From Takakia lepidozioides (taxonomy: Eukaryota; Plantae; Bryophyta): a DNA stretch of 64,000 nucleotides. The position numbers and the translations under genes are program-made. The stretch is taken from the NCBI GenBank assembly GCA_030704615.1, contig CM060733.1, positions 39,122,001 to 39,186,000 on the forward strand, in the 5' to 3' direction. Below the pieces are notes generated by a model. The model was not told where the DNA came from. It did not search any database and worked only from the letters and a program-made list of their open reading frames with translations. Below are positions 1 to 64,000 of this stretch, piece after piece; the first letter of the stretch is position 1, and the number at the start of each line of letters is the position of its first letter.

Positions 1-499
1 CATACCCGGAAACTATTCATACCCTCAGGGTATATTTTGGCATATATCCATACCCGGGGTTATATAGAAATCTGAAAAGTTAATTTATCCATACCCGGAG
101 GGTAAATGATTTGACAAAAAAAAATTACTTATACCCTAAGGGTATATTGAAATCAATATACCCGCACAACACTGGTATTAACGGTGTTGATATTCGTTTC
201 AATACCAGTATAAATTTGTTTGAATTTTTGTCTCTTGTCTATATTTTGGACAGTTAAAAATGTAGATCTATTACTATAATTGCACTTCAATAAAATCAAT
301 ATTAAGAGTTTTGACCCGTGTTGGACTGGTATCAAGTTTTCTACAAACCAATCTTGTCGGCTTGGTACCAGACGTATCACAAAATACGAGTCTGGTCAAT
401 ATAATGGTGGATGTATTTTCCAGATGTTGGTATGGATATGAGTATCATGACCACAATACCAGCTGGTACGAGATATCAAATCTAGTATCATTCCAAAGC

Positions 500-1650
500 C
501 ATCTTGAACTACAAGTTTATCAAATAGCATGTATCAAGTGAAAACAAATAAAATACACATACTGAATTAAATTGACATAAGTACAAGTATCTACAGGGCC
601 CATGTGGATCATGGAACATCAATTTATGTGTAAATATGCCTACCATTGTCTTCAAGATTGTGTTGAAAAGAACGGGATCAAGTTCAGGATCCGGAAACTC
701 TGCACAAATGATTCGATCCTCTGCTGCTACATCCACCACTTTGTCTTCTGCTGCAAAGAATATAAGAAAATGCATGTGTGACAATCCACGTTTTTCAATT
801 GTATAGACATGCACCACAGTTCGTCCAAGTACATTGATCTTCAAGATATCTTGAAGTAGTGCCTTGGACTTTTGCTTGAAAACACGGGCAACCAGATCAG
901 GACAATGTACTGCATTCTGTCCTGATAGTATTGCACCTTTGATCTCAGGCCAGTCAGGGTTTGCGGTCATTGTTCCAAATATGTCGGGGTGTTTGAAATA
1001 GCGAGTGATGGCCATAGAATCTTGAAAGATCTCAAACATATTGCAGGAGCTACCCACGAAAGAGGAAGGTAAGATAACCCTACTTCCGAGATTTCAAAGT
1101 TCTATCTCTTCATTTCAATCGTTTCCTACTGTGTCCGCAAGACCTTGGTATACGTCGGCCCGTACTGTTGCCTGGTTCATTTCTACCCATCGCAACCAAG
1201 CTTACTCTGTTGCAACCCATGCATCTACAATGAACTCATGGAACAACTTTCCAGCACGAAGTATTGTAGAATATTCGTTATTTCTTGGATATAAAGGGTA
1301 CGAAAAAGAATTGCACTTCGTATAGCAGTGGGGTGCAAGTTGGCCCTGCTGTGTTTGCAGTTAGCAATCAGTTTTATCTGCAAAAAGAATGGGATTTAAT
1401 GGTAAGGTCCGAAGTACTGACCATGAAACTGTTCTCAACATCTTCTCGCACATTCTCACGCAAAGAACCCACCAAATGAAGAAAAGTTGGCATCAATGTT
1501 GTATTGGATTACTGAAACTAGTTCACAGCCCTAGCAAGATGGAAGCCTTAATGTTAAGAGAGACGAGATATAGGCTCCACGTACATATCGCGGGGTTCGA
1601 GAGCCCGCAAAAGATGCAGACTTCTGAAACTACTCTGGAGTTAAGGTACT
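500..1650 (-). mobile_element. Helitron RepHel fragment (HUH Rep domain), degenerate
   Basis: ORF 509-1057 reads PDIFGTMTANPDWPEI...PDLVARVFKQK...VYTIEKRGLSHMHFLIF, matching Helitron Rep motifs 1 and 2 (HUH). Adjacent frameshifted sequence to about 1650 is also Helitron-like. Confidence 0.85.
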
Positions 1651-2034
1651 TTGCATTAGACAGTTTTTGAAGTGTCCAATGCCCTTGTTAAACATAGGAG
1701 AACGTGTTCAAAAACTGATGTGCGTATAATTTTCAGAGCATTCCAAATCAATGCATAATGGAGAACATCAAAACCAACAACTTAGCCTACAAATGCCTAC
1801 AAGGAGCTTGCAAACAAAAGAATCAAGAAAGGCATCACGAAAATTGTGAGCACCATTGGGTGACACTGAACTGCTCGATTCCAATTCCAGGTGAAAACCA
1901 GGTGTGTCATTACAGCATTAGCTCTGGAGTACATTCCCAGTTTACTTGTTCAAACCAATGTGTTTGTGTTCAAATCGACATCTACAAACTAAAATTAATA
2001 GACTAGGCCAGTTGGACGAAGAAAGGAGACCTAC

Positions 2035-2972
2035 TTGTCAAGCAGCAGCCTTGATATCTCAACATAGTGAAAAGGCAGCGGCTGGAATTTCCGTGGCGGT
2101 TCTCTCTCTTCCTAGAGAGCATGGGTCAAACTTTCTGGAAGCGGTGGAGTGACCCTTATTTTATCAAGGAGGCGCATTACATTTCAATAGACCCATAATA
2201 TTTTATCGTGGTCCATTCAAGTCACATTTCCCTCCCGATTGAAATTCCACATTGTTCAGCGTAAATCTTGTTAGATAGTATTTGTCTTTCTTCATCCTTC
2301 TCACCATCCTCCGCGTCTCGAATTTACTTGGGGCCTGGGTCTTTACGTCTCTTTCTCTCTCCCTTGTCTCCCTTGTTCCTCTCTCATGTTTTCTTCCATT
2401 TTGTCTATGAGCTTTCCGCGGACGTTATAAAGCACCATTTCATTTCATTTCTCTCCCTTGTCTACCAACTCTCTCCAAAACATCCCAGCGCTTGCTAGTT
2501 TTCCCTCTTGGCGGAAAGAATACTCACCAGCAGACATCCAATCGGGGGGTTGAATTCGCCATTTACTGCGTTTTCTCATGGCCACGCCGAGCCAGAGTGG
2601 AACCTTTACAGGTATCTGAGGTCGAAATGGGCCAAAGTCTCCCTGCCCCACCCAGGCATACTCAGCTCCCGAGCCACCATGATGTAATGCAAGACAACCG
2701 AGCTTCGACAAATATCAAATCAAGATTCCATCAAAAGATACGTACGCATATCAACTGCAGTGCGTCCATGCGCACGTTGGGAATGATGTTGATCGTCTCA
2801 TCTTCTGCCAGAAACTCCATCTGCATTCCAATCACCAGTTCAATCGGCCTGATACGTCGTGTCTACATCTTTCACCCAATCCTCTAACACAACCCACTAT
2901 CATCTCAAACTTACGTCGAACGTACTCAGACTCCGTGAAGAGAGACTCCTCCGGATTGCCCTGCCCCGCCAT
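2035..2972 (-). pseudogene. PSF2: GINS complex subunit PSF2, 5' part only (exons ~2972-2925, 2820-2746, 2642-2528, 2134-2035)
   Basis: Spliced translation: MAGQGNPEESLFTESE / MEFLAEDETINIIPNVRMDALQLIC / GDFGPFRPQIPVKVPLWLGVAMRKRSKWRIQPPDWMSA / ESLTHAL*EEREPPRKFQPLPFHYVEISRLLLD. In-frame TAG at 2112-2114, exon-1 donor out of frame, and no 3' exons before the Helitron sequence. Confidence 0.85.
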
Positions 2973-3459
2973 AGCCGATTGTCGGACAATTGCTCTCACG
3001 ATCGCGCACACACGCGCGCGCGCGCGCTCTCTCTCTCCTGCAAAATTGGCGGGACCTACTGCCGGTACCGCTTTGTCACCGGCCGACCGACATCCAAAAT
3101 GGATGAATGACGATCCATTTTTTGTAGTGTTTGCGTCACTCCCACAGCAGCAGCGATTACAATGCGAAGTCAAGAGAGGTGTACTAAGAATTGCTAGATC
3201 CATCTAAAGCTTCGAGAGGAGGCTGTCCACACACAGGGATCGTAGTCGCGGAGTTGTAAAGTTAAGAGCTGAGAGTTCTTCTATTGTGCGAAACGGGACA
3301 GAATCCAGTACGTGGAGACACTTCAAGAGATTGAGACTAATCCTTGTCTCTTAATGTGAGGCAGGGAGGTTGCAACAGAAGAAGGAATTTTCAAGTCATT
3401 ATCGAGTCTATCTAGTGCGGCCTGCATTGTTGATTGAAATCCCGGAGGATCAGCAAGCA

Positions 3460-5524
3460 ATGGCGGACGCTAAGGAGCGGGACTCCGGAGAGGACGGGGA
3501 AACTAGGACCGAAGACAAGGGGTTCTGGAATTCTGAAGGGAAGGAGGAAGAGAAAGGCGCAAATGACAACGAAACAAAGGGAGAAAAGTACCATGGGGCT
3601 AAGGCGGGCGGGTTATTAGGTCTCATCCAAGGGATTGGCGAGAAGATTGAGGATGCCTTGAGCTTCGGCAAGCCTCATGCGGATGTGGTGGGGTTCCATC
3701 TTCCGTCCATTACCACCAAGCAAGCGGATGTCATTATTGAAGTGCGCATCACAAATCCTAACCCACTTCCCATCCCTCTGTTGGAAATTATCTACAGTAT
3801 CGAGAGTGAAGGCCGCCATTTGGCTTCAGGAACTATACCCGATGCAGGCACAATTCATGCTCATGGATCGGAGACTATCAAAGTACCTCTGACGCTAATC
3901 TACAAGGACATTGTTGATACATTTGAGGACATCCATCCGGGTCAAGTTATTGGCTACCTTGTGAAGGTGACGACAAGAAGTCTTGATGGTTCTGGAACTC
4001 CAACCATTTCATAAATGTTCAGGTTTTGAGAAGTCCCAAACTAGCTTGGTAAAGGTCTTGTCCCAGTATGTCTTCAGAGCTGGATTCTGGTCGTAGCGTT
4101 GTATGGTTGCTGGCTCTCTTCGTATGCTTTCGCTTTCTGCTAGTACCTCGTCACATTTTGCGTGTAGTTTTTAGCTTCCTAGAGTGACTCTGCCAATGAT
4201 GTTTAATTTATTGCCGGTAGGATTGAACATGGATACAGATCCACTTGTGAATGTCAGCACGTTTGGCCCTGGTAGAAGGTGTTTGAATGGAGAATTTGGC
4301 CTGGAAACCTATTTGCAACAGCCTAGTCTCCAGAGCTTCACAATGAGGTCATGTGGGCCACGCCCTTGAGCTGGTGACAGACCCCATTCTGTCTGCTGTC
4401 CTCACCGAGTGTAAATTTTCTTCTGCTGAGGGTCGATGCCAGAGTTTCACGTCTATGAAAATCTAATTTTTAGCTGGAATCATCAGGAGTAGGTATGTAA
4501 GAATAGGGTCTGGTATGCACTCCCTTACGGGGTGAGTGCATACCACACTCACTCCATAAGGGAACTCAAGTTTTTAAGCCTGGTAGTGAAGGGAATAGAG
4601 TGGATGTCCGAAGTTTGAGTTACAATTTAAAAGTCATGGTGACTGAGTTTGACTCTGATGATCCAAATATTCCTTTTGACTCTTCACAGCATCACTTTCT
4701 GGAGATTTTCTGTGTCAAATGATCATAGCGACCTTGTGAATTGCAGGTACAGCTGGTGGCTGATGTGCCAGTTCTGGGAAAGCTCACTCTCCCACTGCAG
4801 AAGAGTGGGGAGATCCCAATCCCTGAAAAGCCTGACGTTGACGTGGACAAAGTAGTGTGGGACCATCTCTCCCTGGAACAGACAGGGGCTACCATGCACA
4901 TCAATGTGAAGAACACAAACAATTTTGAGATAGGTACATCTTCAAGTCTTTTTGTTGTTGTGGGTCAGGTCCCAAAGGGTTGGAATGATTGAGAGAGCCC
5001 TGAGTATTTTGATTAGTCATTGATCACATCCCATTGCATAATCCAAATTAAGAGCAAAACATGAAAGAGTAAACTTAATGTGACTTCACATCTGGTAATC
5101 AGTTAAACTCGTTCAGATAGCATGTTGATGAGTATTCCCTATAGATGGAATTCCAAATTGCTGGCCGATTGCAAACTTCACACAGGGATTATTCTGTTAT
5201 GTTGTTTATGTTTATATATTGTTGGATATGGTACCAGGTGTAAAATCTTTGGACTACGATCTCAGCCTTGCAGACGTGCAAATTGCCAGTGCAGACCTCC
5301 GGCAGTCGACCACAATCGGGGCTAAGGGCTCTGGGTTAATGCAATTGCCCATCTCATTCCGTCCCAAGGATTTTGGGGGTGCATTATGGGACATAATACG
5401 GGGGAAGGGAACGGGTTACTCCATGTCTGGGAACCTGGAGGTTGATACTCCTTTTGGACCCATGCACCTGCCCTATAACAACTCCAGTGGCGTTACACAG
5501 TTGAAGGGGAAATCTGAGGTCTGA
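3460..5524 (+). CDS. Late embryogenesis abundant protein, LEA_2 family (two WHy domains); exons 3460-3966, 4747-4933, 5238-5524
   Basis: Motifs GEKIEDALSFGKPHADV, ITNPNPLPIPL, SGTIPDAGTIHAHGSETIKVP and FRPKDFGGALWDIIRGKGTGY. GT-AG introns keep the frame. Confidence 0.93.
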
Positions 5525-8500
5525 GGTTTGTTATTCCTTCGTTATTTCTGTTGGTCCCTACTTCTGCTATTTATATTTAGAATGTCAGTTGTGGAGAGAG
5601 TGAGCAATTAAGTACTCTTTGCGGGTGATTGGTTTGCCGTAGTGTGCTGCGTGCTTCTAGATGTTCCCTAAGATACAAACCATTCCTCCTGAACGTCGGG
5701 GTGCATATTCCACCTACAATGTCAATTGCAAGGTTGATGAGGGCTTTAATAACGCCCATGAGAGGTAGGAATGTTAATGGAATTGTTAATTGTAGCTTCT
5801 CAGGTGACCACGCAAGTTACAGGTACCGTTCAAAGAGATGTTCTCCTACATTTGTCCAGAGCTTGCTGGAATATCAAGAAAGTTGTTCAAGGTCTCAAAT
5901 TTTAGTGTGGATGATGGTTGTGCAGGATAAGGATTGATACTGGTGGGGAGGAGAATCGTCTGTTAAGTTATATCGTTCATGCGTCAAGATCCCTTCCTCA
6001 AATTTTTCACACCTGATGTTCTGAGCAATCATCTGTGCTCTTTCAGCAAACCTCATACTGTTTCGTTGAAAGCTCTCTAGTGGGGCTACTGATTGAGGAC
6101 ACCATTGTGAATTTTGTGTACGCTTTGTGTTAAGGGTGGAGGTTGAGAAAGCAGTATTTGTGTTTGGAACGTATATATTGGTCTTCGACAATCTGCCAGT
6201 CGTTTAAAATGTCTGAATCAGTTGATCTACACTTTTTTTAACAGGGGTGATGAGAGTAGGACAAACAATTTTAGCAGTGATTTCTTAGCTAGCTTTATTT
6301 ATGCTATCCTTCCTGTTTCCTTCTAACTGCCTAGGAGTGCTCACAAAAATTGACTACATGTTGAACAGAGTGTGGACCTGCCTTCGATGCTGTCTAGAGG
6401 TCTTCTTCGTGTATAGCCCAATTTGGACTGGGTTTGATGCCATGCAGAAAGATAATCTCTGCAGGAACACTACCGAGGGTTCAACTATGTGTGGATCTAT
6501 GCTCTGCAACTCTGTAAGACTCTCAAAATTCTGATCCCAGGGTGTGACAGGGTCGATATTAGTGTGGGCAAGCCATCTATGTCTGTGGGTCTCCATCCTC
6601 AGAACCTATCAGGTTCAGAATAACTAGGTCTTAATATTGTAGGTGTGCTTTGCTGTGTCGCGGTGGCCTCAGCAATGCAGTTTCTGTTCATGGTGCTTTC
6701 ACCTCCACATCTGGATGCCGAAGTGCATAGCCTGGGCAAGGTACATGTCGATGCCCATTCAAGCCCTCCCTCCCTCTGTGCTTCAGAGAAAGCTACCTTT
6801 GTTAAGATGCGGGAATTTGTCCACCCTCCAAGATTGTGAAGTGTCCTCATGAGGGAAGACTTAATCACTACAGACCAATTTTGAGGACGTAATAATGAAC
6901 AGATTACATTAAAAATCTTAAAACTATTTTGAATTTCCCTACTCCAAAGTTTGTCTGTCTGTCTCAAGAGGTATGTGTTTCTCGATTGCTACTGATAGAA
7001 GCAGGTTGATGGTCCTGGCTTTTGCCGCTTTCAATTCAGGGCTGCTGTTGTGGCCTATAATCTCCCAAGCGGGGAGGCCACCCAGGCAACTTGGCCCACA
7101 CAGAAAGCTGTGCAGGTACTGTTTGTGCTGTTGTAGCACATGGCGTAAACAAGCAAACCTAACAAGCATAACCAAAACAACTTCGAATTTCTGCAACATG
7201 GCAAGTAGATGGGAACTCTGCCATCCCGCTTCTTCAGGATCTGTTTCTTATAGATAAGAAATAAGCAGTGGCCGAGACTGCCAATGCTGTCCTTGCGATA
7301 GCCACGGTGAAGGGGCAATATTCACCGGTGCTCATTGTCTGTTCTGAAACCGCTTCTGTGGCAGCTTATTTAGATTGATGCAGAGTTATTCACGCAAGAG
7401 GAAGGAAGACAGCTCCCTATCTTTGGCAACTTTCAAGAAAGTGATCTAATCAAAATCCAGAAGCTTCAGGAAGAAGGAAGCCGACTATGAATTAAAGCTG
7501 TGGCTCTGACAGATCTGAGGTGCAAGAAGAAAGGAGGCTTGTCTCCACTCCATGCTCAGCTGCTGATATTCGATGCAGGCGTGAAGGTCTGCGTTCAAAA
7601 TACAATTGCGGGTGATTGCATGCGTTTGCGGTCCCCTGCTTGCAAAATCATGATTGTGACGATGCCAGTTTCGGAACTAGCCAAACATTATGGGGTTGTT
7701 CCCATCCTCCAGGCAGCTTCTTCTTTGAATCCTCGTGGGTTGTGACTAGCAAGAAATGCTTAAACCCATCACTGCAAGCAACGCTCTCCTCTCACTGTCG
7801 GGAGATTTCCCGCTTCCTTCCTTTGGTAACACCTAACCTTCTTTAACCCCTAAAGGACGAGCTAACTTTTGGGAGTTTTCCCAAAAAGTGGGCCATACCC
7901 TCCATTGCTGAGCTGTAACTTCCTAACCCCTTACATCCAGCTGGATGAACCGTTCCATTTCATCCCTACCTACTACTCATAAAATTGTAGCACTTTTGAA
8001 GGTTCCATTTCGTAGATTTTAACAAAAGAAAATTGACCAAGTTGAAACCATGAACAAAAAAAGAGAGGAAAATTTGCTTTGACCATGCAAGTTTGGTGAT
8101 TTTACATTTTTTCTTGAAGAAATGGCCTCCAGAATCCGGATAAGGGGCAACCAACATGTCACCTCCCAGAATCTGAGACCAAAATGCCAAAAATATTAGG
8201 GGGCGGCTTTGTATGTGAAATATGGAATCTTGTTTTGGCTTCTTTCCCAAGTACACCCATGAGGTGACATTTGTTTTCCAATTCCTCTGGTAAGTAAGTG
8301 CACAGTAACATTTCATGGTGCCTTGTCCAAAAATTTTGGCATTATGATAAATTTTCAGCCCTAGATTTTATCTTGAACATTGCCCATTCGACTACCACGT
8401 AGGCAGGTCAATGGTGCTCTGACACTCGATTTCATGAAACCCTGGCACTTTGCAAAATTCTAGGGAGCAGAGCTTTTATGATTTTTTGGCGCTGTAAATT

Positions 8501-8699
8501 CCCACATGTGCTCCTCTCTGACATGTACAATTCATCTTCAAGGTTCACTTCCATCCAAATATCATCCATGGGAATTGGAGCGTGGCAAGTAATCTGACGC
8601 GACCCGAATCGGGTCGCGTCGTTCTGTAGGGGTACCCGCAAGGATCCCATCTTCTTTGGACCATAGTAACGCTCTCTTGCTCATATCAACTTGGCTTTG

Positions 8700-9690
8700 T
8701 ATATCACAGGGGAACTAGGGTAGCCTGTGCCGTTGGCCCAAGTGTCCAGTGTCATCTAAGCCCAAGTGTAAATCTTCTATGTATCCCAGAGCCTCTCCTA
8801 TGTCGAGGCCCAAGTGTAACCTCTAGGGTAGCATGTGTCTTTTGGCCCACGTGTGAAGAATTGAAATCTAAGACCAAGTGCAATCTACCATATATCCCAG
8901 CACGTATCCTATGTTGAGGCTCATCTAATTAATCCCAAGTGCAATCTTCTATTCATGTATCCAAGTGCATCTCCCACTTAGAGGCCCCAAGGGTCCAGTG
9001 TCAAGTGTCCAAGCTCAAGTGCAATCTCATATGTATCCAGAGACCCTGCAATTTGGGAGATCTAGGTCGGTAGCATGTGCCATTGGCCCGTGTGTGAAGA
9101 ATTGAAAACCAAGCCCAAGTGCAATCTCCTATGTATCCAAGTGCTTCTCCCATGTGGAGGCCCAAGTGCGACCTCCAGTGTCCAATGTCATCTAAGTCCA
9201 AGTGCAATCCCAAAGCCCACCATGCTATTTTTACACCCTTATGTCTTTCCCTTTATGCAGCCTCTCCCTCATTTGGGTGTGATTGGTCAAAACCAAACGT
9301 CGCTCCTTCCCCCCTGTCGAGGCTTCATATATTGAAATATCCACTTTGCTATTTTTTGCGAATTTCCAGCTACCAAAAGTACTTGAAATTCCAAATCTCC
9401 CACATGAAGGGCCAATCATTGCTCCAGGAAATCCCACTTTGCTATTTTTCGCGAATTTTTCAGCGACCCAAAGCACTTGAAATTCCACATCTCCCACACC
9501 GCATATCCAAAAATTATGAGACCAAGCCGGTGCACCCCTCCTCATCGAGGGCTTTCCAACGGCACTAAGCACTGGGGCTGGGGCCCCGCGGTTTGGGAGA
9601 TCTCAACGACGCTACAAACAAAACAAACGTCTCGCTTCATACGGGGAGATTGCAAAAATAGCACAAAAAGAAATAAATTGAAATAAATTG
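8700..9690. repeat. Degenerate tandem subrepeats (CCCAAGTGCAATCT..ATGTATCC core) within a probable non-autonomous interspersed repeat
   Basis: Many copies of CCCAAGTG(C/T)AA at 8737-9210. CCACTTTGCTATTTTT-GCGAATTT is duplicated at ~9341 and ~9434. Confidence 0.6.
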
Positions 9691-10574
9691 ATTTGATATA
9701 CTATGAATGTTCACTACCCCCATGGAGAGAAAGAATGCCTATTGAAGATTTACTGTTTCTATTTGATGAAAAAGAAACTACCTTGCTTCATATATTGAAA
9801 AAACCAATTTAATTTTTTCCATGAATTTATTTTTATTTTATTTTTATTTTCCCAAACAGGGGACAATGGCCCCGATGCTTTTATTGAAGGGGCAAACAAA
9901 CCATTACAAAACAGGAGGAAAAAATAATCTCCTAGGGAACCGTAAAGATGAATCGCACGGGGAACACCCAGTAGCCAAAGCGAGAGAGGGGGAAAAAGCT
10001 AGAGAAGGCTGCAGCAAGCCAAGTGGGGGAGAAAAACCACTAGTAGGCAGCAGGGGGCCAAGAAGGTAAGCAATAACAACTACAAAAGAATCCTCGAAGC
10101 ATAGAAGGATATCTGATGAAGAATCCTACTCATGCCAGGGATAATTATCAAAGCCCAAAATCACCAAGTTCTATTGCGAACCATGTCAGGAAGAACTATC
10201 AGAGTCCAAAGTTCAAGTGGGCTTTGGATTTTGCACTGCGCAGGGTGAGGTGTTTCCAATTAACCTCAGCACCATCGGACTCAGCAGACGATTTCCCATG
10301 CCCCGGGGATCGTGTCATGCCATTGGACTCTCGAGTCATCAATCTTGGTGCAGAGAAGGCCGTCATTGGCCTAGGTGAGGTCGAAATCTGCAAGAAGCTG
10401 TTGACGCCTCCTTTCGCTGCACCTGGCTGTGGCTGTGACATCCATGCCTTATGCCCTTCAGTTATCAAGTCAGAGAACAATTTAAACAAAATTACTTTGA
10501 GGCAAGGTTGTCTCTTGTCAAAGACCAGACTGCACCTAGCCTTCCATAATGCCGGGGCATGCTAGATTGTGAAT

Positions 10575-12446
10575 AGCTCACGTGAGCAGAAAATACTGTG
10601 AGCAGAATTCTGCTCACTTTCCTTGGAATTAGAATTTAGGGTTGGGCCTATAATTAGGATGAAAGTAGAGTGGATGAATGTAAAATGTCGATTCCAATCC
10701 GCTTATTGCGTAAGCAAGGTAAAAAGCTTGAAGAAGGAATAAGTTGCTTTGGAGGAGAGATAGGGCGATGCTGCTTTCCGTGTACGATGGCCAATAGGTT
10801 TCGTCTGCAACAATCTCACAAGAGGATTCCTTCTCGATCGCACCCCTTTCTGTGACCTTCCTATGTTGCATCTTGTGTTCCATCTCCACTGAGTGAATTT
10901 GCTCGACCACATCACAGAGAGTCATTTGCAATGGTATGTCTGAATGGCTACATGTCTGGGTCTGGATTAAGATGGCGTTGACGCCACCTTAATCTCCACC
11001 CCTCTAAGCTCAAGAAAATCTGTCTACCTGTCTATTTGGGTCTAGATTAAGATGGCGTTGACGCCAACTTAATCTCCACCCCTCTAAGCACAAGAAAATT
11101 GACAAACTGAAAAGCAGAAACCACTCAAGAACCCTGTCTGTCTGGGTCTGGATTAAGATGGCGTTGATGCCAGCTTATAAATCTCCACCCCTCTAAGCAG
11201 AAGGATATTGGAAAAATTGAAGTGTCATAAAGAAGCTCAACGGAAATTGTATGTGTTGTTGAGTTTAAATAAGTGTATTTTAATTTGGCATAAGCTTAAT
11301 TCCAGCCCAGAAGACCAGCCAGATCAATGACACCTTAAGTGTTTTTTTTTTTTTCCCCCTTCCGAATGTGTCAGATTAAGGTGACATTAAGGTGGCGTTA
11401 ATCTGGCTGGTCTTCTGGGCTGGAATTAAGCTCCAACAGGGGCTGGGAATTAAGGTGGCGTTGACGCCACCTTAATGCCAAGCCTGTTTACCTCTACGAA
11501 TATGGCTGCTTGCCAAGGCTTTTATTTAGTTTTTATTATTATTTTTGGTTTTTGGGGTGAATTGTCATGTTCCAACAAGGGGTGGGAATTAAGATGGCGT
11601 TGACGCCACCTTAATGCCGAGCCTGTTTCCCTTGAAGAACATGGCTCTTCGCTAAGGTTTTTTTTTAATTTTAAATATTTTAATTGGTTTTTGGGTTGAA
11701 TTCCCATGTGCCAATAGGGGCTGGAATTAAGCTTGTGGCAAATTAGAAAACACTTATTTAAACTCAACAACACATAAAATCTCCGTTGAGCTTTTTTACG
11801 CCACTTGGTTTTTTCCCATCTATTCTTCTAAAATTAAGCCTCTTGTCGCTTCGTTTCTCCACCTCTTCTACATTGTCGTTGGTTGCGGTTTATTCTGTAA
11901 GGGAAGACTTTCACGAATTAGGGTTACCGGTCTGGGTCTCTGGCTTCCGTTTATGCTTTGGGGTTTTGAGATTTGGGGTTTGGGGTTTATCATTGCGGGC
12001 ATGGGTTTTCGGCTTATGGTTTGCCTTGGGGGTTTGAATTTGGGTTGCGGAATCAATGTTTGTGGTTAGGGTTTCCCGTGTTTCCCCGGGTTTAGAATTT
12101 GCTGTGTTTGCCGTACAATCAATCTTATTTCAGTCCATGCATGCTCCAATCTTCAGGGCGGCTTTTCATCCCACATTCATCCACCATTCATCCCTTCACT
12201 TCTTTCATTCATCAATGCTTCTTTCATATGGCCGTTTTTCATCACATATTCATCCCACATTGCATGCATGGAGCACGACATCTTTGGTCGCCGGCCGCCT
12301 ACGTGAATTTCCATTCAAAAGAGTTTGCGTTCACGGCAATAGGCCCTGTATTATCTCGGTTGTAGGCTCCGCTTCCCTAATCTCCTCACGCTTAAGGGAT
12401 TCTGCTCACGCTTAATGTGCAAAGCGTAAGCATGCTCATGTGAGCT
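10575..12446. mobile_element. Putative non-autonomous TIR DNA transposon containing a hairpin array
   Basis: AGCTCACGTGAGCA (10575) is inverted to TGCTCATGTGAGCT (ending 12446), with subterminal GTGAGCAGAAT/ATTCTGCTCAC. No clear TSD. Confidence 0.5.
10955..11800. repeat. Five palindromic TTAAG(A/G)TGGCGTTGACGCCACCTTAA units plus ~80-bp inverted arms
   Basis: Copies at ~10967, 11047, 11153, 11450 and 11589. Segment 11230-11310 is inverted to 11717-11797. Confidence 0.85.
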
Positions 12447-12449
12447 GCT

Positions 12450-15400
12450 CACGCGGTAGCTACCCTCCATAATGCCCAAAGAGTGTGTGCTCTAAGACAT
12501 GCCCAGATTGGACATGTACTCCAGATTGAGCCATTTGCGCAGGTTGAGCAGCAGAAGGGATGCATTGACAGATGGTAGCTGCTTCCAGTAAAGGTAGAAA
12601 GCAGTGACCAGGTGCCAAGCTCTTGCTGCAAGGTGGCAATCGATAAAAGCATGCTCAATAGTCTCCTTCGAGTTTCTGGCACATACTAGACAAGCTGTGT
12701 CCTAATCTTAAAAGGAGGCCGCTACTGGCAGTATTCTGTTTGCCAACTTCCATAAGAATGCACTAATCTTAGCCGGACGATGTTTGGCCCAGATATCTCT
12801 CCATATAGTTTTCCATGCAGGGACCTGCAAATCGAGATTCCATTTACGATTCCACTTGGCTGTAAAATTGGCTTGACCGAGAAGCATTCTGTGCCTGATT
12901 TTGACTGTGTAACCAAGCAGGGGTGTTTTCTTACCATCCATCCAAGACCATGCATCTGGGTCAAATTGAAGTCTACTGAGGGGGTAGGATGGGAACCACA
13001 CAAAGGATAACTGACGAGCCCATCCCAATTCTGTGCCAGCAGGTGGACTGTGCTCAGTTGAGCCAGAGTTTAAATCATAAACCCTGATCCTGTAAGCCAA
13101 GTCATGGTGCATGTCTCCTGATCCTATTAAGTCCAGGTAGCCCCCGATTGTTGCACAGAGGAGCCTGTTTTTCGCTAGACACCAACATCTACCTTCCTCT
13201 GCAAGACGTCTGCAGCACCAAACATCAGAGCTATGTAACTCAGAAGTGGATATTGCCAAGATGGCCATTCGACTATTGCCCTAGAGCTACCGAACCAGGC
13301 TGGTAAGTCGTTCGCTGTACACGGGCCTCCTATCAGCAGGGGTTACACATATTGGACACCTTTTTTGATATGAGCCCAGCCACATGCAATTGATCTAGCA
13401 GAGAGCAGGGATGTCAAAGGGCTCTGCCCTAGAAACTGACCATCTTCCCAAATATTGGCTATGTGCGAGAGGCCTTTTGCCTCCCAGGTAGCCCATATTG
13501 TGTGGAGAGCAGCCAATGGACTGTAATCAAGGTTGAGGTTGCCAAATAGAGGCTGACGGATGGCCTCTTCAAAGCATTTTGCGCTCCTCTGAGTTAGGTG
13601 AGGCTTCACCAGTCTCCAGGCATCCCAGATAGATTTCCAAGCCGCAGACCCCACAGGTTTTGTTTTACCCGTTCCATGCACCAGCCATTTGAGAGAAGGT
13701 GCCCAATTAGGAGAGTTCGCCGGATAGGACTGCACAAGGTGTTCTCTGACCAGATTGCACCATGGGCTTCCTTCACTGGTAGACATCCTAGGAATCCACT
13801 TGGCTAGGAAGGACGTAATCTGAATAGATGGATCCAAAAGGCCGAGCCCACCTTCTTTTCGAGGTTGGCAAATTGCCGAGGAGACCAAAGCCCTTTTGGA
13901 GGGGCTTTGGGGGGAGGCATCCCAAAGAAAGTTCCTCATCATTGCTTTTAGCTTCCCTATTACCTTGGATCCCGGGCTCCAAACCGAGGCTGGATACCAT
14001 ACTGATGCAAGCAGGATTTGATTAAGAACAAGGGCCATGCCTGCAATAGACAACATAGTTGAGCTCCAGAAGGCCAGTTTGTTACGGAGCTTTTGCAGGA
14101 TAGGCTCAAACATTTGCTCATCAGTGAGCCCTATCCCAATTTGAAGGCCCAAGAGCATGTGCGCTGAGCCTGGTTGAAGCCATTTGAGACCCACATCTTG
14201 CCCCCATAGAGGTCCGTGCTGACAGTGGGACGAGGTAGGCAGCTCTGTGAGGAGACCAACTGACTTGTTCCAGTTTATTTTGAGCCCAGAAGCGGAGCAG
14301 AAAAATTGCAGGGCTTGACGAGCCCTTTGTATGTTTGTTGGATCGGACCGATTGTTCAAAAACAATGTGGGGGTCATCAGCATACATAGAGTTCTTAATA
14401 GAGGTTCCATCTAGCATTTTTAGGCCCAAAATATCGTGCCTAGAATTGAGGTAGTGGCCTAGGGCATCTGCTGCCATTAGAAAGAGGTACGGAGACAAAA
14501 GGCAACCTTGCCTTACGGATCTAAACAGTGCAAAGGGTTTTGAGATCACTCCGTTCACCGTTACTTTGCTAGAGGCTGAAGAAAGCAAAAGATGGATCCA
14601 TCTGCTGAAAGCCTCAGGCATCCCCATTCTGATGAGAACTTGATTCAGAAAACTCTGGACAGTCAATGTTATCGAAGGCCTTTTCAAAGTCAAGCATGAG
14701 AATGGCCATGGGCTGCTCCAAGCATTTGGCTTTATGAATGACGTCATTGACTAGAAGGATGTTATCTAGAATCATTCTCCGTTTTAGCAACCCGGATTGT
14801 TGTGGTCTGATAACCCGAGAGAGAATGGGCTGCAGCCTGAGTGCCAAGCCTTGGCAATGATTTTGTAGGCAGTGTTCATAAGCATTATAGGTCTATAATT
14901 AGATATCATGCTTCTATCACCCTTTTTGAAAATCAAAGTGATAAGGCCAATGGAGAGTTGTGATGGCATGATGCCTTTCAGATGTATGTCTTTAGCCAAC
15001 TCAACAAAGTCTCCCACTATGGTTTGCCAGAGGGCCCTAAAGAACTCAATGGGCATGCCATCCAGGCCTGGCATCATTCTAGCTTGGAGAGAGTGCGGGG
15101 CCTCAGCTAGATCCGCTCGTCTGTCGAGAGCGGGGAATAGAGCTCCTCCTTTTCTTTCTCAGAAAGGAGCGAGGGGACAGTTCGCAGAATTTCCTCAGTG
15201 GCCAACTTAGATTCTTCTGAGCGGTGTCTCTTAGAGAAGAAGGAGGCAAAGTGTTGCTCCGCAAATGCAGCCATCACTTTAGGGTTGGAAGAGGTAGTGG
15301 ACTCATCAGTGCTAGAAAGGGAGGCAATGGTTGAGGCCATTTGCCTTTGTTTGGCTTTAGCAAAGAAGTATTTAGTCATTTTTTCCCCTTTTAGAGACCA

Positions 15401-17720
15401 GTTCACCCCTGCCTTTATACGGATAGCATTTTCCTTCTCCTGTATGAAGTTCCACAGGTTGGATTTTGCTATATTATAGTTTATGAGAGTACAGGGCCCT
15501 TCATCTAAAGTTGCTCTCCCAACAGTTGTTGGCAAAGATGGAGGCATTTGAGCAAACTTTTTTCTTTTTGGGAGCATGCTAAAGCGAGGCTTTGGACAAT
15601 TCCTGGGCTCTAATCCTGGTTGCCTCGAGCTTGGTAAGGAATCTCAGGGTTGCAGATTTCAAAAGTGTTTCTAGATGAGGACCACATCTGGGCTAGATCA
15701 TTGACCGTTGCCTTAGATTTAAGCAAGGACGGGTTAAGCTTGAAGTAGCCTCTACCTTTGGATCTAGAGCCTGGAACAGAAAAGAGAGCGCCTATCTCTG
15801 CATGGTCAAAATTAGGGAGCACTGGGCCCATTGGATTAAGCTAGGTCCAAGGCATTATGCCACTAGTGCAGTATAGGCGATCTAATGTAGCCATGACCAG
15901 ATCCGGTGGAGCTCTGCAATTTGTCTAAGAGAATCGCAGTTGGTCATCTCCTGGGATGGAGATGTCAATAAGATCCACAGATAGACAAAGGGTTTCCCAC
16001 GCATTACTTTCCTCGGGGGTGAGGCTGGAGGTGCCAAGGTTCAGCCTGTCCATAGCCCTTTCAGCCATATTGAAGTCTCCAGCCAGAATCCAATGTTCAA
16101 TCTCAGGGTGGCTCAAGATCTTGGAATGCAAAAGATGCCAGAAAGCAATCCTATCAGCCACAACATTGGGAGCATAAATATTAATGAGGCCTATTTTACA
16201 TCATGTACTAGGAATGGAGAGAAGACCAAATTGCGCTCTACCAGTCATCCAGACATCCATTACAGAGATATAATTGGCCAGATTTGGGGATACTAGAATA
16301 GTTGTGCCACCTCTAGAATCGGCTACAGTCTTATTCCACCAAGCAAGATTGGCTGGCCACAACATATTTCCCAGGGAGGCTATCTTAGCATCATTAAGTT
16401 TATGTTCCTGTAGGAAGATAATAGAGCTTTCAGACATCAAAGAGGCAACCCAACGTCTAATCTTGGACTTTTTTGGGGCAGAGGCTTCAGAACCTATGCC
16501 CCTTATATTCCAAGATCTGATGTTAAATAACATTAACTTGAGGGAGAGGGCTCGAGAAAACTTCTCGAAATGATAGCCCTGATGAGGAGAAGAAGAAGAC
16601 AGGCCTTCTGTCATTGGGGGGGAGGGGGGAGAACCAGCTAAATCCGGGGGGGGGGAGGTGGTGTAGAGGTTAAATGCCAACCTACAGGGGTGTTCCCTGG
16701 ATCTTTTTCGTCCTGACCTTGAACCACTGCAACAAATTGTGTCTTCTTCCTTGAAATAACCTTACAACATTTAATGATATCTTTGAGCCCTAGCCAGCAA
16801 GCAAAGCTGTGAAGATAACTTTCTGAAAGCAAGTTTCTTCCTGGGAGATAGAAAAGATGGGGCAGAATTTTCCCAAGCGGATGCCAGCTAGCCAGGACCT
16901 GACACTTGTCAGGCAAGTGAGAAGAGCAACAGATGAAGAGGGGGAAGGCAGGGTAGGTGGAGCTAACCAGGGGAGAGCCTCCAAGGGTTGAGGGAGAGGC
17001 GGCGGACGGAGACGGCAACTGATTTTTTTTCGGCGAGCAAGTATAGGGCTGAAAGCCCGAGTTGGTGTCTTTTGCGGGACTTGGTGAGGTCACCAGCTGA
17101 GCGGGGCGGGGCAGGGCAACAGCAATACCCAGAACTGCATCGGCGAGGGTGAAGCCTGCAGCGATGACCTTTATGCTCCAACCTCCTACGGACGGGAAGC
17201 CATTACGAGGTTGAGCAACATCAGCGCCATTGGCTATGGCCTGCCTTGTGGACCATGAGAAAGAACCTGCTTTAGTGTTGCCACCTCCAATATCCTCCCA
17301 TCTGAAGGCGAGAAGAACGTTGACCGTGGAAGCAACGTCAAATTCTGGGGAGTTGTCCTAGATGCCCCGAAATGCACTGTAGTGTTGTTGGAGAGCATGA
17401 ACTGGAAGGGTTCCTCTACAAAGAGGGTGCCCACTAACTGAAGGCATAACTCCACCGCCTTGGAGTTTGGGTAGTACGTTTTATGGTGAGAAGTGATCCA
17501 GGCACTTACCAATCCCTCTTATCCATTAGTGAGCATAATAGATGGGGGGCGGTTAGGACCATCGAGCATGCCATAGATTATAGGAGTAACTTTGACCACT
17601 GCCAAGCTGCGATGCACGACATTATGATCAGGGGACCATTCGCAAAGTTTCAAGTTTGCAAAAGAACGCAGGTCCAAGCATCTAGTGGCCAGATTAATAA
17701 GCCGCTCATCCTCAGAGTCA
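12450..17720 (-). mobile_element. L1/Tx1-like LINE, decayed (ORF1 remnant, APE endonuclease, RT, zf-RVT)
   Basis: Endonuclease motifs SWNIRGIG, IFLQEHKL and WILAGDFN. RT motifs PGLDG..EFFR, NYRPIML, LDFEKAFD, VRQGCLLSPYLF and YADD. Many frameshifts. Confidence 0.93.
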
Positions 17721-17729
17721 GAGTAAGGG

Positions 17730-19035
17730 CAAGCTTGGACTCCCTACAAGTGATGTGGAGGCCTCTATTGAAGTGCGTTCTGCCAAGGGAGAACCACAAC
17801 TGGCGACGAGGGTGGCGTTCGATGTCCCTCTTCAGCTAGGGAGTTGGGAAGGACGTGAGAACTTCACCATTTGCGAGATCGATGGAGTGGATCTCATTTT
17901 GGGGATGTCATTCCTGAGCAAATTCGGAGCGGTCATAGATGGCCGCAAGAGAGTAGTCACGCTGCCGTGTTGGAATGGTAGCGAAGTTTTAGGGGTGTCG
18001 GATATGCCCAACCATGTGGGCGGGCGAATAAACCTGTTAACAGTGAAGGAGTGGGTCGTGGAGGAGCCACATGAGCCCAAGTTTTTGTTTTATGTGAGGC
18101 AAGTGGTAGGAGAAGTCGATAGGGAGTTGAGCCCATATTGGATCAAGGAAATCTTGGAGAAATACCAAGATGTGAGGCCGGAGGATTTACCAAGCTGTTT
18201 GCCACCTTGAGGAGGAGTCGACCATAAGATCGAGGTGATACCGGGAATGGAGCCACCTGACAAGGCGCCCTACCGGTTGAACCATAGAGAATTGGTGGAG
18301 TTGAAAGAGCAGCTCAAAGACCTTATGGCAAGAGAATACATCCGGCCAAGTAAGTCACCTAATTATGGAGCCCCGGTACTATTTGTAGGCAAGAAGGATG
18401 GGACACTGCGGATATGTGTCGATTACAGGGCTCTAAACAAGGTGACTATAAAAAACCGGTACCCTTTGCCAAGAATTGATGACCTCTTCGATCGGTTGGC
18501 AAGCGCGAAGTATTTCAGCCGTATCGATTTACGCTCAGGTTACCATCAGATTTGGATAGCGGAAGGAGATGAGGAAAAGACTGCGTGTAGGACAAGGTAT
18601 GGTTCGTACGAGTTCTTTGTAATGCCTTTCGAACTCACCAACGCGTCGGCGACCTTTTAACACGCTAATGAACAACCTTTTCTAGGAGCGATTAGATGAC
18701 TTTGTGATCGTGTACATCGATGACATCTTGGAAACTCGAAAACAAAGGAGACCACTTGGAGCACCTCAAAAGGGTATTCCAGAAATTGCGTGAAGGGAAG
18801 CTCTTACCAAAACTTCAGTGCGAATTCGGGGTCACGAAAGTGGAGTTCATAGGACATGTGATTACACAGGATGGGATCAAAATGGATGACAGAAAGGTGA
18901 TGGCGATCTTGGACTAGGAACCTCCAATTTCGGTCGCGGGAGTGCGATCATTTCTGGGACTCGCCTACCGAAAGTATGTGAGAAATTTCGGCAAGATCGC
19001 GGGGCCGCTGTCAGACCTTCTATGTAAGTCCAAGG
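17730..19035 (+). mobile_element. Ty3/gypsy chromovirus A, left part (protease, RT); 5'-truncated and interrupted by element B
   Basis: [50 protein letters not shown]; contains stops and frameshifts. Confidence 0.92.
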
Positions 19036-19665
19036 TGTCAAGGACGAGAACATGACTGAACACAAACAAGAGATAAGACTAGAGGTACAAGGCTAGACAA
19101 GGAGTCAAGGTCGACGTGGCCGAATGCACGATGAGTAAATAGAAATCAAGACGATCTTTATAACAATGAACAAGAGTACAAGATATTGGAACACGACTTG
19201 AATAATGGAATGCTGGAAACTGGACTAGAGTACCAGATACTGGAAACTGGGCTATGGTACTGGGAACTGGACTGGAGTACTAGGAACTGGAAACAAGAGT
19301 AGCTTGAACTGGTGTTGGCGAGACTGAAGAGTGTCCAGTCTCGCCTCTTATATATACTAGCTACTAAGAAGCTTCCCCTGTGGAGGTAGCTTGCTGGAGA
19401 AGTTTCCAAGATTAAACAAAGGTTTCTTGATGGAGAAGTTTTATCCAAAGGAAGTTTCTTGAGTAGTTTCCCAAGTTACTCTTGGTAATTTGGTAAACTC
19501 CCGGTAACTTGGTAAGTAATGATAAATCATGCTAGATCATGGTAAATCACGGTAAGTCATGGTAACTTCTGATAACATGATAACTTGGTAACTTCTGGTA
19601 ACATGATAACTTGGTAACTTCTGGTATTTACTCTTGATAAGTTCCTCTAGACTATGTCCGTGACA
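19036..19665 (-). repeat. 3' LTR of element B (630 bp, TGTCA...TGACA)
   Basis: Near-identical to 35938-36511 and similar to 57723-58234. Contains a TATA box and GGTAAC-type subrepeats. Confidence 0.93.
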
Positions 19666-20267
19666 TCACCCCTCCTCTAGCGCCGAGTTCCTCGAGGAGC
19701 GGTAAAATCTTGGACTTGCTTAGAGTTGGAGAAAATCCAAAATCCGGCGAATGATACTTGGCAAGTATTCGGCTCTTCATTCTTGACTCAAATGATTTAT
19801 AGGTCCCTGCAACCATCAATAGTGTCCAACACCTTGAACTTGGGACCACGCAATGATTTGAGCATTCTGATTTTCAAAACTGCCTTCAGACATGATTTCG
19901 TTGCCCTCTGGGTCCGAAGCCTCAACCTCCAACAAAATTATCAGACTTCAAGTAGGCTCCACTTGCCGTCATACGGGGTCCTAACGAGGAAGTACGCGTC
20001 GCATTGGTGGCCCATCGTCTCGAGAGCGTCGGCGTGATGTTGAAGGTCGTGAGAGTCGGGACGGCTGATCTGGTAGCTGGGTAAGCGACAACTCCAATGT
20101 ATCTGGTTCCTGCGACTCCAAACTGCCAATACAAGATGCAAGAGTGGTGGAAGTGTAGCTATATATACTCATGTGTGGTGCTCCTCCCTCCTTAGCGTGT
20201 ATCAGGTACATTGAATGTGGAGTCTTCACCTTGAAGCTAACTTGACTGACATCATCGTTGTGACGTC

Positions 20268-23200
20268 TTATTGACGTGTAGCTCGGGGCTTAGCTGGATA
20301 TCGTTGATGAAACTCTTGGACTTTGTTAGATGCATTGGTGAGGTTGGATGAAGGTTCCCACGTTTGTTCGCTGATGTCGTAGCCTTTCCAATGTACGAAA
20401 TACTCAAGACGTTTATACTTGATGCGAGAGTCTAGGACTTCGTCAACTTCATACTCAATTTCCTGATTGACTTCGATTGGTGGAGGTGGTACGGAAACTC
20501 TCCCTAGAATATTTGATGGATCATACAACTCCAATAATGAAACATGAAAGACTGGATGGATGCGCATACTTCGTGGGAGGAGTTCAAGCCAAAAACTGAC
20601 CGGATTTATTTGTCGAATAATTTTGAATGGGCCCAGGCGTTGATAATCCAACTTCCTTGATGGTTGCGAGGTTTGTATGTCCCGTCGAAGAAGCCACACA
20701 CGATCTCCGACCCTGAACTGGGGTTGGAGTTGGCGACGTTGATCTGCATACTACTTGTATTGTTTTTTAGCTTCTGCGAGGTGGAATGTAAGCTCCTTGT
20801 GAATCGTAGCAAAATGAGTAGCAAGGTTATCTGCAGCAGGGCTTCCAACAGTTTTCATGTGGAAAGGGTTTGCTCGAGGATGATGACCATAATTGGAGAC
20901 AAATAGAGTTTGCTTAGTCGAAGAATGTATAGTGTTGTTGTAGGCAAACTCAGCCAATGAAGGTCCGTCCACGTATCTTGGTGATAATTTATCGTACAGC
21001 GAAGATACTGCTCTAAAATCTGGTTTACACGTTCGGTTTGACCATCAGTCTGTGGATGATTAGCTGTAGAGAGGTTGATCTTAGTATCCAATATGTGAAA
21101 ATAATCCCCTCCAGAAATTTGATATGAACTGTGGTCTTCGATCAGATACGATGTCCTTCGGGAGTCCATGAATGCGGTAGATATTATTGATGAAGAGTCT
21201 TGCAGTTTCCTCGCTGGTAACCGTCTTATTACATGGAATGAAATGTGTCATATTCGTAAAACGATCTACAATAACAATGATTGAATCGGTAGTCTTGGAA
21301 ATTGGAAGGTCCGTAATAAAGTCCATAGACACGGACGACCATGGACCCTTGGGAATGGGTAATGATTGAAGAAGGTCGTAAGGTCGATGTCGTGGTCCCT
21401 TTGCTCTAGCACACGTGTCGCAAGATTTTATAAATTCTTTTACAAATTTTCACATCTGCGGCCACCAATAGTCCCTGGATATTAACTCCATTGTTTTGTT
21501 GAAGCCGAAATCAACTGCAGCCGGAAGATCATGACATGTTTGAAGAATTCGAAATCGTGTAGGTCCTGGAGGTACATAGAGAAGTCCCTTGAAGTAAAGT
21601 AAGCCATCTTTGAATTCGAAGTCGTTTGTAACATGTGGGTTGTCTCGAGGTTGATTTAGTTGACTTCGTAGTGTCGTAGCAAAATGGTCGCTCTTCAGTG
21701 CTTCCTGAATCTCCTTTATGATTTCTGCATCGTAGGTGGACATGGATAGCATATTCAATTGGAGATTTGCTGGTTTCAAGATGATGGATTTATGTTGGTC
21801 AAAAACTGCATCCCCTTCTTTTGGCGCAAGATACAATCGTCGAGAGAGAGCATCTGGTTTTCCTTGAAGATGTCCGGGACGGTAGGTAATAACAAAATCA
21901 AACCTTGCTAGTGACATACTCCATCTTGCTTGACGTCGATTCAAAACACGAGCACTCATAAAATACTCGAGGTTTTTGTGATCGGTATAGACAGTGACAT
22001 GATGTTTAGTTCCCTCCAATAGATGACGCTACTCCTCAAAAGCATCGATAATCGAAAGAAGTTCTTTGTCATGGATTTCATAATTGATCTCCGCAGCGGA
22101 AAATTTGCGAGAACGAAAACCAACAGGGTGGAGTCGGCCATCTGTACCGTATTGTGAGAGTACCGTGTCAAGTGCAAAGTCCGATGCATCTGCTTTTAAG
22201 AAGAATGGTTTAGATGGGTCTGCATGTACCAGTATTGGAGCCGTTGTAAATGCCTGCTTCAGCATTTCAAATGCCTGGTCAGTCTTCTCATCCCATAAAA
22301 ATTTGTCATTTCCTGTGAGTCGTGTCAATGGTGCAGCAATTTTGGAGTAGTCATTGATGAACATTCTATAGAAATTTGCAAAACCCAGAAAACATTGTAC
22401 ATCTCGGACCGAAGTTGGTTTAATCCACTCGATGATGGTTTGTATTTTTTTTCTGATCCATAAAGACGTCTTTGTTGGAAATAATGTAGTCCAGAAATTC
22501 GACCTCAGATTGATGGAAAAGACATTTCTCCAACTTGGCATATAGTCCTCTTTCTCTTAATTTGTCAAGGACAAGGCGTACATGGCGGCCATGTTCTTCT
22601 TCGTTCTGTGAAAATATCAAAATGTCGTCCAAATAGATAACTACAAAGTCATCTAAAAATTCTCGAAAGATGTCATTCATCATATGTTGGAAAATTGCTG
22701 GAGCATTTGTAAGACCGAAAGGCATAACACTGTATTCAAAATGTCCATACCTTGTTTGAAAAGTTGTTTTCCATTCGTCTCCTTCTTTTATCCGTACAAG
22801 GTTATAAGCTCATCCCAAGTCGATTTTGGTGAAAATCTTCGTTCGTCCCAGCTGGTCGAGAAGCCCAGAAATCAGCGGCAACAGATAACGATTCTTGATT
22901 GTGACTTTGTTGAGACCGCGATAGTCGACACACATGCGTAATGATCCGTCCTTCTTTTTCACATATAAGATAGGCGCCCCCGCGGGTGATTTTGAATGTC
23001 TGATGAAGTGCTTTGACAAATTTTCATCAATGTATTCGCGTAATGCAGCCAACTCCGTCTGGGATAAGTTATAGATTGGGCCGAATGGTGGTTGGGCTCC
23101 TTCTTGTAACTCAATTGCACAGTCATAAGGTCGATGTTCTGACAATATGTCTGCATTTTTCTTCTCGAAGGCATATTTGAAATCTTGATATTGAGCGGGT

Positions 23201-23700
23201 AATGTTGAAGTACCTTTATCTGTTGTGGTCTTGATCGGAGTCGCATAAAGTGCAAATGCCGCCTCTTTTTTGGTAGCTCTCATGAAGGCTCTAGCTCCAA
23301 GAAACAAGGGTTGAATACCTTTGGTACTTTTGCATTTTTGTCTTGCCGAAATTTTTCGTGATTGCCAGTCGATGTTAGGATTATGAAGTACCAACTAGGG
23401 AAGTCCAAGGATCATAGGATTCGTTGGAGACTGGATGACATTGAAAACAATCTGTGATGCTTGATTTTTAAGCTTCACTTCAAGGGGTCGAGTTTCATGT
23501 CAACATTTCCCGATGCTAACGGTCGTCCATCAATATCTTCAACAAGGGCCGATAATTTCTTTCTTACGAGCGTTAAATTGTGTTGCTTCGCAAAGTCTTT
23601 GTCAATAAAACACGCTGAAGCGCCCGAGTCCAAAAGTGCTTCTACGGAGATATCTCGATTTTGCATCCTGATGTTTACTGGAACTGTGAAACAAGATACA
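20268..23700 (-). pseudogene. pol of element B (PR-RT-RH-IN-chromodomain), frameshifted
   Basis: ORFs 23475-23666, 22810-23394, 22420-22725, 22029-22541, 21450-22019, 21081-21332 and 20268-20699 (EYEVDEVLDSR..YFVHWKGY..TWEP). Confidence 0.93.
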
Positions 23701-23938
23701 GGGTCTGGAGGTAGAAAAAGACCTTTTTTTTTTTAGGAATTTGGGGTGTCCAGCCGCGTGGTCCCTACTATGACTGGACATCTTCGTTTTCCGACCTCCT
23801 CGTATCGAACACTTGAGTGGTGCCCCGAGCTTTGAATCTTCTCTTGTTGGGGCAGTTTAATGCCATGTGATCATTTTCTCCACAATAAAGGCATAATCCA
23901 TTCGAGCGCCGTCTTTGTTTTTCATGTGACGTCAATGG

Positions 23939-24116
23939 TGTCGTGCGCATACATATCGCTACACAACTACATCGCTGTCCAAAACCACACAACACATGTG
24001 CACACCACACACTAGTATACCACTAGTCCACCACTAGTCCAGCCACTGGTCTAACCACTAGGCTACAACTAGTCAGTCACTAGGCTGCCACTATGCTGCC
24101 CACTATGGCAGTCACT
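23939..24116 (-). repeat. Terminal repeat A of element C
   Basis: Matches 24435-24600 apart from a 12-bp indel; lacks the first ~10 bp of the PPT-adjacent copy. Confidence 0.92.
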
Positions 24117-24610
24117 GATAAAGAAGAAGAATACAAGCACGAGCTCACAAATCTGAAGCATAAACTCATGCATATATAATCTCATCACTCAAATACAAGT
24201 CAAGCCAAGTGCACCCCACGCCATGGGGAATCCACACTACGGCGCCATAGCTAGGCGCGGTGAGGCTCAACTCGAGAAAGATGAGCCTTCCGCGCTTGCC
24301 ATGAAGATAACCACTCCAGGGCCTAAATCTGCCTTGACCCCTGGATTGACACTTGGGCCAATCCCAAATGTCAATATGTAAAAGCTAGCTATTTCCTAGC
24401 TAGTTTCACACTAGTGGTAAAATAACTTGACAGCTGTCGTGCGCATACATATCGCTACACAACTACATCGCTGTCCAAAACCACACAACACATGTGCACA
24501 CCACACACTAGTATACCACTAGTCCACCACTAGTCCAACCACTAGGCTACAACTAGTCAGTCACTAGGCTGCCACTATGCTGCCCACTATGGCAGTCACT
24601 AGTCCACACA
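24116..24610 (-). repeat. Complete 495-bp LTR-equivalent of element C (A-GC-B), preceded by a PPT
   Basis: Minus strand reads AGGGGGGCGAT then TGTGTGG...TTTATCA. Part A (24435-24600) is repeated at 23939-24116; part B (24116-24432) is repeated at 34717-35033. Confidence 0.8.
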
Positions 24611-24634
24611 ATCGCCCCCCTAGCTGGTGCTTAG

Positions 24635-24775
24635 GTCCTCTGTGGGTCTGCCAAAGGGGCAGCCACCATGCTGGTGTGTGATCGATGCTCAAGGGGTTGG
24701 CATATGGGATGCTTGACACCACCTCTTGAGAAGGTTCCTGACGGAGATTGGTTGTGTCCACACTGCTTGGAATAG
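24635..24775 (+). pseudogene. PHD finger (C4HC3) from the integrase C-terminus of element C, in an inverted segment
   Basis: + strand reads VLCGSAKGAATMLVCDRCSRGWHMGCLTPPLEKVPDGDWLCPHCLE*. The first Cys is lost at the breakpoint with the integrase end AVVPAGLR (25007, minus). Confidence 0.88.
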
Positions 24776-25006
24776 TGGCAGTGGACATGACTGGAGGCAG
24801 CTAACAAGACATGGGAGGCCAAGCTCATAGGAGTCAATACATGAGATCCCAAGCTCAAGTTCACAGGTTGCAAGACGGACGACTAACGATGGGGCAACTC
24901 TTGCACCCGGCCTCTTAATCTATCGAGTTTGAGTGTAGTAGGGATAGTGGTGGAGGACTTAGTGAGGCTATGGTCACTATCACATCTTGTGGCTACCTGG
25001 ACTTAG

Positions 25007-27570
25007 ACCTCAAACCTGCAGGTACCACTGCCAAGTTTGGGTCAACTCTGCCATCGACATTGGGAAGGTGATATGGCGCACAATTAGGCACATGGTCCTT
25101 CCAAGTCATGCCATCCCGACCCTCCAAGATCAGGACCCCTGAGGGCAACACCTCTCGAACCCTCAGAATAACACGCCCTGCAGTAACATCCAGAGTCGTA
25201 GGAGCAGTCTGCTGCAAATAAACATAGTCACCAGGGCTAAACCTCCGAACCCCAGGACGATATCCTCCACCACGTATAGTGGCATACCTCAACGTATCAC
25301 GGTGCTGTGCAATGGCAAGGTTCTCAAAAGCCATGGGCATGACTTTCTTGAACAACTCTGCACGCTAATCACATGCACGTACCCACACGTCCGGATCGTC
25401 AAGGTTAAGGACTTGAGCAGTGTCCCTACGAATGGCTGCAGGCAAATCCGGCTCTCGGCCAAAGAGAAGGAAATATGGTGAGAAGGAGGCAAGTGATGCT
25501 TGTTTGCTGAACCTGTAGCCCATGGCTAACCAAGGAACCTGAAGATCCCAATCTCCTAGGTGTCCCTTCTGCAAGCCATACTTGCGCAAACCTCTCTTCA
25601 CCGTCTGAACAACTCTCTGCTAAGCCATCGGCCTCAGGATGATCCCGAGAAGTGGTGCGGTGGTCTATCAAGGCTTTATCACACAAAGCCTGAAACTCCC
25701 CCAAGAACTCTCTCCCTTGGTCCGTGAGTACCTCAGCTGGAGCACCAAATCGGCTAAGCACACGATCCAAGAATGCATATGCAGCCCCCTCACTAGCCTT
25801 GTCAGGCAATGGAGCCAACTCAATCCACTTGGAGAAGTGCTCCACCATCACCAACACATATCTGTGGTGGCGCATAGTCAGTGGCAACGGTCCTGCGAAG
25901 TCAAGACTCCACCTGTAGCCCAATCCCATGATTGGTAAAGGATGCAACTGTGGTGTAGGGGTGTTGAATGAAGCACGCACCCTGTCACACACCATGTACC
26001 TAGCCACGAACTGTTGCACCTCTGTATGCATACCACGCCACCAATACTGCCCCTGCAGTAAACTGTGAGTGCGTCACACTCCAACTCAATCCATCCGCAT
26101 CCCGATTGACCAAACCCGGTCGATGCACAACCTGAAAGTCATACTCCTGGAGTATAAGTGCCCACCGTGCAAGCTTCCCCGTAAGCTTGTCTGACTTCAT
26201 CAACCACTTGAGTGGCTGGTGATCCGTGACAAGGGTGAAAAGATTGCCGTATAGATAGCACCTGAAGTGTGCCACGGCCCACACTGCAGCTAAGCACTCT
26301 CCCTCATATGAGTTGTACTTAGCCTCTACAACGTTGTTCGAGCGGCTAGCGTAAGCCACTACGAACTCTCTTCCCTCATCATCCACCTGTGTGAGCACCG
26401 CTCCAAGCCCCAGCATGCTCCAATCCGTATGCAGCTGAAAGGGACGCCCCCTGATAGGTCGTCTCAAGATAGGCGTCGAGGTCAACCTCGCCTTGAGCTC
26501 TTGAAAAGCTCGTTCCTGCTCATCTTCCCACTGCCACTCCTGGTCCACCTTGGTCAGCTTGGTTAGAGCCTTTGCAATGGTACTAAATCCCTTGACAAAC
26601 CGTCTATAATAGTTTGCCAACCCCATAAAAGCTCGAACTCGGCTCACATCCGTGGGGCGTGGAATTTGTGCAATGGCCTCTACCTTAGTCTGCTATACCC
26701 CCAATCCTCCAGGATATATCATGTGACCCAGATACTCAATCTGGTTGTGGAAAAACTTGCACTTCCCCGGATGCAACTTCAATCCGTGCGCTCTCAAGCG
26801 CTCCAATACCACCTGAAGGTCTCTCATGCTCCTCCATCGTAACACTAAAGATGATGATGTCATCTATGTAGCACCGAGCAAAGTCCACCCCTGCTAGAAT
26901 CCTATCCATGACTCTCTGAAACTCTGCAGGAGCATTCTTAAGCCCAAATGGTAAGAACCGCCACTGATATAGGCAATCCTTGCCGTGCTCATTGATCCCC
27001 CAGAATGTCGTCTTCTGCTTGTCCGCCTCCTTGATTGGCAACTGGTGATATCCGGATCGTAAATCCAAAGTACTAAAGGCCTTAGCATGCCCGATGGCAT
27101 CAAAGATCTCATCTGGTGTTGGCATGGCATACTTATCGGACTTGGTCTGACGATTTACAGGCCGGTAATCACCGCACATACGTCTCTCCGTCCAATTGCC
27201 ATAGACATCATTCTTGCCTGGCATCACTGTGGCTGAAGCATACTCTCCACCAGAGAGCTCCACCCAACCTGCCTCCCAGAGATCTTGAGTCCTCATCTGG
27301 ATCAAAGACCTCTCCATGTTACTGTATCTATAGGGTCTCTGAAAGATTGGCGTGTCAGTGGCCAACTCAATACGGATCTCTTGACCCTTCAGTGCTCCCA
27401 AGTCCTTCAAACTGAAGGCAAAGCAATTCCTGTAAGCCCTCAGGAACCGCCGTATACATCGTCTCTCTCCTCCGGTGACAATGGGTCCAATGTCAGGCTC
27501 CCAATTGTTCTCCGTAACTACAACCTTAAGTCCAGTGGGCTTAGAGATAGAGGACGCGTCCCGTGGTTGC
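25007..27570 (-). pseudogene. RT, RNase H and DDE integrase of element C
   Basis: RT: [33 protein letters not shown]. RNase H: LHTDWS, EGECLAAVWAV, VTDHQPL. Integrase: WSLDFAGP, VLTDQGREF, DGLAE. Confidence 0.95.
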
Positions 27571-27869
27571 TATGTTGCAAACTCTTGAGCAGTACTCCCT
27601 GCCTGCTCAGTCAATGACAAGACCTCATCCTGCCCCATCATCTCATCATTGAGGACCTCTTCAACCCGAGAAGAATCCCCAACCTCATCTATCACAGCCG
27701 CCTTGGCTGCCAACTCCCTCTGAACCTCGAGCACCTCCCACGTGTGCCATGGATGCATGCACCCCGTGGTCCTCACATGCTCGCCCTCACTCACTGCCTG
27801 TACCGTCTCGGTAGGCAGAGAGATCATTGAGGGAAGTGTACTCCGCACTCTGCGTTGCTCAGCCAGAGC

Positions 27870-28830
27870 CAAGCTGATAATCCAGGTCAAGCAATTGAGA
27901 TCCATTGCTTGCCCCAACACTTGACGACGTGATGCCTCAGAAAGAGATGACACCGCCGTGGTACCAGTGGTAAAACCCATTGCCCACTCACGCTCGTCAG
28001 CATTAGGCTCCACTAACTGCTGCAACTGAGCATCCCACAGGAGGCCAGGTCCACTATCCCGGAAAGCATGCGATCCTGGGAAGCTGAGCAGTGTAGGTAA
28101 TGCTGCCCGTGGTTGACCCACCTTGTTGACCACTGCCAAAGGCGAACGGTCATCGTGTCTCACACGCTGAGACTGCCTCCCTGTGTCCAGAATGTTATCC
28201 ACTGTGAGATGTGCTGGCCGCTGCACCCCATCAAATGCATGCTTGAGCAGTGCGGGTGGCATCAAGTTAGTCCACCATAGCCGTGGACGATGAGCTCGTG
28301 ACCCCACTGTAGCTGCATCTAGCAACACTGCTGACCCAAGCCACGACCGGACTTGATGCACACTGGCCATCACCCTGGCCCAAGAATCATCCATCAGTGG
28401 CACATTCTCCAAGATGTATGCTGGAGATACAGCTTGATGAAGCTGCAAGTGGCGCAAAAACCCGCACCATCTCCCAAAACAGACCCGACCTCGAGTCTCG
28501 CAATCCATTGACATGCCCGGCTGATGAATGCCCTTGGCAGGGCCAACCTGCCACTACTAGATCAATGGAGCCAACCCGCTCCAAATCCTGTGCCCCCAGC
28601 AACGAAACGTCTGCTGGCAAGGCCTGCTGATATCCACAAATTGCAGACACCGACAACAACTCAGGGTACCGCTGCACCAACTGAGCAACATGGCGAAGTG
28701 AAACGCGTCGTGCAGTCTCATCCCTCTCCACATACAGGTAACGCCGAACTCGTACACCTGCTTGTAACACAGCAGCCAATCCGGTGCTGATCCCGCCAAA
28801 CAAGTCCAGAAGACAAATGCCTTCATCCGG
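27870..28830 (-). pseudogene. C5 cytosine DNA methyltransferase domain (DNMT3-like) within pol; one +1 frameshift at ~28456-28460
   Basis: Motif I LLDLFGGISTG, II YVERD, IV DLVVAGWPCQG, GLFWE, VI ILENV, VIII AHRPRLWWTNL, IX EREWAMGF, X RRQVLGQAM, in canonical DNMT3 order. Confidence 0.92.
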
Positions 28831-29149
28831 ATACTGCCACACAATAGATGTGGTGTCCAATGGAGACAATTGAGGTGGTCCTGGTGCAATCCCCACACTC
28901 TCCTCCTCTCCTGACGGTACAAAAGCCTCCACCCAGGCTTGTTGCACTCGTCGATCAGCATCCCGCTGCAAATCCTTGCTCGTGCCCCACAATGGAGTCT
29001 GAGCAACCATGGTAGGCAACTCCGCCATACCATACATGTCATCCTGCTCTCCCGGAGGTGGTACATCCTCTGAATGAGCATTGCCCTCAAGCAACTCTCT
29101 AGGCCAACTCACTACCGTTGTGAGTGCTGCTAGTGTCGGCATCTTGCCT

Positions 29150-29541
29150 CGCTGGGCAACCGCAATTCCTCCTATGAACGTCACAAGGAGCTGCACACGC
29201 CGGCCCTCCCCTGACTGCCATGCAGGCCTATAGGAAGCTGACTCCTCCCAAAAATCCAGGGTGAAGCCCATGGGGTACAACACTGCCCCACCAACCAGGA
29301 CATCGTAAGAGACCGCGTCTGTCACAATGGCCTTGGCTCGCATCACTGAGCCATCTGTAGGGTGATCCAGCCGTAGTCTGATAGCCAACTCACGCCGTGT
29401 CATGCCCCGAGCTTGCTCCGATCCTCCCAGAGACGTCTGTATCTGGAAAGAAAAAGGCTCCATATCCGCCTCCGTGAGGCCCAAGCCTGCAATAGCAGCT
29501 CTGCCCAGCATCAGTGGCTGAGCTCCCGAGTCCAACAAGAC
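29150..29541 (-). pseudogene. Aspartic protease of element C
   Basis: VLLDSGAQ...YDVLVGG, in frame with the DNMT (ORF 28387-29538). Confidence 0.88.
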
Positions 29542-30370
29542 TGACGGGCTGTGAGGGGCTGTGACAGGCTGTGCCCAATGGCGTGTGGGGCTGTGACGGG
29601 CTGTGACAGGCTGTGCCCAGTGGCCTGTGGGACTGTGACGGCTGTGACCAATGAGCTGTGTGGGCCTGTGCTGGTCTGTGGTGGCCCGTGTTGACCTGTG
29701 GACGGCCTGTGCTGACTCGTGGAGGCACTGGTGGACTGCCTAAGGACTGGCATGTGGTCTGGAAGGCCGAATTTTGAAGCTCGTGGAGGGCGGTATGAGG
29801 AGTATCTTCATGATACTCCCATGGTCATGCAAGTGAGGAAAGAGAGGAGAGGAAGAGTGTTGGGATGAGGGCATGCTGGGGTTAGGCATTGCTTTAGCTT
29901 CTCTTCCTCGTAGTTTCCACCCTCTCATTAGGCCAAGACTTTTCCGTAGGTGGAGGCAAGAGTCAGTCCGGGTTTGGGCTAGGGTGTCCTTGCAGGAGCA
30001 ACACCGTGGAGTTGTTTTTGGTGTGGGGGAGTTGTCGTTCTGATTTCTTGTGTTTGGATCCCCTCCATACCTGCATGCTTGACTGTGCGCCATGCTAGTT
30101 TTGTGTGGGCGCTTGTTTTTATAGGTGATTGGTCCGGATTTGATCACCGACCAGTCCTAGAGCATGCTGTCGATGGTGAGGCTGGGGTGATGACCAGCCA
30201 GACCATCATTGTTTCTCCTGTGGTGAGGTTGGAGGTGATGACCAGCCACCATAGGAGTGCTTGCGGTGGATGCAGGTACAGGTGTAGGCTATGTTAGGAA
30301 CTTAGTATTCCAAACCATAAGCCGCAACAGGTTCTCTACCTGGTTACCTTGTGGAGAGGGGGTTAGGGAC

Positions 30371-32572
30371 ATGTTCATGACCGGTTGAGTGTCAACACGG
30401 AGGTGCCACTAGTTGCTGGGGATAGTGCCAGTTCGAGCACTAGCGATACTAGTGGGTACACGAGACGAGGTGTGCGGTTTAGGCCACCTTCACCTCCTGT
30501 GTCTTCTACGGAAGGTTCTGATTCGGATTGTGAATCAGGAGGACTCATACCGGCGGTGCAAGTTGTTTCTTTGCCATTGTTGTGGGACACAATGGAGGAG
30601 ATGTATGGAGCTACCAAGGGGCCACTCTAGGGCGGTGGGCACCATCAAGGTGGATGATTTTATCCAAGAGTTTGATAGTTGGTGTGATTTGCAGCAAATG
30701 CGCAATCCACAACTATTTACGCCTTTCATGGCATGGAATGGGCTGTTTCAGCACCTTGAGGGGCCGCCTATGGATGATTACCATGAGTTCAGGCGGAGGC
30801 ATGAGGTTGAGATCGAGGAGTGGAGGATGTACTGGTCACCCGACTATGTCTCCATCACTAGGGGCACTAGAGCCACGAGGGCAGTGGCTACACCTGCTGC
30901 TGCACCGGCAGCTTCAGCAAGTAGCAGAGGGACTAGTGGGACTGGTGGTACAGTAGCTACGACGTCCACCCAAGCCACTACCGCACCAGCACTAGTACCC
31001 GTGCCTGCCTTCAACCCTGTTGTGGAGTTCTTCGAAGAGTTGAGAGGGAACTACCAAGGGGTGAGGACAGAGAAGTTGCGGAGCTTGCAAGAGTTCCAAC
31101 GGAAGCCGACCGAGAGCTTGAGGGAGGCTTTCACTCGCATGAGGCGCTTGATAAATGTAACCCAAGGGGTTACGGAAGCTCAAGCAGTCCAATTCTGGTA
31201 TGGGATATTGGACAAGGAGTTGAGGAGAAGGGTGCGGGATGCAACTCTCCTACAAGCGGCCCAACCCACCTTAGCAAATGTGTTTTTGCTGGCAGAGCGG
31301 ATAGAGCTCAACATGGTGGAGGAACGAGTGGTCATGGTGGGATTTGCTAAGGAGACACCACGGGGTAGTGGTGCTCCTAGCCAACCACTACCTCAACGTG
31401 CTCAAGGCAACAAGGGGGCTCAGGTGAAGCTCAGGGAAGGGCAGAGAGGACCTCAGATGCAGGTCTCTCCCTTCATTTGCTGGCCAACAACGGGCGGATG
31501 TGGTGTGCTGGACATGTGGAGGACCCCATGTCAAGAAGGATTGCCCAGAGGGAGGCAAAGGGTCGGCACATGCACAGCCTGCACAGTTGCACTGTGGGCA
31601 TTGTGGCAAGCACGGGCATGGAGAGGCCCAGTGTTATGGTTTGTATCCTGAGTTGCGCCCAGGCCAGTTCCAAGGGAACAATGGTGGCCGGGGGCGAGGT
31701 GGAGCAGCTCAGAGAGGACGAGGTGGCCAGCCACGAGGCCAAGGGCAAGCTCAACGTGGCCAAGGACGCGGGGGTCAGGGTGTTGACCAAGGCATGGCCA
31801 ACCGGCTTCAGCAGCTAGAGCAGAGGCTCGCTGCCATGGCTACAGCTCAGGTGGTACCGGCTCTAAGGCCGGATGGTCCACCTCCTGCTCCTGAGGGAGG
31901 AGATATGGGAGGCATGGGATTCATGTGTGGGGCAGCACTACCACTAGTGCAGGTGGAGTCTGCTGCAGCCGTGACTCGAGGAGCAGCACGAGTTCCTGAG
32001 CCACGAGGTGCAGAGGTGGAGTTGGATCCACAACGTGGGGAGGCAAGCCGTCAGGCTAGGCTTCCTCAGTCATTCACATTGGCGGAGACAGTGTCGACGC
32101 CATCCATGGCACCTAGTTCTCGCCTGACTGTTACCGAGGCGGAGGTTACTATGCCATTGGGGAGAGCTACACGGGTAGCACCACTACCTAGTGTTGTCAA
32201 GGCTACGGCAGCTAGTGTGCTGCTAGGAGCGGCCACATCTGTGTGCCAGGCTCCATTGTTCTCGACTACCATGATTGCGACGCCGGGGTAAGACCAGCTG
32301 AGGTGTTCAGGCTGGCAGCTACACTCTGTGAGAGTGAGGAGGTTACTTCAGCTTCTGCGGAGATAGTGGGAGGTGTAGTGCCGGAGGGATCCTCGGATTT
32401 GAGGGTCAAGACTGCCACGGCGGCGCCATGGCAAGTTGCAGCTGCCAGGTTGATGGAGCTGCCAGCTAGGCCAGCCATTGAGCGCGCCATGGTGACACCT
32501 GGAGTTGTCATGTTAGACAACCAGGATGACATTTTCTGTTTGAGTGGACCGGCACGCAAGAGGTACCGGCCC
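30371..32572 (+). pseudogene. gag of element C with zinc knuckles, inverted relative to pol, frameshifted
   Basis: Capsid-like LRSLQEFQRKPTESLREAFTRMRRL. Knuckles CWTCGGPHVKKDC and CGHCGKHGHGEAQC. Ends at KRYRP, which would join VLLDSG if re-inverted. Confidence 0.85.
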
Positions 32573-33182
32573 AGCCTGTCACAGCCCCACAGGCCTCAGG
32601 CACGGCCTGACACAGCCCCTCACAGCCCCAAAGGCCTCCGGCACGGCCTGTCACAGCCCCTCACAGCCCGTCACAGCCTCAAAGGCCTCCGGCACGGCCT
32701 GTCACAGCCCCTCACAGCCCATCACAGCCCCAAAGGCCATGGGCACAGCCTGTCACAGCCCCTCACAGCCCGTCACAGCCTCAAAGGCCTCAGGCACGGC
32801 CCGTCACAGCCCGTCACAGCCCCAAAGGCCACTGGCACAGCCTGTCACAGCCCCACAGGCCTCAGGCACGGCCTGACACAGCCCCTCACAGTCCTTCACA
32901 GCCCCAAAGGCCTCAGGCACGGCCTGTCACAGCCTGTCACAGCCCCACAGGCCTCAGGCACGGCCTGACACAGCCCCTCACAGTCCTTCACAGCCCCAAA
33001 GGCCTCAGGCACGGCCTGTCACAGCCCCTCACAGCCCGTCACAGCCCCAAAGGCCACAGGCACGGCCTGTCACAGCCCCTCACAGCCCCTCACAGCCTCA
33101 AAGGCCTTAGGCACGGCCTGTCACAGCCCCTCACAGCCCATCACAGCCCCAAAGGCCATGGGCACAGCCCGTCACAGCCCCA
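32572..33182. repeat. Minisatellite of TCACAGCCC units in ~36-45-bp higher-order repeats; continues inverted at 29542-29700
   Basis: Repeated GGCACGGCCTGTCACAGCCCCTCACAGCCC; reverse complement seen at 29542-29650. Confidence 0.95.
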
Positions 33183-33659
33183 TCCATGGCCGCTCTGGCA
33201 GTTTAGCCATTTCTCCAAGGGGTTTAGCCACGCCAAGCTAGGGTTTGTGTCTCTTGGACTCTAGGCTTCTTTCCACCGAGCTATGGCGGCTGTGAGGAAA
33301 TCAGCAAGGTATTCTTGCTCTTTTGGCTCCCACACACCACCATAGTAGCCCTAAGCCATGAGGTGGTTGCCACAAACCAAGCCTTCTTTCTCACTTAGCC
33401 TCCCCAAACACGCCACTAAACTCAATGGCAAACAACCAAGCCCTGCTGGTTCCCAGCCCTTGTGAGCACTCATTCAAGCACTCTCTTTGGCCATAGCATC
33501 TGTCTTAGAGCCTATTCCAGCCCCCTACACCTGCTGCTTCAAGAGTTGCGCTCCCTTCAAGCTTGAAGTTGAAACCCCAACTCACATAGGCCCTACAAAT
33601 GCTTTTCTTTCACTCCAAGTGGAAACCAGCCCTAGACCTTCCGTTCTAGCTCTCTAAAG

Positions 33660-34030
33660 CTTGAAAACAAGAGCCTCAATGGGCTGAAGGCATGCTCCAC
33701 ACATGCCCCACTCTCACCATAAGAGAATCAGCTCCTTTGCTTCATTTCTTGCACCCACAAACCTGAAAATACAAGCTTCAGCAGGCTGAAAGCATGCTCC
33801 ACATGCCCTACAGAGAAACCAGCCCCTTCCTTCCTTTCTTGCACTCCCACACCTGAAAGTGCAAGCCTTCACCAGGCTGATAGCATGCTCCACACATGCA
33901 TTGCCCTCACATAAGGGAAGTCAGCCCTTCCCTCTTCCTTGCTTGCCCTCCAAGCTTGAAGATGGAAGCTTCAATGAGCTGAATACATGCTCCACACATG
34001 CAACCTCTTCACACAAGAGATATCAGCCCC
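33660..34030. repeat. Four degenerate ~100-120-bp repeats in the leader of element C
   Basis: GCTGA..GCATGCTCCACACATGC core at ~33683, 33785, 33876 and 33978. Confidence 0.7.
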
Positions 34031-34672
34031 CTATCTTGGCTCCTTGGCTCCTTGATGCTCTCTAAGACAAGACTAAGCACTCCACAGCCTTTGCCAAGCT
34101 CTTGAAACCCTAAGGCTTACATTTCCAGCCACAAGACACTTCTCTTGTGGTGCAAGAGCTCTTCTTCCAAGCTCTGAAACCTTAGGTGCACATTCCATGG
34201 CCTTGCCGCACCTCTTAGCTCCTGTTCCAGCCCTGCTCTTGCCATGACAAGAGCCCTCTCAATGCTGAAGCTCGAGATTGAAACCCAATCTCACCATACT
34301 CCACAAAGTGCACTGATTTGCCCCAAGCCAAATCGGCCCTTTCGCTTGGTCTTGCAATCCTTCACACAATGAAAGCTCGCATTCCCAAGTCCAGTTCTCA
34401 GCTTTGCCACCAAAGCCACTATAACCTGCTCTTAACTGGTCCTCTTCCCAATCGTGCTTGCTCATGCATGTACACAATCTGGAACCATCAAGGTGCTCTG
34501 GAATTACCTGCAACATGGTGCTTTCATCTCTGAAGCTGAAGATCGAATGCCAAGGTCTACCACCTCGTAACCCACAACGCCTCCGCTTCTAACAACCAAG
34601 AGCTCCACGGTGCTCCTTGCATAACAACTTGGTTTCTCTCATTCTCAAGCAAAAACCACAAGTGCTACAACT

Positions 34673-34896
34673 AACTCGTATCTGGCACTCACAGATACGA
34701 GCTGATCTTTCTCGAGTGATAAAGAAGAAGAATACAAGCACGAGCTCACAAATCTGAAGCATAAACTCATGCATATATAACCTCATCACTCAAATACAAG
34801 TCAAGCCAAGTGCACCCCACGCCATGGGAAATCCACACTACGGCGCCATAGCTTGGCGCGGTGAGGCTCAACTCGAGAAAGATGAGCCTTCCGCGC
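34673..34896 (-). promoter_or_regulatory. Candidate structured self-priming site of element C
   Basis: 34705-34717 is the exact reverse complement of 34871-34883, the loop of a stem-loop at 34856-34896. A 10-bp hairpin lies at 34675-34701. No tRNA-type PBS is seen. Confidence 0.55.
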
Positions 34897-35033
34897 TTGC
34901 CGTGAAGATAACCACTCCAGGGCCTAAATCTGCCTTGACCCCTAGATTGACACTTGGGCCAATCCCAAATGTCAATATGTAAAAGCTAGCTATTTCCTAG
35001 CTAGTTTCACACTAGTGGTAAAATAACTTGACA
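34717..35033 (-). repeat. Terminal repeat B of element C (317 bp)
   Basis: Matches 24116-24432 with about 5 substitutions. Confidence 0.93.
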
Positions 35034-35937
35034 ATGGCTTGAATTGGACAACATCAATCTGCATAGGATCATTACCGGATGTCTGATGAATCGTTGTATT
35101 TGGTGCTGTAGTAGCAGCGGCATGGTGCGTAATCGTCCATCCAGATCGCTTCTCTTGACATCTTTCGAACAAACGATTATCGCATGCAATGACTTGGGTG
35201 ATGAATTCGCTCAGTGTACTCACGTTTGGCATTGTCAGCAACAAATCTTTAACATCATCTTTTAGGCCACATCGAAACTGACTAATGAGGCTCTTCTCAT
35301 TTCAGTCAAGGTCGCACGCAAGTTGTCGAAATTCGGCAGCATAAATGGAAGCTGGACGTGCTCCTTGTCGAAGATGTCGCATATTTGTCTCTGCAACTCT
35401 ATCTCTATCATTCTCTCCAAACGTTGCAGTGAACTCGGACATGAACGCTTCAAAATTGTATAGTAAATGCAAATTTTTCTCTAATAGCGGTGCAAACTAA
35501 GATAGGGCAATGTCTAATAGAAGGGTGCCCACGAATCCCACTTGAATACCTTCATCAGCGTAGCGTTGTGGATGTAGTCGTAGGAACAATCGTACTTGTT
35601 GAACAAAACCGCAAAATTTTGATCTCGTCCCATCAAATTTCTCGGGCATGTTAACATTTTGTTCCCTTGTAATCTGTTGAAGATTTGGAGGAATCGTTGC
35701 AGTAGGATTTGTTGTAGTAGGGACTCGTAAGGTTGAAGATCCATTGTTCGACTCAACTCTGAAATTTGTTGTTGCAAATTGTTGAGAGCATTGCCAAGGT
35801 CTTGAGACTGATCAGCTTGTAGTTGGGCAGTAGAAGTTCTTGCATCTGGAGCTGAAGACTCTGTAATGTGGCGACCATTTCTGCAAATGTGCCTTCCATC
35901 TTAACTAACTAATGAACAAATTTTAGTCTCGTCAAAC

Positions 35938-36511
35938 TGTCAAGGACGAGAACATGACTGAAAACAAGAGATAAGACTAGAGGTACAAGGCTAGACAAGA
36001 AGTCAAGGTCGGCGTGGCCGAATGCACGATGAGTAAATAGAAATCAAGACGATCTTTATAACAATGAACAAGAGTACAAGATATTGGAACACGACTTGAA
36101 TACTGGAATGCTGGAAACTGGACTAGAGTACTGGGAACTGGAAACAAGAGTAGCTTGAACTGGTATTGGCGAGACTGAAGAGTGTCCAGTCTCGCCTCCT
36201 ATATATACTGGCTACTAAGAAGCTTCCCTAAGAAGCTTCCCCTATGGAGGTTGCTTGCTGGAGAAGTTTCCAAGATTAAACAAAGGTTTCTTGATGGAGA
36301 AGCTTCCTTAAACAAATAAGGTATCTTGATGGAGAAGTTTTATCCAAATGAAGCTTCTTGAGTAGTTTCCCAAGTTACTCTTGGTAATTTGATAAACTCC
36401 CGGTAACTTGGTAAATAATGATAAATCATGGTAGATCATGGTAAATCACGATAAGTCATGGTAACTTCTGGTAATAACTTGGTAACTTCTGGTATTTACT
36501 CCTGGTAAGTT
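35938..36511 (-). repeat. 5' LTR of element B, outer ~24 bp deleted
   Basis: Matches 19036-19642, then fuses directly to the RNase H of element A. Confidence 0.9.
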
Positions 36512-38410
36512 TCACGGACAATGTCACGTGAGGTATTTTACCACACGGCCTAAGTTGTCCCCAAAACAAATTAGGTGACAAAACACTTTGGCATTGTTTG
36601 ACGTGGATATTCAGTACAAGCCATAACGGGACAATGTAGTGGGCGATGCTCTAAGTAGAAAACAACAGCTCATGTTGGTGTACAGAGGCAAGACAACGCT
36701 GCAAAGGAAGATACGAAAGACTTACCGGAAGATGAGATGGCGAAGTCCGTGATGCAGGACTTCAAGCTAAGAGTTAAGTCGCAGTTCCACTTCCACAATG
36801 GACTGCTCCGGTACAAGCGAAAGCGTCTCTACGTGCCGAAGGGAGGGCTCAGAGATAGTCTCTTGAGGGAATGCCATGATGGCCCGCTTGCGGGCCACGG
36901 CGGGGCGCACCACGACACTCTTGAAGAAAGAGTATTTCTGGCCCAAACTAAGGGAAGAGGCTGAGGAGTATGTCAAGACATGCACCACATGCCAGCAAAA
37001 CCGAAGCAAGTACAAAAAACAAGCGGGGATGTTACAATCTTTGCCGATTCCAAAGGGGCCTTGGGATAGTGTTTCAATGGATTTCATGACGACTTTGCCG
37101 CTGTCAAAGGGATTCGATGCAATCATGGTGGTGGTGGATAGGTTCAGCAAAATAGGCCATTTCATCCCCACTAAGGAGACGGCGACGGCGCAAGAGATGG
37201 GGCGACTTTACTTCGCCCACGTCTTCAAACATCATGGACTCCCGAAGGATATTGTTTCAGACCGCGATCCGAAGTTTACAAGTAAATTTTGGAGGGCACT
37301 TTGGAAGAAGATGGGGACGAGGCTCAAGATAAGCACGGCCTTCCGACCTACAACAGACGGCCAAACGGAAATAGTGAACTCCGTGGTGAAGCAGCTATTG
37401 CGGAATTATGTGTCGGCAGACCAGTCGGATTAGGTGGAGCACTTGGATGCGGTAGAGTTCTGTTATAACACAGAATACTCCGCAACGGGGCTTCTCCTTT
37501 TGTATTGGTCTACGGAAAAGCACCTCTGGTGCTGAAAAGTTGGGCTGCCCAGGACGGTGAGGAGCCTGCGGCAACAACGGTGTTGGAAGAACGCGAGCGT
37601 TTATTGGAGCTCGTCAAGTCAAACATTGCCAAAGCTAGGAAACGTTACGAAAGGCAAGCTAACCGGAGCCGACGGGAGGTTGAGTTTGAAGCTGGAAGGG
37701 AGGTCATGTGGTTGAATATTAAGAATTTTTTACTACCTCTGGAACTGAGTCCGAAGTTCGTACCTCCGTATGTGGGACCTTTTCGCATCTGGAAGGTTAT
37801 GAATGAGGATGTGTATGAGCTGGAGCTGCCGGCGAACAGTAAGGTGCATTCGATATTTCATGCCCTTTTGAAGCCTTACTTCAAAGATAAAGCACGTCTG
37901 AATCGGCATCAAGTGTTGAGTCCGCCACCTGTGCTATTGGATCATGAAAATGAACCCGAGTACGAGGTGGATGCGGTGATTAAGTCGATGAGGTTAGAAT
38001 CGAGAAACGGAGTATCTCGTGCAACCAACGGGGAGAACCGACAGCTAGTTACATGCTAGCCGACTCATTCCGAGGATTTCCGAGTGAAAATTGAAACCTT
38101 CGGAAATTTACCGAGTATGTTCACATAGGAAATTGACTATTGCAGTTACCATTAAGGGGAAGCAATCGACTCCCCAACCCACTTAGCCGGTTGGTTCTCA
38201 GAATGAGGGGCCATTGGCTGGTTCAACTGAAATTATTTCTCGGACGCTGATCTCGTGAAATGGAAGGGCTATCATCAAGTGGAGTAACTTGGGTGCGTGC
38301 CTCAGAAATGGGAAGCGCATCCAAGGCGGTTGTAGCTTTTGAAGGGCGACCTCAAAAGCGGAAGAACCCTTGATGGGGACATCAACCTTGGATCGTGGGG
38401 GAGAAAATGC
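36511..38410 (+). mobile_element. Ty3/gypsy chromovirus A, right part (RNase H end, integrase, chromodomain, PPT)
   Basis: FTDNVT..KLSPKQIR; integrase ECHDG..GH..CTTCQ, SMDFMT, IVSDRDPKF, TDGQTE; chromodomain YEVDAVI..YLVKWKGY..TW; PPT GGGGGAGAAAA at ~38397 followed by TG. Confidence 0.9.
38022..38249. mobile_element. 228-bp hAT-like MITE inserted in the chromodomain of element A
   Basis: 8-bp TSD ATCTCGTG at 38014-38021 and 38250-38257, CA...TG imperfect TIRs. Removing it restores YLV-KWKGY. Confidence 0.8.
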
Positions 38411-38529
38411 ATGCTTAGTCCAGCTTAGCTAGCTCAAGAATCCAATTGCAAAGACTTGTGTTGTACAAATTTTGTTTATAATGTTGTGCGTCCTATTTTG
38501 TTTGGAATGGTGAAGTAATATTTGAAAGT

Positions 38530-39560
38530 GCTATAACAAAATTGACCCCCTCCCACCCCTCAACCAGCCCATTCACTTATGGCTTTTCACTGGATTTCAG
38601 GAAGCCCTTCTTTGTAGATACCGCTCATCAACAATCATAGAAACTCAAGAGCATTGTCTGCTGCAATGTTGCACTTCATCCATAATCTAATAGCTCGATG
38701 GTATTATACTCTTTGTGGCCTTGGTGCTCGTCAAGCTTGGTCCACCCTCGGCCTTCTCTAATCAAAGATTTCTACATGATCTCGAACCCATGCAGCTTAT
38801 TTCCCATACATATTCTCCTCATGAACTACGACCAAAACTCCAAACACAAAGCTTTCACATGCCCAGTATTCGACTCCCTCAGAAGCTCAACTCTCTCGCA
38901 CCTTTGGAGGGCTAGATGTAACATAACCTTTTCTAACACTACTGGCTTTACTTCTTCTCTTCTCTCCCTTATCTATCATGACCTCTTAATTGAATCAAGG
39001 AAAGGACATACGTCAAAAGATCTCTTCATAACGCACGTCAACTCCATGCTACCTTCACAACAACTTAGGCCCGCCAAGGGGTCATTTGCCACAGCTCGTC
39101 CCCAGATCACTGTGTTTGGAATGGGCAACCCCCCAACAGCTAGAGAGACCTCCGTGGTATCATTCACCACCTTGCCGGAATTTGCCAATGATGTCAATCG
39201 GAAACATAGGGCCCACCCCTAAAAATGGGCAGTAGCCGCAAGACGAAGTAACTCTTAGTTACGCCGGCTTCGGTCGGAGTCTTCTGTTTCTTAATTGGAA
39301 ACACGTCAAGCAATCCGCCAAAGCATCCAAACCGCACTTTCGATAATGAGTATCTTATACAGCATGCAAGATCGACGTTTAGGCCAGTACTTCATACTAG
39401 GTGCTACTAGCTTTCGTACAAAGGATCATTTTCAAAGGCTCTCGGGCCTGGATAGTTCGTCATTCACTCTTGTGGAGTAGGTAGGATCGCATTAATATCA
39501 TTGACTACAATATGTCAATGGCGTGATCAAGGGTTTTATTTATTTTTCCCTCAAATATCC
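38530..39560 (+). mobile_element. LINE 3' fragment
   Basis: ORF 38698-39222 C-terminus (TVFGMGNPPTARETS..PEFANDVNRKH) is homologous to ORF 59670-60104. Confidence 0.7.
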
Positions 39561-39805
39561 CACATAAAGTTTCCCATGGCCATTGTGCCCTCTGTTATAT
39601 AACGAGGAGCCGCTTTCAAAGTAACCCATCCCACCACCAGTCGGTAGCTCCGTTCGATAGAGTAGCCACCAAGGTGAAATTGGGTTCAGATCTTGGCTAT
39701 CTTGTTGGGTTTGTCTCCTTCCTTGTCCCTTTCGCCTTGTGCTAGACGCCTCATGGCGAGGTTGTGTTGAAGGAGGTTATTTTATTCACTCACTAATAAT
39801 AATCT

Positions 39806-40206
39806 ATGACGCCTCCCTCTTAAAGGAAGCGTAAATTATGGTGTCGCTTCACCCGAAGGCCTATTGTCTTACAAGAGGAAGGTGGACACCTTTGTGACAC
39901 CAATTGGTGGATTGAATCCACAACCACTTCCAAGGTGGTATGTGTCCATTACCTATGGGCTACAACGTGGTTGTCTTCTCTCACTATAGTTAAGGGGCAT
40001 GTTTTACGCTAGCTCCGGCTGGCCTCATATATATATATATATAAGTATGACGCCTCCCGAAGGGAGCGTAACTTATGGTGTCACTTCACCACAAGGACTA
40101 CTACCGTCCAGCTGAAAGCTGGACACCTTCATGACACACCGGACTGTGGTTTGAACCCACAACCACATCCAGTGCCATTACCACTGGGGCTACATGCTGG
40201 TTGTCC
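39806..40206 (-). mobile_element. Two tandem copies of a ~165-bp tRNA-derived SINE (39806-39975, 40046-40206)
   Basis: Copies are similar to each other. Minus strand has A box TAGCCCCAGTGGTAATGG and B box GGGTTCAAACC. Confidence 0.7.
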
Positions 40207-40259
40207 ATATATATATAGGGGCCGGACTTGTCACAGCTCATGGTCGCTCCGGGGTGATT

Positions 40260-40432
40260 CCCTTGTAAAATAGAATGAAGAAAATAAAATAAAACCGCCA
40301 TGCACCACCAAGCACGAGGCTCATGGGACACCTCCCAAGGGAAGGGGAGAAGATTATACCACACCTGCCAAGGTAGTTGGATTTGAACCCAGAATCACCT
40401 GGGTGGATCTCCAACTGAGCTACCAACTGGTG
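40260..40432 (-). mobile_element. tRNA-derived SINE, second family (relatives at ~39637-39790 +, ~55528-55700 +, possibly ~54040-54305 -)
   Basis: Shared head GTAGCTCAGTTG...CCACCCAG.TGATTCTGGG.T.AAATC with A/B boxes. Confidence 0.6.
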
Positions 40433-41065
40433 GTAATTTGAATAGAAAAAATAGGCCCTTGCAATACTTTTAAAAAGAAAAAGAAAAAAGCGGGACAGCC
40501 TTGGCCAGGCTGTGTCAAAATGAACTAGGCCCAATTTCTCTTAAAAAAATAAAATAAACGTCCCACAAGCAATGGGTGCCGTCCATTTCTGGAGGTTGAA
40601 CGGTGGAGATATCCGAGGGCCCACCGCAGTGCTGAGCGTTGAAAAATAGGGTGCTTCAATTGTGAGGCAGCCCATGACCTTCGAGAGGGAGAGAAGTTGT
40701 TGGCTATTCTGGACCCCCCCCACTGTGGCAGCCGAGCTGGGCATCCCCCTCCCATTCAAGTGGGGCCCAATTTTAGTCAAACTAGTCCACTTTTGGCAAC
40801 CCTCACACCCACCATGCAATTCCTATCAAATTCAGGAGGGCATCAGGATTGAATGCCCGGTTAGGGTTTGATGCGGGTACAGTAAAGCAAGAGGCATGTT
40901 GGATAGTCCCAAAAGTGTTGGGTATTGATGGTGGTGGGTGATGGCCATGAATGGAGGAGTTGGGTTACAACAAAGCATCCCTGGATCCCTCACCCACACA
41001 CCCCCCTCCTTCAACTCCATTGTCTTATTTGCTCCCTCCCCATCACCACCACCCACCACCACCCC

Positions 41066-41345
41066 AAACACAACAACAACAACAACAACAACAATCCGCA
41101 TGGCCTGCCTCCTAACTTAGTCAAACTCCGCGTCCTCCATGAGGCCTCCCAAAAGGAAATTGGTGCTAGAAAGTGTGATAGATGAAGCCTCCCAAGAGAA
41201 AACCAGCAACAACAACAACAATGGCCGGCCTCCTAAGTTAGTCAAACTCCACCTCCTCATGAGGCCTCCCAAAAGGAAATTGGTGCTAGAAAGTGTGGTA
41301 CTTAGATGAAGCCTCCCAAAAGAAAATTGGTGCTAGAGAGTGTGA
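41066..41345. repeat. (CAA)n microsatellite and ~120-bp tandem duplication
   Basis: GCCTCCTAA.TTAGTCAAACTCC...GCCTCCCAAAAGGAAATTGGTGCTAGA occurs 2-3 times. Confidence 0.8.
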
Positions 41346-41765
41346 TGGATGGAATATTTTGGATGGTGAGCCACCAGGTGGAAGAGATGAGGCTCTCTGT
41401 GGATGAATAAAGAGGGATTGTGGATGTTCTCCGTGGATAATGTGTGGAGTGAGCAGAGAGGGTTATCTCACCACCTTTTTCTTAGTGAATTGGGGAGGCA
41501 GTGATGCAGAGAAGACCCGCAGAAACTTAACAGCGCGGCGTGTTCGTGGAAAAAGTGGGTCGTCTCTGGCTCGTCTCCCCCTCCCTCGCAGTTTCCTGCT
41601 GTGGTCGTGTGGAGATCTGCCGAGCGGAGGGTCTTGGCAGAGCCCCAGCGTTTGTGGTCTCTGGTGACCTGAGCTGGTTTTCTTGGTAGAGCTAGTAGGA
41701 AGTGTATGCATGCGGGAGCTTGTAGTTGCAGACAAGGCCTGTGAGACTGGTGGCGGCGAGGCAGG

Positions 41766-42284
41766 ATGGGAGGTGCGGGGAACAGGAAGAGCACAGCTCG
41801 GAACCGATGTCGGGGGAGAATCCTGGGGGGCGTGCTTGGGCGATGGATTTTCCACTCGCTAGTCAGCGTTGTATTGTTGTTTCCGATGGATGCTTTGGCG
41901 CAAGGTCCCAGTGTTGGATCTGCTGTTATCCCTAAAACTGATCCTTATCCCTACCGTTCTCCTTCCCCGTCTCCTGCTCATGTGCCCACTCCATCTCCAA
42001 GCATAGCCCCCCACTCTGTTCGGCCCCCGACTCATTCTGTGCACGGTTCATCTCGTCCGTCTGCAGCGGTGGAGCGGTCGAATGGACCGTCACCGACTGC
42101 CGGCGCTGTGCGCAGTAAGGAAGTTATCAATAACGGGAAAAAGGCAGGAATCGCGATTGGGTCTTCTGCCGTTCTTCTGCAAGTGGTGGTGGTTTCGTAT
42201 TTGCTTGCGAAGCGGAGACAGATGCTAGCAATGGTGTGCGATTATGACCCTCCGGAGCGTGGTTGGGAAGCGTTCTCTGTGTAG
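41766..42284 (+). CDS. Pro/Ser-rich (AGP-like) type I membrane protein
   Basis: 172-aa ORF with a hydrophobic signal-like segment, SPSPSPAHVPTPSPS, a TM helix (GKKAGIAIG..VVVVSYLL) and basic KRRQ. Confidence 0.7.
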   Translation: MGGAGNRKSTARNRCRGRILGGVLGRWIFHSLVSVVLLFPMDALAQGPSVGSAVIPKTDPYPYRSPSPSPAHVPTPSPSIAPHSVRPPTHSVHGSSRPSAAVERSNGPSPTAGAVRSKEVINNGKKAGIAIGSSAVLLQVVVVSYLLAKRRQMLAMVCDYDPPERGWEAFSV

Positions 42285-45200
42285 ATCGGGATGCTGCATC
42301 TCCATACTTGTCTTGTGTAAGCATTTATAGTAAGAGAGGAACGGAGACGGCATGGCGCTATCACTGTATCAGTCCTTTCTGTGTACACTAAACGGCTTCT
42401 CAGTGTCCAGTGAGCTGTCCCGAGCGCCACTAGGGTATCCATGGCCTCCGTCAATTTCTTCAGGATGGCACATTATTTGTCCTTTTGAGTCTGCCTTGAT
42501 TACGTTCCAAGGAGAGGGTACGGGTGTCTCTGTCTGCTCTGCCGTCCATATTGCTGCTCAGAGTTGGGCACCAGGCACGTCCGAGTTTCCATGTTTGCGG
42601 ATCACTATGGCACAGTCTGCTTGGGTAAGTATCTAGTTGTCTACGATCGTCGAAAAGTCACTGTTTTCCAGGCAAGGATGGGTTCTAGTACTTCGTCTAC
42701 CAGTTGTAAGCTGCGCCCAATATTTGAAGCTTACAGCTCTGGTGCTATGGAATCCGATTTATGCAAGCTCTCATGAGAGTCAATGGATTTGATTATTTCT
42801 GGGTTAAAGGCATATCTAGTTTTAATGTAAAATCTCAAAGGAGCATCGCTGTTTGTCTCAACTTTTCTCTGTTTCGGATCTTCATTCACTACGGATGTGC
42901 TAAGTTTCTGAATCGTTATGCAGAACGGAGCACTGCCCTTGGAAACTGGGGCTGCTGGATTTGAGCAGTTAGGATCTGGTGACATGACATGACGACAGTC
43001 TGTGTGCGTGTCCTCACAAGGCAAGGACACCCTTTGGCGTATATTTTCCAGAAGTTGAAGGTTCAATTACTGTTTGTGTCCAAGGGACACTCCACATGTA
43101 AGTTTCGTTGATCCCTACCGGAGTGTGGTCTAAAGTTAGTTTCCCAGCTGTGCTCACTGACTGAGAATTGCGGCAGTAGGCTCTTTTCCAGAGACCTCCA
43201 CTCATTTTGGAAGGAGGATTATATTCTCAGGGAACCTGGGGGTGAGGCAAAAGAGAGGGATAGAAGTTGTCAGGGGGATTTGGAAAGCAGCCCAAAGGTG
43301 TTTCACATGGGGGCAAGCTTGGCATTACAGTCATCTTCTGTTTTCAAGCAAAGTCCTATAGACGAAAGGTGAGGCAGTTTCTGAGATAGGAAATTTTGCA
43401 GTCAAGAATGACAGTTTTCATAATTTTGCAGTCATGGGATGCATGAATGTTCAAGTCATGTGATAGGTCTGTATTTCTATTTTTGAGAAATGTGATAGGA
43501 ATTCTCTTGCTGGCATTGGGGTTTGCTTACGCGGAGCCAACCTGACCAAACTCTACAGGAGTAGAAGCCAGTTTCACTGGTTGGTTGGAATTGAAGCCTT
43601 AAAGGGACTAGCAGGCTGTAATGGGATGAACAACAGGTCCTAACTGGAACTGGAACTTGCCTACCACCCGGGAGGGGGGGGTTGTTTATGACTATTTCTT
43701 TATTGCTTTGGTTGCCTTAATTGCTTTCAGTGGTTGGCCTCTAATGGGGCCTTTGTGACTCCATGTAGATGTTTTCAGTCATGGAGTGGTTAGTTCTGTA
43801 GTTCCCACATGAGGTGGGGGCTTCGAAAGATCATGACCTCATCACCCAGGGATTGTTACATACAAGAGGATGTTCATGTCCTTTTGTTTCGGCGACGTAA
43901 AGAGTGTCATTTTATGATGTGATGGAGTTTTTGTGCCTAATTTTTGAGAGGTTTTCTGTCACAATTCTCAACCTGGTTTTAGTAAAAGAGAAACAATGTC
44001 AGGTACTTCCATTAGGTAGTCTCTCTGCTGGAAGTCAGTGTTTGAGGAAGACACTCTTGCAGTGTCAAGATCTCAATGTAGATTCCAAATGGCAAGTGCT
44101 CCAGTTCCGGAAATCTGCTTTGCAGCCAATTAGTGTACTGTTTATCCTACAAACATCATTTTGGATTTGCCCTGGAGTGTCCCTTGTGCAAGGTAGGTAG
44201 GCTTGTACCCTGTTGTCACTTAGAAAATGAATATGAGCTGGACTCTTGCCATTCCATAGTTTATCACCAACTAGGGTCAAACACTGAGCAAGGAAGAGAG
44301 CAAGTGTCATTCTTATAGGCATATCTTGAACAAGAACTGAGCCATCGATCTGAGGACTTACATGCTTGCTTTTGTGTGTGGTATTTCAGGACGTCCAGCA
44401 TAGTAATGAACGAATCAGACCACATGGTGTGGTTGTACAAAACCAGCAAACTGAAGGCCTGCAACTCCAACCTGTTTTTCTCATTGGAAATACTCGCTGT
44501 GTCATACGTCTAGCACTTGACTTCACATTTTGTCAGGGATGATATCCATTTTATTAGTGAGTTTGGGACTATTGGAGAAATCACGTCATTAGCATATCAG
44601 CTCCAGTGAGCTGGTCGACATCACTCTTAGGAAAACCTGCTTCTTAGTGAAAACCAGAGGTGACCTGACAGTCAGCATGCTTTTACTGTTCAGACTCTCA
44701 AACATTGAGGTATAAAGAAGATTCAGATGAGCTGCTGGCCTGTAAAATGTTGACAACCTGCAGGGTTGGAGCATATGGGTTCCAATTGAGTGCAGGTGAT
44801 TATTTTCAGCTAGATGCCCTGGTGCCGGGCTTTCAGGGTTAGTCAAAATTGTAGGATGAAGCAGCCTAGTGGCTGATTGTGGCAGCATGTTTAACATTAT
44901 CTGCTCACCAACGAGTGGCTCCCATATGAGTTTAATCGAGTCTAATAATGATCAGGGACTTTCTGCTTGTCATTTTCATGCGCAAGAGACCATACCGAAT
45001 TGATCTGATCCTAGGATCAATGGTTGGGAACTTCCGCTCAACTGGTTTTCCCACTGCTCCAAAGTCATTTCTGCTTGGTTGAACCTTTTGTTGGTATAGC
45101 CAACTACCTTTTCACGTTATGAGGTTATGACCTTTCGAAGCTCTTTCACCTGTTCATTTTCTCCTTCTGCCTGTTCACATTCATAAGATGTGTTTTTGAG

Positions 45201-45538
45201 TTTTGGGGCCTCGCCTTGACAAGCAATTCCCGTCACATGCTATGGTAGCTTTCAACTTGTTGTATTTAGCTTCTCGCTTGGATTTGACATACAAGGATAG
45301 GAACTCGCACAGGCCTCACAGAGAGCAATTGTCTCTCTTATGTCTCATCCTTCACTCCCTCCGTCCGTTTCTCTCCCTCTCTCCAGGGATCTCACCGCCA
45401 CCAAGTTTTCAAGATTATACATGAAAGGCACAAACTCACAAAGATTCTCAGTCGAGACCTCAATCGAGAGGGAGGAGGCAGGATTAAGCTTTCTTTCTGA
45501 CATAGGGTTCAGAAATCCGTTTCTCGAAGTCGTTGAAA

Positions 45539-46713
45539 ATGGCTCACCCACATCCGCCGTTGAAGCCGCGCAAATTTGTGACATACGAGCAGATAAAAGA
45601 CACGATGGTTTCCAAGCAAGCACCCTTCGGCTTATGGAAAGACCTGCCGAAGACGTACGTGCCAAAGATCCATCCCCGGGAACCGCATGTTCCAATCCAC
45701 AAATGGTGCAATGATATCGGGAAGGTTCCATGGGAGCAAGACCTCGAACCTTGGCGCAGCTCCCGTGGGCCGGGAATCGTCCCGCGCAGAGTCTCTAATA
45801 CAACCAATGCTCCATTCGGCACCTCCCACAACGTACCCCCGCACCCGCAGGTTGGCACCTTTCCCTCTTTCCCCTTTCAGTTATGCTTTCCATTGTCATG
45901 TCAATGCCAGAAGTCTTCAAATCAACAACCAGTTGCTCTTCAACCGATTAGTGGATTAGCCTCAAGGACATTTCTTAATTCACGTTGGTGTGAATATTTT
46001 TTCTGTTTGTTGGTTTTTGTTTGATATGCACATCTATGCTGGTTGCCTGTGAACGTTGCCCATGACGACCTCTGAGGACATACTTCTAGTTTTATAACCC
46101 ACCAGAGCATGAATTATGACTCGTAATGCAGCCCTTCCCTTCACCTAACAGAAGTGATTCATGAGGCACTGAGCCACATTATGTAGGAAAAGAGAGCAGT
46201 GCAGAAGATGAAAGGGGTGTCAAGCAGCCCGAGGGAATAGGCCGTCAAGAAGCCCACGGTCACCATGAAAAAGCTCTGATCTCTCTAAGGAACTGAAGTG
46301 CCTTGGCATCCTACCTGCATGACCCATTTGAGTCGTGTTTGAGTTCTGTAATGATGTTAAGTCACTGCCGAAGCTGGTCCCCTGTTGTTTGTGTCCCTTG
46401 GGTCCTTGGGCCTTTAGTGACTGACAAATTATGTTTGGTTCTCTTTCTCTTACACACATGCACCTTAAATGACCTCTCTTTCTGTACAACATCCATTAAC
46501 AAGGAAGGTGGTTTTGTGATGTGGCAGTTCACCGGAGATCATCCTGAAGCTCCTTGGGACAGGGAGGAGAATTATTCTATCATGCCCATAGTACCATGCA
46601 TGGGCCCAGCATTTGAGCACCATCAATTATCATCCACATATAGCGCACCCTGGGCTTCCTTTGTAGATGTCCATTTACACCCAAAGGAGCCACGGCTTAC
46701 ACAACTTGCGTAT
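45539..46713 (+). CDS. Uncharacterised spliced gene, exons 45539-45850 and 46528-46713; further exons possible at ~49530-49693 and ~50345-50437
   Basis: Two open exons joined in frame by a GT-AG intron. Recurring APFG/VPWE/APWD/APWA motifs. No family recognised. Confidence 0.5.
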
Positions 46714-46974
46714 GTGAGTGACCCTCTCACACTTCTCCTTTTGAGTTTTTTAGTTCATGAGAGTGTATCATTCGTAATAAATTGGAATCTTCTCTCTCTC
46801 TCTCTCTCTGAAGTAAAGAAGCAAGACCAGACACCACCAAGGAGGGCAATCCCCTTTACTGTAGCTATAGATGTTGGGACAACCTTTATCAGGTCACAAA
46901 TGGACTGATTGACATGGAAACAAAGCATGGTGGAAGAGGGAGGGGCAGGGATAGAGGAGAGGGATTAATGAAAG

Positions 46975-49400
46975 TATGTACTCATAAGACTTTGTTTGCA
47001 GTAGCCTTGTGGCCATTAAGGAAAGAGAATGTACTCGTAAGACGTTGTTTGCCATTCAGGAAAGAGAGATTGTACTCATAAGACGTTGTTTGCCGTAGCC
47101 TTGTGGCCATTGACCCCGCGCCCAGTTTGAGCGGGAACAAAAGGGACAGAACCTACCTCTGTCAGGGGCTGATGTTGGTAGTAAGACTTACCTCCATATA
47201 AGGAATTAATCCGGGTTTTCCAGATATCCTCTAGAAATCCCTTCACACAAGCATCAATCTGCTGTGTGTGATTTGCCCAAAAACTAGGCCTCAGGAGGGC
47301 CTGGGCTTTTGGCTCAGCCTCGAGACTTTCAAAGTTGGTAAACAGGGGTACAGGCTTTCCCTTAATAGATTTGAAGAGAGCGTCTCTTTGGTGAGAGAAC
47401 CCCGGACAGTGTATCAGAAAATGAATACTGTCTTCAGATTGCCCACACAACGGGCAATTGCACTCTCCCTTTCCTCTCTGCTTCTGTTTGCTGTTCAAAG
47501 GTAGGCTTCCTGCCCTGAGTTTAAATTTCAGTCTAGTGCCGAGAGTGGGTACCCTTGAGGTCATCCAAGATGTCCTCCCCCATGTCACAGACTGGAAACA
47601 AGTTCAGGGAAGTTTTCTGCCTAACTTCATTTTCATCAGACAATCTCATGGCAACAGACATGGCTGAGGACACTACAGCCTCTAAGTCAGATTTATCCAG
47701 CAGGGTCAAGACTTGCGGATCCAGGTCCAGGTCCTTGAGGATCTCTTCAACTCTCTTCTGCCAGGACTTAGCCTGTTTGACAGGGCGGTCCTGTTTCCAA
47801 GATATAGAGTCAATTAATTTAGGATTTCTGGTGTTGGGCATATGTTGCAGCTGACCCCACCATCTGACCTTGAATTCATCTCGTCGGGAGCTTAAGGACG
47901 GAATGCCAAACTCACCCCGAACAGCCACATTGGCTGTTTTGGAGCATGCTGACATACACTCCTTAAGCACCCCAACTTGAATGGATTCTAGAGACTTAGC
48001 CTGGTTGGAGTTATCAACCCATATAGCAGATCGTACTCCAAGGCAGGTCTAATAACGCGACAAAGCATGGTTTTCTTAACCTCAGAGTTGACCCCTCTGC
48101 AGTGGAAAAATTTAGTGAGCCCCAGAGCTTTGCCCTTGCCAGTTTGAACAACTTTCCGGATATGTGCATCCCAATTACAATTGGAGGAGAACTCAACGCC
48201 CAGGTAAGTGTAGGAAGGGAGGACCGGGATCTCTTGGCTACCCCACTGCCACTTAAGATCACTTCCTCCCTCTCCTCTGTCGTTGAATGCTACCACTGCA
48301 CATTTGCTGACATTAGCCTCTAGCCCCCAAAGATCAAAGTATCTCTTCGCGCAATCAATCAACTCCTGGAGATTGGTTGGAGTCTCCCCTATGCCTGCGA
48401 AGTCATCCGCAAACATAAGGGCTGGTATGGTGGTATCACCCACCCTTAACCCAAATCCCTCACTTTCCACATCCTCGAGGAGTTGATTGATGAAAACATT
48501 GAAGAGCAGAGGGGAGAGAGTACATCCTTGAGCTACACCTTGGTCTATGTCAAAGAAGTTGGACTTCTGTCCGTTAACAGTGACACAGCTTTTGGTGTGA
48601 GCATACAAGTTGTGGACAACTCTCCACATCTTTCCCTTGATCCCACAAGACCAGAGGCGGAACCATAGGCCATCTCTCCACACTGTGTCATAAGCCTTTT
48701 TGACATCCAGGAAAAAGACATAAGTGGGTTTCCCTTCTTTTTTCCTCCCTGGATAATCTGGCTTAGAGTGAAGATATGATCCACACAGCCCCTGTTTCGC
48801 CGAAAGCCAGCTTGGCCTTCGTGGAAACAACCTCTAGACTCCAGATCAACCTCGAGACGAGTACTTATAACTCTGCAGAATGTCTTGCCAACAGCATTGA
48901 GGAGCGTGATGCCACGGTAGTTCCTGGGTTCTTCTCTGTCACCCTTCTTGTATAGATTGACAATGACCCCCTGTCGCCAGCGAAAGGGGATCATTTCAGT
49001 CTTCCAGATAAGGTTAAAGAGGAGAACTAGGGCCTCTATCATGGGATCGCCACCGTGCTTGATAAGCTCGTTGACAATACCATCAGGTCCACCAGCTTTA
49101 TATCCATTTAAATGTTCAATTGCTTATCTCAGAAGAACTAATGGGAGCATTATAAGCCATTGAAATATACTCCAGTTCATCAGGGCTGTTTTGAATCATA
49201 GGAACAGTTTTTCCAACTGTGTCCCTCCATTCAGCAGAAGACCCCTCACTGTTAGACCTAGAAGTTCTGCCAAGGATACTGTAGTGAGTTTCAAAGGTTT
49301 TGACAATGTCAACCGATGAAGTCACCACTGCACCTTTAGTAGTCTTCAGGAAAGAGAGAGCAAGGGAGAGAGAACTAGCTGTAGGCATTCTACCATGCTT
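46975..49400 (-). mobile_element. 5'-truncated LINE (RTEX/CR1-like RT) with tandemly repeated 3' end
   Basis: NYRGITLL, QAGFR, FLDVKKAYDTV, GVAQGCTLSPLLF, MFADDF and C-terminal CPLCG..EDSIHFLIHC. Confidence 0.9.
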
Positions 49401-52400
49401 TGTGATCATCAACCCCATGCCTATTACATATGTGTGTGAGAGAAAGAAAGAGATGGCGAGGGGGTAATTTAAGCATTCTTTGGTTCACAAATCAAAAGAA
49501 CATGTAAACTTTAAAATACCAATGTGGGTACAATTCTATGGAGGTGACAGCCAATCAGCCAACAGAACGAGAGTTCATGGAACAGAGAACGGCTTCCACG
49601 ACCTGCAAGACGGAGTCTAGACGCTGCTCCAATTTTGTTTCCCTCTTCTCATACTGCCCCCTTCGCTACACTGCACAATCGCGTTGTCCTCCAGGTCCTG
49701 ACTCCTTCCTATCTTTTGGTTTTCCTCATCTGAACTAATCTCTCTCCAGTCCTTACTTGGAGCTTCAGAGACTAACCTATGAACAAGATGACATCTCTCT
49801 TTCTGGTTGAAGAGGCAAAAGGCACATTCTCCCTCTCTTTCTCTGTTAGGCTTCCCCTGAAAATCATAAAATTGGTTCTTTCTTCATTTTCATTTAATCT
49901 CTTCTCTCTGTACACATGGATGAGAGAGGATTCTGGTGATCATCACATTACAATTAACAGGAGAAACACATGTAAATTAGGAACAAGCATGAGCTTGGTA
50001 CAGGTAGGCTGTGGCATTATTTTCTTGGTTCAAGCTTGGGTGCACTCTTGTGATGTGACTGCTTCTTCATGCGTATGTCAACCGTCTAGCTCTGGTAGGA
50101 GCAGGTTTGAGCTGACAGCTTAGGGTCAATCAATCCAGATTGACATGGATTTGGCCAGTGGCTGTAGTAGGTAGGAGTTTTAAGACCTGAGAGCATGCTG
50201 ATGTAAGAAAGTGCCAAAAATCCATATCTTCAAGTGTATGGGTCTGGAAAGGTGCCAAGAGCCAACACCAACGGAGGTATGCAGGTGGGTTAGTTTTAGA
50301 GGCACAGTAGAGAAGACAGTCTCATGAATGTTTTCTTACACCAGTGCAAACATCGGGATTGGGGATGTTGCTTGCAGCCAAGGAAGGGGAAGGCCTTCCA
50401 ATGGCCCTGGGACCGTGACGAAGAGCACCACAACAGGGTACAATCTCATGAATTTAAGCTGCTTTTTGGTGATATTGTAACCTTTTCATGCCCATTTATA
50501 GTCATTCTGGATCTTTATATTCGTCGTTGTCTGAAGCCTTCCAGGTGGCAAGGGGATGCTACCCCCTCGAGATTTTGACATCATGGAGGGGTTTGAATGC
50601 AAATTGGGTAAAAGTAAGGATAACATCTGTTACTGTGGAATGCCTGTGCGTCTATAGGTACCGGAAAGCTATCCACGTGACCCTGCAACATTTGTGCCAT
50701 ATCCCATTCCCTATGCATATGAGCCGAAAAAGAAGTGATACCTCAAGTGCAGGTTCTGTGGTTTTTTTTCCCTCTCTGATTTCATTGGTCCTTTGCTGCT
50801 TGTTGAAGTGGTTTCCTGTTGTTCTACTGTCCTGTGGGCCCTTGTGGCCCCCTGTGGATGTTATGAAGTTTCCCTCTCTCTCTCTCTTTCTCTCTCTTCC
50901 ACCATGATCACATGCAACCACATAGGGGAAGTGAGATGCATCGCCTGGTTGCAACATCTATAGTGCACAATAGGTGGGAGACATTTGTGGCAGTGTCACC
51001 AAAATATGCCCCCACGTCTGGAAATTTGTGAGACCCTCACCCCAATCGTTGCTGAATCTTGGGTGTCTTCAATTTCCTGTCTGAAACCATGGGTGTCACA
51101 GACTTTGTTCTGGCATGAAATGATTGGACCCACGTACTTTTGTGACGCCCCGACTGTCAAGTGAAAAAAGCCTGCAAACCGAGAGGTGTCTTTCATTGTT
51201 TTATCTTTTGAGGTGAGACACTGTCAACCGCTTGCATAGATTTGTTGCGATTCTAGCTTAAAAAGTACCTCTACACAATCCATCCAGCAACGTATGCTTC
51301 TCCTTGGGTTGAGTTATATTCGTGCTCTTATCTATACTGGTAAGCAAGTGAATGGGTCAGGCCTAGAGAGACCATATGAAAGTGCCCATAAGACTGTGTG
51401 CAGTGTGAAGTCCAAACATGTGACAAGGAGTAGTTAACCTTTCACTTGCCACTTCCGCCTCAGACTTCAAACACAGTTGCCAGCTTGGCACTAACTTGAG
51501 AAATGAAGATGTAGGGGTATTTGTGGCAAAGATCTTCAGCTTAATTTGAGGATGGAAGCTAATTATGGACTAGGTTGCCGCTGGGAGCGCGGTGGATATG
51601 CCTGCAGTGGGCCCGAGTCATGGGTTAAAGCGTCAAAATGAGAGTGTGGCACATCTGCAGAGGCTCTGCATTTGCTGGTTATGGCGAGGTAGTCTTAGTT
51701 GGTGGGGCTAGTGCTATAGCATACCGCATATGCTTGTAGGTTTTCGATTGCTTCTCATTTGGAGCAAAGTGTGCCTCTCTCTGTCTGTTGCGGGATTGAT
51801 TACCGGTGGTTGGGCATGTAATGTATCATTTGAAGCACTTGGTCATCTCACATGCTGAGTGACAGGTCCTATCTTCTCTTTTTTTTTTCTTCTCTTTTCA
51901 TGGTACTCTCACCAATCATCCAAGATGGGATGGATGAGAAGTTGACGTGACGATGATTAGATGATACCTACTAGCTGCAGCCGCCAACAAGCGAGCACTG
52001 AGGGAGCTGAAAGGCAGGTTCGTGTATTGAAAAGCAAGTCTCGACATCGCTGAGGCCTTGCTCTTGCAGTTGAGACGGATCACAGTGGATGCGCACAGAA
52101 ACACAGATTATTTCCACTAAGTTAGAAGAAGCCTCATGGGCTGCCCCATGGCTCTTGACTTCAACCTGCAGGATCTCACACTTTCAATGCTTGTGGGATT
52201 TGAGGGTTCTTCATGAGTGCTCATGTGCTTTTCCTGACACGAAAGACAGAAACGAAGACCTGATACTTCCACTACTCAAAAGTGAGCAATAGATAGTTAT
52301 TGTGCGCAAGCAGCCAATGTACATGCATGAAGTAGTTTGATGAGTATTATCATTACATTTGTAGCCTCAGCAGTATCAGCCATCAAATGTTGAATTTGGG

Positions 52401-53319
52401 GACACAAGGAAACATTTTTGTGTGATACACACATTGCTAATTTCTTTCCAGGAAAAGCAATGACTCAATGTGCCTGCAGTAGTTTTCAGGAGGTGTAGCT
52501 CGTGTCAGTCCAAGCATGCACAGCCAGCTCGACAGTAGGGAGGGGCTAAGAGAAGATTCACCACAAGAACAAATTTCAAAACATTGGAAACTGCACAACA
52601 TTTTCTGTGCCCAATTCAACAGTTATGACGCTTTCACAACGTCGCATAGCTTTATAAAAAGACCCAAGTGAGGTGACTGTACAGAAGGGGTAAAACTGTC
52701 CCCAAGAGGAGAAACAAAATCTCATAGGGCTAGCTATATTGACAAAAAGAATCAAACTATGTATTCTAGTATCACCTACTGCCTGAAGAAGGCAGGAAAG
52801 AGGATGGGTCAGTAAGTGCCAGGAGGGGAGATGAAGCCGGCCTTGCAACCTCTGCCGACGTAAAATAGACTTCACACATGGGGTTGGAAAGTCAACTCCA
52901 CATAAGTTTTCGAAGTCTCCGGAGTCCCTAGGTTGTCACCAAATTGGTGTGGAGGTTGGGTGGATGTCGGCATCCGAACACGTCCGTTGGCAGTGTCGTG
53001 ATGATCCTAAATTGTGCATAAAAGTTAGTTCTATGCATTTGTCTGTATACCAGTGAGGGTGTTTGTTTCGTGTCTCATCTTGCAAGAATGCTTTTGCGCA
53101 CTGTCATGCGGCATTCGAAATCTCATCCATCCATCCATTCAATATGCTTGGCAAACATGCTAGTGGCTAGGTCAAGTTGCAATTTTTTGTAAGTAGTGGC
53201 GAGTTTTTTATTTTTTTAATTTTGTATAGGGCAATGCCCTAAGTGGAGGGCCTGACGCCGAGGGCGGTAGCCCCAGGGGAAGGCCCGCAAATCTGGGAAT
53301 GCCCCACAGGTGGGGCCTT

Positions 53320-53507
53320 ACCCTGCGTAAAGCACTGCCACAAAATTTAAAGAATAATAAAAATGTTCGGTCCATTCTGCATTTCGGAATGCACTTGAGG
53401 GAGCTGATGGGGTGCATTCCGAGATGCAGAATGCACCCCAATGAATTATGCTTTTTAACGGCACGATAAATACAAAGAAAATTTGTGGCAGTGCTTTACG
53501 AAAGGGA
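53320..53507. repeat. Foldback (MITE-like) inverted repeat
   Basis: CGTAAAGCACTGCCACAAA/TTTGTGGCAGTGCTTTACG and CATTCTGCATTTCGGAATGCAC/GTGCATTCCGAGATGCAGAATG arms. Confidence 0.75.
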
Positions 53508-56299
53508 AACCCTCCTTGGAGTGAGCATGAAGGCTCAAGGGATGGTGAGTTCCGCTGTATATGCTCACTTTGCGTGAGCCTCTTGACACAAAGAAATAGG
53601 CATATTCTACATATTCCCCAACCATCCTAAGAATATGCGACAGCAAAATGAAAATGTGCTCACGTGACAAAATTACGAAACATGTTCAAAATTTGTGTCT
53701 ACGTGAGCACAAGAGTTTTGCTAGCAAAATTATCTTTCTGATTTTTGGTTTATATATATATATATATAATGTTTGCTTCGCCACCGAAACTCTCCAAACT
53801 CGAGTATTTCTCACATTTCGCTAGCGGGGTTTTAACTAAAATATACTCATAGACCATTTAACTGATCCTAATCATGTACTTTGAGGGTATTGTGGTTTCT
53901 ATTAATTAATAGACTCACGTTTGCTGTTTTTTTTTGGGGGGCCATGCCTCTGCAGAGCCCACTGCTTACTAATTTAGTAAGTAGTAAGTTAGTAGGTAGT
54001 AAGAGGGGCCCCTCCCTTATATACCCTCCTAGCCGGTGGGACCCTTCTAGAAGGCCATTGTCAACCCTACAAGACTCCCTATCTAAATTTGGCCTATTCT
54101 TTTTTTGGACCCCTTGATCTCATACCTTAACACACGTGGCCTTACTACCTAAGCAACTCCTCACAATTCAGGCCCTTCAGATAAGCCATTAGGCAGGAAA
54201 CGTCACCCCCAGACCAACCGGTCACGAACGATCCACACACCACGCAGGGCAATGGGTTTTGAACCCCGAACCACTAGGGCGACACACTGTGCACTTACCA
54301 GCTGATGTGAATGTTTTCAAAAGTAACTTCAGCACATTGATTTCTCCGCACACTAATTAAAGGGGCCTGATTTGTGAGCGGTCGTGTTTCCCATAAATTG
54401 TTTTAAGAAAAAAAAACCTTCAGCACTTGTTTTGAGCTACTGAAAGTCTGGTCTTGAGCATCTTAAAGTTCTGATTAGAGTGGCTCAAACTGTTCTTCTG
54501 ACTTCTGACCTTAGTCGAAATAATAGCCCCTTTCTTGCAAAATAAAATAAAATAACGGAACTAATTTTTGAGATTCCTATGATGGAACTCATTTGTGTGG
54601 CTGAAATCAGAACTGGAAGATTGAGGACGTCGATAATTTCTTTTCATGGAGAGCTTGTAAGGGGGCTGCTTTCCAATCCTACTACATGCCGTTGGAAGAA
54701 TATGCCATATGGCCCTAGACTCGTTGGCCCCAAATTCAACCTGCAATGACCCACCGTGCAGATTTCTTTCCGAGGTTTGCCTTCCAAGTTGACTCAGGCA
54801 AGCCGTAAGTCATTGGTAATAGAGCAAGTGAGGAAGACTCTTGCCCAAGCAAATACGACTTATGGTGTCACTTCACAAGTCCACCCCCCATGTGACTTAT
54901 GGTGCCCGACTCATAGGTAGTACTAGTACTTGGTGTAGAGATATTCCTCCGAAAATGTATAGTCCATTTTGGGCAATTATTAACCATCCGGAGTATGAAA
55001 GAATTAACATTCATGCCAGGGCTGGAGGGGATAGCTATCATGATCTTTTAAAGATCCAAGAGATCCATGGCATTACTTAGGTGGGTGAAGTGGGTGAAGT
55101 TAGATGAAAGCCATGCCTGAAGCTAAAATGTAAAGACTATCGAGATTGAGTGTTGTGATGCAAGAAATAATTGAGTGCTGTGCCGTCTAGGATTTTTGGA
55201 AGGTGCAGGGTACTTAAGGCATGGCAGATTACGTTGTTGCCATTACCGAACCCTAACAATGTAGTTTGAATTTCAGCATTGCATAGACCGGAGGAATTAG
55301 ACTTGCATTCAAAAATTTGAAAGCCCCATGGGAGCCTGGTGACTGCTAAAGGGAAATTGATCGTTTTTACTTCTTCGATTTCACATTCAAAGCAACCCCC
55401 CCAATTCTTCAAGTATGGATCTCAAATTTTGAGATAAAATGACATATTTGAATGTGGACCACATGAGAAATCCAGAATCCAGAACATTGTGGAATGGAAA
55501 TGCTTGGTCAAACCAAATCTTAACCATCAGTCAGTAGCTCAGTTGATTAAGTGCACTGAGTGCCACCCAGATGATTCTGGGGTTAAATCTTGCTACCGAC
55601 GGGTGTGGTATGGTTCCTGGGTGGTGCCCCCTTCCTACGCCTCATGGCGGGTTCTAAAGAGGTTATTTTCTCCTCTCACTATCAAGGGGCCTGATTTTGC
55701 TAACTCCTCCATTCTCTAATTAGTACATCGATGTAATTTTCTACAACTCCTATAGTTTCTAACTGAAATGACACAAAAATCAATAGGAAAAATATTGAAG
55801 AGTCGAGTAGCATTTTGTTTTCAAAAAATCGAAAATTATACTTAAATTATAACTCCACTAAAGATTTCATGTCAATTTTAATGATTCAATGTATGTAAAT
55901 AAAACGTAATAAAATTTGAACTCCAATGATTTTAGAATTACACGTAGTAACTTGTCCCCCTGAGATTTTATTCGCACGAAGTTTATTTTGTGCAAAAGTT
56001 GTTTCATATTATATTTAACAATCATAGAATAATTCATTTGGAAAAAAACAAACAGAAGTTTCTAGCAAAACAATTATGGCTTATACGATAATGTTTTCAA
56101 GAAGTTCAAAATAAATGGCTTCATCTGCACTCCAACCACAGAACAAATAATCCACCCATGGATGATGCTAATTCATCCACCTGGACGATTTCAAGACGAC
56201 CTCTCTCCTTCATTTCCCGTGCAAACAGTGTGCGGTTAGTGGGTGGATGTGTGAAGAATTTTTTTGCTACATAGGTGAAGCCTTCAAAGAGGAGATTAA

Positions 56300-56973
56300 C
56301 CCTTAAATGTCCATACGTTATGTTTGATTTTTTTTATAAAAAACTTTGACCCTTTGCCACAAAAATCAGTGTAAAACTTGGTAAAATCTGAATTTTTATA
56401 AATTGACTAAATTTCTAGGCCACCTCCCTGCTGCACACCGTGACAAAAATTCAAGGAAATCCGACCAGATCCAAAGATTTCGCACCGTTGAAACTTTGAC
56501 CTATATTTCTGGGGCTATTGTAAAACTAAATCAATTTCCAGCTAGTTATTTTTATTTTTCAGCTAGGACAGGTTCAAGTCTTTTTTTCATGAAACTTTGT
56601 CCAGTCATCAACATTGAGATATAGCATTTGACAAACTAAACATGAGCTGATTTGGATGAATATAGAGGATGTGGAACGTAATCAACGCACCTAGCATTTT
56701 GCATGTGCGTCCGTGCACAACACAACTACAACGTCTTAAGAACAGAGATGAAAAACTAAAGAACAACTAGGTTATAATTCACAAATAGACCCCCTTTGCC
56801 ACTATCATAACTTTTGTGAAACAAAAGAAATTAAGCAATTGATGCGGAACCTATGTTGCCAAGTGATTGATATTAGCATACTCAAAGGGCAGATCTGCTC
56901 AAACAGATCTTCTCAAGATATTTTAAGAAAAACAATACGAAAAGCCCAAAATGGTCTGGTGAGCGTTTAAGGG
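56300..56973. mobile_element. piggyBac-like non-autonomous element
   Basis: TTAA|CCCTTAAATG ... CGTTTAAGGG|TTAA: TTAA TSD and CCC-initiated TIRs, AT-rich interior. Confidence 0.7.
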
Positions 56974-57009
56974 TTAAGAGTGTTCTGCATACGCTTTCTA
57001 GTCTTCCTC

Positions 57010-58234
57010 GCACTCACGTTTCGCATTGTCAACAATAAATCTCTTACATCATCTTTTAGCCCACATCGAAACGGACTAATGAGGCTCTTCTCATTCGAGT
57101 CGAGGTCGCACGCAAGTTGTCGAAATTCGGCTGCATAAATGGAAGTATGACGTGCTCATTGTCGAAGATTTCGCATCTTTGTCTCCGCAACTCTCTCTCT
57201 ATCATTATCTCCAAACGTTGCAGTGAACTCAGACATGAACGCTTCAAAATTGTATAGTATATGCGAATTTGTTTCTAATAGCGGTGCAAACCAAGATAGA
57301 GTAGTGTCTGATAGAAGGGTGCCCACGAATCCCACTTCAATACCTTCATCAGGGTAGAGTTGTGGATGTAGTCGTAGCCTACAATCGTACTTGTTGAACA
57401 AAACCGCGAAATCTTGATCTCGTCCCATCAAATTTCTCGAGCATGCTGATCTTTGGTTCTCTCATAATCTGTTGAAGATGAACCGTTGCAGTATGACCTG
57501 TTGCAGTAGGGACTCGTATGGTTGTAGATCCATTGTTCGAAATTTGTTATTGCAAATTGTAGAGAACATTGTCAAGATCTTGAGATTGATCAGCTTATAA
57601 TTGGGTGATAGAGGTACGAAGTTCTTGCATCTGGAGCTAAAGATTCTGCAAGGTGACGACCATTTCCGCAAATGTGTCTTCCATCTCAACTAACTAAGGA
57701 ACAAACTTTAGTCTCGCCAAACTGTCAAAGACGAGAACATGACTGAATACAAACAAGAGATCAGACTAGAGGTACAAGACTAGACAAGAAGTCAAGGTCG
57801 GCGTGGCCGAATGCATGATGGGTAAACATGAATCAAGATGATCTTTATAACAATGGACAAGAGTATAAGATACTGAAACTCGACTTGAATACTAGAATGC
57901 TGGAAACTGGACTGGAGTACCAAATACTGAAAACTGGACTGAAGTATTGGAACTAGAAACAAGAGTAGTTTGAACTTGTGTTGAAGAGTGTCCAGTCTCG
58001 CCTCCTATATATACTGGTTACTATGAAGTTCCCTAAGAAACTTCCCCAATGGAGGTTTCTTGATGGAGAAGTTTCCTCCAAATGAAGCTTCATGAGCAGT
58101 TTCCTAAGTTATTCTCGGTAATTTGGTAAATTTTTGGTAATTTGATAACTAATGATAACTTCCGGTAAATCATGGTAATTTGGTAACTTCTGATATTTAC
58201 TCCTGATAAGTTCTTCTGGGCTATGTCCGTGACA
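57010..58234 (-). mobile_element. Truncated copy of family B (5' LTR 57723-58234 plus gag start)
   Basis: Collinear with 35215-36510; TGTCA...TGACA LTR. Confidence 0.92.
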
Positions 58235-58449
58235 GCTTATTGCTAAAGACAATTCCATCAAAGAATTGCTAGAAAAAAATAAATCAAAAGATTGAAAGCA
58301 ATCATCTTGCAATCTCTTCAAGGGTTGATGAAAAACATGAAGTTGCTAATGCAAGGCTTGAAGCTGTTTCAGAGGGAGATGCTCTTATACATGCCCTATT
58401 GTCTTGTCTAACATGGCAATCCAATTGTTGTTGTATGCTCTAAAACAAC

Positions 58450-60350
58450 AACCGGTTGAGCATATATCAAAACATACTAAATTTTGCTCAACTTACAATT
58501 GAGGGGGATCCAAAGCTCACCGTTTTGGCAACAACTCTTGGTATGGCCATAGGTCTCTTGCAGACAGATCTGCCAGCCAAAAAAATTGGGAGGACTGGGG
58601 GTTCTGGACCTGGAGACCCAAATCACAACCCTCCTTGGGAAGTGACTGCCAAGATTCTAAGGCCCAGAAGGAGGCTGGTGGAAGTTTTTGGTGGTAGGAA
58701 ATATGATGATGGCAAGCCCCCTTAAGACCTCTAAATGACACCCCTCCATTCGCTGGATCACACAGGGATTCAAGCACAAAATGGTGGGATCGTCCCTATG
58801 GAACGTCATCTGGAAAGCTTGGGCTGCACTGAGACCATTTCTCCGCAAAAAAAAGTCGGAGTCTTACGAGGAAACCCTCCGCCAGCACCTATTTTTGAAC
58901 ACCAACGCGCCTACACCAGCTAAAAAATCGCGCCCACAGCTGGCAAAAAAATGGTCTGCCTGGGACAATAGGGGCATCAGTCAACTAAAACACTTGTGGT
59001 CGCTTGCAGGCTTCTTGCATATTGACACAATTAGCCCTATACTGGGGTCAATCAGAGCCAAGGCCGGGCTTCAGACGGTCATAAATTCTATACCTCAAAC
59101 CTGGACCATGTCTCTGCAGGCAGGACCAATAACCCCCTCCACGAACTTCTGGACATTGGGAGTCATAAGCAACAGACTCACCATCCTATTGGTGATTTTT
59201 GCCACAGACACCCACTTCTCAGGGTTCGCTTACCATATCAACCCTGAAACTCTAGTTCTGATCTTGGTTTCTCAATCCCAAACCCTCTTCCCTCGTTTCA
59301 ATCATACCCCGGTGAGAATATGCAATTGGTCATCTAAGTTCACAGAGTTTGATCCCCAACCATCTCTTACCGTATATGTCCTGTCCTGGGTTGATGCCTC
59401 CACATTTGTGTGGATCCTAGGAAGACCTCTGGCGGACCTCCAGCTGGACCCCAAAGAATGGGAAATGGGCCTTTGGCCGAACAACAATACCCCTTCTTAC
59501 CTACACCCCCAAGAAGGCTTATATGGCTCTTAACATCCAGCCATCCATCTCTACTAAGTGGAATAGCAAATGGAGTCACTTTGGATTCTTGAATGAGAAC
59601 TGGTCAGCAATCTGGTCTTCTATCTGGCTAAAAATTTGGCCTGCCAAGATCTCGGCGTTTTTATAGCAAGTGGCGAACATAGCCCTAAAAGTGGGAGAAT
59701 GGTTGCAATTCCATGAAGCTTTACTGTGTGGATGCTGCTCCTCGGGAATCATTGAAACTCATGAGCACTGCCTTCTTGCCTGTAAAAAGACCTTTAGCAA
59801 GGAGACAATCAGTACCTCCGCTTTGTTGGCGATGGTGTACAAAGACCTTTTAACGGAGTCGAAAAAAGCTTGGGAAAAATGTGTTGTAGATTGTCACAGG
59901 ACCCCACATTCAGAGCAACGTGGGCCTGCCATGGCATCATTTGTCATAGCGACGAGTAGGAACACTATGTTTGGAATGCTCTCCCCCCTCAGAGCTGGAG
60001 AGACCTCAGAGCTCCACTCCACAGCCTCGCCGGAATTTGAGAGAGACGTGAACTGGAAACGCGTCAAGCATCCTGCCACTACTTCTAGGCCAAATTTTTG
60101 TTAAAGCGTAGCTGTAGATTAGCTCCCCAGTAATCTCAGTTGCAGGCTTAGACATTTTTTGGAAGTCTCTCGAACAGGGCTAAGTTGTTTCGAGAGGTCC
60201 TCTCTCTATGAGCACACTACTGCACTTTAGCGACAGGTAGTTGATCACCCTTCACTTGACTATAGTGTGTAGCCCTCATGGTGCAAAAAGGGGTTTTATT
60301 TTTTTCCCCATAATTTTGGAATAAATGCAATATTTCTCTTTAAAAAAATC
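58450..60350 (+). mobile_element. L1/Tx1-like LINE 3' fragment
   Basis: VGSSLWNVIWKAW..EETLRQHLFLN aligns with VGSAAWKSIWDAW..EEAIRQPLFGN of the 12.4-17.7 kb LINE; zf-RVT ETHEHCLLAC. Confidence 0.85.
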
Positions 60351-60548
60351 TTTACCATTTAATATTTGCTCCAAACGTTTAAACTAGTTTAAATAACAAT
60401 AATAATTGTTATTTGGGGTGAGGTTGGATCGCCTGTGAGCATACTCACCCAATGTCAGCATGCTGTCACCAACGAAATCAGCTTGCATGAGCACAAATTT
60501 TGAAGTATTTTTTTTTTCCACAAGTTTGAGTTTTGTGTGTCACTCGTG

Positions 60549-61220
60549 ATGGCTCTCAAGGTTTATGGACTCGCCTCAAGTCCACCTGCACTGGGCGAGT
60601 GCTGGCCACCCTCTTTGACAAATTGCGGATGACGAATTTGTCCTTGTCGGCCAGTGAACCGCGTGGGCACTGGAGCAAACAAGCAACCGAAGTTCCTCGC
60701 TCGCCTGGTTTGTAGTTTGTACAAACTGTTCAATTTGAACATTGTCTGTAACCGTGGACCCAGGTGAAGAGCTCACAACAGATTGCAAGATTAAGTCGAG
60801 TTTAGTAGACAAGACAACTTGATGAGATGTTCAAATCAAACTGGTTGGGAATGCCGCAAAGCAAGGAATTTCGGGGTATTTTTGGCATGCCGGCTGATAA
60901 ATTAACGCACGAGTAATAAAAGTCCCCGTGGCTACTGTTCGGAAGCATTTGTTTCATCTCGAGTTCAGTAACGATTCCCAGACTAAGAATCACATTTACC
61001 ATTGATTTGTAGCCCTTTGGTTTATCCCAGTTGTAGAGGATGGCGACATCACGATATTAAGTCAATCAACTAAAACTTACATTTGTTATCTCGCAAGAAG
61101 CTGATCTCGAAGGGCAAGCTGATCGACTAGTCTGTCGAAGCGATATATTATGTCCTAGTTACCAGGGCAATGGCAGAATATCGCGCTAGTGCAAGATACA
61201 TTTGACAATCGTTATGAGCT
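60549..61220 (+). pseudogene. Phi-class GST pseudogene
   Basis: Frameshifted exon 1 (MALKVYGL..STCTGRVLATLF..TGANKQPKFLA), exon 2 PFGFIPVVEDGDITI at ~61013, and an exon-3 stub at ~61177. Confidence 0.8.
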
Positions 61221-62211
61221 CACCTTGAACTGACCGCCTCTCAATTTTTGCATTGCAAAAGGATAGAAGTGGACTACCTCCATTAAGGTAATCGCGCGAA
61301 GACGGGAAGTCTTCTATGGAAGTGATAATGACCTCCCTGCAGGTAATTCACGTTTATCTCTATAACGGCTGCAATAATGAATTGCACTACATTCAATCAC
61401 GCACTAAAAATGGAACCTTGATTTTGTTGATCTAACTTACAATATTACCGCTTCCACTACGTACTTTTATTGCTTCCTGTTACGTTACGGCCTTTTATTA
61501 ATGTATATAATTACGGCGAGTGGGCCCCCCCTCTGTACCTCATTATGACGAGGCTGTACATCTTACCACACATGGATGAAACGGATGATGTCTCTGTCGA
61601 ATGGATGTCTCTGTCGACGGTCTCCGTTGCAATTCTCACATCCATCTTGAGACTGTCAAAATTTAACCTAACTCGTAAAAGTAATAACTATCAGTAGAAA
61701 ATCTCATGCAGATCTGGTGACTTTTCGGAGAAAATAAAAATAAAAATATATATTTAATATTTTCAGAATATCCGTATAAAAATATACATGTATATTTACT
61801 GGAAACTGAAATGGCGGTCACCCCCACAGCCGCCCGCAACATATAATTTTAGGGAATAAGAATATAGATTCTATTTCTTCAAAAGATGTTAATAGATGCT
61901 TCCAGATGATCGATATATCCACATATTTTATAAATGAGGCCTGCTCAGCTTACGCGCACTATCCAATGAATAGTTTAAATTACTGCGGTAAAAGTTAAAA
62001 GTAATGACGTAGTTGTGGGTGAAGGTTCCGGAGTAGACTCTAGAGTCAGGCCTTGGAAGCATCAATAAATACGAACGTCCCTCGTTGCAGGTTTCACACT
62101 CGGATCTTCAAGCTCTGGTCTGTGATTGTAGCCGTCTTGTTCTTGCTCTGCTCTGCTTTGCTTTGCTTCGTCAACACACATCTGTGCAGAGATCGTTGGG
62201 AGAGCGCAGTG

Positions 62212-63518
62212 ATGGCACCTCTCAAGATATATGGCGTTGCTTTCTCTACTTGCACTGCACGTGTATTGGCCACAATCTTTGAGAAGACAGATGGGACCGA
62301 CTACGTGATTGAGCCGGTGAACTTGGCAACGGGAGCTCACAAGCAGCCAGAGTTTCTTGCTCTGCAGGTATGTAGGATTTTGCTGTGGAGGGCCATTTTA
62401 TGTGTGATGAAGCGGTTCTTAATTAATGCGCGACATTAGGATTCCGATCTGCTTCCCGAATCCTAATGGCCGGTTGTAATGCAGATCGATTTGCATCTCA
62501 TTAGCTTCTTCTCCTATCCTGGAACGTTCTGCGGTTGTTTTCACTTGTAGTTTACTATGCCTCTGTGCCTTGTGTTGAGCGTGTGGGTTGACCATATTGA
62601 GGCTGAGACTGAGTCGTATGTTCAACTATTGTGCGCAGCCGTTTGGACAGATTCCAGTTCTGCAGGATGGTGACTTCACGATCTTTGGTAAGTCCTATGA
62701 ACCAAAGCTTCCATTCGGTTTTCAGAGTATACGGCGAGGTAGTCGTCTAGGGGATAGACTGAGCTGTAGGATGATGGTAAAGAACAGGGTACCCTCTCAG
62801 TCGTGGAGGAGTTCGGGCTGGCTTTACTCCCAGATTCGTTGTAGAAGGTGGGTATTGGTTTTGGACGTTTGCAGGTTTTGTTGTGTGGCTTACACTCGGT
62901 AATCCGCAGAATGTCATGTAGCATGTGGAAGTCATGTCTTTGCACGACTGGCTGAGTCTCGTGCTACTGAAAAGATACGGCTTAAAATGAAATTCTAAGA
63001 TTGTGAGAATCCTTGCATGATTGGCACGAGTCTTATTAAAGAATGATCGCCTCTTTGCATGATTGACAGAGTCTCGTGCCATCGCAAGATATGTTTCGGA
63101 TAAGTATGAGAGCGAGGGCACACCTTTGTTTGGGAAGACTCCTAAAGACAAGGCTCTGGTCAATCAATGGCTTGAGGTTGAAGCCCAGAATTACAACCCT
63201 CCAATCTCCACTCTTGTTTATCAGCTTGTATTTGGCCCAATGAGAGGAGCGCCAGTTGACGAGAAGGTTGTTGCGGAAAATATTACCAAGCTGGAGAAGG
63301 TTCTGGACATTTACGAAGCACACTTGGCCAAGAACAAGTACTTGGCGGGAGACTTTTTCAGTATGGCAGATCTTTCACACCTCCCCTACACTCACTATCT
63401 GGTCAACATGGCTAAGAAAGGTGAGCTGATCACCTCGAGGAAGCATGTGAATGCATGGTGGGAAGACGTTTCCTCACGCCCTGCCTGGAAGAAGGTGTTG
63501 GCCGCTGGAAAGGCTTAG
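62212..63518 (+). CDS. GSTF: Glutathione S-transferase, phi class; exons 62212-62367, 62639-62687, 63070-63518
   Basis: STCTARV, GAHKQPEFLALQ/PFGQIPVLQDGDFTIF/ESRAIARY, YLAGDFFSMADLSHLP, HVNAWWEDVSSRPAWKKV. The 49-nt second exon is typical of plant phi GSTs. Confidence 0.95.
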
Positions 63519-63874
63519 CTGACACACGTAAAGCATACGGTGGGAAGAAAGGGAGCATTGAAGCAGCATTTCAGTACTTCGCGCTGAAAAGGGCAGCTTC
63601 ATGATTAGGTGCCCAGTTGCTGGCTGAACACCATATCGGATTATGAGGCATTTAGCGTGGTTGTGTAACCGAGACTTTTGAGTACAATAAAACAACGGGC
63701 TCTAGTTCTTCGGCTGTGAATTCTCTCTCATGTCATGTTACTAGATGAGTAGGTAAGTCTGTCGTGTTCTTCGGGAAAGCACATTCTAAGGATGATTCCC
63801 CCTGCACTACTGCACCATCCTGGTCAACAGCCAAGCTGAAATTGCTGGTCGTTGACTGGTATTGAAGGGTAAAG

Positions 63875-64000
63875 TGGTCATCGTATCGGTTACGACAATT
63901 GCCTGTGTGCGTGTCGTCCCCATCTTCTGCAACAGACTGGTGAATGGTCATCGTATCGGTTACGACAATTGCCTGTGTGCGTGTCGTCCCCATCTTCTGC
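63875..64000. repeat. 70-bp tandem repeat running off the window end
   Basis: TGGTCATCGTATCGGTTACGACAATTGCCTGTGTGCGTGTCGTCCCCATCTTCTGC at 63875 and 63945. Confidence 0.85.

Follow-up and report, generated by a model that had tools for sequence, protein, structure and literature searches.

Why a transposon should keep an enzyme that normally silences it has been a question since 2018, and one that stayed open because good genetics is lacking in the algae known as hosts. The window analyzed here (the whole stretch of DNA, 64,000 nucleotides) raises it again in what is likely a land plant, as a first-pass annotation had reported a Gypsy retrotransposon carrying a cytosine methyltransferase (DNMT) inside pol.

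Structure and state of the element

The element (Table 1) lay in a three-deep nest (window 17450-38056), inside a chromodomain Gypsy that was itself inside another Gypsy. Elsewhere, the window harbored a two-domain LEA_2 gene (3460-5524, + strand), an N-terminal piece of PSF2 (2448-2714, - strand) and, at 512-1093, 13346-16761, 47079-49484 and 57012-58234, part of a Helitron helicase, two decayed LINEs and another incomplete copy of the chromodomain element, represented by gag and a repeat. An inverted repeat of about 102-112 nt flanking a 139-nt tandem repeat (10945-11829) is possibly a small non-autonomous DNA transposon.

Table 1. Features of the retroelement, its surroundings and the host gene (window coordinates; A1, A2, B1 and B2 are terminal repeats)
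Feature	Position	Strand	Remarks
Whole element, Gypsy-type, 11.1 kb	23939-35033	-	TG..CA ends, order A-body-B-A-B
4-bp target site duplication (TSD)	left 23935-23938, right 35034-35037	.	contigs in two sequencing runs join the flanks without the element
Repeat A1, 5' end	34717-35033	-	putative part of U3, plus R and U5; 98.4% to A2
Predicted self-priming primer-binding site	34705-34717	-	13 nt complementary to 34871-34883 inside A1
5'-UTR tandem array	32572-33181	-	remainder (29542-29700) moved by the gag inversion
gag with zinc knuckles	30413-32570 (about)	+ (inverted)	frameshifts and a stop; PF03732 weak
Aspartic protease (PR)	29100-29541	-	LDSGA 29521-29535
DNMT3-type C5 methyltransferase	27849-28821	-	one frameshift near 28456
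Conserved stop, TAG then CAA CCA	27564-27572	-	TAG 27570-27572; ORF1/ORF2 boundary, likely leaky
Reverse transcriptase (RT) and RNase H (RH)	26100-27500	-	PF00078, PF17917, PF17919; frameshift near 26818
Integrase (IN; zinc finger and DDE core), broken	25007-26073	-	PF17921, PF00665
PHD finger	24635-24772	+	inverted with 3' UTR (about 24638-25006); PF00628 E 1.9e-12
Polypurine tract	24615-24621	-	directly before B1
Repeat B1	24435-24612	-	putative first part of U3
B1/A2 junction	24429-24438	.	palindrome GACA-GC-TGTC; element ends abutted, 2-nt spacer
Repeat A2	24116-24432	-	
Repeat B2, 3' end	23939-24116	-	without about 13 nt of B1 start
Chromodomain Gypsy around the element	repeats about 19030-19600 and 35938-36494, pol 20271-23394	-	
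Outermost Gypsy, split by the chromodomain Gypsy	PR-RT 17450-18657, integrase 36867-38056	+	
Phi-type glutathione S-transferase (GST)	62212-63518		three exons, GT-AG introns

The insertion is young, since A1 and A2 differed at only 5 of 317 sites. The copy, one of an abundant family, is nevertheless dead, with two inversions, a deletion and several frameshifts, and the earlier description of an only lightly damaged fusion had to be abandoned: about 440 nt were absent between RNase H and integrase, additional frameshifts or stops occurred in gag, RT and integrase, and the gag and PHD segments were inverted relative to the family (the intact relative L053 is colinear). The two inversions (24638-25006 and 29543-32571) were separate events in one young copy, with one breakpoint in the 5'-UTR tandem array, and may be biological or an assembly fault. 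In other copies from the host sequencing runs, positions 32571 and 29542, as well as 25007 and 24638, were joined on opposite strands. In the same runs the DNMT frameshift of the window was not common to all copies, and the depth over DNMT was about that over RT (a measure of depth, not of copy number). The window gag aligned with residues 7-633 of the Marchantia protein P0002. Pfam gave no protease match in the window, while relatives did match PF13975/PF13650.

The methyltransferase domain

A DNMT3-like C5 methyltransferase was found between protease and RT, as first claimed. On the minus strand, motif I (starting at 28821), motif II and the PCQ of motif IV (28534-28542) lay in frame with the protease LDSGA; past the frameshift came the ENV of motif VI (28401-28409), the AHRPR of motif VIII (28281-28295), motifs IX and X and, ahead of the TAG, a linker. 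Both this motif set and the single frameshift within the domain agreed with the first-pass annotation. The PF00145 search that it had proposed succeeded for the N-terminal DNMT ORF (35.2 bits, E 1.2e-8; cut-off 22), but the C-terminal ORF alone had no Pfam match. Searched against the PDB, a profile of eight relatives retrieved DNMT3A/3B/3C on top (best E 4.8e-13) with colinear motifs, HhaI at 5e-4 and entries named DRM2 at 0.18. The predicted fold of the relative P0161, used in place of the window's own DNMT copy, reached a pLDDT of 91 and matched DNMT3A/3B with a TM of about 0.7; the ESM Atlas returned generic DNA_methylase clusters only. A plant DRM was rejected, the permuted order being absent and motif I coming before IV, VI, VIII and X, which upholds the unpermuted DNMT3-like order already described.

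The dN/dS check also suggested in the first-pass annotation pointed to purifying selection. Between the window and the loci of a metagenome scan (see below), pN was 0.21 and pS 0.74, and the median dN/dS of DNMT was 0.10 in the 33 of 70 window-locus pairs that were unsaturated (RT, 0.06). Among loci, it amounted to 0.17 at dS above 1 and to 0.55-0.71 between close, decayed loci, a rise expected after insertion. The catalytic Cys was kept in all 64 sequences covering the site and the motif VI Glu in 60 of 66, while the motif IX Arg was altered in 24 of 62, window included (Trp). As judged from these sequences, the DNMT3 domain is almost certainly a selected trait of the family.

A conserved stop between methyltransferase and reverse transcriptase

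The TAG, upstream of RT and in the same frame, had been read as a lesion in a single pol ORF enclosing the DNMT, and neither point held. A homologous stop was present in 43 of the 44 sequences traced upstream from RT (46 had an RT match, two being excluded as the match began late), with CAA next in 40 and a sense codon in none; this evidence was drawn from relatives, and several loci represent one insertion counted twice. The Marchantia, Calypogeia and two Closterium proteins terminated 61-79 residues past DNMT, and the Marchantia protein P0002 was a single ORF from gag through DNMT. As the stop is conserved, DNMT would therefore end ORF1 (gag-PR-DNMT), and ORF2 would comprise RT-RH-IN-PHD. 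In the distant relatives P0160 and P0408, DNMT continued into RT without a stop.

ORF2 is probably expressed by readthrough of this stop. The TAG CAA CCA of the window matched CAR YYA, the consensus for TMV readthrough, which proceeds at about 10% (PMC2754532), and the first Met past the TAG lay about 85 codons downstream. No conserved RNA structure was found 3' of the stop in the 10 sequences folded (z -1.15 to 2.0). A fairly unlikely source of ORF2 is translation that restarts at an ATG or GTG close by, or an RNA that is spliced or made separately: the context CAA C(C/T)C ATG, found in 36 of 44 sequences, misses the full CAR YYA and permits reinitiation with its ATG three codons past the stop (GTG in 3), but the window has neither codon there, ORF1 and ORF2 are in frame in intact copies, and the CAA after the stop has been retained across saturated synonymous distance. 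Whichever way ORF2 arises, the methyltransferase would be made with Gag rather than with RT.

Terminal repeats and integration

The earlier reading of the element was incomplete, as it comprised neither the split terminal repeats, nor the self-priming site, nor the PHD finger, all three of which were found. End features of Ty3/Gypsy elements (Metaviridae) were present, namely TG..CA, a TSD within the 4-6 bp range (here 4 bp), a primer site and a purine tract. The ordinary Ty3/Gypsy layout of two complete identical LTRs was rejected, the 5' end consisting of A only and the 3' end of B-A-B. DIRS/PAT elements, which have a tyrosine recombinase, no DDE integrase and no TSD, were discarded because rve, H2C2 and a TSD were present here, and so was Troyka (CG..CG ends, 3-bp TSD, animals only according to the available text of PMC12440569) because of the TG..CA ends and 4-bp TSD.

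The same ends recurred across the family. A 4-bp TSD with TG..CA was displayed by all seven elements with both ends on one contig (one 5' end mutated). The 3' ends of loci were of the B-A-B type in eight cases (one truncated at a contig boundary, another with a partial deletion) and B only in six (five distinct insertions), two reversed B copies being excluded from this count; B stood in front of A in none of 17 5' ends. The B/A spacer was exactly 2 nt in 8/8, with a palindromic GACA-nn-TGTC in seven, apart from one mutated A start. The A/B junction was near-precise in 5/8, carried insertions in 2/8, one of which retained 9 nt of primer-site sequence, and contained a deletion in the window. 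A purine tract directly preceded the first B in 13/13 loci and in the window. For the site after A1, a complement of 10-17 nt lay within A in 12 of 18 cases, 10 of them at one position, and the letters of this complement differed between window and loci.

In standard LTR replication, the replicative LTR is delimited by primer site and purine tract. With the former located just after A1 and the latter just before B1, the replicative LTR would be B+A and the cDNA BA-body-BA, yet integrated copies opened with the start of A and closed with the end of B, and use of the internal CA-nn-TG is therefore inferred. It seems likely that the integrase joins this internal junction and not the cDNA ends. 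Integrases normally make 2-nt overhangs, and overhangs of this length would result if each strand were cut after CA in a staggered fashion. Two insertions, L029 and L059, were of the A-body-B type with clean 4-bp TSDs and are probably a second, dead-end product of the same pathway. Under a symmetric circle model, copies of the A-B-A-body-B type would be expected too, and the 0/17 count is evidence against the simple form of that model.

Alternatively, the split ends could be produced by a DIRS/TOC1-like templated route, in which the RNA would run into B2 and the B/A junction would restore both ends. The integrase would then act on ordinary linear ends, the lack of A-B-A-body-B copies would be explained, and the repeat order is that of split-repeat DIRS elements (PMC5890265). 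This route is rather unlikely, however, as the primer site after A1 and the purine tract before B1 are placed as in LTR-type priming, the A/B junction varies between close copies whereas B/A is constant, and A-body-B copies with TSDs exist.

Proposed life cycle and role of the enzyme

Domain order, conserved stop, purifying selection, catalytic residues, end structure and TSDs are directly established, and a life cycle with internal-junction integration can be proposed around them. The RNA would begin inside A1 and prime itself on the site just past A1. ORF1 would be its main product, with RT-RH-IN-PHD supplied by leaky-stop readthrough. Reverse transcription between primer site and purine tract would yield a linear BA-body-BA cDNA, on which the DNMT, made at capsid level and packaged, would put CG methylation, so that the cDNA would arrive marked like host chromatin. 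The integrase would take the internal B/A junction (CA-nn-TG) as its end pair, and the true ends of the cDNA would be joined by ligation (A/B); one junction of end-joined cDNA would give A-body-B-A-B, and two junctions or a one-LTR circle would give A-body-B, with two outer pieces lost. The PHD finger would steer the element to chromatin with unmethylated H3K4. The whole scheme, from capsid-level, packaged DNMT3 methylating its own cDNA to internal-junction insertion, is favored with moderate confidence, and for the cDNA as the substrate of the enzyme the preference is slight.

The best PDB matches of the PHD finger were CHD4, DPF2/3, KDM5B, PHF21A and ATXR5, with AIRE and UHRF1 lower. PHD fingers of the CHD4, DPF, KDM5B, PHF21A and ATXR5 type read unmethylated H3K4. 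Synonymous-site CpG observed/expected was 0.33 in the element versus 0.79 and 0.77 in the two surrounding DNMT-less LTR elements, but such depletion is not specific to the DNMT element, because both LINEs of the window were equally CpG-poor (0.28 and 0.42). Methylation of new cDNA in CG context as a role was proposed in PMC5890265, where a yeast assay displayed activity of a dinoflagellate Dnmt3 and no methylation by the Klebsormidium enzyme, the latter result not being taken as conclusive.

Instead of the cDNA, the enzyme could have as its substrate the integrated copy or the chromatin of the host or target site; produced in bulk along with Gag, it would enter the nucleus and alter silencing around the insertion or limit copying of the family. 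Animal DNMT3 carries an ADD domain, and the combination of a PHD reader with a DNMT3 domain resembles it; the position in ORF1 implies large amounts of enzyme, and the window copy is nested within other elements. On the other hand, PHD and DNMT are encoded by different ORFs and would likely be separated by protease cleavage, and the methylome of Klebsormidium is ordinary and plant-like (PMC5890265), which makes a chromatin role appear unlikely compared with methylation of the cDNA.

Host and distribution of the family

The best named matches of the GST were Adiantum (76%), Ceratopteris (73%), Sphagnum (71%), Calypogeia (69%) and Diphasiastrum (66%), and all those with a species name, among the matches listed (120 of 1007), were land plants. 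The gene was sister to mosses in one tree (support 83) and grouped with ferns in a second (47/27), outside the seed-plant clade (95/94), in a set comprising neither hornworts nor algae. AU tests rejected no group (moss 0.49, liverwort 0.18, lycophyte 0.16, seed 0.12). The host is likely a seed-free embryophyte, on the basis of this one gene and of the nearest relatives of the element, which were from Marchantia and Calypogeia; the land-plant origin first suggested is thus retained.

A protein search retrieved 25 relatives, of which 16 were from Marchantia polymorpha, one each from Calypogeia fissa and Sphagnum fallax, and seven unnamed. The metagenome scan gave 71 loci, colinear for gag-PR-DNMT-RT-RH-IN-PHD where long enough; these are not independent, several being one insertion in two samples and most belonging to one subfamily. 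With such relatives and a domain under selection, a one-off capture, one of the reservations of the first-pass annotation, is not what was found. Named members further out were Closterium, Mesostigma, Scenedesmus, Haematococcus and Chromochloris. Among 167 fetched proteins with DNMT and RT-RH, DNMT was located before RT in 18 and after RNase H in 149. In a large chlorophyte-type branch (Scenedesmus, Haematococcus, Chromochloris), DNMT3 stood after RNase H and ahead of integrase, and a PHD finger was present as well.

In FastTree trees, the window grouped with Marchantia and Calypogeia for DNMT and with Marchantia for RT (support 100 in each), and elements with DNMT after RNase H formed a group of their own (91 for DNMT, 100 for RT). 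The RT tree was rooted on the window's own chromovirus-type RTs, and the window's LINE RT, which was placed within the ingroup on a branch of 3.2, was disregarded. The DNMT3 domain has shifted position in the polyprotein, and the wider PHD-bearing lineage reaches chlorophytes. Viral contigs yielded one distant C5 methyltransferase (L001:10001-10369, 30% identical to the family) and nothing else. Protein P0024 (1417 aa), with an RT that by eye looked DIRS-type, contained both a C5 methyltransferase of the family type and PF05869, which we take to be a Dam-type adenine methylase.

It is very improbable that the DNMT rides along as a passenger, either without catalytic activity or with a structural role, or that a host DNMT3 was captured just once: although the Klebsormidium enzyme, the only relative assayed, was without shown activity (PMC5890265) and dN/dS is higher in DNMT than in RT, the catalytic Cys is invariant and the domain was kept from chlorophytes to bryophytes in two polyprotein positions, and neither introns nor, in window or relatives, a C-terminal DUF3444 match was found, unlike host plant DNMT3 (PMC6453930).

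Comparison with known systems

The closest described system was KnitGypsy-Dnmt3 of Klebsormidium nitens (de Mendoza et al. 2018, PMC5890265), which was compared by text alone, its Fig. 4c bearing on domain order. Shared features were the Gypsy set PR-RT-RH-IN, an intronless unpermuted Dnmt3 under purifying selection (Ka/Ks below 0.2 there), DIRS-like A-body-B-A-B repeats (Fig. 4c legend) and the key Dnmt3 residues, except for the motif IX Arg changed in the window copy. KnitGypsy-Dnmt3 differs in its algal host and in having Dnmt in the Pol ORF with RT, where a stop intervened here. The PHD finger, self-priming, TSD and internal end junction present here do not appear in the available KnitGypsy-Dnmt3 text. 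The element thus works like KnitGypsy-Dnmt3 but departs from it in one stated feature, the common ORF with RT. As no protein named Klebsormidium was among the matches listed in the protein searches, kinship between the two rests on architecture.

SymbioDIRS-Dnmt3, for which de novo CG methylation was shown by its authors (PMC5890265), also combines a Dnmt3 in a retroelement with A-body-B-A-B repeats, but uses a tyrosine recombinase in place of the DDE integrase, protease and 4-bp TSD found here. Self-priming Gypsy elements of the Tf1/sushi group and plant Tcn1 (PMC6317226) share the LTR-internal primer complement and the lack of a tRNA site, and differ by a chromodomain and ordinary LTRs instead of PHD, DNMT and split repeats. 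Host DNMT3 of non-flowering streptophytes (PMC6453930) has the same unpermuted catalytic domain but a C-terminal DUF3444, and is not embedded in a retroelement ORF as here. DAM-LTR and EpiLTR (bioRxiv 10.64898/2026.05.21.726589) are likewise LTR elements with a methyltransferase and a chromatin reader; they differ by an adenine methylase or a DNMT4-like enzyme with a chromodomain, and are called distinct from the streptophyte Gypsy-DNMT3 in that preprint. Both it and PMC12344493, in their available text, say "streptophytes" and point to earlier work. Within the literature searched (few subscription papers, no Repbase), such elements were undescribed in land plants or chlorophytes, in line with the embryophyte gap pointed out in the first-pass annotation, and no description of the conserved stop or the end mechanism was found.

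Significance

Four aspects appear to go beyond an extension of range: occurrence in land plants, copies in Marchantia, a conserved stop and ends of the internal-junction kind. The conserved stop shifts the expected dose of enzyme from Pol level to capsid level. What the end structure suggests is a mode of integration for which the literature searched gave no description among DDE retroelements, and with such ends LTR finders would miss or mis-bound these elements; their ORFs can moreover inflate the number of DNMT3 genes counted in plants. We tentatively consider a broader reading, which may hold but is somewhat doubtful, namely an unnamed LTR clade spread across the green lineage from chlorophytes to bryophytes, Marchantia included, that would combine a capsid-level DNMT3, self-methylated cDNA, a PHD chromatin reader and a DDE integrase cutting a palindromic CA-nn-TG inside the LTR. 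If true, a retroviral-type integrase would be working by the logic of circle-integrating elements. The Marchantia polymorpha relatives, annotated as hypothetical proteins, bring the question of why a transposon keeps such an enzyme to a model plant with methylation mutants.
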